A stretch of 64,000 nt of DNA from the NCBI GenBank assembly GCA_963695345.1, contig OY968769.1, forward strand, positions 288,001-352,000, given 5' to 3'. The notes beneath the pieces were generated by a model that saw only the letters and a list, made by a program, of their open reading frames with translations, was not told the DNA's origin and did not search any database. The translations under genes and the position numbers were made by a program. Of this stretch, positions 1 through 64,000 are shown in pieces. How positions within the stretch are numbered: the first letter of the stretch is position 1; each line of letters opens with the position of its first letter. Source of the DNA: an uncultured Methanomassiliicoccales archaeon (GTDB lineage: Archaea > Thermoplasmatota > Thermoplasmata > Methanomassiliicoccales > UBA472).

Positions 1-225
1 ATGATCAAAAACGTCCTGAACTTCATCCCGATCCCGATACTCACCAGGATAGTTGGAGATAATACTTTCCACGATTGCTCTGACCGGAAGGCATCGAGCT
101 AGGTAAAATGGTCCAGGAGGCGAAGCCGCGAGGCATGGATGAATGCGGTGCCACCGCCAAGTTCTTATCCTCGCAGGCCCAAACAGTTTAGCCCTGGTTG
201 ACCGTGTCGTCTCAGGGAGATTATC

Positions 226-840
226 ATGGTGGACTACGAAGCGCTGCTAACAAAGTTCCGGGCATGGACGGACGGTCTTGACCCGATCGAGAGCAGGATC
301 GCCCTCTTCGAGCGTGTACGGGACATCCCTTTCCGGCCCACCGTCAACCTTTACGGGGACCGGGACGCCCCGGAAAGGACCATCACCCACAACTATGGCA
401 GCAGCGAGGCGAAGAGCATCCTGCTCGGAACGCTCCTGGAGATGCTGAACATCCGGGTGATGTATGCCACCTATTCGTTCCGCTGGGAAAACCTCCGGGT
501 GGAGTTCCCCTCGAGCCTGAAACAGTACGTGAGGGCCATCCCGGTCTCCTTCCACACCGCGCTCAAGGCAGAGATCGACGGAGACCTGGTATTGATCGAC
601 CCGTCCTATGACCCGCCCCTGGCAAAGGCAGGGTTCCGGTTGAACCGCTCATGGGACGGAATGTCGGAGATGATGTTGGGAGTGGTGGAACGTGAAGAGA
701 TCGTGCATATCGACCAGAACGAGCGGGCGAAGTACGCCAAACTGCGTCACGATCACTACGACCCGGAACAGATCGATTCGCTCACGGAATTCTACGAGAA
801 GCTCAATCTTTGGCTTGAGACATTGAGGATAGAGAAGTGA
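226..840 (+). CDS. Transglutaminase-like (papain-fold) hypothetical protein
   Basis: RVRDIPF...GSSEAK...HTALK...IDPSYD resembles transglutaminase-like core; His and Asp present, Cys position reads Ser; GGAG upstream of ATG. Confidence 0.55.
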   Translation: MVDYEALLTKFRAWTDGLDPIESRIALFERVRDIPFRPTVNLYGDRDAPERTITHNYGSSEAKSILLGTLLEMLNIRVMYATYSFRWENLRVEFPSSLKQYVRAIPVSFHTALKAEIDGDLVLIDPSYDPPLAKAGFRLNRSWDGMSEMMLGVVEREEIVHIDQNERAKYAKLRHDHYDPEQIDSLTEFYEKLNLWLETLRIEK

Positions 841-842
841 AA

Positions 843-931
843 TGGAGCAGGGACCGCGATTTGAACACGGGTATGCGGATATCCGCCATTGAAGGCTGCA
901 GTCCGCCACATGGCCGCTCTGTCATCCCTGC
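843..931 (-). tRNA. tRNA-Cys(GCA) with 15-nt intron at 37/38 (intron 881-895), CCA encoded
   Basis: Reverse complement folds: acceptor GCAGGGA/TCCCTGC, anticodon stem GCGGA/TCCGC, loop CT-GCA-G[CCTTCAATGGCGGAT]A, T-arm CCGTG-TTCAAAT-CGCGG, discriminator T + CCA; CTGC pairs with intron GCGG giving bulge-helix-bulge. Confidence 0.93.
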
Positions 932-1014
932 GTATCGGGCTAAATCTGTTCAACATATATTAGTCTATCTTCTACTGGTCGTTTATGCGGAATCGGCCTT
1001 TTGCGAATAACAGG

Positions 1015-1902
1015 TCACTTCTTTATATGGGTCTCTTTCTTTGTCGCGGTGACTTTGGACGGCCTTTTGGTCGGTTTGGCCTTTTCTGCCTTCGGTTCCG
1101 GACCCTTGGTTGGGACGGGAGAGTCGAGCGCCTTGACCAAGATGTCGCCCAGCGCGTCCGACATCTTCCTCAGCTCCAACACCCTGGACTCAAGCTCCCT
1201 TCTGGAGATAATCTTGGGCCGGTCCTTGTTGACGCTGTAGGCGACGGAACCGTCGGTGAACGCCACGAATTCGACATGGGCTATGCTGTTCCGCAGCTGC
1301 CGGTCGCAGGCCCCTGAAACAATATCGAGGCCGTTGTCCTGGAGGAAGCGGAGCTTGTTCGCCAGGCTGTCCTCGGAGATGGCGTCCATCTCGGACGTCC
1401 CGGGCCGGCAGAAGCCGACGTCATACCGATGGCCGGACTTGGACAGCAATATGGTCAGGATGTTCAGCTGGGTGGTGTATATTCCCTCCACCAGCATGAG
1501 GTAGTAGTGGAGCATCAGCCGGGTCTCCTCCTCCGGGGTACGGGAATCGATGTCGTTCCCGTACTTCGTCATCAGGATGTAGTACTCGGTGGTGTTGTGC
1601 ATCTTGGCCTGCATCTGCGGCAACATCTGGCCCTGGATATGCTCGAGCACCTCCGGGTCCTTGACCTTGGCGAACAGGCCGGTCACCTTCGGGGTGATGG
1701 CCTTGCTCATCCCGGGATCCACCGGAGGGATCACCCGGTCCCAGCTGGCCTCGACGGAGGCGTCCCTCTGCCCTTCGTCCAACTGCGAATAGCGCTCATA
1801 ATCGGCCAAGCTTATGGCCTTCAACCTGGCCTCGAACAGCCGCCTTCTGAGCGAGCTTATGCTGACGCTTAGACCGTTACTAGACTGCATCCTATCCCGC
1901 AA
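1015..1902 (-). CDS. Hypothetical protein with RNSIAH (RxxxxH, HEPN-like) motif and Lys/Pro-rich tail
   Basis: 295-aa ORF with host-like codon usage; helical, LRNSIAH near C-terminus; start uncertain. Confidence 0.6.
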   Translation of the reverse strand: MRDRMQSSNGLSVSISSLRRRLFEARLKAISLADYERYSQLDEGQRDASVEASWDRVIPPVDPGMSKAITPKVTGLFAKVKDPEVLEHIQGQMLPQMQAKMHNTTEYYILMTKYGNDIDSRTPEEETRLMLHYYLMLVEGIYTTQLNILTILLSKSGHRYDVGFCRPGTSEMDAISEDSLANKLRFLQDNGLDIVSGACDRQLRNSIAHVEFVAFTDGSVAYSVNKDRPKIISRRELESRVLELRKMSDALGDILVKALDSPVPTKGPEPKAEKAKPTKRPSKVTATKKETHIKK

Positions 1903-2043
1903 GGATATGACCCGTTTGGGTTATGACCTTATCTGGACAAATTATCAGATCGGCAACGTCGCTGAATCTAACTATTGACGATGGACCTAGCATTTCACCA
2001 TATCGACCAGTATATCACCATTCCCCCATGATGGCCTTTTGGA

Positions 2044-2650
2044 TCAAGCACCATCAGCCCTCCTTCTCCTCAACAGCAGGAAACCGACAAACCCCAAGAC
2101 CCCGATCGCCGCCAGAACTGACACTATGATCAACCTCTCGGCCGGTGTAAGGGCCGCCGATCTTGACCACCGGTATCCCTATCGTCGAGACGACCGCGTT
2201 GGTCAGTGTCCTTTCCGGCACCGACGGGAAATAGACCGTGGCGAAGTTGACGATCACCGTTCCCTCCGGGGCATCCCCATTCACATTGATGCTTAAGTTG
2301 GCATATCCGCCCTGCTTGGGTCCCAGCTCCCCCACCTGCCAGGTGATCGTCCTGGTGGCTTGATCGTAGACACCGGGGCCGGAGATCTGAACGCCGGACG
2401 TGACATTGTGCACCGTCCCTATGATCAGGGAAGACGGGTCGAGCGAATCCGGAAGGACATCGGTGAAGTATACACCGTAAGCCGTTCCATTCCCCACATT
2501 CTCACATTCGATGCGGTATTCCATCTTCTGGCCGGCGCTGACATTCCCCTCCGGTCCGGTCATCATATTCGGATCCTTGGCTATGTGCAGAAGGTGCCAG
2601 AAGGCACTACCGATCGACCCCCCCAATCCGCCCCAGCCTCCCGATCCGGT
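2044..2650 (-). pseudogene. Internally deleted remnant of a surface protein (DUF11-like Ig domain, start of PKD-like domain, out-of-frame TM anchor)
   Basis: DPNMMTGP...YRIECENVGNGTAYGVYFTDVLPDSLD...WQVGEL, then GGPYTG; another frame gives LIIVSVLAAIGVLGFVGFLLLRRRRADGA*; no signal peptide. Confidence 0.65.
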
Positions 2651-2743
2651 GTCGATGCCGCTTTTCCGATAAAATCTCCGAAGCATTTAGCAAGTCAATG
2701 TTTATTTCGTGAAATCGCTATCATCCCTTGGGATGCATTCGAA

Positions 2744-3958
2744 TTGAAACGAAGAACGGTAGTAATACTCATTTTCTTCGTCGTTGCCGCATTGGTCATT
2801 CTGGCGACGGTCAAGCCATTGCCCAGTGTCGCAGAGAATGGTAAGGAAGCTGCGGCATCGGTGAAGACCCTATACTGTGATTCCAACGTCGCCACCGTCG
2901 GCCTCAATGGGTCATGCTCAGATATATTGCAGCTCAACGGGGCGGTAATCATCATCCATGAGACCAATTTCACCGGAACGGCAAGTAGTATTTCGTGGAC
3001 GATCGGGTCGAATGAGTGGCAAGGTTCTGTGCGCAATATCGGGGCCATCAATCTCACACTGACCATCGTCGACATTGACGGTGATCGAATGATGGATCTG
3101 GGCGACCGTATCGAGGTAAGGAGGGATGGCCGCACCAACGTTTCCCTGTCGCTGTTCTTCGATATCAGGTTCGCTGGAGGCCAGGAGGCTAACTGCACCT
3201 TCACCTACCAAGGGAAGGACACAATAGCCACCATGGTCAGCTTCATTGATGTGGGGCAGGGCGATTCGATCCTGATCATGACCGCTGACGGTCATACCAT
3301 GCTGATCGACGCCGGACCGCCGCTGGCGGCCGGGGCGCTGCTCTCTTACCTGAACAACCGGTCGGTAACGGTCATCGATGCCCTCGTGATCACCCATCCC
3401 GACTCCGACCACCTGGGAGGGGCGGACGATGTGCTCAGGGCTTTCACCGTGCTTTCCATCTACCATCCCGGTATCGCGAAGAACACCTCCGCTTACTTTT
3501 CGTTCATCCATGCGGCACAGGACGAGGGTTGCCCTATCCATACCGCTGCCGACACCCATCCGGGCGACCTTCTCACGCTCTCTTCCTCAGTTACCGTCGA
3601 GGTCCTGAACATCGATCCGGCCGCTAAGGACGTCAACGATGCGAGCATCGTGCTGGAGATGCGTACGCCGGGCAAAAGCTTCCTGTTCACCGGCGACATC
3701 AGCAGTGAGGTGGAAGGCAGGCTCATCGCCAACCATTCCTTCAATCTCGATGTCGACGTTTTGAAGGTTGGACACCATGGCAGCAGGTATTCCACCAGCA
3801 ATGCCTTCCTGGAAGCCGCCAGTCCAGAGACGGCGGTTATATGCGTTGGAGATAACACCTACGGGCATCCCACCAACGAGACCCTGACCAGGCTTTCCGT
3901 CCATGACGTCACCGTCCTACGGACCGACCAGATAGGAACGATAGATATCGCCGCATAG
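2744..3958 (+). CDS. Membrane-anchored ComEC/Rec2-type metallo-beta-lactamase nuclease with extra N-terminal beta domain
   Basis: FIDVGQGDS, LIDAG, THPDSDHLGG, NDASIV, LFTGD, LKVGHHGS, YGHP; likely TTG start at 2744 followed by KRR + hydrophobic helix. Confidence 0.85.
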   Translation: MKRRTVVILIFFVVAALVILATVKPLPSVAENGKEAAASVKTLYCDSNVATVGLNGSCSDILQLNGAVIIIHETNFTGTASSISWTIGSNEWQGSVRNIGAINLTLTIVDIDGDRMMDLGDRIEVRRDGRTNVSLSLFFDIRFAGGQEANCTFTYQGKDTIATMVSFIDVGQGDSILIMTADGHTMLIDAGPPLAAGALLSYLNNRSVTVIDALVITHPDSDHLGGADDVLRAFTVLSIYHPGIAKNTSAYFSFIHAAQDEGCPIHTAADTHPGDLLTLSSSVTVEVLNIDPAAKDVNDASIVLEMRTPGKSFLFTGDISSEVEGRLIANHSFNLDVDVLKVGHHGSRYSTSNAFLEAASPETAVICVGDNTYGHPTNETLTRLSVHDVTVLRTDQIGTIDIAA

Positions 3959-4697
3959 CTGTGAACACAACTCTAAAATCAGCACCCCATGGTTCGCCCG
4001 GAAAGTAGATGAGGAGAGAGGTGAAGGAGGCCATTGCTGGTGTTCTGCTCATCATTTCATTTCTTTCGTTGATCTGGTGCAACGGTCGGAACCTACCCGG
4101 TCCAGCTTCTCCTTTCTTCTGTTCATGACCCTACCTGGGTCAATGGTGTTAATAAGCATGATAGCGCTTGTTTCACATTCGAGACCGGATGGAGGATGTC
4201 GGGTATGGAGGATGAGTGGACCGTCGCGACCCTGTTCTAGCCAGAGATGCTTTTCTACAGGCACATGACGAACCATGAACGGGATCGGGCAGATGAGGAA
4301 ACGGATCTGGAAAGGGATGATGGGTACTACCGTTACGACAATGATTGACTTCTAGGAACCATAATATTGTTGGACCTTCGGGTCTTGATTACCCGCATTT
4401 CTCGCTCAATCGTTGAACATTCCTTTATGATTGCGGACCTTGCGAAGCACTGACATTACCTGGATCCATTCGAACATCACTACTTTTTGTTAACGGAGGG
4501 GCTGGACGCTCGATGCAGCCTAAGGCAAGAACGCCGTGTGGTCTCGGAAATGTACAACACTGAGAACCGACACGAATGAGACATCCGATTTGGGAAATCT
4601 CGACATTGTTTCAACGGTCGTTGAGGAAAGAAAGAGGAAAGAGCAATCTATAAGTCCGTCGGCGTCAAATATTTCTAACAGCAACAAGGGTGAGCAA

Positions 4698-4967
4698 ATG
4701 AAATTCATATATCTGGTCAAGTTTAAGAAGAAGGTCACTAGGGACGACATAGCCCAGAACCTGAAGCTGTCCGAGAAAGAAGCGATCAATGAAGGCGTAA
4801 GAATGATCGACGCTTACTGGACCCTTGGTCGCTACGAAGCGGTGGTCATCATGGACGCTCCAGATGAAAAGGCGATCATGAGGACATTGCTAAGACGGCA
4901 GGATAGCATGACAGTCGAGACCCTGGTCGCGATTCCGGCGGTTGATGCAAGGAAGCTTGTAGAGTAA
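4698..4967 (+). CDS. GYD domain-containing protein
   Basis: YWTLGRYEAVVIMDAPD and TETL-like VETLVA motifs; GGTGA RBS before ATG 4698. Confidence 0.85.
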   Translation: MKFIYLVKFKKKVTRDDIAQNLKLSEKEAINEGVRMIDAYWTLGRYEAVVIMDAPDEKAIMRTLLRRQDSMTVETLVAIPAVDARKLVE

Positions 4968-5137
4968 CTCCGAAAATGCCTTCTTACTGATCCAAAGAAA
5001 GCGCTGGAATCTGTTAATAACGTTCGTACCTAGACGGACCGATAGATCAGAGCTCGACATCGGCTGCATTTCTTCCGCCTAGGCTCATGAACCAACAAAG
5101 AGTCAAAATTAATATCGACATGACTTACCTTTGGAGG

Positions 5138-6017
5138 ATGAACCCGGACCACTGCAAGGACGTTTCGCTGCGCCACGTCGATTTCCCCCTTACCGAAGAG
5201 AACATCTCCAGGGACATTGTCGGGAAGAAGGCCTACACCCGAACCGATTTCATGATACTGAAACACGGGGACGAGGTCGCGGTCATAAATGTGATCAAAG
5301 GCACAAGGTAAGGACCTTTTCCGGCCCATCACCGATCACAGGATAGTCTCACTTCCAGCGGATACGGTCTACTTGCGGGACGAAGGGATCGATGTGCTGA
5401 ACGCGTCGCACATGGCGCGCAAGGTGAGGGAGCACCCGGGTAAGACCGTGGTGGTTTCGGGAATGTTCAACCACGTGTCGTTCCTGCAGGAGGAGAACCT
5501 GCTGGACCTGTTCGTGGTGGATGTGGTCCCGCCCTCACCCTCAAAGCTATCGGTGCTGGTCGAGCGGGCGTTCTCAACCGGACTGGTGGAATTGCCGATC
5601 GTGCCGCATTACCAGGACATCGACCTGAACGAGCTGGAAGGAAATGTGGGAACCGAAGCGGTGATGTTCCCCTGCAGAGCGTCCGGGCTGGAATCCAAAC
5701 GCGAGGTCTACTTCCTGGACGAGACCCCTGATCTCAAGGAAGAGGTTACTCTCATAGGGTGCGACCTGTCGAGGAGGATCTTCAACTCGATCTACAGAAA
5801 GGAACCTACCTCCCTGGACATGTGCCCCCGGAACCTGGCGGTGATGAAAGGAAAGACACTGGTGAAATGCTGTGCCGTGAAGGAAGGTTTCGTGATCGAT
5901 GGACAGATGGCGTCAGTGCCTTGGGGGGCGACGGTGCTTGACGTGGTCGGAGCCATCAACTCTCTTTTCGGACACCGACCTTACGGCCCGCTTGTGCTCG
6001 GACGGGCGGACCCCTGA
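5138..6017 (+). CDS. Conserved hypothetical Cys-rich protein (one frameshift at ~5305)
   Basis: Removing one A at ~5305 joins ORFs 5087-5311 and 5373-6017 (KGTGKDLFRPI...); Cys motifs HCK, FPCRASG, IGCDLS, DMCP, VKCC. Confidence 0.7.
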
Positions 6018-6455
6018 GAGCTGCCTGGCCTTTTTCAGGGCGGCGAATCCCTCCTCTTTCCTGCCGGTCTTCATCAGGACCTCGCCGTAGACGTACCAGG
6101 CGTCCGCGTCGTCCGGCTCGATCTCGAAATGTCCCTCGAGCCAGGATATGGCACCGATGAGATCGTCCCTGGCGATCATGTCCCTGGCCCTCTGGGCCGC
6201 GGTCTTCTCGGAAAGGATCTTCGCCTTCATCGCGTCCATGATCTCCTCCTTGACCACATCCAGCGCGTGGACGGAAAGCCACGGGTATTTCACCGAGAGG
6301 TTTTCCCGCAGCTCCTCCCACCTTTCCGGCACAAGATGGAAGGTCCGGTCCCGGAAAACGGAGTAAGGTACGTTGATGACCATCTTGCCATGGCATACTG
6401 GCAGGAAGTTCGGGTTCTCCGACGGACGCTCAACCCCTCGGTTTGGGATGGCCAT
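5913..6455 (-). CDS. Small tetratricopeptide-repeat protein
   Basis: EPDDADAWYVYGEVLMKTGRKEEGFAALKKA is a TPR unit; start may be 6383. Confidence 0.7.
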   Translation of the reverse strand: MAIPNRGVERPSENPNFLPVCHGKMVINVPYSVFRDRTFHLVPERWEELRENLSVKYPWLSVHALDVVKEEIMDAMKAKILSEKTAAQRARDMIARDDLIGAISWLEGHFEIEPDDADAWYVYGEVLMKTGRKEEGFAALKKARQLSGVRPSEHKRAVRSVSEKRVDGSDHVKHRRPPRH

Positions 6456-6549
6456 GCGCCATAAAAATGAGGAGTCAATATTAGCGTTTTGCTGCTCGAT
6501 CAGGGTAGTTCACGAAAGAATAATTATCACGGTCGAATTAGGGATTCGC

Positions 6550-7710
6550 ATGGACATGATCGCCCTCGGGCCGCACAACCCCAGACTGGACATCAAGGAT
6601 GTCGTAGTATACGATTCGACCTTGAGGGATGGGGAACAGACGCCCGGGATCGTCTTCAGCGAGGAGCAGAAGCTCACCATCGCCCGCAAGCTGGACGAAA
6701 TGCATGTCCCAGAGATCGAGGCAGGATTCCCCGCCGTTTCCGAGAACGAGAAGAACATCGTCAAGGCCATCACCTCGCTTGGTCTCGACGCCCGGATATT
6801 GACACTTTCCCGGATCAACAGATCGGACATCGATGCCTGCGTCGATGCCGGTTCGGACCTGGCCCTTCTGTTCATAGGGACTTCGGACATCCACCTGAAG
6901 TACAAGTTCAACAAGCCCCAGGAGTTCGTCCTGGAAAAGATCGCGGAAGGGCTTGACTACTGCCATGAAAGGGGGATCGCCGCGGCACTTTCCGCAGAGG
7001 ATTCGACCCGCACGGATATGGATTTCCTGCTCGAGGTCTATCGGAAGGCAGAAGAGTGTCACGCGACCCGGATCGGGGTCACGGACACATTGGGATGTGC
7101 CTCACCAGAGGCCATATTCAATATCGTCACCACGGTCAAGGCCCAATTGAGGACTCCCGTCTCGGTGCATCTGCACAACGATTTCGGACTGGCGCTGGCA
7201 AACGCGATCGCCGGCGTCAAGGCGGGGGCGAAGGCCGTCACCACCACGGTCAACGGCATCGGCGAGCGCGCGGGGAACGTCCCGTTAGAACAGTTCGTCT
7301 CGTCCATGAAGTATGTCTACCGCTGCGACCTGGGCATCGATACCACCAAGCTCAAGGGGCTTTCCGACCTGGTCAGCGAGTACTCCGGTCTGGGGTTACC
7401 GAAGAATCAGCCTCTGGTAGGCCAGAACGTATTCTCCCACGAGTCCGGCATACACGTGGCGGCGGTGCTTAACTGTCCCATGACCTACGAGCCGATCCCG
7501 CCGGAGGAGGTCGGTAACAAGCGGCACCTGATCATGGGCAAGAAGACCGGCCTGAACTACGTACGCAAGCGCGTCGAGGACCTCAAGCTGAGCGCCACCG
7601 AGGAACAGCTGGCCAAGCTGCTATGCGAAGTGAAGAAGCTCGGGGAGAAGAAGGGACGGGTCTCCGATGAGGAGTTCAGGCACCTGGTGTCCATGGTCCT
7701 GAACGGATGA
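6550..7710 (+). CDS. Homocitrate synthase (AksA-like) / isopropylmalate-citramalate synthase family, no regulatory domain
   Basis: DSTLRDGEQTPG, EAGFP, HLHNDFGLA, GIGERAGN, HESGIH. Confidence 0.88.
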   Translation: MDMIALGPHNPRLDIKDVVVYDSTLRDGEQTPGIVFSEEQKLTIARKLDEMHVPEIEAGFPAVSENEKNIVKAITSLGLDARILTLSRINRSDIDACVDAGSDLALLFIGTSDIHLKYKFNKPQEFVLEKIAEGLDYCHERGIAAALSAEDSTRTDMDFLLEVYRKAEECHATRIGVTDTLGCASPEAIFNIVTTVKAQLRTPVSVHLHNDFGLALANAIAGVKAGAKAVTTTVNGIGERAGNVPLEQFVSSMKYVYRCDLGIDTTKLKGLSDLVSEYSGLGLPKNQPLVGQNVFSHESGIHVAAVLNCPMTYEPIPPEEVGNKRHLIMGKKTGLNYVRKRVEDLKLSATEEQLAKLLCEVKKLGEKKGRVSDEEFRHLVSMVLNG

Positions 7711-7716
7711 AGCGGT

Positions 7717-8487
7717 TTACAGCCTTACCTGTTGGCCCGCCTCGTTCCGGCGGAACTTGCCGAACTCGATCATCCTCTGCGCCTGCTCGCCGGTGAACAC
7801 CGGCCCGTCGACGCATACCCTCTTCTCGTCCAGGGCACACGATCCGCAAAGACCGGCACCGCATTTCATGTAGCGTTCAAGAGAGAGCTCGCACTTGATG
7901 CTGTGCCTCTGCAGAAGCGGGAGCAGATAGAACATCATCTTCTCCGGACCGCAAGCCAGAACGAAATCGTAGCTTTTCTGGGAAAGCATGTCGGCCACCA
8001 GGTCGACGGCCGTTCCCTTCAGCCCGTCCGTCCCGTCGTCGGTCGACGTGCGCACGTTCCCGGAGGCGGCCTTGGCCCGGTCGATGAACAGCAGCTCCGA
8101 GACGTTCCTGGCTCCGATGGCCACGTCCACCCGTGATGGGTCACCGATGGCCTCCACCGCCGGCAGCAGCGATGCCATGCCGGTGCCGCCGCCTACCACC
8201 AGTATCCTTCCGTCGTGGATGGTGTAGCCGTGCCCATACGGACCGCGCACTCCGATCCTGTCACCCGAACGGAGGTTGCACAAAGCCTTCGTCGCTGGTC
8301 CCACCTCCTTTACCGTGATGCCTTTCCGGCCGTCGCAGTACGAGGCGGACATGGGGATCTCGTCAACGCCCGGTAGCCAGACCATGAAGAACTGACCCGG
8401 CGCTACCTTGTGGCGATACTCGAAACGGAGCGTTCTGACGCCTTTGCCCACTTCTTCCGATTGCAGAATGTCCACAATCTCAGGCAT
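7717..8487 (-). CDS. pyrK: Dihydroorotate dehydrogenase electron-transfer subunit
   Basis: PGQFFMVW, RGPYG, GGGTG, ACGP, ERYMKCGAGLCGSC...CVDGPVF; overlaps pyrD stop. Confidence 0.93.
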   Translation of the reverse strand: MPEIVDILQSEEVGKGVRTLRFEYRHKVAPGQFFMVWLPGVDEIPMSASYCDGRKGITVKEVGPATKALCNLRSGDRIGVRGPYGHGYTIHDGRILVVGGGTGMASLLPAVEAIGDPSRVDVAIGARNVSELLFIDRAKAASGNVRTSTDDGTDGLKGTAVDLVADMLSQKSYDFVLACGPEKMMFYLLPLLQRHSIKCELSLERYMKCGAGLCGSCALDEKRVCVDGPVFTGEQAQRMIEFGKFRRNEAGQQVRL

Positions 8488-9407
8488 GTTCGTGCGCCAC
8501 CCCCACAAGTCCCTGTATGCCGCCGCATCGCTCCTGTTCCACATATCTTTCCAGCCCCGCGGTGATCTCGGAGAACACGCCGATGCCGCGCCTTCCGATG
8601 GCGCTTCCGATCTGGACCGCGCTCGCACCGGCCATTATGTATTCGAGCGCATCCCTCCAGGTCTCTACTCCGCCAACTCCCGACGATCGGTATCTCCAGG
8701 GCGGCGTACAGATCGAACACGCAGCGCAGCCCGACCGGCTTCACCGCCGGACCGGAAAGGCCGCCGAACCGGTTGCTGAGGACCGGTCGCTTGAACTCGA
8801 CCGAGATGACGATGGCCTTGAGCGTGTTGATCGCCACGACCGCGTCACCGCCGGCCTTCTCCACCGCCTTGCCGACCTCCACCAGCCGGTGCGTGTTCGG
8901 GGTCAGCTTGGCGAACACGGGAATCGTGACCGCGTCCTTGCAGCCCTTCACGATGGCCGACACTACCTCCGGGTCGATCCCCATCTCCATTCCGTATCCA
9001 TGAGCATGCGGACAGGACAGGTTCAGCTCCACCGCCGATGCCCCGTACTCTTCCATCTTAGAACTCAAGAAAGCGAAGTCCTTGGCACTGGAAGCGAAGA
9101 TCGATCCGATGATCGGGACGTTGCCCTTCTTCGCCGTTTCCATCTCGATGCGGAAATCGTCGATCCCCGGACCGGGCAGGCCCATGGCGTTAACGTAACC
9201 GTCTTCGAGCTCGACCAGGGTCGGGTTGCCGTACCCGCTCCGCGGCTCCATGCCGATGGACTTGGTGACCAGCGCCCCTGCGCCGGCGGAGGCGACGCTG
9301 AGCAGCGAACCGCCGGTCTCGCCCACCATACCGGACGCCAGCATGGTCGGGTTCTTCAAACGAACGCCGGCCACATCGACCTGCAACGAGGACATGATGG
9401 TGGGCAT
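8480..9407 (-). CDS. pyrD: Dihydroorotate dehydrogenase B catalytic subunit (frameshift at ~8680)
   Basis: LKNPTMLASG, VTKS, NAMGL, ELNLSCPH, AKLTPN, INT, GGLSG; C-terminus LVGVAHEHA* in shifted frame. Confidence 0.92.
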
Positions 9408-9464
9408 AGCCTCTGGACTAATAACATCTTCGCCATTTGAAAGCCAGCGCCCTTACGGCGTCTT

Positions 9465-9911
9465 TCAGGTCGGCCTTATGGGTGCTCCGACAACGCATTG
9501 GTCGACGCGTTCATCGATAGCCGGCGGTGCCTCCGACCCCCTCCCCTTCTTGACCAGGTATTCCCGGATGGCCATGCGCAATGCGTCCGCCCCCAGGTTG
9601 GAGCATTCCATCTTCCCTGGTGGCAATCCATCCAACGCATTCGCCACATCCTCCCGGGTCAGCTGCAGTGCCTGCTTCAGGGTCATCCCCTTGGCCATCT
9701 CGGTGACCTTGCTCGATGTGGCGATGGCGGCCGCGCATCCCATGGTCTTGAACTTAACATCGGTGAGCACGTCGTTCTCCACCCTGATGTAGATGTGGAC
9801 CAGGTCCCCGTCGGCCGGGTTGCCCACCTTGCCGACGCCGTCGGCATCCGGTATCTCCCCCACGTTCCTCGGGTTCGTGAAATGGTCCAGTACTTTGCGC
9901 GAATAGCCCAT
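9465..9911 (-). CDS. iscU: IscU/NifU-type Fe-S scaffold (first Cys replaced by Asp)
   Basis: YSRKVLDHFTNPRNVG, GNPADGD, MGCAAAIA, LPPGKMECS. Confidence 0.9.
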   Translation of the reverse strand: MGYSRKVLDHFTNPRNVGEIPDADGVGKVGNPADGDLVHIYIRVENDVLTDVKFKTMGCAAAIATSSKVTEMAKGMTLKQALQLTREDVANALDGLPPGKMECSNLGADALRMAIREYLVKKGRGSEAPPAIDERVDQCVVGAPIRPT

Positions 9912-9912
9912 G

Positions 9913-11082
9913 CTAGCACACCTTCTCCCTGTAGATTGGGGACATCTCCCTTAATTTCTTTACCACTGAAGGAGCCACTTCGAGGAAGCGCTCGATCTCG
10001 TCCATCGTGTTGAACTTGGACAGGCTGGCCCGGAGCGAGCCGTGCATCTGCTCGTTCTTCAGGCCCAAGGCCGATAGGACGTGTGAAGGACCGGTCGTCC
10101 TGGAGGAACAGGCCGAGCCGGTCGAGACGCAGAAGCCCTTCTGGTCCAGGAGCATCAGCAGCGACTCGCCCTCTACCCCATCGAACCGGAAATGGGCGTT
10201 GTTGCAAAGCCTTTCGGTCGGATGCCCGTTCAGGTGGGCATCCGGGATCTCGGACAATACGCCCTCGATCATCCTGTCCCGCATCCTGGTTATCCTGGCC
10301 ACGTCCTTGTCGAACTCGGCCATTCCCAATTCGATCGCCTTTCCCATGCCCACGATGCCCGGGATGTTCTCCGTGGATGACCGGAGACCGCGCTCCTGAC
10401 CGCCGCCATAGACCAGTGGCCTTACCTTGAGGCCTTTCTTCAGAAACAGAGCGCCGATCCCTTTCGGGGCATGGAACTTGTGGCCGGACATGGAAAGCAT
10501 GTCGATGCTGTCCTTGACCACGTCGGTCCGCACCTTTGTGATGGACTGGACCGCGTCCGTATGGAAGACCGCCCCCCTGTCATGGGCGATCTCCGCGATC
10601 GCTTTGATGGGTTCGATCGTGCCTATCTCGTTATTCGCGGCCATGACCGAAACGATCAAGGTCTTTCCGGTGACCGCCCCCTTGACCTGCTCCAGGTCGA
10701 CCAGGCCGAACTCGTCGACGGGCAGATACGTGACCTTGAAACCTTCCCGCTCCAGGAACTCGCAGGTGTTCAGTATGGCGTGGTGCTCGATCCTGCTGGT
10801 GACGATATGATTTCCCCTCTTCCGGTTGGCGAAGGCGTATCCCTGCAGGGCCAAGTTGTCCGCCTCCGTGCCCCCGCCGGTGAACACGATCTCTCCAGGC
10901 ACTGAGCCGATCGCCCCTGCCACTCTCTCCCTGGCAATGCCCATCGACTCTTCCGCGTCCCTTCCCAGGATATGCAGGCTGGACGGATTGCCATAGCTCT
11001 CCAGGAAGAACGGCTTCATTTCCTCCAGGACCCTCGGGTCGACGCTGGTGGTGGCACTATTGTCGAAATACGTCACGTTCAC
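9913..11082 (-). CDS. iscS: Cysteine desulfurase, group I (IscS/NifS), canonical
   Basis: YFDNSATT, GNPSS, IEHHA, HTDAVQ, SGHKFHAPKG (PLP Lys), STGSACSS. Confidence 0.95.
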   Translation of the reverse strand: MNVTYFDNSATTSVDPRVLEEMKPFFLESYGNPSSLHILGRDAEESMGIARERVAGAIGSVPGEIVFTGGGTEADNLALQGYAFANRKRGNHIVTSRIEHHAILNTCEFLEREGFKVTYLPVDEFGLVDLEQVKGAVTGKTLIVSVMAANNEIGTIEPIKAIAEIAHDRGAVFHTDAVQSITKVRTDVVKDSIDMLSMSGHKFHAPKGIGALFLKKGLKVRPLVYGGGQERGLRSSTENIPGIVGMGKAIELGMAEFDKDVARITRMRDRMIEGVLSEIPDAHLNGHPTERLCNNAHFRFDGVEGESLLMLLDQKGFCVSTGSACSSRTTGPSHVLSALGLKNEQMHGSLRASLSKFNTMDEIERFLEVAPSVVKKLREMSPIYREKVC

Positions 11083-11257
11083 CGAAAAGCACCTTCTGAT
11101 CGACTATTAACAATCGATAACACACTGTCCGATATAATAAATTGACTGGTCGACCTTCCCGTTGGGTCAAGCTCTGGAGGAATATTCCTCTTGGGACTGT
11201 GGATCTGTTGGCCATTGACGAGCCGTCCCGAACCTGCCTCAACCATCGCCATGGATG

Positions 11258-11884
11258 TCACTTGCGGGCGTGGTCCTCGACCCTTACCCCGATCTTCTGG
11301 CAAAGCTCAAGGAAAGCCTGCCTGCGCTCCTCCTGGTCCTCTGTGTTGAACCGCAGCAAGAACGGCCTCTGGGCCCAATCGAACGGCATTTCAGCCTTGC
11401 CATGGACGAACAGGAGCATCGCGGCGATGTTCACAGCAACATCCCCCTCCCGTTCCTGCACCCCGCGGAAGAGTTCATCGACCACCTCGGGCGGATGGAA
11501 CTCCTCGACCAGGTCCAGGGCATGAGATAGCCCGTCATTGATGGCGCAAGCTCTGAGGCAACCTACAATAGCCTCCACCTTCTCATCCCGATTAACATTG
11601 TCAGGGGAATAGCTGATCACCGCCATCCTTACCCGGTGATCCCCCTCCAGGAACGCTTCCCGGATAGCTTTCCTCGATGATGGCGTGTCTATCTCGGCCA
11701 GCGCTTCGATGTCCCGCCAATCCCGACCTTTGCTGGAGATCACCAGCTTTTCTATGGCCAGGCGTTCGTCCGGGGAGGCTTCGCCTATCGCTTCCAGGTC
11801 ATAACCGATCCCGTCATGCCATTTCTCAAAATCTATTATCATGCTCCGCGCAAAACGGCTCAGAGGGTCCGATGTGGGATCCAT
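11258..11884 (-). CDS. Hypothetical helical (HEAT-like) protein
   Basis: Coherent ORF from MDPTSDPL; FEKWHDGIGYDL, DWRDIEAL; upstream extension looks non-coding. Confidence 0.65.
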   Translation of the reverse strand: MDPTSDPLSRFARSMIIDFEKWHDGIGYDLEAIGEASPDERLAIEKLVISSKGRDWRDIEALAEIDTPSSRKAIREAFLEGDHRVRMAVISYSPDNVNRDEKVEAIVGCLRACAINDGLSHALDLVEEFHPPEVVDELFRGVQEREGDVAVNIAAMLLFVHGKAEMPFDWAQRPFLLRFNTEDQEERRQAFLELCQKIGVRVEDHARK

Positions 11885-12151
11885 AGTGGCCGGTTTGGCT
11901 TCCGATCCCTTGTCCTTCTCATGACCGCGGGCCCTTCGGACACGCGATTCCTTCACATCCGGTTGCGATAGGTTCGATGGCGCATCTCGGCCCGGTTCCA
12001 TTTCTGACTTGTTCGCTTTCCTCATGGGTCTCCCATCCATTCCACACAACTGCGCGCTTTGGAACGCGTATCATGATACCATTTCCACCGAATGTATCTA
12101 AAGCTGTCTGCCAAAAGGATAGATATACGCTCATCCTGATTCTCGTGTCCG

Positions 12152-13363
12152 ATGGACATAGAAAAGATAAGGGCCGATTTTCCCATCCTTTCACAGGGGG
12201 ATAAGAGCCCGGTCTACCTCGACACGGCGTGCCAGAGCCTCAGGCCCAGGCAGGTGGTCGAGGCCATGGACTCATACTATTACGATTATCCAGCCTGCGG
12301 CGGCAGGAGCGTACACCGTCTGGCGACCCAGGTCTCGATCAAGGTCGACGAGGCGAGGGAGAATATCTCGGATTTCATCGGTTCCGATTCATATGACCAG
12401 ATCATCTTCACGAAGAACACCACCGAATCCATCAACCTGATCGCCCGCGGCCTTGGCCTCAAGAAGGGCGAGGCCGTGCTGACCACCGACATGGAGCACA
12501 ACAGCAATCATGTCCCATGGCTGCAGCTCAAGAAGACGGATGGCGTGGACCGGGTCATAGTGGAGACCCCTGAGGACGGGTCCTTCGACCTGGAGACCTT
12601 CAAGTCGGTTCTCAGCAAGAAGGTCAAACTCGTCAGCGTCGTCCACACGAACAACGTCACTGGCACGACCATCCCGGTGAAGGAGATCTGCGAGATATCG
12701 CACGACAACGGCTCTATGGTCATGGTCGACGGAGCCCAGTCGGCCCCCCACATGCGGGTAGATGTGGACGACATGGATGCCGATTTCTTCGCGTTCTCCA
12801 TGCACAAGATGCTCGGCCCCTCCGGCGTGGGCGTCCTCTATGGCAAGAAGGACCTGTTGAACAACGTGGCGCCCCTGATCGTCGGCGGAGGAGGGGTGAG
12901 CCTGACCACCTATGACAAGGTGGACCTGCTGCCGATACCGGAGAGGTTCGAATCCGGTCTGCTCAACTATGCCGGCATAATCGGTTCGGGAGCGGCCATC
13001 GATTACCTCAAGGGCATCGGCATGGATGAGGTGATGGAGCACGACATCGAATGCAATCGGATCGTCACCAAGGCCCTGGCAGACGAGGAAAAGATAACGG
13101 TCATCGGTCCCGGGGATCCGGAATCCCGAGGCAGCATCTTCTCATTCAATATCAGAGGAATGCGCTCGCATGATGTCGCCATGATCCTGGATGAGATGTC
13201 CGGGATGATGATCCGGTCGGGAATGCACTGCGTCCATCCATTCTTCCTTAAAAGGAATATCGACGGCGCCGCTCGGGCCTCGTTCTATGTCTATACCAGC
13301 AAGAAAGATTGCGAGCGCTTCGTTCAGGCGGTCAAGGAGACCGTCCGTTCCTTCGCCACCTGA
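12152..13363 (+). CDS. sufS: Cysteine desulfurase, group II (SufS/CsdA-like)
   Basis: KIRADFPIL, FTKNTTE, EHNSN, DGAQ, SMHKMLGPSG, RSGMHC, RASFYVY. Confidence 0.9.
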   Translation: MDIEKIRADFPILSQGDKSPVYLDTACQSLRPRQVVEAMDSYYYDYPACGGRSVHRLATQVSIKVDEARENISDFIGSDSYDQIIFTKNTTESINLIARGLGLKKGEAVLTTDMEHNSNHVPWLQLKKTDGVDRVIVETPEDGSFDLETFKSVLSKKVKLVSVVHTNNVTGTTIPVKEICEISHDNGSMVMVDGAQSAPHMRVDVDDMDADFFAFSMHKMLGPSGVGVLYGKKDLLNNVAPLIVGGGGVSLTTYDKVDLLPIPERFESGLLNYAGIIGSGAAIDYLKGIGMDEVMEHDIECNRIVTKALADEEKITVIGPGDPESRGSIFSFNIRGMRSHDVAMILDEMSGMMIRSGMHCVHPFFLKRNIDGAARASFYVYTSKKDCERFVQAVKETVRSFAT

Positions 13364-13761
13364 ACCTGGATGATGCCTCTCACCCCCATGCCCTTGTTCA
13401 CGAGCAAGATATCGTCCCAGGACACCGTCAGATCGTCCGATCCATTGGCATGGGTGAGGACGATGGCGCAGTGCAGTGAAGCGTAACTCCTATCGGTGCC
13501 TTCCTGGATGCAGACATATCCCTTCGATATCAGCATCGAGGACCGGGCATCTGGCAGATAGTCAGCCACCGAAAGCCTGAAACTGACAAGGTCCGGTGTG
13601 TTGGAAACGGCGTCCAAGGCATCGGCCAACTGATCGACCCGACGTTGGGATTCGTCATCGGACACGGAACGGTCGATCCCGGAAAAGGCCAGGACCAATA
13701 CGCCGGTGACCGCGATGCCGCCGACGAACAGCCATACCTTGGAGAGGAAGAACTCCATCAT
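13324..13761 (-). CDS. N-terminally anchored pilin-like/membrane protein
   Basis: MMEFFLSKVWLFVGGIAVTGVLV hydrophobic N-helix; ATGA overlap with the upstream pilin gene. Confidence 0.7.
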   Translation of the reverse strand: MMEFFLSKVWLFVGGIAVTGVLVLAFSGIDRSVSDDESQRRVDQLADALDAVSNTPDLVSFRLSVADYLPDARSSMLISKGYVCIQEGTDRSYASLHCAIVLTHANGSDDLTVSWDDILLVNKGMGVRGIIQVQVAKERTVSLTA

Positions 13762-14219
13762 GTGATCACCAGGACATATGCACCGGTGCCGGAGATGCTG
13801 TCGGACAGACAGGCGAAGGAGAGCCGGTCAGTGCCCGAGGTCAGTTGGTAGGGTTGGCCGCTGGAGGTGGTGACCCGTACTGCCGGGTCCGATAGGTAGA
13901 TGCGTTCGATCCCGCCCTCGTGGATCACCTTGATGACCATCGATTCGGTCCGGTTCAGATCCCCTCCGATCTCAATGGTGCATTCGATATTCCCGATCGG
14001 CGAATCCATCGTGCGCTGGTTGCCAGGACCGGAAATGTAGGTGGCGGTTATCGTTTCGCGAATTCGCTCGGCCGCGCTCAGGGCCATCGACTCAGAGGTC
14101 AGCGCCTGATAGTTGCCCATGCTGGATAGGATGACCGGTGCCGCGAGCGATATGAGAAGGGAGACGATTAGGAGCTTGAGGGGCATTCCCTCCAGCCCGC
14201 GCCGGTCCCTGATCGCCAA
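13758..14219 (-). CDS. Type IV pilin-like protein, class III signal peptide
   Basis: RDRRG|LEGMPLKLLIVSLLISL; TYISGPGNQRT. Confidence 0.75.
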   Translation of the reverse strand: MAIRDRRGLEGMPLKLLIVSLLISLAAPVILSSMGNYQALTSESMALSAAERIRETITATYISGPGNQRTMDSPIGNIECTIEIGGDLNRTESMVIKVIHEGGIERIYLSDPAVRVTTSSGQPYQLTSGTDRLSFACLSDSISGTGAYVLVIT

Positions 14220-14223
14220 ACCA

Positions 14224-14700
14224 TCACCCCGAGATGACCGGGATGGTCAGACTGGTGTCCGTGCCGTAGCCGCTTTTGGTTACGGTGACGGAGACGAATC
14301 CCACCGCCTTTCCGGTCTGTGTCAACTGCATGTTGTAGAGAGTGATCTTCCCATCGGGTCCGGTCGTTCCATAGGGCCGGGTGCCATCGTTCTTCGCAAT
14401 ATTGCATCCTTCAAGTACGACCGTGGCTCCGGTCACTGGGTCCCCCTTTCCATCGGTCACGGTTATGGTCATGTCGACGTTGTCGACCTCGAAGATGCCA
14501 TCACCGTTCCCGTCGCGAGCCACAAGCTCCATCGGTGATGATGTCACGGAGCCGATCGATGGCGGCGCGTTCAGATTGCCCATCCATCCCAGCAGGACCG
14601 CGGAACCTATGCCGGCGATCAGTACCATGATCATCAGCTGCAAGGGCAGCCCCTCGATCCCCCCGCTCCTATCTTTCTTGAATTGTGTTCTCATCCTCAT
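14224..14700 (-). CDS. Type IV pilin-like protein with Ig/carboxypeptidase-regulatory-like domain
   Basis: KKDRSG|GIEGLPLQLMIMVLIAGIG; VTDGKGDPVTGATVVL...TTGPDG...VTKSGY. Confidence 0.78.
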   Translation of the reverse strand: MRMRTQFKKDRSGGIEGLPLQLMIMVLIAGIGSAVLLGWMGNLNAPPSIGSVTSSPMELVARDGNGDGIFEVDNVDMTITVTDGKGDPVTGATVVLEGCNIAKNDGTRPYGTTGPDGKITLYNMQLTQTGKAVGFVSVTVTKSGYGTDTSLTIPVISG

Positions 14701-14901
14701 GTGAGCGCCTCTGAAATGGGAGCGCCCAAGAGGTCGTTAGTCGATGGTGTTACAATCAGACTACGTATTGGACTATTGATCGATATCAAATCGGTTGAAT
14801 CTGCTCAGATTGGACAAGTCAGGACCTTCCCTGGATCTTAGATGTCACCATCAGGGCATCATTTTTGCCGAGAATGTTCCAGGATCTTATCTCCATGCAC
14901 C

Positions 14902-15045
14902 GGGTACAACTCACTCGCGATCCCGGTAGCCGCTGGGGTCCTGTTCAACTACGGGATACTGCTGACACCGGCGGCGGGAGCGGTCCTCATGAGCGTTTCC
15001 ACCGTCGTGGTGGCGATCAATGCCAGGCTGCTTAGGCCTGGTTGA
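14902..15045 (+). pseudogene. C-terminal fragment of heavy-metal P1B-type ATPase
   Basis: [12 protein letters not shown]...[22 protein letters not shown] matches the last two TM helices of Cu-type P1B ATPases; rest of gene absent. Confidence 0.8.
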
Positions 15046-15075
15046 TTCCACCGCCCGTGGAAACAGGAAGGCGTT

Positions 15076-15717
15076 TCACACCGGGTCGCCGAACTTGATC
15101 TTGACCTCTTTGACGTCCCATATGTTCCCGATCTTCTCCTTGATCTCTTCCTCGATGTTCGAAGCGAACAGGTTGTTAATGGCCAGGTCCAGGTCGATCG
15201 ATACGACCCCTTCCTCCACCTTGATCTCCTTGACCATTTCCGTCCTGACGATGTCCAGACCGGCCAGCGGGTTCATGACCGTCTTCAGACGGCGCTGGAC
15301 TATCTCAACGGTGGTCGGTATCTTTTCCTTTATCAGACCGTGCCTTTCCTCATAGTTGGTGATCGCCTCGTGGAGAGCCTCAACCGCCAGCACGGAACAG
15401 TGCACCTTGACCTTTGGCAATCCGCCCAAGGCATCCGCCGCATCCCTCCAGCTGATCTCCTTGGCCTTGTCGATCGTCTTCCCCTTGGCAAGTTCGGTGA
15501 TGATGGACGCCGTCGCGATATTGGACGCGCATCCGTACGATTCGAACTTGATATCGGTGATGACCTTGGTCGCCTCTTCCACCATGATGTACAGCGCCAC
15601 CATGTCTCCACAGGCCGGGCTGCCCACCATCGCCTTGCCATCGGCGTTCTCGATCTTGCCTACGTTCTTGGGGTTCTTGAAGTGCTCCAGCACCGTCTCG
15701 TTGTATGGGAATTTCAT
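15076..15717 (-). CDS. IscU-type scaffold fused to C-terminal DUF59/MIP18 (SufT-like) domain
   Basis: YNETVLEHFKNPKNVG, PACGD, YGCASN, KVHCS; then LKTVMNPLAGLDIV...VKEIKV DUF59-like. Confidence 0.85.
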   Translation of the reverse strand: MKFPYNETVLEHFKNPKNVGKIENADGKAMVGSPACGDMVALYIMVEEATKVITDIKFESYGCASNIATASIITELAKGKTIDKAKEISWRDAADALGGLPKVKVHCSVLAVEALHEAITNYEERHGLIKEKIPTTVEIVQRRLKTVMNPLAGLDIVRTEMVKEIKVEEGVVSIDLDLAINNLFASNIEEEIKEKIGNIWDVKEVKIKFGDPV

Positions 15718-15727
15718 TTCCTCACCA

Positions 15728-16897
15728 TCACTTCTTCAATGGACTGATCCTTCTCAGGTTGGCTATGATCTCCGCGCATGATTCGACCGCCGCGTCCACG
15801 TCATCCATGTCGTTGAACCGGCTCAGGCTGAACCTTATGGAACCGTGGGCCCTTTCATGGTCACCGCCGATGCCCATGATGACATGACTGGCCTCGAGGG
15901 TCCGGCTGAAACAGGCGGAGCCTGTGCTCACCTCGAAACCCCTCATGTCCAGATGCAGGGTGATCGATTCTCCCTCGACGTAATGGAAGGTGATGTTGGC
16001 GTTCTGCGGTGTCCTCTTCGTCGCGGAACCATTGAGCATCGTCTGGGGAACGGCTTCCAGCATGCGCTTGATAAGGCTGTCCCGCAGGCCCCTGATGTAG
16101 TCGTTCTCCTCATCGGACACCAGATCGGCCGCCTTGGCGAAACCGATGATCCCGGGGATGTTCTCCAGTCCGGCCCTCCGGTTGGACTCCTGGAACCCGC
16201 CATCCATCCACTTGGATATCTGTGTCCCTTTCCGGATGTACAGTCCGCCGACCCCCTTCGGCCCGTGAATGGTATGGGCTGAGATCGTCAGCAGGTCGAC
16301 ATGTAGCTTTGACACGTCCAGGGGGATCCTCTTGAAGGTGTGGGTGGCGTCGGCGTGATACAGCACACCCTTATCATGACAGATATCCGCTATGGCCTTG
16401 ATCTCCTGGACCGTGCCGATCTCCTGGTTGGCGTGCTGGATGGAGACCAGGACGGTCTCCGGGGTGATGCTCGCCTGGAGCTTGTCCAGGTCGACGAAGC
16501 CTTCCCCGTCCACCTCCAGGAATGTCACCTGGTTGCCTTCCTGTTCCAGGGTCTTGGCGCTGTTCAGGACGGGGAAGTCCTCCAATTTGGAGACGATTAG
16601 GTGTTTCCCCTTCTTCCGGTTCGCCTTGACCACGCCCTTCACCGCCGTGTTGCTCGATTCAGTGTCGCCGGAAGTGAACACCAGCTCCTCGGGTAACGCC
16701 CCCAGGTGCTTGCCCAGGGTGGCCCTGGCCTCGTCCAATGCCTCCCTCGAGTCCAGTCCCATGGAGTATCCGAACTCGGATGTGGCCACCGCGTAGTGCT
16801 CCAGGAAGAATGGTCTCATCGCCTCTAGCACCCGCTCGTCCAACCTGGTCGTGGCCGAATTGTCCAAATAATGTACCTTGCCTTCCATTTCCATCAT
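15728..16897 (-). CDS. IscS-like protein lacking the PLP-binding lysine
   Basis: YLDNSATT, NQEIGTVQ, SAHTIHGPKG (K to T), STGSACFS retained; start 16888-16897. Confidence 0.85.
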   Translation of the reverse strand: MMEMEGKVHYLDNSATTRLDERVLEAMRPFFLEHYAVATSEFGYSMGLDSREALDEARATLGKHLGALPEELVFTSGDTESSNTAVKGVVKANRKKGKHLIVSKLEDFPVLNSAKTLEQEGNQVTFLEVDGEGFVDLDKLQASITPETVLVSIQHANQEIGTVQEIKAIADICHDKGVLYHADATHTFKRIPLDVSKLHVDLLTISAHTIHGPKGVGGLYIRKGTQISKWMDGGFQESNRRAGLENIPGIIGFAKAADLVSDEENDYIRGLRDSLIKRMLEAVPQTMLNGSATKRTPQNANITFHYVEGESITLHLDMRGFEVSTGSACFSRTLEASHVIMGIGGDHERAHGSIRFSLSRFNDMDDVDAAVESCAEIIANLRRISPLKK

Positions 16898-17398
16898 CTC
16901 GAATGAAGTCTGATCCCGTTTATCGTCGGCGTGCAATGGGACGTGGACAGCCTGGATCTTACATGGACCCTGCCCAAGGTTCTATCTCCTGACCGCGATC
17001 ATTTTGTATTGGTTAAGGGGTCGATTTTGGGCCATTTTCCTGGTCATACCCAAGGCACTGCAAACGGAAGGTTAGTATTCCGTTTCCCGACCCTACCGAT
17101 ATGGTCCAAGACGGATCCTTTCAGGGTCAACGATTGTTCTCCAGTCCGCCCTTCTTTAATTTTGCTATGTTGCCGGTTGTTCGGTAGAGGAAGAATGGCA
17201 AATGAATGATATTTAACTATTGTTATATGTCATGTCGGTCCGTAAGGCAAGACCAGAGGATGACTCGCGACGTCGATATCAGTTCCCGAAACGGTCAGAG
17301 CAATTATCGATTTCACCTCTGGTCGATCATGAATATCCCTATCAATTTTGATAACCATCCAATCGGATTTTATAAGATAGGACGCCGATAGTAAAAGA

Positions 17399-17770
17399 GT
17401 GGCGGAAAAACAGTTCCTTGATTCATCTAGGCTATTGGCCGAGAAGCTTTCGGTGAGGATACTCCTAGCCACGATGAAGAATCCCCGGTCGGCTTTTGAA
17501 CTCAGCAACAACCTGGGAATTCCGATCGCGCTCTGCTTCCGCAAGATCAAGCAGCTAGAGGATGTCGGTTTGATCGCATGCGTGGAAAGGGAGCTCACCA
17601 AGGAAGGGAAGAGGGTCAGTCGTTTTCGGTCCAACCTCAGGAATGGCCGCATTGTCCTGAAGAGGAACCAGGTCCAGGCCCGGATCGAACTTTTCGATGG
17701 TTCGACCCAGGAAGTGAAGTACGATATCGAATTGCCCACCTTCCTGGACAAGACCCCTGAGACTGTATGA
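17399..17770 (+). CDS. Winged-HTH (ArsR-like) archaeal transcription regulator
   Basis: ILLATMKNPRSAFELSNNLGIPIALCFRKIKQLEDVGLI...TKEGKR; GTG start. Confidence 0.8.
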   Translation: MAEKQFLDSSRLLAEKLSVRILLATMKNPRSAFELSNNLGIPIALCFRKIKQLEDVGLIACVERELTKEGKRVSRFRSNLRNGRIVLKRNQVQARIELFDGSTQEVKYDIELPTFLDKTPETV

Positions 17771-18088
17771 ACCTCATTGCCGGGGAAATGGGCTAATGCA
17801 CTAACCGTTCACTCAGGAATCTGGCCGTTACATTTCTAAAAAGACCGATGACGCATGGTCATAGGGTTGAGGTACCTACCTCGGGGCTCCAAAAACCTCT
17901 CCGCATTTCGCAATCGGGTCTGGACGAGGCATGAAAGAAGTCCCTGAAGGAATAAAACCACGCAACCCGAAGCGGCGCTACGATTATCGCCAAGGAAATG
18001 ATGGCATCCAAGCGGGTAAGCTTTATCTAAACAATGATTATACCGAGAAAGAGCGTCGCATGCTACGGCGTGTCTCAGGTGCGTCAGA

Positions 18089-19477
18089 ATGTTCAACCGT
18101 GTCCTAGTGGCAAACAGAGGCGAGATCGCGATAAGGATCATCAAGACCTGCAAGAGACTTGGTGTTCCCACGGTCGCCGTTTATACGCCATCGGACAAGC
18201 ACTGCAAGCATGTCGGACTGGCCGACAGGGCGGTCGAGCTCCAGTCGAAGCCAGGCATGATCGGCTACCTGGACATGGACGCTATCTTCGATGTCGCCAA
18301 CCGGATGAAGGTGGAGGCGATCCATCCCGGATATGGATTCCTGTCCGAGAAGGCCGAGTTCTCCGAGCGCTGCGAGGAGGAGGGTCTCTCGTTCATCGGA
18401 CCGAACCCGCGGGCCATGAAGCTGCTCAGCACGAAACTGGGTTCCCGCGCTTTCATGACCAAGGTCGGTGTCCCGGTCATGCCCGGTGTCCTGGAACCGC
18501 TCAAGGACGCCGAGGACGCTAAGAAGCAGGCCAACCGCATCGGTTACCCGGTCATGCTGAAAGCCTCCGGCGGAGGCGGCGGGCGGGGGATGAGGGTCGT
18601 CAACGACGACGCGGAGATGGACGACGCGTTCACCTCGGCCAGGAACGAGGCCACCAAGGCGTTCAACAATCCTACCATTTACATGGAGAAGGCGTTCCTT
18701 CGCGGACGCCACATCGAGTTCCAGGTGGTGGGCGACTCGCGCGGCAACGCCTACTGCCTGGGCGAGAGGGAATGCTCCGTCCAGCGCCGTCACCAGAAGA
18801 TCCTGGAGGAGACGCCGTCCTGCGCCGTGAACGAGGAGATGCGGGAGCGCATTGGCACCCTGGTCAAGGAAGCGGTGAAGAAGGCCGGCTACACCTCACT
18901 GGGGACGTTCGAGTTCCTGATGGGGGACGGCCATCTGTACTTCATGGAGGCCAACTGCCGTATCCAGGTCGAGCACCCGATCACCGAGGTGTGCACCGGG
19001 CTGGACCTGGTGGAGATGCAGCTGTCCATCGCCACCGACAAGGATGTCACCAAGGAACTGGGCTCCGTCCACCCGAAGGGGCATGCCATGGAGTTCCGTA
19101 TCAACGCCGAGAACCCGTTCAACAACTTCATGCCCACCCCCGGCCGGATCGAGAAATACCTGGAGCCGGCAGGGGAGAACATCCGCATCGATTCCCACGC
19201 ATACGAAGGATACGTCGTCCCCACCGAGTTCGACAACCTCCTGGCGAAACTGATCGTCTACGGCAAGGACCGGACCGAGGTGCTGAACAAGGCCCGGGAC
19301 GCCCTGGACCGGTACACGGTCACCGGGATCAAGACCACCATCCCGTACCACCGGCTGGTCGTCCGGAACCATGAGTTCATCGATGGTAACTACAACATCG
19401 AGTTCGTGAAGGACCATCCTCCGGCGGAGATGCTGAAACAGACCGAGTTCTCGATGTTCGAGAACTACGGTGCCTGA
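18089..19477 (+). CDS. Biotin carboxylase (pyruvate carboxylase subunit A / AccC family)
   Basis: VLVANRGEIA, IHPGYGFLSE, KASGGGGGRGMR, RECSVQRRHQK, EANCRIQVEHP, EFRINAE; GGTG RBS. Confidence 0.93.
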   Translation: MFNRVLVANRGEIAIRIIKTCKRLGVPTVAVYTPSDKHCKHVGLADRAVELQSKPGMIGYLDMDAIFDVANRMKVEAIHPGYGFLSEKAEFSERCEEEGLSFIGPNPRAMKLLSTKLGSRAFMTKVGVPVMPGVLEPLKDAEDAKKQANRIGYPVMLKASGGGGGRGMRVVNDDAEMDDAFTSARNEATKAFNNPTIYMEKAFLRGRHIEFQVVGDSRGNAYCLGERECSVQRRHQKILEETPSCAVNEEMRERIGTLVKEAVKKAGYTSLGTFEFLMGDGHLYFMEANCRIQVEHPITEVCTGLDLVEMQLSIATDKDVTKELGSVHPKGHAMEFRINAENPFNNFMPTPGRIEKYLEPAGENIRIDSHAYEGYVVPTEFDNLLAKLIVYGKDRTEVLNKARDALDRYTVTGIKTTIPYHRLVVRNHEFIDGNYNIEFVKDHPPAEMLKQTEFSMFENYGA

Positions 19478-20029
19478 AGAACGACCTCGGCAACGGTCGT
19501 GTAGGTAGGTCCTTTCGCACCGAGAACGCTCTTCTTCAGTCTTATCGAGCGTACCGCCCTGGTGCCGAAATCATGTTCCCTGAAGCGCTCGATGATGCCC
19601 TTGACCTGCTCCGTACCCGGTCGGGTCCTTCATCCTGCCGACGGTCAGGTGGGGAGAGAACGGTCTTTCCTCCCTTTCGAAGCCGAGGCGGGCACATTCC
19701 TCGTCCAGGACCTTGGCGATGCCCACCAGCGGTTCCGCCCCCTGCATGCCCACCCAGACCACCCGGATATTGCTCGCCGAAGGGAACGATCCCATGCCCT
19801 TCAGCGTGATATCGAAAGGCGGCACGCCCTTCACCGCCTTGTCCATCGCCTCGATGATCTTCGGAATGGCCGCCTCGTCCGTTTCGCCCAGGAACTTGAG
19901 CGTGACATGGACAATGTCCATGGCCACCGGCCTCATGCCGCCGCCTACCTTGCGCAGTTCGCGGTCGAGCTTGACCAGTTCGCCGATGTCGGAGATGTCG
20001 ACGGAGATGAAACCCCTGAAAATACCCAT
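19465..20029 (-). CDS. thpR: RNA 2',3'-cyclic phosphodiesterase (frameshift at ~19615)
   Basis: Two HxT motifs (HVTLKFLG, PHLTVGR); shifted-frame end LKKSVLGAKGPTYTTV. Confidence 0.9.
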
Positions 20030-20047
20030 GATAACACCCTGATCCGA

Positions 20048-20221
20048 CTACTTTTCCGAGAACTCGGTGCCGCACTTCTTGCACTTCACCGTGTAATGCT
20101 TGCCGCTACCGTTCTGCTTTTGAACGGCCACATACTCGGTGCATCCGCATTTTTCGCAGGAGACCTGTTCTTCCCCTTCCTCATCCTCACAGCTCGCGGC
20201 CTTCTTCGGTTTCGGCGCCAT
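20048..20221 (-). CDS. Small zinc-ribbon protein, 57 aa (not in ORF track)
   Basis: MAPKPKKAASCEDEEGEEQVSCEKCGCTEYVAVQKQNGSGKHYTVKCKKCGTEFSEK*; CxxC...CxxC. Confidence 0.75.
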   Translation of the reverse strand: MAPKPKKAASCEDEEGEEQVSCEKCGCTEYVAVQKQNGSGKHYTVKCKKCGTEFSEK

Positions 20222-20414
20222 TGCATAAGGAAAGGTCTGGTCATCCTATAACCTATTGCATCCTTTCCGTGAAAAATACCTGAAAGGCAGGCTTCCCCGG
20301 TCATGGCACTCTCCGATCGATCTCCGTACGGAGGGCGGATGAGGTAAACATTTTGAAATCGTTCCATGCATCATATCCAGGAGCTGAGACGCTAGAGAAC
20401 CGGTCGATTCATCC

Positions 20415-21344
20415 ATGGCCCATGATGGTGAGGTAATCTGCAACGGCATCGGAAAGGTTTTCAGCACTGGTAAGAAGGCCCTCACCTCGGTCGACCTTGC
20501 CATTCCCGCCAGAGGGACGTTCGCCCTGATCGGGAGGAACGGTGCCGGCAAGACAACCCTGACCCGTATCCTCTCGACACTGCTGGAGCCTTCGTCGGGA
20601 AAGGCCACCATTGACGGGCTTGGACGTGATGGCTGACGCCAAGCTCCTCCGGGAAAGGATGTCGGTCGTCCCGCAGGAAGGAAGGGCGGTCCAATGGATG
20701 ACGCCGCTCCAGAGCGTCTCCTCTTATCTTGCTGTGGAGGGGGATGAGCTACCGGGAATCCCGGAGAAAGGGGAGCGAGGCGCTGGCACAGGTCGGTCTG
20801 GCGGACGTTGCCGATCGGCTCAACCGCACGCTCTCCGGCGGGATGAAGCGGAAGGTCCTGGTGGCCATGGTCATCGCCGCCGAATCGGACTACATATTCC
20901 TGGACGAGCCGACCACCGGACTGGACCCGATCTCCCGGCAGGAGATATGGAACCTGATGACCGAACTGAGCAGGGACCGGTTCATCTTCCTTACCACCCA
21001 CTATCTGGAAGAGGCGGAGAGGGTCGCCGACCGGATCGGGATACTGGACAGCGGAAGATTGCTCGCGCTGGGCAGCATGGACGATCTGAGGAAGAGGATA
21101 AAGCACCAGTACAGCGTGAAGGTGCCCCGGGGAGTGGACCTGCCGGAAGTGGAGGGGAAGGTCCTGGCCAGGAAGGACGGGCAGGTGCAGATCATGACCA
21201 CCCAGGAGGAGGCGTTGCGCCTTTCCAGGCATGCTGATCGAGAGGAAGGTCCAGTTCTCCCTCAACCCGATCGACCTGGACGACATCTTCTCCGATGTGG
21301 TGGGCGGCGGAACCCTGAACGATGACGCGGATGGAGGAAGATGA
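20415..21344 (+). CDS. ABC-2 type exporter ATP-binding subunit (about 3 frameshifts)
   Basis: GRNGAGKTT, LSGGMKRK, FLDEPTTGLD, TTHYLEEAE spread over shifted frames. Confidence 0.88.
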
Positions 21345-22084
21345 GAGCGGATCGGCGGTCAGCTGCTCGCGTCCATCCTGGTGAACGCGATCTACGAGAT
21401 GAAGAACTACCCGGTGGTCCTTCTGAACACCGTCCTGGCCCCGCTCTCGTTCCTCACCCTCATCTGGTTCGTCAGCCAAGGCAGCCTGCTGGGACCGGCG
21501 ATCATCGGCGGCCTGATCATGACCATGTTCTCCAGCGGGACCTCGCTGCAGGCGGACCTGTCCCACCTGAAGAACGATTTCAAGCTCCAGGACATGGTGG
21601 TCAGTTCACCGACCAGCGCGTCCGTCTATGTGGTCGGGATCGCGATCTCCGAACTCATCTATTCCCTGCCGGCCATCGCCATCCTCTCGACCCTGTTCTT
21701 CCTCTTCGTCCCGGTGACGCTGGTCCAGCTGGGAGGGATAATCGTGGTCCTGGGGTTCGTCTTCATCACCTCGGTGTCACTGGGTTTCGCCTTGGCCACG
21801 CTCTCCTCCGACATCGTCCAGAGCTTCGCCTTCACCCGTCTGCTGACCACCCTGTTCTCGACGCTGGCGCCGGTCTACTATCCGATAACCTACATCCCGA
21901 TGCCGTATCGGTACCTGGCCTACCTTTCCCCGACCACCTACGCGGCGCAGATCGCCCAGAACCTGAGCGGGTCCCTGGTATCGTCCACGGAAGAGCTGAT
22001 CATCGATTGGGCGGTTCTGATCATGCCTCTCCGCTGGTGTTCCTGTGGATCGGAATGTCCAAGTCCAGGTGGAGGGAGAAATGA
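21341..22084 (+). CDS. ABC-2 type permease (frameshifts at ~21360 and ~22030)
   Basis: About six hydrophobic helices, PVYYP...LSPTTYA; ATGA overlap with ATPase. Confidence 0.85.
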   Translation: MRADRRSAARVHPGERDLRDEELPGGPSEHRPGPALVPHPHLVRQPRQPAGTGDHRRPDHDHVLQRDLAAGGPVPPEERFQAPGHGGQFTDQRVRLCGRDRDLRTHLFPAGHRHPLDPVLPLRPGDAGPAGRDNRGPGVRLHHLGVTGFRLGHALLRHRPELRLHPSADHPVLDAGAGLLSDNLHPDAVSVPGLPFPDHLRGADRPEPERVPGIVHGRADHRLGGSDHASPLVFLWIGMSKSRWREK

Positions 22085-22173
22085 AAGGCGATCGAGGACG
22101 GTTCGAGACATTTGATTTTAATATCCGTAGCTCGAATTGATACTTGGTCGTCAGAACGACCTTGAGGTTGAAT

Positions 22174-22570
22174 ATGGACCTAGTACAATTGATTATCGCG
22201 ATCATCGTATTGATCATAGGATGGGTGATCATCTCGATACCTTTGTGGCTCGCCGCAAAGGTCATGACCGGAGGACAGGCGACCATGGGAGCGGCCATGC
22301 TCGGCATGCTCCTCGGCGGCATCGTGTTCGCCCTGGTCTATGCGGGGACATTCCTGCGTCACGAACATCATCACCAGCTCAGGCGTCGCTTTGGTGGTGG
22401 CGGCGATCGTCGCATTCCTGGCGTTCCTCGGACTCTACAAGATGCTGTTCGATGTCGGGTGGCTCAGGGCACTGGCCATCGCCATCCTGGCAGTGATATT
22501 CGCCGTGATCATCGTGGTCATAATGGCCGCCATATTGGTCGCCGTGGGGGTGGGCGTGCTGGGATTGTGA
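22174..22570 (+). CDS. Small multi-pass membrane protein (frameshift at ~22355)
   Basis: Hydrophobic halves in two frames; ends YKMLFDVGWLRALAIAILA. Confidence 0.7.
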
Positions 22571-22774
22571 TCGTTATCCCTGTGAACGCATCATGACGGA
22601 CCACTCTTTCCGGACCGGTTCATCTTCTTGAACGGTCCATCCTTCTTGAATCGATCCTACGTTTTTGATGATCGAATCCTGACGACTGACTCTGAAAGTG
22701 AAGAGCTGGTATGGCATCGAATCCCGCTTTTCCATTGGATTCATGACTTATACCCATTGGTCAAACGTGATGCC

Positions 22775-23105
22775 ATGGTTGAAACATCGAGCATTCTTCT
22801 ATCTGTTGGTCGCATTGGTCATCTCAACGGTAATCATCTACTTTGTCACTAAGTTCATGGGAGAGAAGGAAGGCCTGGGCACTGCCCTGGTGGCTGCCGT
22901 GATCGGTACTGTGGTCTATATCGTGGTCTACTTCCTGTTCGGAAATGGACTGTTGGCGGCCGTCTTGGCCGGGATAGTGTGGCTTCTGGCGCTCAAAGGA
23001 CTGTACAAGATCGGATGGGTCAAGGCACTGATCATCGCGGTGCTGATCTGGATATTCGCCACCATAATCGGTTTCTTCCTTCCCACGCTCTCAGGCCCAT
23101 TGTAG
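22775..23105 (+). CDS. Small multi-pass membrane protein, related to preceding gene (possible frameshift at ~22800)
   Basis: LKGLYKIGWVKALIIAVL mirrors the neighbour's C-terminal motif. Confidence 0.7.
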
Positions 23106-23442
23106 GATCGATGATGACGCGGAAACCATCGGACTCCTTTCACAATTTGGTCCGCTCCTCTCGCTAACGGACTGACAAGAAGAGGCATCAACATCAGATG
23201 GAATCCTCCTGGACCCTGAATACTTCAGGGACCGATGAGTGAGTAGGCATGGGACACATGATTCGGTGATCTCAATTGGTAACTGATGGCTCGATGTTCA
23301 CTGAACAAGGAAAAGCGCTGTGGGAGCGGTCATTTCCATCAAAATCATAATAACCTCTGATGCTTCAAATATAGTCGATGGTCCTGATTAATATCGAAAT
23401 GACCAGGGTAGAGCGAACTTATCCGGTCTTCAGGGTGAAAGC

Positions 23443-23732
23443 ATGGCGAAAGGCGATGTCAAGAAAGAGATCGACAAAGGTATCGAGGATGTGCAGAAAG
23501 GCGTGAAAAAGGGTGTAAAGGAGGCACAGAAGGACGCCCGATCGCCGGGAAGGCAGTCGACAAGGGAATTGAAGAGATCCAAAAGGATGTCCGGGCTGGC
23601 GTCAAAGAGGTCAAGAAGGATGTGAAGGTTGTCGCCAAGGCCGTCGACAAGCAGATCAAGAAAGTCAAGTCGGAATGGGCTGAATTGAAGAGTCATATCC
23701 GTTCTCCCGCCTGGATAGCCAAACGGACATGA
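23443..23732 (+). CDS. Small Lys/Asp/Val-rich amphipathic repeat protein (LEA/apolipoprotein-like; frameshift at ~23540)
   Basis: Rejoined: IDKGIEDVQKGVKKGVKEAQKDA / VDKGIEEIQKDVRAGVKEVKKDV / VDKQIKK; GGTGA RBS. Confidence 0.6.
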
Positions 23733-23924
23733 AGATCAAACGTTCTGGAAGGTCCGCTCTCGATATTCACGAGAGCGGCTCAATTGACCTTCAAGAATCA
23801 TTGCCTAGCATGGAATGAATCAAAATAGAAGGTTCTGGTCTCGACCAGACCGATACTGCCAATGTCATCGCACGTCAGGGCCTTAGGGAAACGATTATCA
23901 ACATCACCCATTATTCAATGGTAA

Positions 23925-24863
23925 ATGGCTTATGATCTGGTGATAGTGGGAGCTGGCCCAGCCGGACTTACCGCGGGCGTCTATGCGATGCAACGCAAGC
24001 TCAAGACACTCATCATCGATGCTGGGGTAGCGGGGGGACAGCTGATCAATGTCTATCCCGAGAAGGTCATAGCCAACTATCCGAGCGTAACCGAGATCCA
24101 CGCCCACGAGCTGGGGTGGTCCATGGTGGACCACGCCAAGGGCTCAGGATGTGATATCCATGAGCACGAGGTGGTCAAGGACGTCATGGACAAGGACGAA
24201 GGACTGGTCGTAATCTCCGACAAAGGAGAATACGAGACCAAGACGGTCATACTGGCCATTGGTACCGGTCTCTTCATGCCCAAGATGTTGGGCGCCCCAG
24301 GAGAGGAGCGGCTTGAGGGCAAGGGCGTCTATCATCGGCTGCCCGAGAAGAAGGAGCTGGCCGGCAGGCGCATCCTGTTCGTCGGCGGTGGCAACAGCGC
24401 TCTGGAGATGGCATTGCTCGCTTCAGATGTCGCGCAGGTCTATATCGTGCATCGTCGGGACTGCTTCCGGGCGGACGGGTGTATCATAGACCGGGTCGTG
24501 GCCAAGAACATCAAGACCATCATGTCCGCCGAGGTCAAGGAGATCATGGGAGAGGACAAGGTCGAAGGCGCCATCCTAAACATCGGTGATCCTCCTGAGG
24601 AGATGCGTCTCGACGTCGACATGGTCGTAATCAACATTGGGGTAACGCCGGAGCTGGAGTTCCTGGAGAAGTGGAAGGTCGTCCTGGAGGGGAACCAGAT
24701 CAAGGTCGATACGGAGATGCGCACGTCACGGAGAGGAGTCTTCGCCTGCGGTGACTCGGTCATCTATCCCGGTAAATACCGGCAGATAGTGGTCGCCTGC
24801 GGGGAAGGGGCGACGGCGGCGAACTCGGTGTACAAGTACGTGATGAAGCCCTACTGGGCCTGA
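23925..24863 (+). CDS. TrxR-fold FAD/NAD(P)H oxidoreductase without CxxC; probable ferredoxin-NADP+ reductase (YumC/FNR2 type)
   Basis: GAGPAG, GGQL...YPEK, GGGNSA, HRR, GVFACGD; GVYHRLP at the position of the TrxR CxxC. Confidence 0.8.
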   Translation: MAYDLVIVGAGPAGLTAGVYAMQRKLKTLIIDAGVAGGQLINVYPEKVIANYPSVTEIHAHELGWSMVDHAKGSGCDIHEHEVVKDVMDKDEGLVVISDKGEYETKTVILAIGTGLFMPKMLGAPGEERLEGKGVYHRLPEKKELAGRRILFVGGGNSALEMALLASDVAQVYIVHRRDCFRADGCIIDRVVAKNIKTIMSAEVKEIMGEDKVEGAILNIGDPPEEMRLDVDMVVINIGVTPELEFLEKWKVVLEGNQIKVDTEMRTSRRGVFACGDSVIYPGKYRQIVVACGEGATAANSVYKYVMKPYWA

Positions 24864-25009
24864 ACCGCACGGTATCATTGCCGAGAGCCCATGACTGATT
24901 CTGGAAATCTAGAAACCTAACATTGAGGAAATCGGTTGGGACGAAAAAATAGAAGTTCTGACGAACGGCGCATTGACCGCGACGGCCGTCAATGGGTTTT
25001 TAGACCTGT

Positions 25010-25180
25010 CTACTCGACTGTGATAGCGTTGTTCGGGCACTCGTCGACGCAAGCGCCGCAGTCGACGCAGTCCTTCTCATTTACGACCGCGACCTCTGTG
25101 ACCTTGATGCATCCCTGTGGACAGACATCCTCGCAAGCTCCGCATCCTACGCACTCTTCTGCCTTGATCTTTGCAGCCAT
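25010..25180 (-). CDS. 2[4Fe-4S] ferredoxin, 56 aa (not in ORF track)
   Basis: MAAKIKAEECVGCGACEDVCPQGCIKVTEVAVVNEKDCVDCGACVDECPNNAITVE*; GGTG RBS and AT-rich TATA-like region upstream. Confidence 0.95.
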   Translation of the reverse strand: MAAKIKAEECVGCGACEDVCPQGCIKVTEVAVVNEKDCVDCGACVDECPNNAITVE

Positions 25181-25313
25181 TTAAGACACCTTTAGCCCTG
25201 AACAAAAAGCATATTATAAATTAGTTTCCCACAATTCTTCGGGGGTCTGATGCGCGGGCCTTGGCTGGCCAAATGTCACCGATGGACCAGCCACCCCCTT
25301 CGGTGATCCAGAC

Positions 25314-25742
25314 CTATCGTACCACCAGAACGGAGCACTTAGCCCTTTTGGTAAGCGCCTCCGAGGTGCTTCCTACCAACAGCCCCTTTGCACCTACATG
25401 AAGGCCCCGACACCCGGTCACGATCAGGTCGGCATTACAATCCTCGGCGAACTTGATGATCTGCGCCACCGGATGTCCGTGCAAGACCGCCGACCTGGCC
25501 ATTACACCTTCGGAATTGACGATCTCCAGAGCGTCGCCGATGATGCAGGCAGCCCTGGCCTCCGCATCCCTCCTTTCCGTCTCGGATATCAGGACCGGGT
25601 AGTCCTTGGTGTTGATCACATGAACGACGGTCAACCGGGTCCCTGGCATGCCGCGGGCCATAGCCGCCGCCTTGTGTGCTGCCTTGGCACTGCCATCGGA
25701 ACCGTCCACGGCGACGATTATGAAGTTGTTGTCACAGGTCAT
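25314..25742 (-). CDS. Universal stress protein
   Basis: IIVAVDGS, GHP, ADLIVTGCRG, LLVGSTSE...CSVLVVR. Confidence 0.92.
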   Translation of the reverse strand: MTCDNNFIIVAVDGSDGSAKAAHKAAAMARGMPGTRLTVVHVINTKDYPVLISETERRDAEARAACIIGDALEIVNSEGVMARSAVLHGHPVAQIIKFAEDCNADLIVTGCRGLHVGAKGLLVGSTSEALTKRAKCSVLVVR

Positions 25743-26025
25743 TTCTCCCCCATGGATCGGGGCACCGTTGCGCCACCGACTTCGGGATCACGGCGCCCAT
25801 CACGATCACCATCACTGAATAGAGACTGGTATGAGATTATAATATTGTTAGGGAGCACCGCCTGCGTACCAATGATGCCGACGACGGAACGGTGACCTTG
25901 AGCCATGATATGTTTTGCTCGGTCAGTCTAGGCACTCGCGACCGATGACTCCGGCACCCGACGACTTCTGTACCATGCATTCACCCCGACCAGCGGACTG
26001 GACATCTTGAAATAGCGATGAAGGC

Positions 26026-27105
26026 ATGACTTTCTTTATGGAGCTTGCATCCGGCAAACTGCTTACCGCCGACGGATTCATCGATGGCCATGTGGAATTC
26101 GAGAACGGCCTGGTGAGGAGCGTGGGCGAAGGAACGTCTAAGATGGCGACGGTGAAGGGCGTGATCGTCCCCACCCTCATCAATTGCCACACGCACGTCG
26201 CCGATTATGTCGTACCAGTGGACACCCGGCTTTCATTGGAGGAGCTGGTGGCCCCCCCGGACGGGCTGAAGCACCGCATCCTCAGGAACATGCCGGTGAA
26301 CCACCTGACCGCCTCGATGGTCCGTCTGTCCCGGTTCATGTTCTCCCGGGGCGTTTCCAGCTATGTCGACTTCCGGGAGGGCGGGATCGAGGGGGCGCAG
26401 GCACTGGCCGCGGCCAAGGGCAATGGTGCGGAACCGATCATAATGGCCCGGCCATCGGGGATGAAGTATGTGTCCTCGGAGATCAATGCGCTGCTCAAGG
26501 TGGCCAACGGAATCGCCGTCTCTTCCATCTCCGATTGGGACTACGAGGAGCTGAGCGCTCTTGCGGCCCATGTCGACAGGAAGGGGGCACGCTTCGCCAT
26601 TCACGCCTCGGAACGGGTCCGGGAGGATATTGGCAAGGTGCTGGACCTCAAACCCCGCTTCGTGGTCCACATGACCAAGGCGACGAAGGAGGACGTGGTC
26701 GCCTGCAATGAGGCGAAGGTGCCCATCGTGGTCTGTCCGCGCTCCAACCTGTTCTTCGGCTACGTCCCGCCATTGAAAATGATGCTGGATGCGGGCGCCC
26801 GGGTGGCCCTTGGGACGGACAACGGGATGGTCTCGATGCCGGACATGCTGCATGAGATCGAGACCGCCGCGCTCCTCCTGCGATCGCAGGGGATGAAGGA
26901 CCTCACCCCGCTATTGGATATGGCTTTCACAAATGCACGAATACTTTTAAATCGAAACGACTCGTTTAACATTCAACCAGGGTCTCCATGCGATTTCATG
27001 GTCCTGAGGTCCAAAGGGGGCGATCCCCTGACCGATCTGGTGCTGAGGTCCAGCCCGGAAGACCCCTGCCTAGTCTGCTACGGGAAACACATTTGGAGGA
27101 AATGA
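26026..27105 (+). CDS. Amidohydrolase family metallo-hydrolase
   Basis: PTLINCHTHVAD, DFREGG, IHASE, VHMT, CPRSN, ALGTDN. Confidence 0.9.
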   Translation: MTFFMELASGKLLTADGFIDGHVEFENGLVRSVGEGTSKMATVKGVIVPTLINCHTHVADYVVPVDTRLSLEELVAPPDGLKHRILRNMPVNHLTASMVRLSRFMFSRGVSSYVDFREGGIEGAQALAAAKGNGAEPIIMARPSGMKYVSSEINALLKVANGIAVSSISDWDYEELSALAAHVDRKGARFAIHASERVREDIGKVLDLKPRFVVHMTKATKEDVVACNEAKVPIVVCPRSNLFFGYVPPLKMMLDAGARVALGTDNGMVSMPDMLHEIETAALLLRSQGMKDLTPLLDMAFTNARILLNRNDSFNIQPGSPCDFMVLRSKGGDPLTDLVLRSSPEDPCLVCYGKHIWRK

Positions 27106-27106
27106 A

Positions 27107-27553
27107 ATGAATCTGTTCAAGCACATACTGATACCCACGGACGGTAGCGAATATACCAGGGCCGCGATCAGCAAAGGTCTGGAGCTGGCAAAGCTGATGG
27201 AAGCCGACGTGACTGCATTGTACGTGGTGGACCAGACCTCGTTCATCAATTTCCCCATGGACTCTACGGTGGTGAGCGTCTACTCGCTCCTGGAAAAGGA
27301 GGGCAAGGACGCGGTCGACTACGTCAAGTCCGAGGGCGAGAAGCTGGGAGTCAAGGTCAGCATCTCCATCGTGGAGGGTGCCCCGGCCCGGAAGATCGTC
27401 GATGCGTCGTTGACGCATGACCTGGTGGTCATGGGCACGCTCGGCCGAACGGGATTCTCCAAGTTACTGCTGGGCTCGGTGGCCGAGCGGGTCATCCGCT
27501 TCGCCAAGTGCCCGGTGCTTGTGGTCAAGCCGGAAGAGGAGGCGGAAAAATGA
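27107..27553 (+). CDS. Universal stress protein
   Basis: ILIPTDGS, DLVVMGTLGRTG, LLGSVAERV...CPVLVV. Confidence 0.95.
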   Translation: MNLFKHILIPTDGSEYTRAAISKGLELAKLMEADVTALYVVDQTSFINFPMDSTVVSVYSLLEKEGKDAVDYVKSEGEKLGVKVSISIVEGAPARKIVDASLTHDLVVMGTLGRTGFSKLLLGSVAERVIRFAKCPVLVVKPEEEAEK

Positions 27554-28398
27554 CCACTGTCGGCGAGGTGATGACCTCGAACCCGATCGTGGCGCAGGTG
27601 CCCGGATCGCGGAACGAGGTGCTCAAGATCATGGTGAAGCACAACCTGACCGGACTGCCGGTGGTCCGGCGCAGCGACGGATCGCTGGCCGGCATCATAA
27701 CCAGGCAGGACATCTTCGACAAGCCGGACGAGGACCAGGCGGCCCTGATAATGAACCGGGAACCGATCACCATCAGTCCGAGGGCGGAGGTCGAGGAAGC
27801 GGCAGGGGTCCTGCTCCATCAGAACATCAGGCACCTGCCGGTCATCGACGGCGACAAGCTGGTCGGCATCCTGACACCGACCGACCTGCTGTCGGTCGTG
27901 GAACGGAAGAACATCTCCACACCGATCGAGAAGGTCATCCGGTCGCCCTGCATACCGATCTATCACGGGGCACCGCTGGCGGTCGCCTCCGTCACCCTCA
28001 AGGTCAGCAAGGCATCGGCGCTGGCGGTCCTCGATGACAACGGCCGTCTGATCGGCATCCTGACCGACCGCGACATCTTCAACAAGAGCTATGTCAACGG
28101 GTCGGTCGCCATGGAAGAGCTGGGGATACCGCAGGACGAGGACGAGTGGACCTGGGACGGTCTGCGCAATGTCATGAAACTGTGGTACGAGGTTTCCAAG
28201 ATCGACCTGCCCGGCCTGCCCGTGAGGGACATCATGGTGCGCAACCCAATGACCGTGTTCAAGAAGACGTCGATATCCGAGGCGGCGCGCATAATGCGCA
28301 AGAACGACTTCGGCCAGTTGCCGGTCCGCGACTCCAAGGACAACCTCCAGGCGATGATCTACGACCACGACGTCATTTCGATATTGGCGGAAGATTAA
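27550..28398 (+). CDS. CBS-domain protein (two CBS pairs)
   Basis: GLPVV...GIITRQD, HLPVI...GILTPTD, GILTDRD, GQLPV; ATGA overlap with USP. Confidence 0.92.
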   Translation: MTTVGEVMTSNPIVAQVPGSRNEVLKIMVKHNLTGLPVVRRSDGSLAGIITRQDIFDKPDEDQAALIMNREPITISPRAEVEEAAGVLLHQNIRHLPVIDGDKLVGILTPTDLLSVVERKNISTPIEKVIRSPCIPIYHGAPLAVASVTLKVSKASALAVLDDNGRLIGILTDRDIFNKSYVNGSVAMEELGIPQDEDEWTWDGLRNVMKLWYEVSKIDLPGLPVRDIMVRNPMTVFKKTSISEAARIMRKNDFGQLPVRDSKDNLQAMIYDHDVISILAED

Positions 28399-28431
28399 GA
28401 TATCACGGTTGAATCATTGGAGGAGGATCAC

Positions 28432-30168
28432 ATGGCCGATGTTAATTCAGGGGACATCCTCTCCCTGTGCAAGCGGAGAGGTTTCATCTACCCCTCTTAC
28501 GAGATATACGGCGGCATCGCCGGGCTGTTCGACTACGGTCCGCTAGGCTGCACCATGAAGACGAACGTAATGAACCAGTGGCGCAGGATATACGCGCTGG
28601 AAGAAGGTTTCCTGGAGATCGATGGCGAGACCATCGGTCCGGAGGCGGTCTTCAAGGCGTCCGGTCACGTGGACAACTTCGCCGACCTGATCGTCTCGTG
28701 CGTGAAGTGCGATGAATCGTACCGGGCGGACCATCTGTGCAAGGAGCTGCACCCCAATCCCGGCTCATTGCCGAAGAAGGAACTGGAAGAGCTCATCTGC
28801 AAGAACAACGTCGTCTGCACGGCGTGCGGCGGCGAGCTCTCCCACGTGGAAGAGTTCAACCTGATGTTCAAGACCAAGATCGGACCGGGCAAGGGCCGGG
28901 TAGGGTATCTTCGGCCGGAGACGGCGCAGGGCATCTTCGTGAACTTCGCCAACCTCTACCGGCACGCCCGCGAGCGGTTGCCGTTCGGCGTCATCCAGAT
29001 CGGACGCGGCTACCGTAACGAGATATCTCCCCGGCAGGGCGTCATACGCATGAGGGAGTTCAACATGATGGAGGCGGAGCTGTTCGTCGACCCGCTGGAC
29101 AAGCGCTGGCCGACCTTCGACTCGATCAAGGACACCAAGGTGACGCTCGTTCCCAACACCTACATGGACACCGAGGAGAAGGTCGAGGCCGTGGTCGAGA
29201 CCACCTTCGGGAAGGCGGTCGAGGACAGGATCATCGCCCACCAGACCATCGCATACTTCCTCTGGGTCACCCAGCGTTTCCTGACCGAGGCGGGCGTGGA
29301 CCCGGCCCGGCTGCGGTTCCGGCAGCACCTGAAGACCGAGATGGCCCATTACGCGTGCGATTGCTGGGACGCCGAGGCCCTGCTGAGCTACGGCTGGACC
29401 GAGATCACCGGCATCGCCGACCGGGGCGCCTGGGACCTGTCCCGGCATATCCAGTTCTCCAACGCCGACCTGACCGCGTTCAAGCGGTTCGACGAACCGA
29501 CGGAAGTGGAGAAGGACGTCATCAAGGCGAAGTTCGGAGCGCTCGGACCGGCCTACAAGGGCAAGGCCAAGCTGGTGGCTAACGCGCTGGAACTGACCGA
29601 GCCGTCGAAGATCGTCGACGGCAAGGTGACCGTGGAGGTCGATGGGGAGAGCATCACCCTCGAATCGAAGTACTTCGAGGTGGTCAGGGTGAAGGAGAAG
29701 GTGAACGGGGAGAAGGTGGTCCCCCACGTCATCGAGCCCTCCCACGGGCTGGATCGGATAATGTATACATGCCTGGAGCACGCCTACAGCGTCACCGCCG
29801 ACGGCTATGTCACGATGAGATTGAGAACGGCCACCGCACCGATCAAGGTGGGTGTGTTCCCTCTCATGTGCAAGGACGACCTGGACCAGATCGCGATGGA
29901 TCTGGACGCGAAGCTGAGGAAGAACGGCATCACCACCGCGTTCGACGACTCCGGTTCCATCGGCCGGCGCTACGCCCGGATGGACGAGGTCGGGACGCCC
30001 TACTGCGTCACGGTGGACTACGAGGCCAAGGAGAAGGGCCGCGTCACCATCCGCGACCGGGACACCACCCAGCAGAAATGGATACCGCTCGAGGATGTCG
30101 TGAAGGACATCGAATCGCTGCTGAGGGGAACGCCCTTCAGCGAGCTCAAGGGTGAGACGAAGGTATAA
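28432..30168 (+). CDS. glyS: Glycine-tRNA ligase (archaeal/eukaryotic type)
   Basis: YDYGP-like FDYGPLG, YLRPETAQG, RNEISPRQG, MAHYACDCWD, PHVIEPSHG, GSIGRRYAR. Confidence 0.97.
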   Translation: MADVNSGDILSLCKRRGFIYPSYEIYGGIAGLFDYGPLGCTMKTNVMNQWRRIYALEEGFLEIDGETIGPEAVFKASGHVDNFADLIVSCVKCDESYRADHLCKELHPNPGSLPKKELEELICKNNVVCTACGGELSHVEEFNLMFKTKIGPGKGRVGYLRPETAQGIFVNFANLYRHARERLPFGVIQIGRGYRNEISPRQGVIRMREFNMMEAELFVDPLDKRWPTFDSIKDTKVTLVPNTYMDTEEKVEAVVETTFGKAVEDRIIAHQTIAYFLWVTQRFLTEAGVDPARLRFRQHLKTEMAHYACDCWDAEALLSYGWTEITGIADRGAWDLSRHIQFSNADLTAFKRFDEPTEVEKDVIKAKFGALGPAYKGKAKLVANALELTEPSKIVDGKVTVEVDGESITLESKYFEVVRVKEKVNGEKVVPHVIEPSHGLDRIMYTCLEHAYSVTADGYVTMRLRTATAPIKVGVFPLMCKDDLDQIAMDLDAKLRKNGITTAFDDSGSIGRRYARMDEVGTPYCVTVDYEAKEKGRVTIRDRDTTQQKWIPLEDVVKDIESLLRGTPFSELKGETKV

Positions 30169-30258
30169 TCTCCCCCAGGCTCCAGTGATATCAGGAACGA
30201 AGATTCGTAAGAAGCTATTATAGCTTCCATCTGACAATATTAACATGAGGTGACAAAA

Positions 30259-31451
30259 ATGGTTGGAGAGAACTTAGAAGCACTGAAGAGGCGGGAAATG
30301 CTCCGGTCGGTCATCGACAAGAAGCAGATCTCCGAGCTCATAAACACGAAGTTCGAGACGATCACACCGGAGACATGCGCTCTCCGACGCGGTGGCGAAG
30401 ATGCGGGCCAGCGACCTGTACGAGATACCGGTCGTCGACAAGAAGAAGCTCGTCGGCGTACTGAGCTTCGGCTCGATGGTCAAGAAGAGGGCCATGGTCG
30501 CCGGCATGAAGGTCAAGGGAATGATGGACATCCCGCCCGAGCATAACGGCGGAGACGACCATCACCGAGGCCGCCGAGCAGTTCATCGCCACCAACTACC
30601 GTAACATGCCAGTGGTGCAAGGGATCCAGCCTGATCGGCATGCTGTCCAGGGCCGATGTGATCAAGATCGTCCAGGGCATCAAGGAGTTCAAGGACATGA
30701 AGGCCTCGGACATCATGACCTACGACATCACCGCGGTGGAGATGAAGGAGCCGATCCGGAACGCGCTGGAGATGATGAGGCGCATCGACGTCCGCACCAT
30801 TCCGGTGGTTGACGAGAAGTTCAAGCTGGCCGGCATAATCGGTATCCGCGACATCGTCAACTACTCCTGGACCGGCGGCAAGACGGCCAAGGAGACCCGG
30901 GGAGAGAGGGTCGGCAAGCCGCAGACCCGGTGGAGATCCAGGTGGAGTCGATCATGCACCCGGCGGTCACCACGATCAAGCAGGGGACGACCGTGAACGA
31001 AGCGGTCAAGCTGATGCTGGAGAAGAACATCTCCACCCTCCCGGTGGTCGAGAAGGACGTCATCAAGGGCGTTCTGACAGCGTATGATATCCTGGAGCTG
31101 ATGGCCTCGGTCAAGGAGAGGGATGTCGTCTACATGCAGATCTCCGGACTGGAAGAGGAGGACCGCTTCAACCTGGACCAGATGGAAAGGGAGATCCAGA
31201 CGGAACTGGCCAAGATCGCCAAGATCCAGAAGCCGATGCTGTTCAACATGCACGTGCAGAAGTACAACGCCACCGGCAACACGGCCAAGTACTCGCTGAC
31301 CGCGCGCATGCACACGGCGCAGAAGACCTACATCGCCAGCGGCGTCGACTGGTCCCTGATGGCCGCCACCGCCGACCTCATGAAGAGGTTCGACGAGCAG
31401 GTCACGGAGAACAAGGAAGCGAAGATCGAGAAGCGCAAGAAGATGCAGTGA
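30259..31451 (+). CDS. 4xCBS + C-terminal HPF/RaiA-like domain protein (Hib-type ribosome hibernation factor candidate; about 4 frameshifts)
   Basis: CBS motifs across shifted frames; C-terminal VYMQISGL...MHVQKY...KYSLTARM...IASGVDW...DLMKRFDEQV; GAGGTGA RBS. Confidence 0.75.
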
Positions 31452-31816
31452 ACCGCGCTTCTTTCGAAACCTTTTCCCAAATCCATTATTTTGCCTGCCC
31501 GGAATTTGTCTGGAACGGTTTATAAACGGTTATTATTCTCCATTGCCTAAAATAAAGTCTTGGGGGATCCAGACTCGAGATGGTGTTCAAAATTCTGGTT
31601 TGAATGATGGTGCACTTTGACTTAGCGTCGGTCAGACCGTTCGCAGCAGCACCGCCTCGCGGCAACGCTGGAAGCGAGGTTGCGACATGGGCACATATTT
31701 CTTTCGGCAATCGACGAGATGGTACCTAATGATGTGGTCAACGTGTGCGTGGGAATAGGAAAAGAATAAACCAAGACGGCCATCAGAATCATCGACCGGC
31801 CCATCCTTTCTTCCGG

Positions 31817-32194
31817 TCACTCCGTGCGGATCGCTCCGGCATCGGATTCTGACATCCTGACCGCGCGGACCTCTATGCGGGCGCGGGGTCCATAACCAAA
31901 CTCCGGGCTGCCCTTGGCCAGCTCGATCGCCTCATCCATGTCCTCGGCGAGGATGTGGAAATAGCCCACCTGTACCTCTCCCTTCGGTCGCATGGGTCGG
32001 ACGTTCCATTCATTGTTCGAACGGGAGATGATCGTCCCGTCCATCGCCAGCGGATGAGAAGAGATCAGCCTTCCGTTCTGTTTGAGCTTCATCGCGTAGG
32101 CTTGGCAGTCCCTGATGAACTGCTCATGCTTCTCCGGAGACCAATCCGCTTGGTAATCGATCTCGTTCCGGATGAGCAACATGAACATCTTCAT
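31817..32194 (-). CDS. YciI/DGPF-like protein
   Basis: MKMFMLLIR...GYFHILAEDMDEAIELAKGSP...IEVR. Confidence 0.85.
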   Translation of the reverse strand: MKMFMLLIRNEIDYQADWSPEKHEQFIRDCQAYAMKLKQNGRLISSHPLAMDGTIISRSNNEWNVRPMRPKGEVQVGYFHILAEDMDEAIELAKGSPEFGYGPRARIEVRAVRMSESDAGAIRTE

Positions 32195-32702
32195 CGGTAG
32201 ATGTTAGTAAGCTGCCGGCTGAAATGCTTTTCCATTGGACCATTACCACGAACCGGGCCATTATTCGGTCATTAAGCGAATGCAAAGCCGATGGGACCGT
32301 TTCCGATGCGATTGGGAATACGGACGGTTGCGAATGCTTCCGACTGAGTCCTCATAATATCTAATATATTCCATAAAGACTCAAAAAACAACCTTCGGAA
32401 CAGCCATTTTCGGGGCGGGTGGCTATTACATCCAGACAACTTTATGCAAAAATATAAGAAAATAGCCAGTAAAAAAAAGTGATAATGATTGGAATATAAC
32501 AATTAATGTAAAAGATATAAAAATAAGGTTTATTTATATGGAAGATATCCGAGATTTAAGCGCGGGATAGGCACAACCTCAGATTCCTCCAAACTCTGAC
32601 GCTTATCAATTCTGGCTTCTCCCGCGCCCCCCTAACTCCTAACTGTTCTATCGTGGCATTGACGCAATGCTTTTTACCCCATCCACCTTTCCCCTCCTGT
32701 CC

Positions 32703-35330
32703 ATGGCACAATACGAGGCGGTACCGACAGAGAGGAAATGGCAGGAGAAATGGAAGGAGTGGGAGCTCTACAGGTTCGACCAGGAATCGGACGCTCCGGT
32801 CTACTCCATCGACAACCCGCCGCGGTACGCTTCCGGCTCGCTGCACCTGGGCCACGCCACCGGCTATTCGCTGATCGATTTCACCGCCCGGTACCACCGG
32901 ATGCAGGGCTACAACGTCATGTTCCCCCTGTGCTTCGACGTGAACGGGACACCGGTCGAGGTGAAGGTGGAGAAGAAGTACGGCATCACCAAGCTGACCA
33001 AGCCCCGCCAGGAGTACATCAAGCTGTGCGAGGAGTACGCCAACACCTTCATCGGCGAGATGACCAAGCAGTTCGAGATACTGGGCGAGAGCATGGACCC
33101 CAGCGTCTACTATCAGACCGACGCCCCCTATTACCGGCGCATAACGCAGATCTCGTTCCTGAAGATGCTGGAGCACGGCCTGGCCTACAAGGGCAAGTAC
33201 CCGGTCAACTGGTGCCCGCGCTGCATCACGGCGCTGGCGGACGCTGAGGTGGAGTACCAGGAAGGCGTCACCAAGCTCAACTACATCAAGTTCAAGGTGG
33301 CCGGTTCGGACGAGCACATCGTCATCGCGACCACCCGTCCGGAGCTCATCTGCACCTGCCAGACGATCGCCGTGCACCCGAAGGACGCCAAGCTGGCGCA
33401 CCTGGTGGGCAAGGAGATCGAGACCCCGATATTCGGCAAGAAGGTCAAGATCATCGCCGACGACAAGGTCGACCCGAAGTTCGGTTCCGGCATCGTCATG
33501 ATCTGCACCATCGGCGACAAGACCGACCTGGAATGGGTCATGAAGTACAACCTGCCGCTGGACAAGGGCATCGACGAGCAGGGAAAGATGACCGAGCTGG
33601 CCGGTCCGTTCGCCGGCATGAAGGTCAAGGAGGCGCGTGCCGCGGCCATCGAGCTGCTGAAGCAGCAGGGCCTCATCATCAAGCAGGAGGTCCAGCCGCA
33701 GAACGTCTCCGTCTGCTGGAGATGCCACGAGACGATCGAGTTCCTGCAGGTGGAGCAGTGGTTCGTCAAGATCATGGACTTCAAGAAGGAAGTGCTCGCC
33801 AAGGCGGACGAGATCGAGTGGTTCCCCGAGTTCATGAAGGTGCGGCTGCAGGATTGGGTCAACTCGCTGCAGTGGGACTGGGTCGTTTCCCGGCAGCGCT
33901 ACTTCGCCACGCCGATACCGGTGTGGGAGTGCGATAACTGCAAGCACGTGGTCGCCGCCGAGGAGAAGGACTGCTACATCGACCCGACGGTGACGCCGGC
34001 GCCGTTCGACAAATGCCCCAAGTGCGGACGGAAAGCTCGTGGGCTGCCCGGACGTGTTCGACACCTGGATGGACTCCTCCGTATCGCCGCTGTACAACAC
34101 CTTCTGGATGAGGGACGAGGCCAAGTTCAAGAAACTGTATCCCGATGTCCGTGCAGGACGCAGTCGCACGACATCATCCGCACCTGGGCGTTCTACACCA
34201 TTCTGCGCGAGTACCTCATCACCGGGCAGATACCGTGGAAGGACATCATGATCCACGGGTTCATCATGTCGCCGGACGGGACGCCGATGCACACCTCGGC
34301 CGGCAACGTCATCGACCCGATGCCGCTGCTGGAGAACGTACGGCGCGGACGCGATGCGCTACTACGCCTGCACCTGCGCTCTCGGCGAGGACAACGCCTT
34401 CCGGGAGAAGGACGTCATCCACGGCAAGAAGCTGGCCACGAAGATGTGGAACCTGGGCAAGTTCGTGGAGATGGTCGTGAAGGAGAAACCGAAGGAGAAG
34501 GGGCTGCACCTGATCGACAGATGGATCCTCACGCAAGTTCTCCAAGATGGTGCTGGCGACGACGGAGTGCTACGACCACTACCAGTTCGACAAGGCGATG
34601 AAGGAGGTCGAGCAGTTCGCCTGGCACGAGTTCGCCGACCACTACGTGGAGATGGTGAAGGCGAGGGTCAAGGACGAGAACGATGAGGGCGTTCGCTACA
34701 CGCTGTACACCGTCTACCTGGGCATCATCAAGATGATGGCGCCCATGATGCCCCACGTGACCGAGGACGCCTACCAGTCGGGTTTCATCTCGATGGACGG
34801 GGCCAAGAGCATCCACGTGGCCAAATGGCCGGTGGCGGTCCTGTTCGACGAGCAGGCGGAGAAGGACGGCGACCTGATCAGGGACGTCATCGGCGCGATC
34901 CGGACGTACAAATCGGAAAGGAAGCTGTCCCTCAACTCGGAGATCGAGATGGTGGAGATCATCGGGGACGCCTCGGAGAAGTTCGTCGGCTCGGAGGAGG
35001 ACATATCCTCGACGGTCCGCGCCAAGGAGCTCAAGCTGGCGTCGAAGCTGAACCTGGAGGAGAAGGTCATCGCGCTGAAGCCGCTGCTGGCGAAGATCGG
35101 GCCGACCTTCAAGGGCAAGGCCAAGGAAGTGACCGAGCAGGATCAAGGCGCTGGACACCGAGAAGGATTCCGAGGCGGTGGCCAACGGCACCTACGAGTT
35201 CGAATTGTCCGACGGGACCAAGGTAGTGCTGAGCCGGGAACTGGTCGACATCGAGAAGAAGATGACGCTTCAGGGAAAGGCGGTAGACACCGTCCAGGTC
35301 GGAGAGCTGCTCATCGCGATACAGCCTTGA
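32703..35330 (+). CDS. valS: Valine-tRNA ligase (about 5 frameshifts, presumed sequencing errors)
   Basis: DNPPRYASGSLHLGH, ATTRPEL, MICTIGD, WDWVVSRQR, FDTWMDSS, QSHDIIRTW, PMHTS (KMSKS equivalent), FADHYVE, PMMPHVTE. Confidence 0.95.
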
Positions 35331-35347
35331 ACCGGCTGAAACCACTT

Positions 35348-35749
35348 TCACTTTCTCTCTTTTCTATGACCTATCTCTGGGCCACGATGGCGATGAACCA
35401 TACGCCCAGACCGGCGCCGAGAAGGATGAGGCCCGGCTGAAGGTGCCCGATTATGGTGAAACCGGATACGAATGCCAGCAGCATGCCTACGATGCCTAGC
35501 CCGCCGCATACCCGGTAGCCGCGCCACATCTGCTTGATCGGCGATGAGGATGGAATCGTGCATGAACCAGACGATGATCAGGAGCATGATGATCGCGGCG
35601 TACTGCACATACTTCTCCGTCTCGTTGACGAAGGTGTTGAACAATACCCCGCCAGGGCTGAAGCCCAACGTGCCGAAAAGACCGAAGGTGAACATCGATA
35701 CGATCGGCTTTATCGAACGATACCGTTTCCTACGTCTCGCCATTCCCAT
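35348..35749 (-). CDS. Small membrane protein (frameshift at ~35510)
   Basis: Basic N-terminus followed by several hydrophobic segments continuing in a second frame. Confidence 0.6.
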   Translation of the reverse strand: MGMARRRKRYRSIKPIVSMFTFGLFGTLGFSPGGVLFNTFVNETEKYVQYAAIIMLLIIVWFMHDSILIADQADVARLPGMRRARHRRHAAGIRIRFHHNRAPSAGPHPSRRRSGRMVHRHRGPEIGHRKERK

Positions 35750-35892
35750 CCCTGTATCGCAATGGAGTTGTGCTTAATATAAGGGACGAAACAAACCTAT
35801 ATTCTTTTTCCTATTCGCTTGATGATGGGTGTGCCAGTCGGGGGCAATAAGTTTAAATGGGATTTGCATATTCGTGGATAAGCACACACCGT

Positions 35893-35965
35893 GTGGGCGT
35901 AGTGTAGCTGGTTATCACTCGTGCTTGCCAAGCACGAGACTCGGGTTCGAATCCCGACGCCCGCA
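35893..35965 (+). tRNA. tRNA-Gly(GCC), no CCA encoded
   Basis: GTGGGCG/CGCCCGC acceptor, CGTGC-TTGCCAA-GCACG anticodon arm, TCGGG-TTCGAAT-CCCGA T-arm; TTTAAA box ~40 bp upstream. Confidence 0.95.
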
Positions 35966-36248
35966 CTCATTCTTCATCCAGTCAGACGGAACAATTTCTC
36001 AGAAAAAACGAATTCTTCAGAATCGAGATCTGCAAAAGCCTATTGTCTGAATCCTTTCAACGAATGCTTTCTTGATTCGAAGTTTGAGATGATGATCCAT
36101 TTACCTAATGAACAGGCAACCGAATGAGGACTAGAACAAGTAAGAAAAGAAAGATAATCACGGAAAGATTTTTCGGAAAGGGTTTACTCGATTCGGATGG
36201 TCTGGTACTCTTTGATTTTTCTTAGTCCTTCTTATTGTCTACCTTGAC

Positions 36249-38637
36249 CTACGTCTTGTCAGAGTTCTTCCCGGTCCGCAGGATGATGAAGATCAAGATG
36301 ATGATCGCCAGCATAATCGAGATACCGATGCCGATCACTGTGGTTGAGTCGATCCCGTTGGTCTTGCTCTGAAGGCCTCCGACATCTGACTTGACCTGGC
36401 CCATGTTGGTGCTAATGGTGGCCACGGTCCCGTTCATGCTGGTCACGTTTCCCTTGATGTTACCGAGGGTGCTGGTCATGTTCACATTGTCACCCTGGAG
36501 GGATACGACCTTCAACCAGATGTCAGACACGTTCGCCTTTACCAGGCCGGCATCGGTCTGGATCGATGGCGACGGTTCCGTTCAGGCTGTCGATTTTCGC
36601 GTGCAGGTTGGCCAGACTTACCTGGACCATGCCGAGCGTCGTGTTGACGGAGGCGAGGTTACCCTCGATGCCCAAAACTTTAGCGTGAATTGCGTTTACC
36701 GTTGTGTTGGTGAATCCCAGGTCGGTATGGATGGTCGCTACTGTTCCATCGATGCTGGTCACGATCGTGTGTATGTCGTTCACATTGGTGGTAAGCGTTC
36801 CCAGGTCGGTTTCGATCTGAACAACAATGCCGCTGATGCTCACCACTGACGCGTGAATTGCGTTCACCGTTACGTTGGTGTACCCAAGGTCGGTTTTGAT
36901 ATGAACGACTGCGCCGTTGATCGAGACAACGATCGCATGGATGTCGTCGACGGTCGTGGTAAGCGTTCCCAGGTCGGTATGGATGGTTGCCAGTGTTCCC
37001 TGGATGTCGATCACCCTGGCGTGGATATCGTTCACCGTTGCGTTGGTGTAGCCCAGGTCGGTCTGGATGGTCGCTACTGTTCCATAGATGCTGGTGACGA
37101 TTGCGTTTATGTCGTTGACATTCGCTACCAGGTCCTGGATGTGATGTCGGTGTACACCGTGGCATGGGGTAAGCGTACCCAGGTCGGTCTGGATGGTTGC
37201 CATTGTTCCCTGGATGTCGATCACCCTGGCATGGATGTCGTTCACCGTTGTGTTGGTGTAGCCCAGGTCGGTCTGGATGGTCGCTACCGTTCCATCGATG
37301 CTGGTCACGATCGCGTGTATGTCGTCGACATTCGCGGTAAGCGTACCAAGGTCGGTCTGGATGGTGAATATGCCATACTCAATGTATGCCAGTCCCTCGT
37401 CGATGGAGGTTATGCTCTCCTCGATGATGCCGATATCGGTTTGGATGGTGACAACGTTTCCGTTTATGCTCATTATCCGTGCATTCATACCGACCAGTGT
37501 GTCAGATATGACAAAGGTCCTGAGCGAGCTTCCATAGTTGGACCCGCTGTTGACCGACAATACCAGGGTGTACTGGCCGGCAGGAGCGTATCCAGGTATG
37601 GTCCAGTCGACAATCCACACACCCGAGGTGATCCTGTACATATCTCCAGACAGGTCGGTGGTGCTTAGATTGGGCGCGTACAGCATAGCGTTCATATTCG
37701 TCGGGTCGAACAGATGTCCGTTAACGGTCATCGACATCCACCAAGTGACGATCTCGCCGGGGAAATGTATCGTTCCGACGTCCATCACGATATCGATGGG
37801 GGTGGCATCTCCTGATGCAAAGTCCCCCATGGTCAATCCATTGAACGCATTACCAGGTGAGGGGAAGGTCGAGACGGCGTAGGCGTGGCCACGGATGTCG
37901 GCGGGGGTATTGATAATCCAGTCCGCGCCACCAATGGTAGGCGCAACAAGTCCTAGGAATGTTATTGAGGCCAGGGAGGTGCAGGAATGGAACGTAAAGT
38001 CCCCGATGGTGGTGACGCTGTTGGGGATGATGATGGAGGTCAGGGCGGAGCAGTAGATGAACGCATAGGCCCCGATGGTGGTGACGCTGTTGGGGATGTT
38101 GATGGAGGCCAGGGAGGTGCAGGAACGGAACGCGTCGACACCGATGGTGGTGATGCTGTTGGGGATGATGAAGGAGGTCAGGGAGGTGCATTGTTGGAAC
38201 GCAGAGGCAGGGATGGTAGTGACACCGTTGGGGATGTTGATGGAGGCCAGGGAGGTGCAGGAATGGAACGCACCGACACCGATGGTGGTGACGCCACTTC
38301 CTATGGTCACGGAGGTCAGGGCGGAGCAGGAGAGGAAAGCATAAGTTCCGATGGTAGTGACGCTGTCGGGAATCGTCACGGAGGTCAGAGAGGCATATTG
38401 GAACGCAGTGATAGCGATGGCTCTGGTGGGAAACCCTCCCAACGTGGATGGTATGACGATATCTCCGCCGGTGCCGGTGTATCCGGTGATGGTAGAGAAC
38501 CCTCCGTTCTCGGTGTAGATATAGTCGCCGTCCTGTGCCGCTGACACGTTATCCGCGGCAACGACGACGAAAGCGCCCAGCAACAGCATGATCACAATCA
38601 ATATCGTTATCCCAAATATTCCTGACCTCTTTTCCAT
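36249..38637 (-). CDS. Surface adhesin-like protein: signal/TM, BspA-type LRRs, Ig-like domain, 21-aa repeat stalk, C-terminal TM anchor (frameshift at ~36560)
   Basis: CxxLTSVTIPxSVTTIGxxAF repeats; TIQTDLG repeats; tail VIGIGISIMLAIIILIFIILRTGK. Confidence 0.88.
36560..37480 (-). repeat. Coding tandem repeat, 63-bp unit (alternating 126-bp A/B pairs)
   Basis: Recurrent cccaggtcggt(c/a)tggatggt every ~63 bp; encodes xxIxGTxATIQTDLGxxxxxVxxIHA. Confidence 0.85.
37965..38420 (-). repeat. Coding tandem repeat, 69-bp BspA LRR units (about 6-7)
   Basis: Recurrent ggaggtcagggaggtgcag / ccgatggtggtgacgctgttgggg. Confidence 0.85.
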
Positions 38638-39378
38638 ATTACAAAACCCCTTAGACAGTGTAGCTCGGTTCGAAACGAATGGATATAAAATAGAATTCTG
38701 TCTACCAATCTTCAAGAACGATATTAAAGCGGCCTGTCTTATTATCATTTATAAAAATGAATTCGCTAATATCTAAGCAGCTTCAAATTTCCATCCAACT
38801 TCATTTATAATTGTGCCGCATGATCCACATTAGCATTTACCCCCTAGCGAAGTAAGAGGGTTCTTGAATTTCCTCTAGAAGAACGTTGATGGCGGTGGTC
38901 ACTGATTTTACCAGAGTTAAGATTCTACTCTACCTTCATAATTTCTTTCTCTTACCTTGATAAAGAACCAATTGCATCGCGACAAACGCAATTGCGACAA
39001 TGCCAGGCTCCGTTTTAATTTCAAAGTTTGCGAGCCAGTTCAGTCAGCTTCATTTTTCCGTCCATCCTAAACACTGTCCGATCCATCATCGACCTGGCCC
39101 CCAATCTCTATAGAAGGCAATGGAGGGTTCGTTCCAGTCCAAACACCGGCCGACATGGTCATTTATTATTGGTTGGATATTTAGTGGTGGGCGCCTGATT
39201 AGTTAGAAATGATTGTAGAGGTTGCACTAAGAAGGGAGAATCTTGTATTCCCGATCAGGATGTTTTGCCCATCACACAATACTGAAGAGAAGCATAAATA
39301 TTAACTATTAGATATTATTGCAATATATTAAATAGATGTGGAGGCTAATGGAATGATCGACGGTAAGGAGTTTGCAAC

Positions 39379-39663
39379 ATGGATAATACCACCGAAGAAA
39401 AGGCAGGCGTTCCACAGAATGATAATTTGACCGCCAACCCAGCACCGTCGTCTGGTCTAAATACCGATGAGTCCTTGAGGGGGAAGAAACGCAAATCCAG
39501 TCATATCGACAATAAGACCGACGCCATTTTCCAAGACACCATGGTCGGACCAGTGCCCGTGAGCCCTAAGACCGAACAGGGAATGGGGGATTCGAAGGTC
39601 GGAGTCGTGGAAGCCGTCCAGAATACAAAAAAGCGAAATAAATGGAAATTTTGGAAGTCATAG
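39379..39663 (+). CDS. Small disordered hypothetical protein ending KKRNKWKFWKS
   Basis: GGAG RBS, AT-rich promoter-like region upstream; basic/aromatic tail. Confidence 0.6.
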   Translation: MDNTTEEKAGVPQNDNLTANPAPSSGLNTDESLRGKKRKSSHIDNKTDAIFQDTMVGPVPVSPKTEQGMGDSKVGVVEAVQNTKKRNKWKFWKS

Positions 39664-39845
39664 AGAGATTTCAAGCAGGAAATCTTAATGTCCCGTTCCT
39701 TGTTACCCAATACGCATTTCCAGACATATATTTTTCAAATTCAACTCTGAATTTTAGGGAATAAGTTGAACCCCAGTCTGCGCGGTCTTCTCCATAAATT
39801 GATTTTGTTATCAAAATGACAAATGATATATAAACTATTGACTAT

Positions 39846-40787
39846 TTGATAATGGAAATGGCCAACTCACCTTATGTCTTCACAAGTAGTCAACTTGAGG
39901 TATTTCGGGAGATCTGTTTAGGTAGAAAGACAGTAAGAGAAATAGCTCAATTTTCCGATCAATCGATCAAGACCGTCTATAGGATAACGGAAATTCTAAG
40001 GAATTCGGGGATTTTAACAGCATCTGGCAGCCATGGAGCCCATTTCACACCCAGCACGGATCTTCGTTCAGCTGCTTTGAAACGCTACCTGCTGTCGGAG
40101 AAGCATCCGGTCGACGCGATAACAGGGTCAAAATTGCTTCTGTTGCTTTCCATTTCTCAAATGCCAAAGAGCATCGATAGGATTTCCAAGGAAACGTGCC
40201 TTAAGTATGATACTGTTAGAGTCCTTGCGTGGGCCTTGAAGAACTATGGTGTAGTCACTCAGACCCGAGACGAAATCGTGATTTCACCGACCGCCGCATC
40301 CATAACCCAATTCCTACAGGATTTCTCTAAGGGCATGAATCTGAGAATAATGGAACAGAGGACAAAGGTTGGGATCTTGACCTGGAGCGGCGGTCTGGAG
40401 TGCATCTTCTCGACTAGGGCCCTTGACGACTCGAGCAATGTCAAAAAAACCGGAATTTCGGCCATGGGCAGTTATGGTCTACGTTTCATCACTGAAAATG
40501 ATTATTATTATTACTCAAATTGGAACTCGGACCTGAGACCGGAAGATATCGCCATCCACAATATACTCACAAACCCCTTCAGTTCCACGGTTATCGGTTA
40601 CTCGATACTGTTCCTCAAGAGGACAGGATTCGATAGCGACTACCTTTTGGAAGTGTCGAGGGACGCGGGAATCGAGGAATTGGTGAAGGATATGACCAGG
40701 GCCATGGCCGGAGAGGTCGTTAAGAATAAGTTCATACCGACACCTGACGACATGCGTGACCTATCCGCCCAATATGGGGTGAGTTGA
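39846..40787 (+). CDS. Tandem wHTH protein with C-terminal domain; putative antitoxin/regulator
   Basis: KTVREIAQ...TVYRITEILRNSGIL; second HTH KSIDRISKET; TGISAMGSYG; ATGA-type overlap with next gene. Confidence 0.75.
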   Translation: MIMEMANSPYVFTSSQLEVFREICLGRKTVREIAQFSDQSIKTVYRITEILRNSGILTASGSHGAHFTPSTDLRSAALKRYLLSEKHPVDAITGSKLLLLLSISQMPKSIDRISKETCLKYDTVRVLAWALKNYGVVTQTRDEIVISPTAASITQFLQDFSKGMNLRIMEQRTKVGILTWSGGLECIFSTRALDDSSNVKKTGISAMGSYGLRFITENDYYYYSNWNSDLRPEDIAIHNILTNPFSSTVIGYSILFLKRTGFDSDYLLEVSRDAGIEELVKDMTRAMAGEVVKNKFIPTPDDMRDLSAQYGVS

Positions 40788-41614
40788 TGGAAACGGCTCA
40801 ATTCGACAAGAACGATGTGCTATCGGTGATGGGTGCCGCCGGGAAGATATGTTCGCGGAGAATTGCTGTGTACATGGTCGGTGGTGGAGCTATGGCCATA
40901 CGAGGAGAGAAAGCAGCCACCAAAGATGTTGATCTGATCTTGGAATCTGAAGAAGATGCAAAGGAACTAAGCGAGGCGTTCAAGGGTTTAGATTTCGAGG
41001 TGAATTCCAGACATCCCATGGAATGCAGGGAATTGGTCGATGCTGAGATAATGACAACGATGAATGGGATGAGGGTCGATATTTTTGTCAGAACGGTCTG
41101 CCATAAATTGTTCTTCAGCGAGGGGATGAAAGGTCGTTCTGAATTGGTCGGGGAAATGGGCCAGATATCTCTAAATATCTGTTCACGAGAGGATATATTC
41201 CTTTTAAAGAGCGTAACAGAACGGAACAGGGATTTGGATGATATGGTAGTGCTATACCGCAAGGGCATTGACAAAGACACTATCATGAAAGAATGTCAAA
41301 TCCAAGATCTGCTCGATTCGCAGGTTGGAGGGAGGATATGGGAGGCGTTCCTTTCTATTAAAATCGAAGAAATGGAAGGAAGGTTTGGTATTACTATCCC
41401 ATGGAAAGGTGAATTGAAAAGGATAGCGGACCTCAAACTTGGATGTGTCTTGGTTTTGAATAAGATTAGAGCAGGGTCGCATACCGTTAATGCCATCTCG
41501 ATGGAGCTCGGAATTAAACCAGCAGATATCAGGAAATATGTTGCATCACTTGAAGATGAGGGATTGGTTGTTTCAGATCGAAGCAAAAGGCCAAATCAGA
41601 TTTCGCTCAGATAA
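40784..41614 (+). CDS. Pol-beta-fold nucleotidyltransferase (DUF6036/AbiEii-like) with C-terminal wHTH
   Basis: YMVGGGAMAIRG-KAATKDVDLI, DIFLLKSVTERNRDLDD; C-terminal TVNAISMELG...YVASLEDEGLV. Confidence 0.8.
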   Translation: MMETAQFDKNDVLSVMGAAGKICSRRIAVYMVGGGAMAIRGEKAATKDVDLILESEEDAKELSEAFKGLDFEVNSRHPMECRELVDAEIMTTMNGMRVDIFVRTVCHKLFFSEGMKGRSELVGEMGQISLNICSREDIFLLKSVTERNRDLDDMVVLYRKGIDKDTIMKECQIQDLLDSQVGGRIWEAFLSIKIEEMEGRFGITIPWKGELKRIADLKLGCVLVLNKIRAGSHTVNAISMELGIKPADIRKYVASLEDEGLVVSDRSKRPNQISLR

Positions 41615-41872
41615 TGCAATGTTAACGACAAAATACAATTGTTCAAAGGGGCAAGAGGTTCGAATCTCCTTGATCATACTTACCATAATTCTTGAGACCT
41701 TTGAATGGTTATCTGGAGTTCCAGGGTTTAAATCCTAAAGCACTCACTCTCAACCATATCCAAGCAGATAATTTCTAAATTCAATTTTGGGGGAAAATGC
41801 ACCTGGGTTGTCCGGGATAGTTTTCCATGCCCTGATCATCGTGTCTTGCCCTTTCAGACACCAGTAGATCTG

Positions 41873-42694
41873 TCAGATAGTGAGTGCTTTTTGCTTTTCG
41901 AACTTGCTATCCTTCTTTCCTACCCAGTAGTAGTTCGGTGTTTGGAACTTGGGCATGATCTTTTTTATCTTTTTATGTAAGGTTGCATAGTTGCCTTTGA
42001 ACTTGCCTTCATTCCAGACGATCTTCAGATTTGATGTGAACAGGCTATTCCTGACCCCTGCCCTGGATGTCTGCCAATCCTGGCATCCTGAGATCAACAA
42101 TATCGATGCCTTCACGTCCGCTTCTTTGATGTTTGAGGTTTCAGCCTGGATCCGATCATAGAATTCTTTGTTCTGTTCATAGACACCTTTCACCATCGAG
42201 TCAGGCATCGCCTTGGTTTGGAATTGAGGGGATGGCATACCTCCCTTTATTGAACGAACGATGTCGCCTTTGGTTACAGTCCCACTATGACAGCTGTCAG
42301 AAATGACAACGACCCGCACACCCTCGGCAAAGTTGGCATAACGGACCAGAAGTTCATCATCCATTATCTCCCCATCATAGAGACACCAGGTCTCGTCCTG
42401 CTCATCATCCTCATCCCCATTGACATCTGGCAACCAACTCCCATGGCCCGAGTAATAGACCGCGAAGATGTCACCGCTTTCCAGTTGGTTGGCGGCTATG
42501 GTCATCTCGTCTATCACCGATTGACGGGTGGCAGCCTCCGTAAGAAGGATCTTCACTTCGAACCCCTTAGATAAAGCAATATCGGCCATATCGTCGGCGT
42601 CCGATTCGCATGGAGTCAAGTATCCATCCCAGTCATTGTACTTGCCTGGATCTACTCTGTTCAGCCCGATTATCAGCGCTATTCCCTTAGGCAT
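41873..42694 (-). CDS. Metacaspase (peptidase C14), cytoplasmic
   Basis: ALIIGLN, DADDM, YYSGHG (His), DETWCLYD, ISDSCHSG (Cys), ISGCQDWQTS, SLFT. Confidence 0.93.
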   Translation of the reverse strand: MPKGIALIIGLNRVDPGKYNDWDGYLTPCESDADDMADIALSKGFEVKILLTEAATRQSVIDEMTIAANQLESGDIFAVYYSGHGSWLPDVNGDEDDEQDETWCLYDGEIMDDELLVRYANFAEGVRVVVISDSCHSGTVTKGDIVRSIKGGMPSPQFQTKAMPDSMVKGVYEQNKEFYDRIQAETSNIKEADVKASILLISGCQDWQTSRAGVRNSLFTSNLKIVWNEGKFKGNYATLHKKIKKIMPKFQTPNYYWVGKKDSKFEKQKALTI

Positions 42695-42993
42695 CTTATT
42701 CCCCCACTATTTTCGACCTGAGGTCATTATGACCGCGATAATTACATTCGCTATGTATGAATAAAATATTTTCCATGATTTGATTCAGTGGCGTATAGGA
42801 TTGAATGAGTTGAAAAACCTGGAATTGAACCTGAAGATGGAAGGTTATTGTAATAGGTTATTCGAATCCTTGTTGGATTCGTTCTAGAGGAGGGGCAAAG
42901 GCAGTGGGACGTTCATTGTCGAACACATCTGAAAACTCGCTTTAGGGTGACTTCATTAGGCTTTTTTCATAGCCTTTTCACTTAGTATCTCAT

Positions 42994-45520
42994 TCATTTT
43001 CCCCTGAAATCCAAGATCACCCCATCCTTCGCTCTCATGAAAAGGACAGGTGTGGCGAAGTCCCTTTTGTCTAGGCCTTCCTTTATGGAAATATAGTTCC
43101 TTGTCAATTGCACCGCCTCATCCACCGGTTTTGCCAGGGCAAGACTGCGATAGAATTTGTCAGCGAAGAGCTTGGATGTGGTATCCTTGACAGAATACTG
43201 CATGGCGATGATCGCTGGTATCCCTCTTTGCACAAGACGCGGGGCCATGCCCGTAAACACCTGACTGGATGATACTGTGGCCCCTTCGCAAGAATTGAGG
43301 ACCACCAGGCCCAGTCCTTCTTTTCCCAGGAATAGGTTGGCAAAGCGTTGGTCATCCAACAATATTGCGCGTTCGTGTTCATCCATCAAGGCGATCTGAC
43401 CCTTGTCGTCCTTGAATATGCCGTGTCCGATGAAGTGAAAGATGTTGTAGTGTTTCTCACTCAATTTTTGATCGATCTCGTCAATCGTTGCCTTGGTAAG
43501 CACATCGATCTCGATCTGGCCCGCATAGACATGACATTTCAGGGCCTCTTTGATCATTTTCTCCTCGGCGAGCGAATCGAGATGGGCCAGATCTTTCGGG
43601 CTGGATATGACCAAAAGAATCTTCAGAGGAAGGCTGGCAGGTTTGAGGTCCTTTCTTCTCAGGGGAATATCGATGTACCTCGAAAGGGTGGTCCTGGAGT
43701 CGTTGGCCAGGAATGTGTTTGTGCTGTCATCATACAGAAATTCCCAGGGAATGGCGGCTAGTTCCGGCTTTTCGAAGATTAGACGCAGGCGGACACCACA
43801 TCCGTTCTGGTCCGCTTCAACCTTCGTCGCCGCAAAGTGTCGTGAGAGTTTTACACCAAAGAGCGCGTTGAAAAGAGTACTTCCAACGTTCTTCAAAAGA
43901 TCCTCATTCGTCTTGTCAGCCAATATTAGCTGTAGGTTGGAATCAAAGACATCGCGATCCAGGCTCAATTCGCCATGGAGTTCCCCTTGATCCGACGATG
44001 CCAGAATGTCCCCGTCCTCTTGGACCCTAATCGATAGATCGCAATAATCGGTGTGGGTTGGCAGGGACCTGATGGAGGCCCTCTCAGATGTGCCTGGTAT
44101 GATCGTAGGGATTGGGTCTTCGTGCGTCGATTTCTCAGTTGGGCTGGGTGCAACTATTGTGGTAACCACAGCATCGGCTTTTTTCAGATCGTCATGACCG
44201 ATTTCAGGCAATTTTGATTTGTTGAAGCCACCTTCTGATGTGATGGGATTGATCGAAGGGTCAATGGTTTTTTGGTGATCCTTCCTGATTCGGGCCATTA
44301 TCTTGTTTCGAGAACCTGGAACGACAAAAAGAACTGCAACTCCGATCGTCACCAAAACGACCATCGCTACCAGCAAAATTTGAGCGATATCACCTCCTGA
44401 TGATATTCCCACTTCAATAACTGATGTCAGTGGACCTACTCCAGCCGAGCTCGCGGCTCTGACCTGATAGTAATATTTCTGACCAACGATAATGTTCTTG
44501 TCAACGTAATTTGTCCCAGAGACATTTGTAATCAATGAGAGTGAATCGGATGATGTCCCTCTGTACACTAAATAGGCGGTAATATTGCCACCGCCGGTGC
44601 TACTTGGTGCCGCCCAACTGAGGGTGACTTGAGAAGCGCCAGGAGTGGCGACAAGCCCTGTGGGAGCTCCAGGCATTAATGGAATGATCTCGCCCATCGT
44701 CAGTCCATTCCAGATTCCTCCGGGTCCAGGGAAATTCGATTGGCCATATGCATGGCCCATTAGCCCTGAAGAGGTATCAGATATCCAATCCATGCCAACA
44801 ATGGTGGGTGCAATGGATCCCAAGAAGGATAACGACACCAGGGAGGTGCATCGAAAGAAAGCATAGTCCTCGATGGTCATGACACTATCAGGGATGATCA
44901 CGGAGGTCAGGGAGGTGCAGGATTGGAAAGCGGAGACTCCCGATGGACGTAACGCTGTTGGGAATTGTCACGGAGGTCAGGGAGGTGCAGTAGTAGAACA
45001 CAGAATATCCGATGGAGGTGATGTTATTGGGAATTGTCACGGAGGTCAGGGAGGTGCATGCGGCGAATGCAGAGCTCCCGATGGACGTAACGCTGTTGGG
45101 AATTGTCACGGATGTTAAGGAGGGGCAGTAATTGAATGCGTAGTCCTTGATGGTCATGACACTATCGGGGATGATCACGGAGGTCAGTAGGTCGCAACCA
45201 TAGAACGAATAGCTCCCGATGGACATGACACTATTGGGAATTGTAACGGAGGTCAGGGAGGTGCGGTTACGGAAAGCACCATTATCGATAACCACGACCG
45301 TATACCCACCCAACGTTGAAGGAACAGTGATCGCTCCACCAGTGCCACCGTATCCTGTGATCGTAGCGACTGAGGGACTTCCACTTACTAGTGTAATGAG
45401 TATTCACCTTCCTGGTATGCTTCCGCGATACTTGGGATGACAATGGAGAGAGCACCCAGTAGCAAAACTAGCATGATGATGGCGGATATCCTATCAATCG
45501 CTGCCTTTTTTTCCGTTTAT
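42994..45520 (-). CDS. Receptor-like protein: signal peptide, BspA LRRs, FN3, TM, cytoplasmic CHAT protease (frameshifts at ~44935, ~45395, ~45510)
   Basis: IMLVLLLGALSIVIP-AEA; LRR units; PGAPTGL...YYYQVRA FN3; IAQILLVAMVVLVTIGVAVLFVV then RNKIMARIRK; LRLIF, IPWEFL, HFIGHG, VVLNSCEG, AMQY, FYRSL, FATPVLF. Confidence 0.85.
44830..45280 (-). repeat. Coding tandem repeat, 69-bp BspA LRR units (about 6-7)
   Basis: Recurrent ggaattgtcacggaggtcagggaggtgc. Confidence 0.85.
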
Positions 45521-45848
45521 GATCTCCCCCTTATTCCTCTCAATTCGTCAGATTGAGTGCTTAATAAATTTAGACTATCTGACAATATAAGGATTTGTCA
45601 TCTTCCTTATTAGGCCCCGCTGATTGTCCTCATGATCATTCTCAGTCAGCAGGTCAAGAATTGGAACTAAGAAATTCAAGCCAAATGTAAGAAAACTTCA
45701 AAAAGATATATATGAGCGCAAATGCTAGTAATTTTATATATTGTTTGGGATAGCTGTTCTCCGATATGAAAACGGCCAGAAAGGGATGATCTGGATAAGA
45801 TACCAATAGTAAAATTCTTCAGGGAATAGAGAGGAGTTGAGTAGGGGC

Positions 45849-47223
45849 ATGTGTTCGAAAGAAGGGCAATGGACAATAATGGTGTACATGGCAGGGGACA
45901 ACAATCTGGATGAGGCGGGTCTCCTCGATCTCGAGGAAATGAAGAAAGTAGGTTCATCAGATCAGGTAGAAATCGTTGTCCAGTTTGATTGCAGAGGGAA
46001 GGACAGTACGACATCCAGATACCACATAAGAAATGATACCGACCTGGACGATGATTTGATCCAGGAATTGGGACAAACTAACACGGGTGATCCTGAAGTG
46101 TTAGAAGAGTTCATAAGATGGGGTGTAGAAACATATCCATCCTCTCATTACATGCTTGTCCTATGGAACCACGGCAACGGATGGGATGATGATGTTGTAT
46201 TTCGGAGTCAAAAAATATCATCAGAAGAACCTGTCTATAGGTCAATCGTATCGAAGGTAGGGGAGACCCCAATATCGAAAGTAGAAGGGTTGTCAATATC
46301 AAAGGTAAAGGAAGCCCCATCGTTGTTTGGCAAGATGGATCTGGATATACGACGTGATCTGATAAAAAGTCGTTTCCATCGCAGCCTTTTCATTACCACG
46401 GTTGACCAGGCAGTCAAAACAAGAGCGATCCTCATAGATGATAATGCCAAGGACTTCCTGGATAACATCGAGATGAAGAACGTTCTCGAATCTGCTTGTG
46501 CGAGGATCGGGAAGAAGATCGATATCCTGGGAATGGATGCTTGCCTGATGAGCATGGTCGAAGTTGGATATCAGCTGAAAGATAGCGTTTCATTGACCGT
46601 TGGTTCACAGGAAGTGGAACCGGGAGCAGGGTGGCCTTACCAGCAGATCCTGCAGAGGCTTTCGGACAATCCATCAATGACGCCGGAGGAGCTGTCAAGC
46701 ACTATCGTTACCGAATACATCACCTCATTTGAAAATACTAAAAAGGATGTGACACAATCGGTCTTTGACCTGTCGAAGTCAGACGATCTCATCTCCGCTC
46801 TGGATCGATTTGTGGCTGCGGTGAATGACCATGTAAAAGATCCGGCAACGGCCAAGGATACGAAATCCGCTATTGTGAACGGTCGGGCAAGAGCTCAATC
46901 CTATGCTAGGTCTGATTATATCGATCTCTTTAATTTCTGTGAATTGGTAGGAAAGAATATCGATTCCGATGAGATGAAAGAGGCTTGTCAGTCGGTTATG
47001 GATGATCATTAGGCCAAGCGGATTCGTCGCCAGTTCTGGTTACTATGGAAAAGATGTCAAAGGATCGAACGGAGTGTCCATATATTTCCCCATGAAACAG
47101 ATGTCCGAGAAGGTATCCGAGCTGTATTCCGGACTAGATTTCGCCCAGATGTCGACCTGGATGAGCTTCATTATGGACTATCTCAGCGATTGGGAGAATG
47201 CCAAGGAATTGATACCAGCGTGA
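45849..47223 (+). CDS. Clostripain-family protease (peptidase C11), no signal peptide (frameshift at ~47005)
   Basis: WTIMVYMAGDNNL, NTGDP, VLWNHGNGW (His), GMDACLMS (Cys), GSQEVEPGAGWPY, YIDL, GVSIYFP. Confidence 0.92.
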
Positions 47224-47501
47224 GATGAAACCGGAATATCCCGCTCGTAACTCGAATAGAGCGGGACAATAGTTTTTCTAAGGGTGGAACTCGAGAAACA
47301 TGAATGATCGAGGACAGCGAGGGTTTCTGCCATATAAAAATGGGATCCTGATGTAATAAATCGGCCATACCATAAGGAGAACAACTGATGGTCGAGCAGA
47401 TCGATTTGGACTGAACCCGCCTTAGATTATGGATACCTTCTTATTATGGGAATTTGGCAAGCGTCTCTAAAATGTCCTTGGGACTTATTTCATAGGCTTT
47501 C

Positions 47502-48482
47502 TCATTGGTATGTAAGTTTAGTAGAGCTTGACCGCGGAAGTGGCAGCTCCCCTCTGCTCATGTGGTGTACCCAGGTGTCGAAGACATAGGACATGTGGAC
47601 AATGGTGTGATTTGTCTCCTTCACACAATCGCTATTGGTGATAGTCGATACACATTCATTTACCTCGCTCAACGACTGGAACATTCCATCGAATGTGACA
47701 AGGTCAGGAGCGTTGGAATAGTCCCATCCAGAGGTATACATGTGTCCACCATACTTGGACATCTGGTCGAAGAAACGATCTTTGGACGCTGGATCGTTCA
47801 GCCGGACATATGAGGCAAACCAGATATCGCCTGAAACACCTAGATAAAAATCGACCTCGTTTTCAATGAGGCCGTTCTTCAGCATGAAGTCAATTCTCTT
47901 CTTTATTGTCCTGGAGGAGATGCCGGTCTCCTGCGAAATCGAACGTATCGTCTTTCGACCATCTTCATTGAGCTGACGGATTATTTTCATGTCTGTGTTG
48001 GTGAGGTTATTCAGATTGCCATGAGAAGAGTTCTGGATGGTCTCTTTCCGATAACTGAATAAACCGCTACTTGACGATTTACATGACATGATACTGATTT
48101 TTGGATCGACGAGGTCCAGCCGCTCCATCAGAAAACTCATCACTTCCGCGATGTCCTCTTGCTCTCTGATGTCGACGTGACAAGCAACGTAGTTGTAAGC
48201 GCATTGGAGAACTCTACTGATGGATCCGTGGTCCATCAATCCCTTGATCACTTCCGAGGTCAGTTTAATCTTCGCTTGCCCATGGAAGAACACCCACTTC
48301 CCACCGAGAGCATCAAGGGAAAGGCGGTAACGGATCGATCTAATCCGACCACTATTGAAGAGGGACTCCACTCTCCTTTGGGCGGTCGGAACGGAGATAC
48401 ATAGTTGGTTGCTGATCTCTCGATATGTCAATCTTGGGTCACGTTGGAGCGAAATGATCAACTTCCTATCGAGCTCGTCCAC
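47502..48482 (-). CDS. Double-domain Lrp/AsnC transcription regulator
   Basis: DELDRKLIISLQRDPRLTYREIS and LTNTDMKIIRQLNEDGRKTIRSIS HTHs; GTG start after GAGGGG. Confidence 0.85.
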   Translation of the reverse strand: MDELDRKLIISLQRDPRLTYREISNQLCISVPTAQRRVESLFNSGRIRSIRYRLSLDALGGKWVFFHGQAKIKLTSEVIKGLMDHGSISRVLQCAYNYVACHVDIREQEDIAEVMSFLMERLDLVDPKISIMSCKSSSSGLFSYRKETIQNSSHGNLNNLTNTDMKIIRQLNEDGRKTIRSISQETGISSRTIKKRIDFMLKNGLIENEVDFYLGVSGDIWFASYVRLNDPASKDRFFDQMSKYGGHMYTSGWDYSNAPDLVTFDGMFQSLSEVNECVSTITNSDCVKETNHTIVHMSYVFDTWVHHMSRGELPLPRSSSTKLTYQ

Positions 48483-48876
48483 AGTACCCCTCCACTTTCT
48501 CCCCCAGTTCAATAATGTCTTGATCTAAATTTAATAGCTATTATCGATGGAAATATTTAATTAACGTTAACTATGTCATTTTCTCTAACTGGCATATATT
48601 ACAATGTCAATATTATTTCACGCTACCGATGCATGACGATTTAGTCAGATACCTCCAATTCTCTAAGTGTCCGGGTCATATCGGAACAAGGGGGAGTTGG
48701 AGAATGTGTTCATGGAGAGATGGAACGGAGGAGATAGGTAAGGCAACGGAACCGAAGGTCAATGGGTCAAAGAAGTATGCGATCGAAAAACCGGAAGAAA
48801 GCCCTAATTCGCGAATCCTCATCCTCGTCTCGAGGATGGAGGACCCAGATTCATTCGGAGCCGGTAAGGAGGAAGG

Positions 48877-49149
48877 ATGATGTATGGACCGATGGTGCCA
48901 CCATCCCGGCCAAGGAACCAATCACCGGAGCTTAGGCAATACGCGGCCAATGAATGGCGCTCCAATCCTTACCTGCTGGTCCTGGAAGCGGAACGGCTGG
49001 CAGAGGAAAAGAGGAAGGGAATAAAGCCGAAAGAAAGAGGCAGAACAAGCTTCTTCAAAAAATTCTTGACTTCATTGTTGAAGAGAATGTCAAAGAAACA
49101 ACATGAGAGTGAATCCGAATCGTTCATGGTTCGGCAGGGAAGAGAATGA
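48877..49149 (+). CDS. Small hypothetical protein
   Basis: Strong GGAGG RBS; 90-aa basic ORF. Confidence 0.55.
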   Translation: MMYGPMVPPSRPRNQSPELRQYAANEWRSNPYLLVLEAERLAEEKRKGIKPKERGRTSFFKKFLTSLLKRMSKKQHESESESFMVRQGRE

Positions 49150-49248
49150 TGATGATCTGATCGATCCCTTTTACAATGATATCCTCGAAAAGAATACTAC
49201 GAAATCAAGATCGGCCACATGACAATCGATCCCTATTCCAAAGTTCGT

Positions 49249-49707
49249 TCAATTGGTCTTACTCACTTGACTTTTGTCATATATCCTGGATCCATATAGC
49301 ATATAACCGATCCCTATCAGGACGAGGATGATCTCACCGACCGTAACGGCCAGCGGGGGAGCGACAGTGAAGAAGAATAGCGCCTGGTCTGCAGGTGCGG
49401 TGAGGAATAGCAGAGCAGCGTTAACCATCGCCAAAGCACCGGCGATCTTTGGTCTTCTGAATAAAGGTAGCAGCCCGGCAATCGGCATCAATAACCCAAT
49501 GACGATAAGGAACGCGGCGAATGCCAGGGTTCTCATCTCACTCATCCAGGTCTCGAATCCCAACGGGGTCAAGAGGAAGCCCAGAACAGTCCCGAACACG
49601 AAAAGGACTGCCAGGATCCGTTCCGACTTCCCCGAAGTCGTAATCTTATCATCTTTATGGCCATTTCTTTGGTCTCCCGTTGATTCAATTTCTTTGTTAT
49701 GGAGCAT
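49249..49707 (-). CDS. Four-TM membrane protein
   Basis: Four hydrophobic segments, LLTPLGFET. Confidence 0.7.
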   Translation of the reverse strand: MLHNKEIESTGDQRNGHKDDKITTSGKSERILAVLFVFGTVLGFLLTPLGFETWMSEMRTLAFAAFLIVIGLLMPIAGLLPLFRRPKIAGALAMVNAALLFLTAPADQALFFFTVAPPLAVTVGEIILVLIGIGYMLYGSRIYDKSQVSKTN

Positions 49708-50177
49708 GATTCAGTTGAACGAAAGTACGGCAACTTAGAGTAAATTGAATGGTATTGCCCATAACATAAATGCTTGTTGCTCGAACCTCATACTCTATCG
49801 AAGCCAGTATGTCGATTTCCTTGAGGAGGAGTATCCTAAATTACCCTTTATCGGCTATCTTTAGTACCTGTGTGGAGCGACCTGGAGTTCTAAAAGAATG
49901 ATGACAATAGACCGGAGGCAACGACATTAGCATTAATGATGTCAGGATTCAATTTCTCATACACAGTCATTCATTTTATTCCTGTTGCATAATATTGAGA
50001 ATAATGATATGAATGCAGCATCCAATGCGACCAATGATATCATCATATACTAAACCAGGATTCCGAATTATTAGTGTTGGATGTATCATCCAACTAGCAA
50101 TTCCAGAATATCAACTATCGATGGTGTTACATTTGAATGACAGCCGAGTAATAGAGACCAGGGTAGTAGTCAAGGAT

Positions 50178-50774
50178 ATGACCGCGAGTCCGGAAGCTTT
50201 AGGAGCGATGCTCCTTGGATGGTTGGCGATTCTGCTATCCCTCAGCTCTCTGAAGGTGTTCGCGCTGAGCGGTATGGTATTGGCGATGGTGTTCTTCGCT
50301 GGTTTCGGATTCCTTCTCGTCGCGTATATGGGATGGAAGAAAGGATCGCTGTTCACATTGTTCGCGTTCGGTGCAATAGCGATATTCTCCTGGTCCTTCG
50401 CGGCGCTCATGATAATGCCTCGGGTAGGTCTTTCCGAGCCACCGACCGTTAACGAGCTCGCATCGTTCATGATCATCTTCGCTTCATTGGTAGGGGTGCT
50501 CGCGTTGATCACCGTGAAGATGCCATGCCGTCTTCTGACCGTCACGGTGTTCTTCGCTTCCATCCTGTTCTTCCTCGTAGGGTTCCAGATATACACCCAA
50601 AACGAAACTGTCGCCATGGTATCTGGATGGTGGGGTCTGTTAGTCGGCGTCCTGGCCATGTATCTAGGTTCGGCGATGACATTGAACGACACCTATGGTC
50701 GCATGGCCGCCCCATTGATGATACGCATGCCAAAGGAGTCCAAGAAACAGGAGTTCGTCGAGGCAGGCAAGTAG
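50178..50774 (+). CDS. GPR1/FUN34/YaaH (SatP) acetate/succinate channel family, divergent
   Basis: ASPEALG approximates ANPAPLG; six TMs; SGWWG...AMYLGSA...NDTYGR. Confidence 0.75.
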   Translation: MTASPEALGAMLLGWLAILLSLSSLKVFALSGMVLAMVFFAGFGFLLVAYMGWKKGSLFTLFAFGAIAIFSWSFAALMIMPRVGLSEPPTVNELASFMIIFASLVGVLALITVKMPCRLLTVTVFFASILFFLVGFQIYTQNETVAMVSGWWGLLVGVLAMYLGSAMTLNDTYGRMAAPLMIRMPKESKKQEFVEAGK

Positions 50775-51238
50775 GACAGAATAACGGCAGGCAACCCCTT
50801 TTATTTTTTTTCAATTTAATTAATCAGCGAGATGGCCATCCTTGTTCTTCCTATCGATATTCGACTTCCATATGTCCGGCATCGCTTTGCATCTTCTAGC
50901 CTCATCCTTTCATGGACCGCTCGACCTGGTCGAGATTGTACGAGATCGATAGTACAGAGTGGTCGATATCCTATCCAGTAAGAAGGATAAAAGAACGGTA
51001 AAATCGCCTTTCTTGATCTGGCCTGATGTGAAACTAAGGCAGTTAGGAAAAAGCAGTTTGACCTCAGCCTTTGCCTGCCTGGTTGCGAGAGAGCTACATC
51101 ATGAAAAAGAGAAGTTGTGCCGTGTCCCATCATCCCGGAGACACGGCATTTCCGACCGTATGTCTAGTTTTCGATCCCCCATATTCGAGGAACGCTTTCA
51201 CGCTCATCTGTGAATGCTGCCCCTGATGCCCCTTCGGA

Positions 51239-54200
51239 TCAGACGACTCCGAAAAGCATCACGACTCCCAGGACCAACATTACCAGTCCTACGACGAGCC
51301 TGAGCTTGCTCCTCTTCTCCAGGCGCCATTCGTTGGCCTTCTCAGCCGAGACGCCCAGGTAGATTACCGCCAATATTATAGCCAGAGGCAGCACGAATAT
51401 CAGGTTGTACAAAGCCAGGTAGGGTATTCCCTGTTCCAGGGTCATGCTGTCCCCGACTAGGCTCAGTATCGCCAGGTATATGCCGCCGGTGCATGGAAGT
51501 TCGAATAGGCTTACCATCGCCCCGAGCACGACCGCCGCTGGGACGCTGGCCTTCTCTATGTACTTCTTTATGAGCGGCTTCCTCGATTCCGGGATCGCCA
51601 CCGTGGGCTTGTTTCCCGGGAAGAAGTAGTCCTTGATGTTTATGAGCCCTATTATGATCGACAGCACGGCGGCTCCATAGTAAACGTACCTCGTCATCGC
51701 CGTCGACTGCAGGAAGGTCAGCAGACCGACCCCGGCCATGAAATAGACGAGGAAGACCGTGACTATGTAGGCGATGCCGACCAGAAGCACCCTCCTCCTG
51801 TTACCGAGGCTTGTCAGGAAGAGCAGCAGGAATATCATGACGCTTATGGCGCAGGGGTTGATGCTGTCAACCGCTGCCGCGGCTATGACCATTCCGATGG
51901 TCAGGTCGGACGAGTACCCGCCCCGCGGCGTGGCGCTGATCGCTTCGGTCATCGTGCCATTCCCGGCGGTGCTGTAGCCGCACACCTGGTAGTAGTAGAC
52001 CTGGTCGTTGGTGAGCCCGGTGTCAGTGTATGCGGTGGAGGTAACGGTGGTTAGAAGTTTCATCGATTCCAGGCTGGTTCCGCGGAAGATCGCGTAGCCC
52101 AATAATGGATCCGAACCGTTGGTTGTCGGCTCGTTCCAGGACAGTGTCACCTGCCCTTTCGCCGCGGTGACGACAAGGTTCTGAGGGGCGAGAGGGGCGA
52201 TGAGCGTCCTGGCGGGAGTTGCGTTCACCTCGCCAGAACTCGGGCTTGGACCCTGCGCGTTCACCGCCCGCACGAAGTAGTAATAGGTCACCCCGTTGGT
52301 CAGGCCGGTATCGTTGTACCAGAGGACCGAACTGGCATTGGCCAGTAACTTCTCCGCACCTGAAGTCGTGCCCCTCCATACCTCATAGTTGGTGACGGCG
52401 CTTCCGCCATTCTCGACCGGAGGCAGCCAGGTCAAGTTGACATAGGCGTCGCCGAGACTGGTCTGGAGGTTGTGGATGGCGGTTGGCAAGGTGGCGGGAG
52501 TGGCATTGGCCTCGGTAGAATTCGGTCCGTTCCCGATCGAGTTGACCGCGTTCACCTTGTAGTAGTATATGTGACCGTTGGTCAGGCCGGTATCGTTGTA
52601 CCAGAGTTTATTTCCAGTATCAGCTAGGAGCGTTTCATTTCCTTGGTTCGTACCCCTCCATACCTTATAGTGGGTGATGGCGTTGCAGCCATTGCTGGCA
52701 GGTGCCTGCCAGGTCAAATTTATATAGGCATCGCCAAGGCTGGATTGGAAATTCTGAGGCGCGGTTGGCACAGTACCCGGAGTGGCGGAAAACTCGGCGG
52801 ATTTTTCCCCTTCCCCAACCGAGTTGACCGCGCTCACCTTGTAATAGTAGGTTTGGCAGTTGATCAGAGGTTGATCGACCAAGGTCAGTGTATTGCCCAA
52901 CGTGCGGTACAAGGCCTCGTTACCCGCTGTCGTTGACCGATAAATCTTGTATCCGGTGATCGAAGCCCCACCATTGTTGACCGGCACGGTCCAGTTCAGC
53001 ACTATTCGGCCGTTGCCGGCGGTGGCGGTCAGTGATTCGGGAGCGGTCGACACGGTCTTTACTCGACTGGGTGTTGCTGAGACCTCACTTGATGTTGGTC
53101 CGATTCCTTGGACATTCTCCGCTTTGACAGTATAGTAATAGGTCTGATCGTTTGTCACACCGGTATCGTTGAATTCGAGATTCGGATAGGCATCGGCCAG
53201 GTATGTCTCCGTTCCTGGAGAGGTACCCCTCCATACCCCATACTTGGTGATTGCGTTGCCGCCGTTGCTGGCAGGGGCATTCCAGGTCAAGACTATGTAG
53301 GCGTCTCCGGGACTTGCTTGGATGTTCTGGACGGCAGTTGGGGTCCCCAACGGTGTGGCCAGACCTTCGATGGACTTTACCCCTTCGCCCTTTGAGTTCA
53401 CCGCGCTGACCTTGTAGTAGTAGGTCGCGCCGTTCGTCAGGCCAGTGTTGTTGAAGGTTAGGACGTTCGATAGTGTCGCGATCGGGGTCGCTCCCTGCCC
53501 GCCTGAGGTTGTTCCACGGTACACTTTGTACCCGGTGATCGTGGCGCCTCCATTGTTGGCCGGTGCCGACCAGGTGAGAACGACATAGCCATTCTTGGCA
53601 TCTGCGACCAGGCTCTGAGGCTCGGTTGGAACCGTGGCTGGAGTGGAACTAAGCTCATTCGACTGAGGTCCATCACCTACGCCGTTCACCGCCCTGATCT
53701 TATAGTAATAAATCTGACCGTTAGTGAGTCCAGTATCGGTGTAGGTAAGGACGTTGCCGACGGTGTCGATGAGCACCTCACTCCCGGAGGCGACGCCACA
53801 GTATATCCTGTAATTGGTGATTGCGCTGCCACCGTTGCTACTGGGAGCAGTCCAGACCAATACGACCTGGGCGTTCCCTGACGTTGCGGAGGTTAGAACG
53901 GGAGCCGCTGGCAATGTGACCGGAGTGGCCGAGTCTTCGATGGACCTCGTCCCATCTCCCTTAATATTCACCGCGCAGACCTTGTAGTAATAGGTCACGC
54001 CGTTCGTCCTACCGGTGTCGGTATAGGTAAGGACGATGCCCAATGTCGCGATCGGGGTTACCCCCTCGCCGCCGGGTGTTGTTCCACGATAGACCTTGTA
54101 CCCGGTGATCGTGGCGCCCCCATCATTGGTCGGTGCCGACCAGGTAAGAACGATATTCCCGTTCCCGGCATTCGCGGACAGGTTCTGGGGTGCAGAGGGC

Positions 54201-54634
54201 GCGACGGCATTGATCAATTGAACTATGTATGCTTCCAGATCATCCTGTATGGGACCGTCGCCAATAAACGCCCGCTCGTTCTCTATGAAAGCCGTAGGAG
54301 TAATACTGGTCCCGGTGTGGAAAGCAGCATTGAAATCAAGGAAAAGATAGTAATTTGTGGTGTTATGGGCTATTTCCAATTTATAAAAAGTAACTTCAGG
54401 ATATTCTAGGATGAGAGCATCCATCCACGGTTCTAGGGCTGCGCAGTGCGAGCAACCGATGGCCCAGAAGTAGTATACGACGACACCGCTTTCTCCATCC
54501 CCCAGAGTAGTGGAGCTTATGGAGGCGTTCGTCACATTGTCTTCGATCTGTGTGACGGTGAGCTTGCTGCCTCCTTGACCGGCAAGACCGGTAACGAATG
54601 CCAGTGAAAGCACCAGCGTCAATGCGATGACCAA
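51239..54634 (-). CDS. Thioredoxin/glutaredoxin (CSHC) - 8x FN3 - CcdA/DsbD-type transmembrane domain
   Basis: Signal peptide; YFWAIGCSHC...ITPTAFI; eight FN3 units (LxWxxP...YYYxVxAxN); DSINPCA and FELPCTGGIY...YNLIFVLP. Confidence 0.88.
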   Translation of the reverse strand: MVIALTLVLSLAFVTGLAGQGGSKLTVTQIEDNVTNASISSTTLGDGESGVVVYYFWAIGCSHCAALEPWMDALILEYPEVTFYKLEIAHNTTNYYLFLDFNAAFHTGTSITPTAFIENERAFIGDGPIQDDLEAYIVQLINAVAPSAPQNLSANAGNGNIVLTWSAPTNDGGATITGYKVYRGTTPGGEGVTPIATLGIVLTYTDTGRTNGVTYYYKVCAVNIKGDGTRSIEDSATPVTLPAAPVLTSATSGNAQVVLVWTAPSSNGGSAITNYRIYCGVASGSEVLIDTVGNVLTYTDTGLTNGQIYYYKIRAVNGVGDGPQSNELSSTPATVPTEPQSLVADAKNGYVVLTWSAPANNGGATITGYKVYRGTTSGGQGATPIATLSNVLTFNNTGLTNGATYYYKVSAVNSKGEGVKSIEGLATPLGTPTAVQNIQASPGDAYIVLTWNAPASNGGNAITKYGVWRGTSPGTETYLADAYPNLEFNDTGVTNDQTYYYTVKAENVQGIGPTSSEVSATPSRVKTVSTAPESLTATAGNGRIVLNWTVPVNNGGASITGYKIYRSTTAGNEALYRTLGNTLTLVDQPLINCQTYYYKVSAVNSVGEGEKSAEFSATPGTVPTAPQNFQSSLGDAYINLTWQAPASNGCNAITHYKVWRGTNQGNETLLADTGNKLWYNDTGLTNGHIYYYKVNAVNSIGNGPNSTEANATPATLPTAIHNLQTSLGDAYVNLTWLPPVENGGSAVTNYEVWRGTTSGAEKLLANASSVLWYNDTGLTNGVTYYYFVRAVNAQGPSPSSGEVNATPARTLIAPLAPQNLVVTAAKGQVTLSWNEPTTNGSDPLLGYAIFRGTSLESMKLLTTVTSTAYTDTGLTNDQVYYYQVCGYSTAGNGTMTEAISATPRGGYSSDLTIGMVIAAAAVDSINPCAISVMIFLLLFLTSLGNRRRVLLVGIAYIVTVFLVYFMAGVGLLTFLQSTAMTRYVYYGAAVLSIIIGLINIKDYFFPGNKPTVAIPESRKPLIKKYIEKASVPAAVVLGAMVSLFELPCTGGIYLAILSLVGDSMTLEQGIPYLALYNLIFVLPLAIILAVIYLGVSAEKANEWRLEKRSKLRLVVGLVMLVLGVVMLFGVV

Positions 54635-55462
54635 TAGCGAACGTGATTTCGAGTAAATATATATCCCCCCATTAATATGAAATGCAATTTTCCCCTGACC
54701 CCGGGACTTCGATTATATTGACAGATCACCGATAAGGTCAAGATGAAGCGGACAAGAATTGCCTTTCTCTCACCCTCAGAATGGCGATTCATTAGGAGTA
54801 TATTTATTGTTTTGTCCATTGATTGTCTAATTGGACCAGATAACGATGATATTATCCCTAATGGGCAGTGTGTCTGATGCCTAACGGAATAGGAAATTCT
54901 CATCCGCATAGATCATTTAGTTCCTATGATTTAGCCCTGCTCTCCTCTCTGAGACACCGATCGGGCTATTCATTCCCAGAATGGGGATTCTATTGAGTGC
55001 GAGGCTGTGTTGATTCTTACGGCTGGAGGAGCGGAGGTTCATGAAGAATTATGTCGAGCACCCATAGTTCCAAATTTCTGACTTTTGCATTCTGCCCCTT
55101 CCATCCAATGGACAGTTTGTTACCGTCCGCACCTTGTCCCGACTCAATGGATCGGATTTGGCTATTTCCACCATTAGATTGGTCAGGATCGATACGGCTC
55201 AAGAATCAATTCCCATATTCCATCACCAAGCCCCTACCGTGAACCATCTCCAACTTCCCCCTATCCGATAGAACCCGGACGTTCGGAAAAAGGACGTATC
55301 AGACTAAATTATCATGTATCACTTCCATGAAATAATATTGACACTGAAATAAATGCCAGTTATGGAGATAGCGGACCGGACGTCGGCATTTGCCAGTAGG
55401 GCATCGGATCATGAGAGGTATCGAACCCCAGTACCCATCGACCGACGGCGGTTGCCTCGAGC

Positions 55463-58400
55463 CTACCTGGTCCTTCGTCTGTTGAACAGCACCAGACCGG
55501 CCACCAGAAGTGCGGCGACGATCCCCAGTCCGGCCATCGCCACGATGGGCAGCGGGCTGTCGCTCAGGTCGGCTAGTCCAGTCTTGATCTCGCCGAGGCT
55601 CGCCACTATTCTGTGGGTGCTGTGGTGGTACTGGAAGTACAGGATCCACGAGGAGTTCGTGGAACTGAGCTGATACTCCATGGAGTTCCCGTCAAGGAAC
55701 ACCTTCATCTCGGTCCCGTTGGCCACCAGTTCCTTGCTGACGACTATCCGGGAGTATCCTTCAGTGCCAGGATCGCCGCTCACGTTGAAGGTCAGTTTCT
55801 TGCTGCCGGAATTGAACGAAAGGTCGGTGATGGCCGAGTTCGACTGGACCGTCAGGACGTATTTGTCCAATGATGAGGTGATCGCCAGGCTCTTCATCGA
55901 TGTCGATGCCTGGTAGACCGCGTTGCCCGCCCAGGTGCCTCTCAGCATGTATATGCCGGTCGCGGTGGGGATCCATTGGGAGGAGAAGTTGCCGGAAGGG
56001 GTCGTATTGACCGATGGCATGTCTATCCAGACCAGACCGTTGTTGATGCTGTACGCGAGGTCGATGCTCAGTCCCGCGACCGGCGTCTCCCCGATGGTGG
56101 TCTTGACATTACCGCTCACCGTCATAGCCGCCCCGATGGTGCTGGACGATTCAGTCTCCAGGTCCAGGGTGATCGCGGTGGAGGCGGAGACCGGTCCGAT
56201 CTGCCTGCTCGGGGCCGAGCTTCCCAGCTGATTGACGGCCCTGATGACGTAGTAGTAGTCCGCCCCCAGGGTTATCGCCATGTCGGTGTAGGAGTTGCTG
56301 GCGGTGTTGTCCAGCAGCGATTCCGATCCGGCGACCATTCCTTTGTAGACATTGTACGTGATCGGGTATCCGCCGTTGTCACCAGGTACGGACCAGTTGA
56401 GTACAATCCCGCTGTCGATCGTCGAAGCCGTAGCGTTGAGCGGTTCGGACGGTACGGTCTGGGTCGGTGTCACGATTACGTAGGTGCTCGGACCGGCCCC
56501 GGCCGGGTTGTGTGCCGCCAGAGTGAAGTTGTAGCTTTGCCCATTCGTCAGGCCAGCGATCATGCAGGTCAGACCGATGGGGTCGTCGGGTAGGGCGGTC
56601 CCGTCCCGATAGAGGACATAGTGGTCGATGGCGGCCCCTCCGTTGCTGCCGGGGGCGGTCCATGCCAGGGCTGCGAACCCGTTGCCAGCGGTGGCCGTCA
56701 ATCCAGTCGGAACTCCCGGTAACGTGTACGGTGTTGTCTGCACGGCGGCCGATTTGGCACTGGTGCCGATGACGTTGTGGGAGGCGACGGCGAATGAGAT
56801 GGACTGTCCGTTCGGGAGTCCGGTGACGGATACGGTATTGCCGCCGACGTGCAGGACATCGATGTCGTTCTGATAAACGACATAGTAGTCGATGGCCGAT
56901 CCTCCGTTGTCGCCGACCGGCGACCATGCCAGATCTACCCGCCCGTCACCTGGCGTGGCGGTCAGGTCGCTGGGGATTCCGGGGAAGGTGAGCGCTGGTC
57001 TCGGGGTCGCCGTTACCGTGGCCGCCTTTGCCCCCACTCCCGCCAGGTTATGAGCGGAGACGGTATAATCGTATGACTGCCCGTAGGACAATCCCCTGGA
57101 AATGTAGGATGTATCAGTGCTGTGGTTCACATCGACCCCGTTCAGATAGATGATGTAGTAGTCGATGGCCGATCCGCCATTGGACAGCGGGGCCGTCCAA
57201 TTGATCGATATCTGGAGGTTGCCGGGTACGGCCGTAAGCCCGGTAGGCGCGTCCGGCACGGTGATCGGGGTCGCCCCCGCGGATACGGATTGAGCACCCA
57301 CGCCAGCGGGATTATGCGCGGCCACGGTGAAGGTATAGGCCTTTCCGTTGACCAGGCCGGGGATGGTGGTCATCGGACCGGTCAGCTGATATGGCAACGC
57401 CCCTCCGTCCTGATACACCACGTAGTAGTCGATCGCACCTCCGCCATTGACTTCCGGCGCGGTCCAGTTCAAGGTTGCCTGACCATTTCCGGCTATGGCC
57501 ATCAGCCCCGTCGGGGCGTTGGCCACTGTGCACGGGGTTTCCGAGATGGAGGTCGAGTTCGCGCCAATGCCAGCACTGTTATGCGCGGCGACGGCAAAGG
57601 AGTAGGATTTGCCGTTCAGCAGTCCGTTGATCGTCCCGGAATTGACGGTGAAATGCTGGACGTCGATGTCGTCCTGATAGACCACATAGTAATCGATGGA
57701 AGCCCCGCCGTTGTTCGCCGGTGCGGTCCACGACAGGTCGACCTTTCCGTTCCCCGGGGTGGAGATCAGGCCGATCGGTGCACCAGGCGGGTCCGCCCTC
57801 GGAGCGGCTGACAACTGGGCCGATGCTCCGTGTCCTCTCGAGTTGCAGGCCACCACGACGAAATCATAGGTTTGGCCATTGATCAGCTGACCGATCACGG
57901 CATAGGTCTGCGAAGTGTGCGCCACCGGATTAACGGTCAGGTCCGTGCCCAGGTAGATCTCGTAGTAGTCCAGCGCCCCGCCGGTATAGGCAGGCGCGGA
58001 CCAGGTAACGTTCACAGCCTGATTGAGAGGAGTAGCAGACAAGCGGGTCGGTGCATCTGGGATTCCCAGCGGCGTGACCGACATCGGAGTGCTCTTTAGG
58101 CCATCTCCGGCCGCGTTATGCATGGCGACGGAGAAACTGTATGTTCGGCCGTTGGTCAAGCCTGGGATGGTTATCTGGTTGTCGAGGCTGTGCATGACGT
58201 CTATGCCATCCTGATAGACGATGTTGTATAGGATCGGCAATCCTCCGGTGTCGGATCGCCCGCCGGGATTGTAGCATTCGATGTAAGCCACCCCATCCCC
58301 CGGAGTGGCATCGAAAAAGCCGATCTGACCAGGTGTGTTGATCGGGTAAGCGTCATCAGGTAAACTTTGCGGTCCGGTTCCAATGGCATTGTGTGCCGCC

Positions 58401-58732
58401 ACTGTCCAGACGTATGGATCCCAATTCATCGGATTGACGTAGACATATTGAATTGCGACGGTCGTCGCCAATCCGGTCGGGTGATCGGGGAGCTCGATAC
58501 CGTCCTTATAGATGACGTAGTAGTCGATGGCGGCGCCCCCGTCGGAAGCAGGCACCACCCAGCTCAGTGACACTTGGTTGATGCCCGATTCGGCTGCCAG
58601 TCCGGTCGGAGCCTCCGGCTGTGTCGCATCCGCTGCGGATACGTTGAGCGTTCCTAACAAGACAAATGCGCTTAAAAATAGGAACAACGCCACGACTGCG
58701 GTCTTTGCGATCTTTATGGATTTCTCCCCCAT
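55463..58732 (-). CDS. Cell-surface protein with 9 FN3 repeats, Ig-like and C-terminal beta domains, TM anchor
   Basis: Signal peptide; repeated APTGLxAxxG...WxAPxxNGGxAIDYY...AHNxAG; ends VAALLVAGLVLFNRRRTR. Confidence 0.9.
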   Translation of the reverse strand: MGEKSIKIAKTAVVALFLFLSAFVLLGTLNVSAADATQPEAPTGLAAESGINQVSLSWVVPASDGGAAIDYYVIYKDGIELPDHPTGLATTVAIQYVYVNPMNWDPYVWTVAAHNAIGTGPQSLPDDAYPINTPGQIGFFDATPGDGVAYIECYNPGGRSDTGGLPILYNIVYQDGIDVMHSLDNQITIPGLTNGRTYSFSVAMHNAAGDGLKSTPMSVTPLGIPDAPTRLSATPLNQAVNVTWSAPAYTGGALDYYEIYLGTDLTVNPVAHTSQTYAVIGQLINGQTYDFVVVACNSRGHGASAQLSAAPRADPPGAPIGLISTPGNGKVDLSWTAPANNGGASIDYYVVYQDDIDVQHFTVNSGTINGLLNGKSYSFAVAAHNSAGIGANSTSISETPCTVANAPTGLMAIAGNGQATLNWTAPEVNGGGAIDYYVVYQDGGALPYQLTGPMTTIPGLVNGKAYTFTVAAHNPAGVGAQSVSAGATPITVPDAPTGLTAVPGNLQISINWTAPLSNGGSAIDYYIIYLNGVDVNHSTDTSYISRGLSYGQSYDYTVSAHNLAGVGAKAATVTATPRPALTFPGIPSDLTATPGDGRVDLAWSPVGDNGGSAIDYYVVYQNDIDVLHVGGNTVSVTGLPNGQSISFAVASHNVIGTSAKSAAVQTTPYTLPGVPTGLTATAGNGFAALAWTAPGSNGGAAIDHYVLYRDGTALPDDPIGLTCMIAGLTNGQSYNFTLAAHNPAGAGPSTYVIVTPTQTVPSEPLNATASTIDSGIVLNWSVPGDNGGYPITYNVYKGMVAGSESLLDNTASNSYTDMAITLGADYYYVIRAVNQLGSSAPSRQIGPVSASTAITLDLETESSSTIGAAMTVSGNVKTTIGETPVAGLSIDLAYSINNGLVWIDMPSVNTTPSGNFSSQWIPTATGIYMLRGTWAGNAVYQASTSMKSLAITSSLDKYVLTVQSNSAITDLSFNSGSKKLTFNVSGDPGTEGYSRIVVSKELVANGTEMKVFLDGNSMEYQLSSTNSSWILYFQYHHSTHRIVASLGEIKTGLADLSDSPLPIVAMAGLGIVAALLVAGLVLFNRRRTR

Positions 58733-59159
58733 TTTGACCCGCCTTAACAGTCATAAGCGATTGAACGCTTAATAATTTAGGTTCCCTATCTACGCTTGTT
58801 CTTGTCCTTGATATTCATCGAAATAGGATGCTCCATCATAGAAAAAAGAAGGAAAAATGCCGGCCTATTTTCGAATTTGATAATGAATGTTAGATGTTGA
58901 ATATTCAGCCAAGAGGTCTCGACCGACCTAGTATTGTTCGTCTTTCTCTGTTAAAAATTCGACCGTTGGGGTTACATGAGCATCCTTTGGTTCGCGTTAG
59001 CCGGATCTTTGCCGAGCACACCAAGGAAGATCGATCACCGATCTCCTTGCCCCCGTTACGGAAGCTTCACTCAGAAAGAAAAACCGTTCCCAGGGATTCA
59101 AAGATTAATGACGACCATCATCCCATTATCGGATGAAATGAGAGGAGGGTAAGGGCGAA

Positions 59160-59191
59160 CAGGCATTCCTCGTCGCCGACGAGATTGCCTG
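59160..59191 (-). terminator. GC-rich hairpin immediately 3' of the DEAD-box gene
   Basis: caggca-ttc-ctcgtcg/cgacgag-at-tgcctg inverted repeat about 15 bp after the stop codon. Confidence 0.4.
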
Positions 59192-59206
59192 CCCGATAGG
59201 TCCCGC

Positions 59207-60469
59207 TCACTCGTTCCGATATCCCGAGGATGACCTAGACGAATGATTCGATGGGCTGGATCCCTGTCTCCGCGGCCTCGAATGATAGCTCGGCGCTGCC
59301 CTCGACCGGGGAACGCTCTGGACCGGTAGGACCTTCTTGATCTCTGGCTCCGGACGGTGTACGACCTCGATCTCCAGCGGATCGATGCGCTTGTGTGTCC
59401 GGCGCTCGATGTCGCGGATCATGCCGCGTTCCTCCGGCAGGAACAACGATACCGATATGCCTTCCTTTCCCGCCCTTCCAGTCCTGCCGATCCTGTGGAC
59501 GTAGGTGTCAGGGTCCATCGGGGAGTCATAATTGAAAACATAGTCGACATCGGAGATGTCCAGTCCCCGTGCCGCCACATCTGTGGCTACAAGGATCATG
59601 ATCGATCCTTCCTTGAACGCCTTGATGACCTTCTCCCGCTTGTTCTGCGCCACGTCACCGTGGATCGCACCTGCGGGGTAATTTTCGGCCAGCAGCTTCT
59701 TCGTCAGCTGGTCGGTCTTGCGTTTGGTGGCGCAGAAGACCATGGCCTTGGGGTGGGCCGTGTCAAGGATCGTGCACAGCACGTCACGTTTGACCTCCTT
59801 GTCGGCGATGAAATAATACTGCTTCGTGAGGTCCAGGACGGGCTCGTCCTTGGAGACCAGCACTTCCTTGGGGTTGACCATGTGGCTCATGGCCAAGCTC
59901 CTGATCTCCCTGGACATGGTGGCCGAGAACAATAACGACTGCCTCTTCCTCGGCAGGCATCCAAGGATGAAATTGAGGTCCCTGGAGAAGCCCATGTCGA
60001 GCATGCGGTCCGCCTCGTCCAGGACTAGTACGGATATCTTCGAGAGGTCGATGTCGTTATGCTCGATGATGTCCCGGATACGGCCGGGGGTGGCGACGAC
60101 GATGTCGGTACCTTTCCTGAGCTTTTCGATCTGTGGACCGATGCCGACGCCGCCATAGATGGCGACACACTTGTGCCCGGTGAACAGGGAGAGCTTGGAA
60201 AGTTCCTCGTACACTTGGTTGGCCAGTTCCCTGGTGGGAACCAGGACCAATGTCGCAGGTGCCTTCATCCCATGCTTGATCCGCTGCAGGATTATGGTCC
60301 CGTATGTGCCGGTCTTCCCGGTGCCTGTCTGAGCCTCGGCATACATGTCGCCGCCCTTGAGCCCGACCGGTATTGCCGCTATCTGCACCGGCGTAGGCTC
60401 ATTCCAGCCCATGCCGTTCATTGCCCTGATAATCTCGTTTGAGACCTGTAAATCTGTGAAAGTTGTCAC
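59207..60469 (-). CDS. DEAD-box RNA helicase (CshA/DeaD-like)
   Basis: AQTGTGKT, PTRELA, TPGR, DEADRM, SAT, ARGLD, HRIGRTGRAG; Arg/Ser-rich tail; GTG start. Confidence 0.95.
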   Translation of the reverse strand: MTTFTDLQVSNEIIRAMNGMGWNEPTPVQIAAIPVGLKGGDMYAEAQTGTGKTGTYGTIILQRIKHGMKAPATLVLVPTRELANQVYEELSKLSLFTGHKCVAIYGGVGIGPQIEKLRKGTDIVVATPGRIRDIIEHNDIDLSKISVLVLDEADRMLDMGFSRDLNFILGCLPRKRQSLLFSATMSREIRSLAMSHMVNPKEVLVSKDEPVLDLTKQYYFIADKEVKRDVLCTILDTAHPKAMVFCATKRKTDQLTKKLLAENYPAGAIHGDVAQNKREKVIKAFKEGSIMILVATDVAARGLDISDVDYVFNYDSPMDPDTYVHRIGRTGRAGKEGISVSLFLPEERGMIRDIERRTHKRIDPLEIEVVHRPEPEIKKVLPVQSVPRSRAAPSYHSRPRRQGSSPSNHSSRSSSGYRNE

Positions 60470-60824
60470 GATATTCACTCTATGGGAAAATAAAAACGAT
60501 CTGCATTGCCTAACAGACGAATTTGCTTTCAGGCAGTGGTTGCTATTATTGTATTTAAATGTGCGCAACTGACATGTTGTATTGACTAACGACCAAAGGA
60601 ATACTCTCCAGCAATACGGCAGTGAACGAATCGGCTTCCGTTCACGTCCCAGGAGATGGCAAACGATCCGGAAGAATGCTCTGATCTGCTTTCACCATAG
60701 CCAGATTAGGCAAATGATGTAAGTTGCCGAGCCCTCATTATCGCTCTTAACATTAGTTCCAGACTGAACCAAATATATAGGATGTTCAGGATAGGACCTA
60801 GGGTCAATACAGGATGGGAAAGTC

Positions 60825-61178
60825 ATGGGCAATTACCAATTGAACGATAGATGCGTGATCTTCGTTGACCAGATTCTAAACGGTGACAGTAAGGATCGGA
60901 CCAGAGAGGATCTGAGATCCATCAAGCCAGAAGAACTGGCGAAGGATGGGAGATTCAAGACCTCCTGCTGTGAGTACATGGTGGAGAACTTGGACCGGTT
61001 CAAGGAATTGTATGATGGACATATCGGACTGGGGTTCACACTGGACGAGGAGGAGTATTTTGAGGACTTCACCAACTGCCCTTTCTGCGGTGTCCCGATC
61101 TCCTATGCCGTCCGAAAGACATACAAAATGGTCCCGGGGAAAACCGCTGGGCAATGGGTCAAGCAGGAAGAATATTGA
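60825..61178 (+). CDS. Small hypothetical Zn-binding protein
   Basis: TSCCEYM...NCPFCG. Confidence 0.7.
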   Translation: MGNYQLNDRCVIFVDQILNGDSKDRTREDLRSIKPEELAKDGRFKTSCCEYMVENLDRFKELYDGHIGLGFTLDEEEYFEDFTNCPFCGVPISYAVRKTYKMVPGKTAGQWVKQEEY

Positions 61179-61356
61179 GGGATCTGGAATAAAGTTCGGT
61201 TTGAAAACCCGGTTATTGTTCTGGGGCAAGCTTCCCATCAAGTTGTCCCCTTACTTATCAGGTCCATCTAGAGATAGAGGATAAGGCGGGGAGGGTTCGG
61301 AGGTCAGAGAGCGGTCATGCCACCGTTTCAATTCGATCCATCCGTTCATACTGTCC

Positions 61357-62145
61357 TTAACGGTTCTGGAACACGGCCACGATGAACTGACCGGTAACAT
61401 GGTTACCAGCCATATCGGTCGCGGAAAAGAAGATCGTCCGTCCATCCCAGTCATCATGCGATGCCATGTACGGATCCGTGCTCATGAAAGTACCGTCGTG
61501 ATCGGTATCGTATAGAGTGATATCACCTATGATGCCGATAGATGAAGCGTTGACCCATGCGTTATTGACATCACTGTTTATGCCGGTGACCTTGACGAAG
61601 AAGGATACATTGTCCTGATCGTAGACCGGGGATGGCGTTAGGCCCCGGTTTCCAATGATCGGGGGCGTGCCTTGGTTGTTCGCGATGCCGGCCAACGTTG
61701 CCTGCCAGACGATGTTGTTGGACATCTTGTCAACGATCATCATCCGCACTGCCACACTGCCGCTATACCCGGAAACGACGTAGGACCAAACATGACCGAT
61801 CCTCCAATCCGGACCTATGTTTGGATCGCTCGATGATATGTCTAGCGTCGTCGGCACATCATTCAAGTAGAGCAGAATGATGGTTGACGAACCGCTCAGG
61901 GTCTGTCCTCCCTGGTGGGTTATATTGATGTAGAAGTTCGAACCGGAGACCGCTGTCTGGACACTGAAATCGCTTATGGTCTGTTCCTGCGGTTGGGGCA
62001 TGTTGAGCACGAAGAGCAATACGCCCGAGAACATCGTGACCGTAATGGCCAGGATGAGCAGCTGCCCAATAATCTCAGATACTGCGCTTCGGCTCTTCCT
62101 GATATTCCTGTAGCTCCGATCAGACTTTCCCTTTTTTATTTTCAT
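61357..62145 (-). CDS. Archaeal type IV pilin (DUF1628-type N-terminus) with extra Ig-like domain
   Basis: RKSRSA|VSEIIGQLLILAITV, ITHQGGQTL, WRIGHVW. Confidence 0.88.
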   Translation of the reverse strand: MKIKKGKSDRSYRNIRKSRSAVSEIIGQLLILAITVTMFSGVLLFVLNMPQPQEQTISDFSVQTAVSGSNFYINITHQGGQTLSGSSTIILLYLNDVPTTLDISSSDPNIGPDWRIGHVWSYVVSGYSGSVAVRMMIVDKMSNNIVWQATLAGIANNQGTPPIIGNRGLTPSPVYDQDNVSFFVKVTGINSDVNNAWVNASSIGIIGDITLYDTDHDGTFMSTDPYMASHDDWDGRTIFFSATDMAGNHVTGQFIVAVFQNR

Positions 62146-62330
62146 TAGGTTATTGCCTCGGTGCGTCCAGCACTCGGCTCCTGACCGACTTGGCTATTTC
62201 ATTTTTCGGTATTTACGATTTGCGGCGGGCTTGGATGAGGAGAAATGGCCTGGCCATGGCCTAACATCCCTCAAGAGAAGAAAGGTGCCATCTTGGATTC
62301 TTGTCCTAAGATCTCAAACGGAACAGGCAT

Positions 62331-62837
62331 TCACACATTCCTGATAGCCCGCCACTTCTCCACCTTCTCATTGAATGGCATGCCAGCGTTCGCGGGGGAT
62401 GTGGAGGGCAGGGATTTGAAATTCACATCGGTGAATGAACGTTCATCATTTGACCGGAAGAATAGTTTGCTCGCCTTCTGCCCGTTGAAACAAATGCACC
62501 TGACATTGCGATAGTTGGCGGTCAGTTCCAAGAGATCGTTAGACACCCCACCGTTGATCTCAGAATCACCGCTTCCCTCTCTCTCGCATTCCCGTAGGAC
62601 ATCCCAGAGACCGATCCTATTCTGCCTGAGAAAACCGATCTTTTCCGCGTAGCCAGGGCTTTGCTCCAGACCCTGAGGTCTGTCAAATACCGCAAAGACG
62701 ATCCGCCAGAAATTGTTCCTTGGATTGGCGTAGTATTCGCCTTTTTGGAGCGAGATGGTGCTTGGCATCGTTCCCAGGATCAATATCCTTGTGTCGGGAT
62801 CAATGACAGGCGCGAACGAACGCAATTCCTTTGACAC
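62331..62837 (-). CDS. Hypoxanthine-DNA glycosylase (UDG family 6-like)
   Basis: ILILGTMPS, YYANPRNNFW, GLWDV, FNG, LPSTSPAN. Confidence 0.9.
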   Translation of the reverse strand: MSKELRSFAPVIDPDTRILILGTMPSTISLQKGEYYANPRNNFWRIVFAVFDRPQGLEQSPGYAEKIGFLRQNRIGLWDVLRECEREGSGDSEINGGVSNDLLELTANYRNVRCICFNGQKASKLFFRSNDERSFTDVNFKSLPSTSPANAGMPFNEKVEKWRAIRNV

Positions 62838-62993
62838 TTATGTTCCTCGATACGATACAATGAATCACGTTCATTTCACTATCCTCGAACGATCTGAACC
62901 ACATCAAAACCATCGCAAGAAAGGGATTATAGATGTACTTGCATCGGATTAGCTCAACGGTCGTCCAGACGACTGATGGATGGGTGGGTGCAA

Positions 62994-64000
62994 ATGTCAG
63001 AAGATATTCCTCGGATCATCGTCACTGACATCGGAGAGTACATCGATAAAGGCAGCTGCGCCCGCAACTTCAGGCTCAGGCTGGACAAAGGGCAGGAGGC
63101 CAGGAAATTCCCATTCTTCCCGGCGGTGCGCAAACCCCTGAACCCCATCCTGGCGATGAACGGCCAAAGATTGGAGGACCAATGGGCCGAGGACTTTTCC
63201 AGGACGATGACCTATCTCAATCCTCCCACATCCGACAATGACAAGGGGGAGATCACCTGGACCGATTTCCTGGAAAGGATCAGGGGGATCGAACCCGGAA
63301 AACCTGTTTTTGCCAGGGAGGTCGAGATATCCCGCCAGATCGGGTCGTTCCTGGTCTCGGGAAGGATGGACTTCCTCCTCCTGCGATGGGAGGGTCGAAC
63401 CCCGGTACTGAGGATAGTCGAATGCAAGGCCAGCCGCAGGGACAAGACCTATCACCGGATACAGCTGGCAGCCTACCGGCTGATGGTCGGGGAAGCGCTG
63501 GCCGAGGAACCAGGGGATATCGGCAACCCGATCAAGCATGCGGTGCTGGAATCGGTGGTGGCCCGGATCGATGAGGAATCGAACCAGAACCAGGATGCCC
63601 TGGCCCTGCCCTCACTGGACCTAAGGGAGGAAATGGATGACCTCAGGCAACTGCTATCTTCGAACGGCATATTCGAAAACATCTCCCGCACCCCCTTGGA
63701 GAAACTCGGCTACCGTTTGGAACCCAAGTGCGATTCCTGTCTCTATTGTCCGATCTGTTTGCCCGAGAGCGCCAGGCTGAGGCGGATCGAACTGATCGGC
63801 ATCGACCATTCGGCGGTCAGCATACTGCTCAAGAACGGGATCGATACCATCGATGCCCTGGCGGACCTGGACCCGTCATCGGGAGCGGCCCGTAACCTCC
63901 TGCGGAGCCCCGGTTTCAGCATAGACCTGGGCGACCTGATCATCAAGGCGAAAGCCCGCCGCTCCACCCTCAGGGATAAACGGGAAGGCGATTGGCCTGT
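62994..64000 (+). CDS. Cas4/RecB-like PD-(D/E)xK nuclease, N-terminal part of a probable nuclease-SF1 helicase (Dna2-like); runs off window, not in ORF track
   Basis: Own translation: MSEDIPRIIVTDIGEY...SCARNF...SGRMDFLL...IVECKASRRDKTYHRIQLAAY...KCDSCLYCPIC. Confidence 0.8.
   Translation, partial: MSEDIPRIIVTDIGEYIDKGSCARNFRLRLDKGQEARKFPFFPAVRKPLNPILAMNGQRLEDQWAEDFSRTMTYLNPPTSDNDKGEITWTDFLERIRGIEPGKPVFAREVEISRQIGSFLVSGRMDFLLLRWEGRTPVLRIVECKASRRDKTYHRIQLAAYRLMVGEALAEEPGDIGNPIKHAVLESVVARIDEESNQNQDALALPSLDLREEMDDLRQLLSSNGIFENISRTPLEKLGYRLEPKCDSCLYCPICLPESARLRRIELIGIDHSAVSILLKNGIDTIDALADLDPSSGAARNLLRSPGFSIDLGDLIIKAKARRSTLRDKREGDWP

What the first reader, a model, noticed from the sequence alone, without database searches (positions are those of the whole stretch)
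41873..47223. Three-protease clan-CD locus (CHAT receptor + metacaspase + clostripain): candidate archaeal proteolytic signalling or immune cascade
Seen: three adjacent genes, each from a different caspase-fold family, all with intact His/Cys dyads (C14 SGHG/DSC, CHAT GHG/NSC, C11 NHG/DAC). The CHAT is membrane-tethered. The metacaspase follows ~300 bp downstream on the same strand. The clostripain is divergent across a ~330-bp AT-rich spacer and lacks the signal peptide typical of secreted clostripains, so all three active sites would be cytoplasmic. Known: CHAT and caspase-like proteases act as triggered effectors in prokaryotic immunity (Craspase TPR-CHAT, bacterial gasdermin activation). 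Inference: an initiator-to-effector protease cascade driven by an extracellular cue. No gasdermin or obvious substrate gene is visible. I know of no described archaeal system with this trio.
Basis: partly seen in the sequence, partly recalled or inferred. Interest (0 to 1): 0.9.

Follow-up and report, generated by a model that had tools for sequence, protein, structure and literature searches.

The report
Archaeal receptor-CHAT with two partner caspase-fold proteases
A strain-specific island in an archaeal genome holds a membrane receptor ending in a caspase-like protease, flanked by two small soluble caspase-fold proteases, and related protease pairs sit side by side in many other microbes, so the three probably form one proteolytic signalling or suicide module.

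Summary
Window 41873-47223 carries three adjacent clan-CD protease genes with intact His/Cys dyads: a 273-aa metacaspase of the GSU0716/PDB 3BIJ family, a signal peptide-LRR-FN3-TM-CHAT receptor, and a cytoplasmic C11 of a conserved ~428-aa family. The receptor has two frameshifts and the C11 one. Single-copy LeuRS in the same window is also frameshifted, and a ~93%-identical metagenome contig lacks the extra base in C11, so assembly error is likely.

The genes are linked, mostly as pairs. The genome has a second metacaspase-CHAT pair. CHAT is the commonest upstream neighbour of this metacaspase family (7 of 147 flanking genes). After dereplication, 12 of 42 C11 loci have a CHAT or C14 protein adjacent. 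One Desulfatibacillum contig holds all three plus Pepco. Two other small-protease loci hold membrane-spanning CHAT proteins.

The locus sits in a low-GC island beside tRNA-Gly that congeners lack.

Best reading: a conflict-system-type protease module, conceptually like SAVED-CHAT to PCaspase. Cascade order, extracellular trigger and immune role are inferred. It is a new variant of a known kind.

The parts
35893..35966 (+). tRNA-Gly(GCC), left border of the strain-specific low-GC island
   Evidence: ARAGORN. Six congeners match at 85-91% up to this point and not beyond. GC is 0.472 for 35967-51200 against 0.574 to the left and 0.55 to the right.
41873..42694 (-). Prodomain-less metacaspase (C14) of the GSU0716/PDB 3BIJ family, 273 aa, soluble
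   Evidence: PF00656 E 8.3e-22. Family profile against 3BIJ: E 4.5e-138 over the full length. His84 and Cys135 invariant. No hydrophobic window.
42695..42993 (.). 299-bp spacer between the CHAT stop and the metacaspase start, GC 0.39; no ORF with any family hit
42994..44901 (-). Main frame of the receptor: last LRR, FN3, transmembrane helix, about 90-aa linker, about 350-aa CHAT protease module
   Evidence: fn3 E 3.9e-8 (residues 79-163) and CHAT E 1e-30 (residues 339-601). TM at about residues 172-195 followed by a basic cluster. His493 and Cys538 invariant.
44888..45403 (-). Second frame of the receptor: BspA-type leucine-rich repeats (69-nt units). Frameshifts near 44,930 and 45,400.
   Evidence: LRR_5 E 1.1e-41, 69-nt repeat family D1/D2, frames read
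45391..45474 (-). Third frame of the receptor: hydrophobic signal-peptide-like N-terminus. The frame is open upstream to 45516.
   Evidence: It resembles the N-terminus of the paralogous LRR surface protein at 36523-38748.
45475..45848 (.). 374-bp AT-rich divergent spacer between the receptor and C11 starts (GC 0.38)
45849..47012 (+). C11 peptidase, N-terminal and catalytic part (387 aa from ATG). No signal peptide. The His-Cys linker is longer than in relatives.
   Evidence: PF03415 E 1.7e-53. His108 and Cys232 invariant. No hydrophobic window.
47002..47223 (+). C11 C-terminal piece in the next frame, after a frameshift near 47,005
   Evidence: It aligns to the C-terminal end of the intact 412-aa C11 of L015 and of about 428-aa relatives. 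A related contig lacks one base at 47005.

Best explanation
The locus is one horizontally acquired protease module of the 'conflict system' kind. Its parts are:
- a single-pass membrane receptor with extracellular BspA-type LRRs and FN3 and a cytoplasmic CHAT protease;
- two small soluble cytoplasmic clan-CD proteases, a GSU0716-type metacaspase and a ~428-aa-family C11.

Working model (inferred):
1. Binding or clustering of the ectodomain brings the CHAT domains together and switches them on, as oligomerisation does for SAVED-CHAT.
2. CHAT then cuts the basic inter-domain linkers of the metacaspase and/or the C11.
3. These act as broad executioner proteases, causing growth arrest or death.

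Shown here: the domain content, the intact dyads, the predicted topology, the island context, and the recurrent adjacency of these protease families elsewhere.

Inferred: that the three proteins act on each other, the order of cleavage, the extracellular trigger, and the biological role (defence against viruses, or contact or kin response).
For: - Same genome: a second metacaspase (70% identical) lies directly upstream of a soluble 464-aa CHAT at C1:113488-115312.
- Metacaspase family, 80 species-level loci, 79 with the ORF called:
  - CHAT is the commonest upstream neighbour, 5 of 73. It is the downstream neighbour in 2 of 74.
  - My CHAT HMM finds CHAT within 8 kb in 12 of 79 loci.
  - Adjacent versus non-adjacent ORFs: 7 of 147 against 6 of 672, Fisher p = 0.003.
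- C11 family, 80 metagenome loci:
  - The gene immediately downstream is CHAT in 8 of 61 and C14 in 5 of 61. Upstream it is CHAT in 0 of 63.
  - Dereplicated at 90%: 12 of 42 loci have CHAT, a truncated lipase-CHAT, or C14 adjacent.
- The window CHAT domain is 35-36% identical (E 6e-55 and 7e-45) to CHATs lying directly downstream of C11 in L112 and L111.
- Both small proteases partner the same type of giant protein. DUF7379/LCAT lipase plus CHAT sits next to C14 in L050, L064 and L084, and next to C11 in L116 and L100.
- L015 has C14, C11, Pepco, a PAS/GAF protein and CHAT on one strand.
- Membrane-spanning CHAT proteins beside small clan-CD proteases: L111, CHAT-CHASE2 after C11; L052 (Nitrososphaera), CHAT-TM-HYR/PKD beside the metacaspase.
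- Downstream neighbours of C11 match defence-library models: caspase 5, SAVED_CHAT 5, ThsB 2, ThsA 1, Dsr2 1, of 61.
- Precedents: SAVED-CHAT cleaves and activates PCaspase (preprint passages). Caspase-like proteases activate latent effectors (PMC12642450, sections read).
Against: - The full trio was found in only 1 of 79 metacaspase loci and 0 of 80 C11 loci.
- Most neighbours of either small protease are unrelated genes: 67 of 74 and 64 of 73 around the metacaspase have neither CHAT nor C14.
- The C14 proteins next to C11 elsewhere are a different, roughly 600-aa type, not the GSU0716 type.
- CHATs next to GSU0716-type metacaspases are only 24-27% identical to the window's.
- C11 is divergent from the receptor here, but co-directional and upstream of CHAT elsewhere.
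- No substrate or effector gene (Pepco, EACC1, hydrolase, gasdermin) was seen in the window.
- PADLOC has no model hitting the C11.
- Two of the three genes carry frameshifts in this assembly.
- There are no expression data and no interaction test: the complex predictor was unreachable.
- Four neighbour entries were substituted by hand for spurious opposite-strand ORFs. They account for 1 of the 5 upstream CHAT counts, the single C11 count, 2 of the 5 downstream C14 counts, and 1 of the 2 upstream C14 counts.
Confidence: 0.55

Rival explanations
1. Chance juxtaposition. The island has simply accumulated three independent caspase-fold proteases, each working alone or with partners elsewhere. 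There is no cross-talk.
For: - The island is a strain-specific variable region where unrelated accessory genes collect.
- The exact trio is almost unique.
- Most homologues of each small protease have unrelated neighbours.
- C11 is on the opposite strand.
Against: - The families are rare: they rang in 1, 1 and 3 of 14 control genomes.
- Adjacency to CHAT/C14 is enriched for both small proteases.
- There is a second metacaspase-CHAT pair in the same genome.
- The window CHAT is closest, among the loci examined, to C11-adjacent CHATs.
- L015 holds the trio.
Confidence: 0.2
2. The same module, but not immunity. It is a surface-sensing regulatory protease pathway, for example adhesion, envelope or cell-cell contact signalling, or a developmental or cell-division role like the CHAT protease HetF, in which limited proteolysis changes physiology rather than killing the cell.
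For: - The ectodomain is a BspA-type LRR like the neighbouring surface protein at 36523-38748. Recalled, not tested here: such domains usually mediate adhesion.
- The best NCBIfam match of the CHAT part is HetF, though far below its cut-off (84.5 against 1200 bits).
- No canonical defence genes or killing effector lie in the window.
Against: - Relatives of all three proteases sit with lipase, TIR, SIR2, PLD and Pepco domains, and with matches to defence-library models.
- The CHAT subfamily is fused to EADs and STAND/AAA sensors typical of conflict systems.
- The module is patchy and horizontally moved.
Confidence: 0.15
3. Decaying remnant. The receptor and the C11 are true pseudogenes, and only the metacaspase, if anything, still works.
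For: Two frameshifts in the receptor and one in the C11. The receptor's paralogue-like start position reads ACG, not ATG.
Against: - Single-copy, essential LeuRS in the same window is also split by a frameshift, as is the second metacaspase.
- Genome completeness is 85% against 93-99% for most congeners.
- A ~93%-identical metagenome contig lacks one base exactly at the C11 break.
- Outside the breaks there are no stops, and all catalytic residues are kept.
Confidence: 0.1

Closest known systems
SAVED-CHAT / PCaspase cascade of the Haliangium ochraceum type III-B CRISPR locus (Steens et al.; preprint 10.1101/2023.06.23.546230, passages read)
   Same: A CHAT protease gene lies next to a small C14 caspase gene. 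There, sensor-driven oligomerisation activates CHAT, which cleaves and activates the caspase, which then cleaves many proteins. The PADLOC SAVED_CHAT model hits the window CHAT domain (E 8.4e-13).
   Different: The window has no SAVED domain and no CRISPR or CBASS genes. Its sensor is an extracellular LRR-FN3 ectodomain with a TM helix. Its metacaspase is of the GSU0716 type (dyad His84/Cys135, against His79/Cys146 reported for PCaspase). A third protease (C11) is present. No sigma factor, inhibitor or kinase partners were seen.
Protease-effector modules of prokaryotic conflict/defence systems (Kaur et al. 2020, PMC7159879, passages; Evans et al. 2025 preprint, PMC12642450, abstract and sections 3, 4, 7 read)
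   Same: A caspase-like protease is linked to a latent effector and to swappable sensors. Relatives of the window's proteases sit with alpha/beta-hydrolase/lipase, TIR, SIR2 and Pepco genes. The CHAT subfamily is fused to EADs, AAA/STAND and Roc-COR.
   Different: None of the described effectors (Pepco, EACC1, MBL, alpha/beta-hydrolase) is in the window. The partners here are further proteases. The words clostripain and C11 do not occur in the main text of PMC7159879. Supplements could not be opened.
GSU0716 of Geobacter sulfurreducens (PDB 3BIJ), called a bacterial type I metacaspase without prodomain (PMC3734836, passages)
   Same: Full-length family match (E 4.5e-138). Same length, p20 plus p10 with a roughly 50-aa linker, and no prodomain.
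   Different: No function or partner is described for GSU0716 in the passages read. The CHAT/lipase-CHAT neighbourhood found here is additional.
Clostripain and PmC11-type C11 peptidases (PDB 9CIP, 6N9J, 6MZO, 3UWS)
   Same: Same fold and the same His/Cys dyad. A linker between the His and Cys segments carries conserved basic residues. Recalled, not tested here: this is where C11 enzymes are cut for activation.
   Different: It is not clostripain proper: TIGR02806 scores 68.6 bits against a cut-off of 550. It has no signal peptide and is predicted to be cytoplasmic. It belongs to a tight ~428-aa family whose members often precede CHAT or C14 genes.
Craspase (type III-E gRAMP with TPR-CHAT) and bacterial gasdermin-protease systems
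   Same: A CHAT or caspase-like protease acts as a triggered output in prokaryotic immunity.
   Different: No gRAMP/Cas, TPR-CHAT architecture or gasdermin was found among the ORFs scanned in the window.

Membership tests
Peptidase C14 (PF00656), GSU0716-type metacaspase | Pfam model above the gathering score | tested here: met
   78.4 bits against 21.4, E 8.3e-22
Peptidase C14 (PF00656), GSU0716-type metacaspase | Catalytic His and Cys in the p20 part; full-length likeness to GSU0716/3BIJ | tested here: met
   His84 and Cys135 invariant in A1. Profile against 3BIJ: E 4.5e-138, positions 1-278 against 1-277.
CHAT (PF12770) | Pfam model above the gathering score and a His/Cys dyad | tested here: met
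   107.6 bits against 24, E 1e-30. His493 and Cys538 invariant in A7.
Peptidase C11 (PF03415) | Pfam model above the gathering score and a His/Cys dyad | tested here: met
   182.9 bits against 25.8. His108 and Cys232 invariant in A4. The gene is interrupted by one frameshift.
Clostripain proper (TIGR02806 equivalog; secreted) | Equivalog score above the cut-off; N-terminal signal peptide | tested here: not met
   68.6 bits against 550. No hydrophobic window, and the protein starts about 8 residues before the first conserved strand.
SAVED-CHAT / PCaspase system | SAVED (cyclic-oligonucleotide sensor) domain fused to CHAT | tested here: not met
   Pfam finds only fn3 and CHAT in the 635-aa frame and LRR_5 upstream. 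The PADLOC SAVED_CHAT hit covers model positions 92-253 of 498 only.
SAVED-CHAT / PCaspase system | CHAT gene adjacent to a C14 caspase gene | tested here: met
   299 bp apart on the same strand in the window. A second pair lies elsewhere in the genome.
SAVED-CHAT / PCaspase system | CHAT cleaves and activates the caspase | not testable with these tools
   Needs biochemistry. The complex predictor was unreachable.
Protease-effector defence modules (Pepco, EACC1, MBL, alpha/beta-hydrolase) | One of the described latent effectors encoded next to the protease | tested here: not met
   No such family turned up in window ORFs 32.6-58.7 kb scanned with Pfam. No small ORF was seen in the spacers. The L015 Pepco has no tblastn match in the genome better than E 1.5. 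caspase_w_EACC1 scores 31.2 bits against 140. Such effectors are present in relatives' loci.
Anti-phage defence system (any) | Protection against phage or MGE in a host | not testable with these tools
   Only context evidence is available: defence-library matches among neighbours of relatives.

The most novel reading that the evidence does not exclude
Archaea, and some bacteria, possess 'death-receptor-like' outside-in caspase signalling. A transmembrane receptor, with an LRR/FN3, CHASE2 or HYR/PKD ectodomain, senses an extracellular ligand such as an adsorbing virus, a neighbouring cell or a surface. Through its cytoplasmic CHAT domain it directly fires a two-tier clan-CD protease cascade (CHAT to metacaspase and/or C11). 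The ~428-aa C11 family would then be a previously unrecognised, widespread partner protease of CHAT/caspase conflict systems.
Probability: 0.2. Interest if true: 0.85.

Novelty: new variant of a known kind. Interest (0 to 1): 0.6.

Why it matters
Caspase-like proteases are now known as triggered outputs of prokaryotic immunity, and one CHAT-to-caspase cascade has been shown biochemically. This locus and its relatives would add three things.

1. A conserved cytoplasmic C11 family appears to be a regular partner of CHAT and caspase proteins. I found no paper stating this in searches. Supplements were closed.
2. The GSU0716 metacaspase family has a solved structure, but no function or partner in the passages I read. 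It would now have a genomic partner, CHAT and lipase-CHAT giants, which gives it a testable role.
3. Membrane-spanning CHAT proteins with extracellular domains in archaea hint that a caspase-type cascade can be driven from outside the cell.

Each point can be tested directly with cleavage assays and catalytic-dead controls.

Tried and rejected
- Complex prediction (window CHAT module 283-635 with the metacaspase, both as alignments) was requested seven times. The machine did not complete, so there is no result.
- Sequencing runs: only one holder was listed, a DNA-type sediment metagenome kept as contigs, with a 0.05 share of words. No RNA holder was listed. Laid at 85% likeness it gave partial cover. 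The LRR region attracted many repeat-like partial matches, and 45112-45479 had no cover. The two receptor frameshifts could therefore not be judged.
- Bacterial-type promoter and terminator scans were no better than shuffles, and they are not apt for an archaeon.
- No direct repeat of the tRNA-Gly end marks the right island border, and no integrase was seen among the ORFs scanned. The right border near 51.2 kb rests on GC and loss of synteny only.
- Pepco was looked for in the genome and in all fetched loci. It was found only in L015.
- The HTH protein and the DUF6036-like nucleotidyltransferase-HTH pair at 39846-41614, and the Lrp/AsnC-type regulator at 47502-48512, were considered as parts of the module. 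They have no counterpart next to the relatives' proteases (0, 1 and 0 hits), so they were left out.
- Literature: 'Pepco' with CHAT and caspase gave only unrelated papers, and 'Pepco domain' gave none. The clostripain, Peptidase_C11, PF03415 and DUF7379 searches gave nothing on defence or conflict systems.
- Neighbour calling used a greedy longest-ORF rule, which in GC-rich loci picks spurious opposite-strand ORFs.
  - Four entries were replaced by hand before the Pfam tallies: the L015 C11 (A2), the L050 giant (A3), the L166/L167 C14 proteins (A5) and the L136 C14 protein (A6).
  - L078 was dropped because no caspase ORF could be called.
  - The sets used were assigned by hand.
- For L052, Pfam at 1e-4 did not list CHAT. 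Its CHAT call rests on BLAST (5e-11), my HMM (9e-9) and the visible His and Cys motifs.

Full report
WHAT IS THERE.

The window is G000:C1:288001-352000 of a 2.56-Mb single-contig genome with 85% marker completeness. The organism is an archaeon: Rfam keeps the archaeal SSU model over its clan rivals, at 1522 bits over the full length.

Between 41873 and 47223 lie three genes of three caspase-fold (clan CD) families.
- 41873-42694 (-) encodes a 273-aa Peptidase_C14 protein (E 8.3e-22).
- 42994-44901 (-) encodes fn3 (residues 79-163) and CHAT (residues 339-601, E 1e-30).
  - The frame just upstream, open from about 45403 to 44888, encodes BspA-type LRR_5 repeats (E 1.1e-41).
  - A third frame (45474-45391, open to 45516) encodes a hydrophobic signal-like N-terminus.
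- 45849-47012 (+) encodes Peptidase_C11 (E 1.7e-53). Its C-terminal 70 residues continue in the next frame at 47002-47223.

The catalytic dyads are intact and fall on invariant columns of family alignments:
- His84 and Cys135 in the metacaspase (20 sequences);
- His493 and Cys538 in CHAT (27 sequences);
- His108 and Cys232 in C11 (17 sequences).

A Kyte-Doolittle scan finds one strong hydrophobic stretch in the receptor, at about residues 172-195 of the 635-aa frame, followed by a run of basic residues. It finds none in the metacaspase or the C11. By the positive-inside rule (inference), the LRR and FN3 parts face out and the CHAT module faces the cytoplasm. The other two proteases lack any signal sequence, so they share that compartment.

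The spacers are 299 bp (GC 0.39) and 374 bp (GC 0.38).

ARE THE BROKEN GENES REALLY BROKEN?

The receptor has two frameshifts, near 45,400 and 44,930, and the C11 has one, near 47,005. Four results point to assembly indels rather than decay.
1. Leucyl-tRNA synthetase in the same window is split into 32667-34601 and 34547-35440 by a frameshift. It is the only LeuRS copy in the genome.
2. The second metacaspase of the genome is also frameshifted near its N-terminus.
3. Completeness is 85%, against 93-99% for six of the seven congeners.
4. A 4347-nt contig from a sediment metagenome run covers 45766-47300 with 114 differences in 1535 bases. It lacks one base at 47005, exactly at the C11 break.
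   - Other contigs of that run cover the CHAT domain (42991-44060, 147 differences, no gaps) and part of the metacaspase.
   - The two receptor breaks could not be judged.

CONTEXT.

The region from 38 to 50 kb has GC 0.45-0.48, against 0.51-0.62 elsewhere in the window and 0.56 for the genome. Six congeners match the window at 85-91% from LeuRS up to the end of tRNA-Gly (35966) and then stop. The right flank (from about 51.2 kb) matches at 77-78%, but at unlinked places. Nothing between 41.8 and 47.2 kb matches any congener; the only match is the genome's own paralogue. The metacaspase was found in 0 of 40 relatives of the genus, family and order. The locus therefore lies in a strain-specific, probably horizontally acquired island beside a tRNA gene. 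No integrase or flanking repeat was found.

THE FAMILIES.

The metacaspase.
- It belongs to a very large and tight family: 7492 hits at E <= 1e-3 among 8000 scored, roughly 270-280 aa long, and 52-57% identical across Desulfuromonadales, Syntrophaceae, Methanothrix, WOR-3, cyanobacteria and Brocadia.
- Its solved member is GSU0716, PDB 3BIJ (E 4.5e-138). One paper calls it a bacterial type I metacaspase without prodomain (PMC3734836, passages).

The C11.
- It belongs to a tight ~428-aa family: 2214 hits, 45-50% identical, with none of the aligned members carrying a signal sequence.
- It is not clostripain proper: TIGR02806 scores 68.6 bits against a cut-off of 550.

The CHAT module (about 350 aa, starting near residue 283).
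- It belongs to a subfamily that is 57-74% identical across archaea and cyanobacteria.
- This subfamily is fused to AAA/STAND ATPases, effector-associated domains, Roc-COR/LRR, TPR, FGE-sulfatase and CarboxypepD_reg domains.
- Of the 120 top hits, 9 have a transmembrane stretch in the order CHAT-TM-extracellular domain, one of them from Methanothrix.

ARE THE THREE LINKED?

Same genome. A second CHAT (soluble, 464 aa) lies directly downstream of a second metacaspase (70% identical) at C1:113488-115312.

Around the metacaspase family. I fetched 80 species-level loci (589 of 600 pattern matches were relatives). ORFs could be called in 79.
- Pfam tallies of the immediately flanking genes:
  - upstream, of 73 scanned: CHAT 5, C14 4;
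  - downstream, of 74 scanned: CHAT 2, C14 2, TIR 3, LCAT-type lipase 3, C11 1.
- CHAT is the commonest upstream neighbour.
- A CHAT HMM built from the hits finds CHAT within 8 kb in 12 of 79 loci.
- Adjacent ORFs are CHAT in 7 of 147 cases, against 6 of 672 for the other ORFs of the same loci (Fisher p = 0.003).
- The adjacent CHAT proteins in L050, L064 and L084 are 1800-1950-aa giants with DUF7379 and LCAT-type lipase domains, CHAT and, in two of them, TPR-S.

Around the C11 family. I fetched 80 metagenome loci (566 of 598 pattern matches were relatives). The median locus is 5.3 kb, and 58 loci have at least 600 bp downstream.
- The gene immediately downstream, of 61 scanned: CHAT 8, C14 5, LCAT/alpha-beta-hydrolase 5, DUF7379 4, TIR 2, SIR2 1.
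- The upstream gene is heterogeneous, with CHAT in 0 of 63 (+1 against -1, Fisher p = 0.0012).
- Clustering puts the lipase/CHAT neighbours of 18 loci into one family.
- After collapsing C11 proteins at 90% identity there are 59 clusters, 42 of them with downstream sequence. Of these, 6 have CHAT at +1, 1 has a truncated lipase-CHAT and 5 have an adjacent C14.
- Architectures:
  - LCAT lipase plus CHAT (L100);
  - DUF7379 plus CHAT (L116);
  - CHAT plus CHASE2 with four hydrophobic stretches (L111; TM scan);
  - a 597-aa C14 (L134);
  - phosphoesterase plus C14 (L138);
  - PLD (L154);
  - TIR-PASTA (L123).
- The window's CHAT domain is 35-36% identical (E 6e-55 and 7e-45) to the C11-adjacent CHATs of L112 and L111, and 33% identical to those of L116-118. 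The genome's second CHAT is 30% identical to L107 and L100.

The two small proteases thus accompany the same kind of partner protein in different organisms.

The trio. The full trio recurs once. L015 is an 11-kb contig of a Desulfatibacillum MAG. It carries, all on one strand, the metacaspase, a 412-aa intact C11, a Pepco protein, a PAS/GAF protein and a CHAT protein. No C11 locus holds both CHAT and C14.

Receptor-like CHATs. Beside the window there are two more next to small clan-CD proteases.
- L111: CHAT-CHASE2 after C11.
- L052 (Nitrososphaera): an N-terminal CHAT-like domain, a TM stretch, then HYR and PKD domains, divergent from a GSU0716-type metacaspase.

Defence context. Of the 61 downstream neighbours of C11, PADLOC models match caspase in 5, SAVED_CHAT in 5, PD-T4-6 in 2, BovA in 2, ThsB in 2, and ThsA, Dsr2, LmuA, PDC-S25 and Csx23 in 1 each.

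HOW IT MOST LIKELY WORKS.

Established knowledge.
- In the Haliangium type III-B locus, cA3-driven filament formation activates SAVED-CHAT. It then cleaves and activates PCaspase, which degrades many proteins and gives an abortive phenotype (preprint passages).
- Caspase-like proteases of defence modules unleash latent effectors by site-specific cuts after Arg (PMC12642450, sections 3, 4 and 7).
- Recalled, not tested here: metacaspases, clostripain-type C11 enzymes and many CHAT relatives cut after basic residues, and C11 enzymes are activated by cleavage in the His-Cys linker.

What the alignments show.
- The C11 family keeps a basic Arg-Arg-rich motif in the His-Cys linker.
- The metacaspase family keeps a basic residue two positions before the invariant Met163-Pro164 of the p20-p10 linker.

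My model, which is inferred.
1. The ectodomain binds or is clustered by an external ligand.
2. The cytoplasmic CHAT modules are brought together and become active.
3. They cleave the linker of the metacaspase and/or the C11.
4. These then act as broad executioners.

The reverse order, in which the small proteases license CHAT, is not excluded. The window's CHAT subfamily is mostly used as the output of cytoplasmic sensors.

No separate killing effector is encoded in the window. This fits a protease-as-effector design like PCaspase, but it also leaves room for a non-lethal regulatory role.

COMPARISON AND NOVELTY.

Membership in C14, CHAT and C11 is met. Membership in clostripain proper, in SAVED-CHAT systems (no SAVED domain) and in the described protease-effector modules (no Pepco, EACC1, MBL or hydrolase) is not met. 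The logic, a sensor plus a caspase-like protease plus a second protease, is that of known conflict systems.

What I did not find in print:
- the regular pairing of this C11 family with CHAT or C14 proteins;
- the pairing of GSU0716-type metacaspases with lipase-CHAT giants;
- an LRR-FN3-TM-CHAT receptor with both small proteases in an archaeon.

The searches behind that statement were made, plus the word search of PMC7159879. Supplements of those papers were closed and may list such neighbourhoods. I therefore rate the finding as a new variant of a known kind.

VERDICT.

My confidence in the best explanation as a whole (a functionally linked module of the conflict-system kind, with the cascade order and extracellular trigger inferred) is 0.55. 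Within that, the specific receptor-driven cascade deserves only about 0.2-0.3 on present evidence. Interest is 0.6.

Noticed in passing
window 32667-35440 (+): Leucyl-tRNA synthetase is split into a 644-aa and a 297-aa ORF by a frameshift near 34,540. It is the only LeuRS copy in the genome, so this marks indel errors in the assembly.
   Followed up: yes
G000:C1:113488-115342 (L007 7105-9400, minus strand): A second metacaspase (70% identical, itself frameshifted near its N-terminus) lies directly upstream of a soluble 464-aa CHAT protein. The region's GC is 0.58, so it is not a low-GC island. The last ~90 residues of the CHAT ORF look out of frame.
   Followed up: partly
L015 3367-11017 (+): A Desulfatibacillum MAG contig carries metacaspase, C11, Pepco (PF24393, a protease-activated pore former according to PMC12642450), a 1076-aa PAS/GAF protein and a CHAT protein in one row. 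It is the only other trio found.
   Followed up: partly
window 39846-41614 (+): Two genes overlap by 4 nt. The first is a wHTH protein with an HVO_2833_C domain. The second is a DUF6036-like nucleotidyltransferase (just under the Pfam cut-off, with a weak AbiEii hit) carrying a C-terminal wHTH. The pair looks like a toxin-antitoxin-type pair. One congener (G004) has a 68% DNA match.
   Followed up: no
window 36523-38748 (-): A 741-aa surface protein with BspA-type LRRs and a long array of 84-nt (28-aa) repeats. Its N-terminus and LRR units are paralogous to those of the CHAT receptor. One repeat unit reads aberrantly, which may be compensating indels.
   Followed up: no
window 51239-54634 and 55463-58732 (-): Two proteins of about 1100 aa, each with eight FN3 domains. 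The first also has a thioredoxin-like hit and a C-terminal SfLAP-like membrane part. The first gene (51239-54634) matches congeners at 77-78%, but at non-syntenic places.
   Followed up: no
protein P0049: A 395-aa metagenome protein fuses a Barstar domain (PF01337) to the N-terminus of a GSU0716-type metacaspase. This hints at coupling to a barnase-like toxin system.
   Followed up: no
window 843-931 (-): The tRNA-Ala(TGC) call is 89 nt long, longer than a standard tRNA, and possibly carries an intron.
   Followed up: no
window 47502-48512 (-): A 336-aa protein with two Lrp/AsnC-type wHTH domains lies convergent with the C11 gene. It is a possible local regulator, but relatives' loci have no counterpart.
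   Followed up: partly

What the first reader, a model, noticed from the sequence alone, without database searches (positions are those of the whole stretch)
42994..45520. Toll-like-receptor-like architecture: LRR-FN3 ectodomain, single TM, cytoplasmic CHAT protease
Seen: signal peptide, ~6-7 BspA LRRs with cap, one FN3, a 23-residue TM followed by a positive-inside RNKIMARIRK, a Pro/Thr-rich linker, and a full CHAT module. The last LRR through FN3, TM and CHAT lie in one uninterrupted ORF (42994-44901), so the fusion is not produced by rejoining frames. CHAT is usually regulated by TPR or STAND domains in the cytoplasm. Inference: ligand-induced clustering of the LRRs activates the protease, like a pattern-recognition receptor. 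Caveat: the 5' part has ~3 indels and the apparent start reads ATA (45518-45520), so the gene may be decaying.
Basis: partly seen in the sequence, partly recalled or inferred. Interest (0 to 1): 0.85.

Follow-up and report, generated by a model that had tools for sequence, protein, structure and literature searches.

The report
Archaeal membrane receptor with caspase-like protease
A methane-producing archaeon carries a gene that joins one of its own outer-surface receptor-type proteins, through a single membrane-spanning helix, to a borrowed caspase-like protease inside the cell, a layout that may let a signal from outside start a protease cascade.

Summary
On the minus strand of 42994-45520 lie a signal peptide, seven BspA-type LRRs with cap, one FN3, one strong TM helix, a basic juxtamembrane stretch, a roughly 75-residue disordered linker and a complete CHAT protease with its His/Cys dyad. 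The last LRR to the stop is one open frame.

The 5' frame breaks are probably assembly noise, not decay. This one-contig genome has frame switches in 29 of 131 conserved loci, including a class I tRNA synthetase.

The ectodomain-TM part belongs to a large native paralog family. A sister species has the same chassis and juxtamembrane motif fused to a Ser/Thr kinase.

The CHAT cassette is foreign: 57-73% identical to cyanobacterial and metagenome proteins, and not found with over 31% identity in about 550 other genomes of the phylum. It sits in a 15-kb low-GC island at tRNA-Gly, between a C14 caspase and a C11 protease.

No protein in any search combines LRR/FN3 with CHAT. Bacterial CHAT-TM-beta-propeller proteins of opposite polarity are common, and some have the same C14 and C11 neighbours.

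Best reading: an outside-in sensor protease, untested. It is a new variant of a known kind.

The parts
45525..45530 (-). GGGGGA ribosome-binding-site-like motif, 4 nt before the start position
   Evidence: Sequence. The C14 gene has GGGGGA 5 nt before its ATG.
45518..45520 (-). ATA at the position where a start codon is expected (M-N-G-K-K..., compare MNERTG of P0057)
45506..45512 (-). A7 run, frame break 3 (one base too many relative to the signal-peptide frame)
   Evidence: Reading.
45404..45516 (-). Signal peptide: n-region KK..R, hydrophobic core SAIIMLVLLLGALSIVI, AEA cleavage motif
   Evidence: frame 45388-45516. It aligns by eye with the N-termini of P0057 and of the window paralog 36523-38748.
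45391..45403 (-). Frame break 1 (a one-base shift between the signal-peptide frame and the LRR frame)
   Evidence: Overlap of the open frames.
44677..45330 (-). Seven BspA-type LRR units (LRR_5) and their C-terminal cap
   Evidence: Pfam LRR_5 2e-41 and 7.7e-08. Repeats read.
44935..44936 (-). Frame break 2 (an extra base in ...ATC GGG AGT c TCC GCT TTC...)
   Evidence: plus the repeat register of the other LRR units.
44410..44676 (-). Fibronectin type III domain
   Evidence: Pfam fn3 4.3e-08.
44317..44388 (-). Single transmembrane helix (residues 194-217 of the 657-aa frame)
   Evidence: Kyte-Doolittle peak of 3.2. AF2 helix at 194-208.
44278..44313 (-). Basic juxtamembrane motif SRNKIMARIRKD (positive-inside), homologous to RYRRNKAEARSRKD of the G005 receptor kinase. 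It contains TAATG at 44296-44300.
44053..44277 (-). Disordered Pro/Thr/Ser/Glu/Lys-rich cytoplasmic linker
   Evidence: AF2 pLDDT below 50 over 205-302. No stop in frame 0, against 3 and 5 in the other frames. Unique in the genome.
42997..44052 (-). CHAT protease cassette (residues 306-657). T306 (ACC) stands where many homologues have their initiator Met. The stop codon is at 42994-42996.
   Evidence: Pfam CHAT 1.1e-30. 57-73% identity to homologues. AF2 pLDDT about 90. Foldseek hits to SAVED-CHAT, separase, Csx29 and DdvA.
43423..43425 (-). Catalytic His515 (HFIGHG)
43288..43290 (-). Catalytic Cys560 (NSCEG)
41873..42694 (-). Peptidase C14 (orthocaspase, 273 aa), 299 nt downstream on the same strand. 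Candidate substrate or second protease.
   Evidence: Pfam 8.3e-22. PDB 3bij 5.7e-85. 45-47% identical homologues next to bacterial CHAT-TM-PQQ genes.
45837..47223 (+). Peptidase C11 (clostripain family), divergently transcribed. The frame is broken near 47002-47012.
   Evidence: Pfam 1.7e-53. The C-terminal piece lies in ORF 47002-47223; compare the C-terminus of the L079 C11.
35969..51237 (.). Strain-specific island beside tRNA-Gly (35893-35966). GC is 0.46-0.52 in 2-kb windows over 36001-52000 and 0.44-0.56 for its genes, against 56% for the genome.

Best explanation
The locus encodes one type I membrane protein of about 840 residues, once two or three probable assembly indels and an ATA at the start position are read through.

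Layout (shown): outside the cell are a signal peptide, seven BspA-type LRRs with cap, and one FN3. One TM helix follows. Inside are a basic juxtamembrane motif, a disordered tether of about 75 residues, and a catalytically complete CHAT (caspase-fold) protease.

Origin (shown): the ectodomain-TM-juxtamembrane part is a native receptor chassis of this methanogen's genus. Most paralogs end a few residues after the TM. One in a sister species carries a Ser/Thr kinase. The CHAT part is a horizontally acquired, highly conserved effector cassette that elsewhere is attached to TPR, Roc-COR-LRR, AAA/STAND or TM-plus-ectodomain partners.

Mechanism (inferred): binding of an extracellular ligand (a virus particle, a neighbouring cell surface or a polymer) to the LRR-FN3 part brings tethered CHAT domains together and activates them. 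They then cleave the products of the neighbouring C14 and/or C11 protease genes, or their own tether. The outcome would be a proteolytic cascade for defence or cell suicide.

Status of each step: domain content, topology signals, foreign origin of the cassette, island context and neighbour conservation are shown. Integrity of the gene in the living organism, activation by clustering, and the substrates are inferred.
For: Domains and one open frame from the last LRR to the stop.

Topology:
- A single strong TM with an acidic outside flank and a +6 inside flank.
- Native paralogs end at the TM plus 4-12 mostly basic residues.
- The same-genus G005 homologue, an 1891-aa ORF, has LRR_5, FN3 repeats, a TM, the RYRRNKAEARSRKD tail, a linker and Pkinase (5.4e-34). 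It aligns with ours at 41% over residues 99-230, through the tail.

CHAT is complete. The His and Cys motifs are present. AF2 pLDDT is about 90 over 303-657. Foldseek probability is 1.0 to SAVED-CHAT 8tl0, separase 5fc3, Csx29 7zoq and DdvA 8rot.

The cassette is foreign and mobile:
- 66-73% identity to metagenome proteins and 57-62% to cyanobacteria and Anaerolineae.
- In the order, 1 of 150 other genomes matches, at 27%. In the phylum sample, 2 of 400 match, at 31%.
- The island lies at tRNA-Gly and has no orthologous DNA in 4 same-genus genomes.

Transmembrane CHATs are a real class. 8 of 59 close CHAT relatives and 16 of 51 loci encode CHAT, one TM and an outside domain. In 7 of 10 scanned that domain is a PQQ, Kelch, NHL-like or BNR propeller.

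Neighbours:
- C14 lies 299 nt downstream and C11 is divergent.
- Loci L070 and L079 hold C14 (45-47% identity), C11 (39-40%) and CHAT-TM-PQQ together.
- G000's second C14 copy (70% identity) lies 40 nt from its second CHAT.
- SAVED-CHAT is activated by oligomerisation and cleaves the adjacent PCaspase (abstract).

The breaks are likely assembly noise. 29 of 131 orthologous loci carry frame switches, at 0.28 per kb. They include a class I tRNA synthetase (3 switches), H+-PPase, TruD and NiFe hydrogenase. CheckM completeness is 85% for a one-contig genome.

No independent start for CHAT: no RBS lies before any in-frame ATG, GTG or TTG between residues 198 and 267.
Against: The architecture is a singleton:
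- 0 of 120 listed hits combine LRR/FN3 with CHAT.
- 0 of 27 metagenome loci do.
- None of the CHAT hits among the best 150 of 1.84 billion representatives does.

So selection for the fusion is not shown by conservation.

Three lesions plus a non-canonical start crowd into 0.6 kb. The genome-wide rate predicts 0.72 per 2.5 kb (P of 3 or more is 0.036). Real decay of the 5' part is therefore not excluded, and no read covers the break sites.

A TAATG lies 6 codons after the TM and could be a relic of a stop/start overlap of two formerly separate genes.

The C14-C11-CHAT trio was seen in one bacterial lineage only (L068, L070, L079). Most loci are too short to judge.

There is no expression data. 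No ligand, no substrate and no evidence of oligomerisation is known.
Confidence: 0.45

Rival explanations
1. It is a recent, neutral or decaying fusion. A foreign CHAT gene landed behind a surface-protein gene in a variable island, the two became one frame, and the 5' part is now really broken (lost start, frameshifts). No receptor is made. At most a truncated or internally initiated soluble CHAT is produced.
For: The architecture is a singleton. Three lesions lie in 0.6 kb, more than the genome-wide rate predicts. ATA stands at the start. A TAATG relic lies after the TM. The island is strain-specific.
Against: The assembly breaks essential genes at 0.28 per kb, and locally at about 2 per kb. 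The C11 gene next door is also broken, so the lesions need not be real. The 1.97-kb 3' frame, the dyad and the 88-codon linker are all intact. The CHAT cassette remains 57-73% identical to homologues.
Confidence: 0.25
2. The fusion is an assembly artefact. In the real genome the surface protein ends just after its TM and a separate CHAT gene starts at the ATG of the TAATG (M224). A single indel error between the TM and that ATG makes them look like one frame.
For: Indel errors are frequent in this assembly. TAATG at 44296-44300 is a classic stop/start overlap, and short T and A runs lie just upstream. Most paralogs stop 4-12 residues after the TM. CHAT proteins of about 435 aa with an N-terminal extension of about 85 aa exist (P0017, P0040, P0213).
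Against: The frame-0 tail beyond the TAATG (…MARIRKD) is homologous to the tail of the G005 receptor kinase (…EARSRKD). That tail continues into a long cytoplasmic part, so frame 0 is the surface protein's own frame there. No RBS precedes M224, unlike the neighbouring genes. The error would have to fall in a window of about 20 nt. A disordered linker next to a TM is what the transmembrane CHAT relatives have.
Confidence: 0.12
3. The fusion is real but acts as a tether, not a sensor. The TM and ectodomain only place CHAT at the membrane, or CHAT processes or releases its own protein. The protease would be controlled from inside the cell and the LRR-FN3 part would keep an adhesin role.
For: The ectodomain is an ordinary member of a large adhesin-like paralog family. 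DdvA shows a CHAT placed next to the flexible linker of a TM protein, with proposed self-cleavage (passages).
Against: The ectodomains of bacterial TM-CHATs are diverse ligand-binding propellers, as expected of sensors. The same chassis carries a kinase in G005, which is a signalling output.
Confidence: 0.15

Closest known systems
SAVED-CHAT / PCaspase cascade of type III-B CRISPR-CBASS loci (Steens et al., bioRxiv 10.1101/2023.06.23.546230; PDB 8tl0)
   Same: It is the best structural match of the CHAT module, and the PADLOC SAVED_CHAT model hits the CHAT part (9e-13). A C14 caspase gene lies next to the CHAT gene, as in that system. There, CHAT is activated by oligomerisation and cleaves and activates the neighbouring C14 (abstract).
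   Different: There is no SAVED domain and no cyclic-oligoadenylate source was seen. The sensor here would be an extracellular LRR-FN3 domain across a membrane. A C11 protease is also present. Sequence identity in the Foldseek alignment is only about 20%.
Bacterial CHAT-TM-ectodomain proteins found here (P0008-P0016 with CarboxypepD_reg; L022-L079 with PQQ, Kelch, NHL-like or BNR propellers)
   Same: They have a cytoplasmic CHAT, a disordered linker, one TM and an extracytoplasmic repeat domain. L070 and L079 also have C14 and C11 neighbours 39-47% identical to ours.
   Different: All 24 have CHAT at the N-terminus (type II polarity), whereas ours is type I with a signal peptide. Their ectodomains are beta-propellers or beta-sandwiches, not LRR-FN3. 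I found no paper describing this class.
DdvA, transmembrane anti-sigma factor with TPR-CHAT (PMC11506125; PDB 8rot)
   Same: It is a single-pass membrane protein carrying a CHAT domain joined to the TM by a flexible linker. It is a dimer, and signal-induced proteolysis is proposed (passages). It is Foldseek hit rank 12.
   Different: In DdvA the CHAT is periplasmic, has an incomplete active site, and is itself the sensor part. The cytoplasmic part is a zinc anti-sigma domain. Here CHAT is cytoplasmic and complete.
Caspase-fold proteases fused to extracellular sensor domains (C14-CHASE2 and C14-ANF-receptor of cyanobacteria, PMC2853523; EACC2-caspase with CHASE2 and TM helices, PMC8195603)
   Same: They pair a caspase-fold protease with TM helices and an outside sensory domain (passages).
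   Different: Those are C14-type or other caspase domains with multi-helix CHASE2 or ANF modules, in bacteria. Here it is a CHAT cassette with a single-pass LRR-FN3 chassis, in an archaeon.
LRR receptor kinases and Toll-like receptors (eukaryotes), and the G005 LRR_5-FN3-TM-Pkinase protein found here
   Same: They share an LRR ectodomain, one TM and a cytoplasmic signalling domain. The G005 protein shares the chassis and the juxtamembrane motif with ours.
   Different: The output is a protease, not a kinase or TIR domain. The LRR class is BspA/LRR_5. There is no homology of the cytoplasmic parts.

Membership tests
CHAT domain proteases (Pfam PF12770, clan CD) | Match to the family profile above its curated cut-off | tested here: met
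   107.5 bits against a cut-off of 24, E 1.1e-30. Whole-genome family search gives 110 bits.
CHAT domain proteases (Pfam PF12770, clan CD) | Catalytic His-Cys dyad in the conserved motifs | tested here: met
   HFIGHG (H515) and NSCEG (C560), as in the homologues.
CHAT domain proteases (Pfam PF12770, clan CD) | Caspase-like fold shared with solved CHAT structures | tested here: met
   AF2 pLDDT about 90 over 303-657. Foldseek probability 1.0 to 8tl0, 5fc3, 7zoq, 8eey and 8rot. TM-scores are low (0.26-0.37) because half of the model is unstructured.
CHAT domain proteases (Pfam PF12770, clan CD) | Proteolytic activity | not testable with these tools
   Needs an enzyme assay.
Toll-like receptors | LRR ectodomain and single TM | tested here: met
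   LRR_5 hits and one TM. The LRRs are of the BspA class, not the typical TLR class.
Toll-like receptors | Cytoplasmic TIR domain | tested here: not met
   Pfam finds only CHAT in the cytoplasmic part.
SAVED-CHAT / PCaspase system | SAVED (cyclic oligonucleotide sensor) domain fused to CHAT | tested here: not met
   The PADLOC SAVED_CHAT model matches only its positions 92-253 to residues 430-615. Pfam finds no SAVED.
SAVED-CHAT / PCaspase system | Adjacent C14 'PCaspase' gene | tested here: met
   Peptidase_C14 at 41873-42694, same strand, 299 nt downstream. A second C14-CHAT pair exists in the genome.
SAVED-CHAT / PCaspase system | Linked type III CRISPR or CBASS signal generator | not tested
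   Rfam found only a tRNA in the window. I did not search for cas10 or CD-NTase genes.
DdvA-type transmembrane anti-sigma factors | Cytoplasmic N-terminal zinc anti-sigma domain and periplasmic TPR-CHAT | tested here: not met
   The N-terminus is a signal peptide plus LRRs. There is no TPR. The positive-inside rule puts CHAT in the cytoplasm.
Bacterial single-pass CHAT-TM-ectodomain proteins (class seen here, not named in papers I found) | CHAT and an extracytoplasmic repeat domain separated by a linker and one TM | tested here: met
   compared.
Bacterial single-pass CHAT-TM-ectodomain proteins (class seen here, not named in papers I found) | CHAT at the N-terminus (N-in, C-out) | tested here: not met
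   Ours is signal peptide, ectodomain, TM, CHAT. All 8 + 16 relatives with a TM have CHAT first.
BspA-LRR/FN3 surface proteins of this archaeal lineage | Signal peptide, LRR_5 units with cap, FN3, C-terminal TM with basic tail | tested here: met
   41-54% identity to paralogs in G000 and relatives.
BspA-LRR/FN3 surface proteins of this archaeal lineage | Protein ends a few residues after the TM | tested here: not met
   434 further residues follow. The G005 kinase fusion is the only other exception seen.

The most novel reading that the evidence does not exclude
Prokaryotes have an 'extrinsic', death-receptor-like pathway. It would be a class of single-pass membrane proteins whose variable ectodomains (LRR-FN3 here; PQQ, Kelch, NHL or BNR propellers and CarboxypepD_reg sandwiches in bacteria) detect something outside the cell, such as virus particles or foreign cell surfaces. 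Their tethered cytoplasmic CHAT acts as an initiator protease for neighbouring C14 and C11 proteases, which in bacteria are accompanied by lipase and nuclease effectors. This methanogen would have built its own version by grafting a bacterial CHAT cassette onto a native receptor chassis that carries a Ser/Thr kinase in a sister species.
Probability: 0.25. Interest if true: 0.85.

Novelty: new variant of a known kind. Interest (0 to 1): 0.6.

Why it matters
Known prokaryotic CHAT and caspase-like immune proteases are switched on by signals from inside the cell, such as target RNA (Craspase), cyclic nucleotides (SAVED-CHAT) or TIR products.

A CHAT tethered behind a single-pass ectodomain would take the signal from outside, as animal death receptors and Toll-like receptors do. 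It would feed it into a protease cascade.

The locus also shows how such receptors can arise. A modular archaeal LRR-FN3-TM chassis acquires different cytoplasmic outputs: a kinase in one species and a foreign protease in another. The bacterial CHAT-TM-propeller genes with the same C14 and C11 neighbours give a broader and more tractable set for experiments.

A practical point also follows. This assembly breaks about a fifth of its genes, so apparent pseudogenes in it should not be read as decay.

Tried and rejected
Read-level check. The look-up of sequencing runs listed only two DNA runs with small shares (0.07 and 0.05), and no RNA holder is listed. Read laying placed four near-identical 151-nt contigs, at 43019-43169 and 43248-43398 in X1 and at 44421-44571 and 44567-44717 in X2. 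The other pieces were partial LRR look-alikes with loose ends. Nothing covers the break sites, the TM-linker junction or the start, so neither the lesions nor the fusion could be checked.

Complex prediction with two copies of the CHAT module gave no verdict. It is not evidence either way.

The protein-atlas search returned only LRR clusters at scores of 0.77-0.78 and is uninformative.

Pyrrolysine read-through of the TAG at 45388-45390 is rejected, because a TAA follows at once.

Repeat-driven misassembly is rejected. The LRR part is at most 76% identical to any paralog, and 42900-44590 is unique in the genome.

Homopolymer-type sequencing error is not the rule. 0 of 24 well-placed frame switches elsewhere lie next to a run of 5 or more. 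Only break 3 here is in such a run.

A gasdermin-type substrate was not found. No ORF of suitable size with a family hit lies in the island, but I did not fold the unassigned ORFs.

An independent CHAT start inside the linker is rejected as unlikely, since there is no RBS.

Literature. Seven searches gave no paper describing a cytoplasmic CHAT as the output of a single-pass receptor.

Organism name. The tools give none. One LRR hit is labelled Methanomassiliicoccales (P0099). I did not pursue it beyond showing McrA.
Full report
WHAT IS THERE. On the minus strand, the stop-to-stop frame 42994-44967 (657 codons; 635 from a GTG) holds three Pfam domains. They are an LRR_5 fragment (residues 12-48), fn3 (101-185) and CHAT (361-623, E 1.1e-30).

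Directly upstream, in a second frame (44888-45403), lies a full LRR_5 block (2e-41). In a third frame (45388-45516) lies a typical signal peptide: KK..R, a hydrophobic core and AEA. Seven LRR units and a cap can be read.

A single hydrophobic peak (Kyte-Doolittle 3.2) marks a TM at residues 194-217. Its N-side is acidic (E, D) and its C-side reads SRNKIMARIRKDHQK. The catalytic motifs HFIGHG (H515) and NSCEG (C560) are present.

The frame breaks lie at 45391-45403, at about 44935-44936 and in the A7 run 45506-45512. ATA (45518-45520) sits four bases after a GGGGGA motif. The neighbouring C14 gene has GGGGGA five bases before its ATG.

ARE THE LESIONS REAL? The genome is one contig of 2.56 Mb, but its marker completeness is only 85%. 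I took 400 kb of a complete same-genus genome (G007) and called 263 ORFs of 250 aa or more. Of these, 156 had a match of at least 60% identity in G000: 100 as one piece, 38 split over frames and 18 otherwise partial.

After removing overlaps, 29 of 131 loci carry at least one frame switch. That is 45 switches in 158 kb, or 0.28 per kb.

Broken genes include a class I aminoacyl-tRNA synthetase (3 switches at 80-96% identity), TruD (3), a NiFe hydrogenase subunit (2), an XPD-like helicase (2) and the H+-pyrophosphatase (1). An organism cannot live like that, so the assembly is indel-ridden.

The switches cluster, locally reaching about 2 per kb, and do not prefer homopolymers (0 of 24). The C11 gene 300 nt away is also split.

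Three breaks in 0.6 kb are still more than the mean rate predicts (expected 0.72 per 2.5 kb; P of 3 or more is 0.036). I rate assembly error at about two in three rather than as settled. No public reads cover the sites.

IS THE FUSION REAL? The stretch from FN3 to the stop is unique in the genome, and the LRR part is at most 76% identical to any paralog, so a repeat-driven misjoin is unlikely. The 88 codons around the linker have no stop in frame 0, against 3 and 5 in the other frames.

One thing argues for a formerly separate gene pair. A TAATG lies at 44296-44300, six codons after the TM. With one indel just upstream, it would read as a stop/start overlap.

Against that reading, a same-genus genome (G005) encodes an 1891-aa ORF. 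It runs LRR_5, several FN3, a TM, RYRRNKAEARSRKD, a linker and a protein kinase (Pkinase 5.4e-34). Its FN3-TM-tail aligns with ours at 41% over residues 99-230, that is through SRNKIMARIRKD and past the TAATG. Frame 0 is therefore the surface protein's own frame there.

No ribosome-binding site precedes any in-frame start codon between residues 198 and 267. T306 (ACC) stands exactly where at least 14 homologues have their first Met.

WHERE THE PARTS COME FROM. The ectodomain-TM part is one of many native paralogs. Those I read to their ends stop 4-12 mostly basic residues after the TM.

The CHAT cassette is different in origin:
- It is 66-73% identical to unnamed metagenome proteins.
- It is 57-62% identical to proteins of cyanobacteria and an Anaerolineae MAG.
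- In the same order it was found in 1 of 150 other genomes, at 27% identity.
- In a phylum sample it was found in 2 of 400 genomes, at 31%.
- In 40 relatives, every listed match to the whole protein lies within residues 1-232 (996 further matches were not listed).

Its partners elsewhere are TPR, Roc-COR-LRR, AAA/STAND-like and effector-associated domains.

DNA synteny with four same-genus genomes (86-90%) ends exactly at tRNA-Gly (35966). It resumes only near 51.2 kb, at another place in their genomes. The 15 kb between have 46-52% GC in 2-kb windows, against 56% for the genome. G000 is a methanogen, since McrA is present.

IS THE ARCHITECTURE KNOWN? No protein combining LRR/FN3 with CHAT turned up:
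- 0 of 120 listed hits among 5.8 billion clusters, lengths 361-1150 aa only.
- 0 of 27 metagenome loci.
- Among the best 150 of 1.84 billion representatives, every CHAT hit matches residues 295-655 only. One, P0253, has two stretches; from its sequence I read it as a double CHAT.

Transmembrane CHAT proteins, however, are common among its relatives:
- 8 of 59 motif-bearing hits have CHAT, a linker, one TM and an outside domain; those I read (P0008, P0009, P0016) or whose precomputed Pfam was listed carry CarboxypepD_reg domains there.
- 16 of 51 loci have CHAT, a linker, one TM and a C-terminal domain.
- Of 10 of these scanned, 7 carry PQQ, Kelch, Vgb-lyase/NHL-like or Sortilin/BNR propellers.

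All have CHAT first, with no signal peptide, and basic residues before the TM in those I read. So CHAT is inside and the propeller outside. Ours is the only one with the reverse, type I order.

In print I saw three related cases. DdvA is a single-pass anti-sigma factor whose TPR-CHAT is periplasmic (passages). Caspase (C14) domains are fused to CHASE2 or ANF-receptor modules (passages). SAVED-CHAT is the third (abstract). Seven literature searches gave no description of a cytoplasmic CHAT behind a single-pass ectodomain. Supplements were closed.

NEIGHBOURS AND MECHANISM. A 273-aa Peptidase_C14 gene follows 299 nt downstream on the same strand. Its best solved relative is 3bij (5.7e-85). A Peptidase_C11 gene is transcribed divergently upstream.

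Two metagenome loci (L070, L079) hold homologues of both: C14 at 45-47% identity and C11 at 39-40%. They sit beside a CHAT-TM-PQQ gene, together with an Endonuclease_NS and an LCAT-like hydrolase. L068 shows C11 plus CHAT-TM. C14 also sits directly upstream of CHAT in L035 and L036, at 27% identity. Overall C14 appears in 4 of 52 loci and C11 in 3 of 52. Many loci are too short to tell.

In G000 itself, a second C14 copy (70% identity) lies 40 nt from the genome's only other CHAT gene, which is soluble and 464 aa. The G007 ortholog of that CHAT has no C14 within 3.5 kb.

The best structural match of the modelled CHAT module (pLDDT about 90) is the activated SAVED-CHAT filament. Separase, Csx29 and DdvA follow. 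According to the abstract of Steens et al., SAVED-CHAT is activated by ligand-induced oligomerisation. It then cleaves and activates the neighbouring PCaspase, leading to abortive infection.

By analogy, I propose that ligand binding outside clusters the tethered CHAT domains, which then act on the C14 and/or C11 products or on their own tether. This step is inference. The one complex prediction gave no verdict.

VERDICT. The gene is best read as a real, probably intact, type I membrane protein. It joins a native archaeal receptor chassis, whose sister-species version carries a kinase, to a foreign CHAT effector cassette, inside a small island of clan-CD proteases.

It is not a TLR and not a member of the SAVED-CHAT or DdvA families. 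It is an inverted, archaeal variant of a widespread but, as far as I could find, undescribed class of single-pass CHAT proteins.

The main uncertainties are the poor assembly, the lack of any second example of this exact fusion, and the absence of functional data.

Noticed in passing
whole genome G000 (e.g. G000:C1:2446355-2450575, 1922445-1923754, 2466303-2468280): The one-contig assembly is full of frame switches. 29 of 131 conserved loci are affected, at 0.28 per kb, including a class I tRNA synthetase, TruD, NiFe hydrogenase and H+-PPase. The switches are not at homopolymers. Apparent pseudogenes in this genome should be distrusted.
   Followed up: yes
L010 + L094 (G005:C5:~265631-271300, minus strand): A same-genus methanogen encodes an 1891-aa LRR_5-FN3(xn)-TM-Ser/Thr kinase, an archaeal LRR receptor-like kinase. 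It shares the TM and juxtamembrane motif with the target. The fused form was seen in 1 of 40 relatives. Related 546-aa kinases occur in G005 and G007.
   Followed up: partly
L079:1160-8079 and L070 (metagenome contigs): A bacterial gene cluster holds an LCAT-like hydrolase, C14 caspase, C11 protease, Endonuclease_NS and CHAT-TM-PQQ beta-propeller, with a second CHAT in L079. It looks like a conflict or defence system with a transmembrane sensor protease.
   Followed up: partly
G000:C1:113100-115310 (L087): There is a second C14-CHAT pair in the same genome. The C14 is 70% identical to the island copy and appears N-terminally broken. It lies 40 nt upstream of a soluble 464-aa CHAT. The G007 ortholog of that CHAT has no C14 beside it.
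   Followed up: partly
window 39846-41614 (+): Two overlapping genes: a 313-aa winged-helix protein (HVO_2833_C) and a 276-aa DUF6036 nucleotidyltransferase with a C-terminal HTH (weak AbiEii hit). This may be an AbiE-like toxin-antitoxin pair in the same island.
   Followed up: no
window 51239-54634 (-): A 1131-aa ORF carries a thioredoxin-like start, eight FN3 domains and a C-terminal polytopic membrane domain (SfLAP/Peptidase_M50B-like hits). It is another surface protein with an unusual membrane module.
   Followed up: no
window 45837-47223 (+): The C11 clostripain-like gene is split near 47002-47012. Its C-terminal piece lies in ORF 47002-47223.
   Followed up: partly
window 36523-38748 (-): A 741-aa LRR_5 protein has a long run of about 22-residue repeats (…GTVATIQTDLG…) and an abrupt end. 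It lies just inside the island next to tRNA-Gly, and its C-terminus may also be broken.
   Followed up: no
window 47502-48512 (-): A 336-aa protein with two AsnC/HTH_24-type winged-helix domains lies in the island. It may be a regulator.
   Followed up: no
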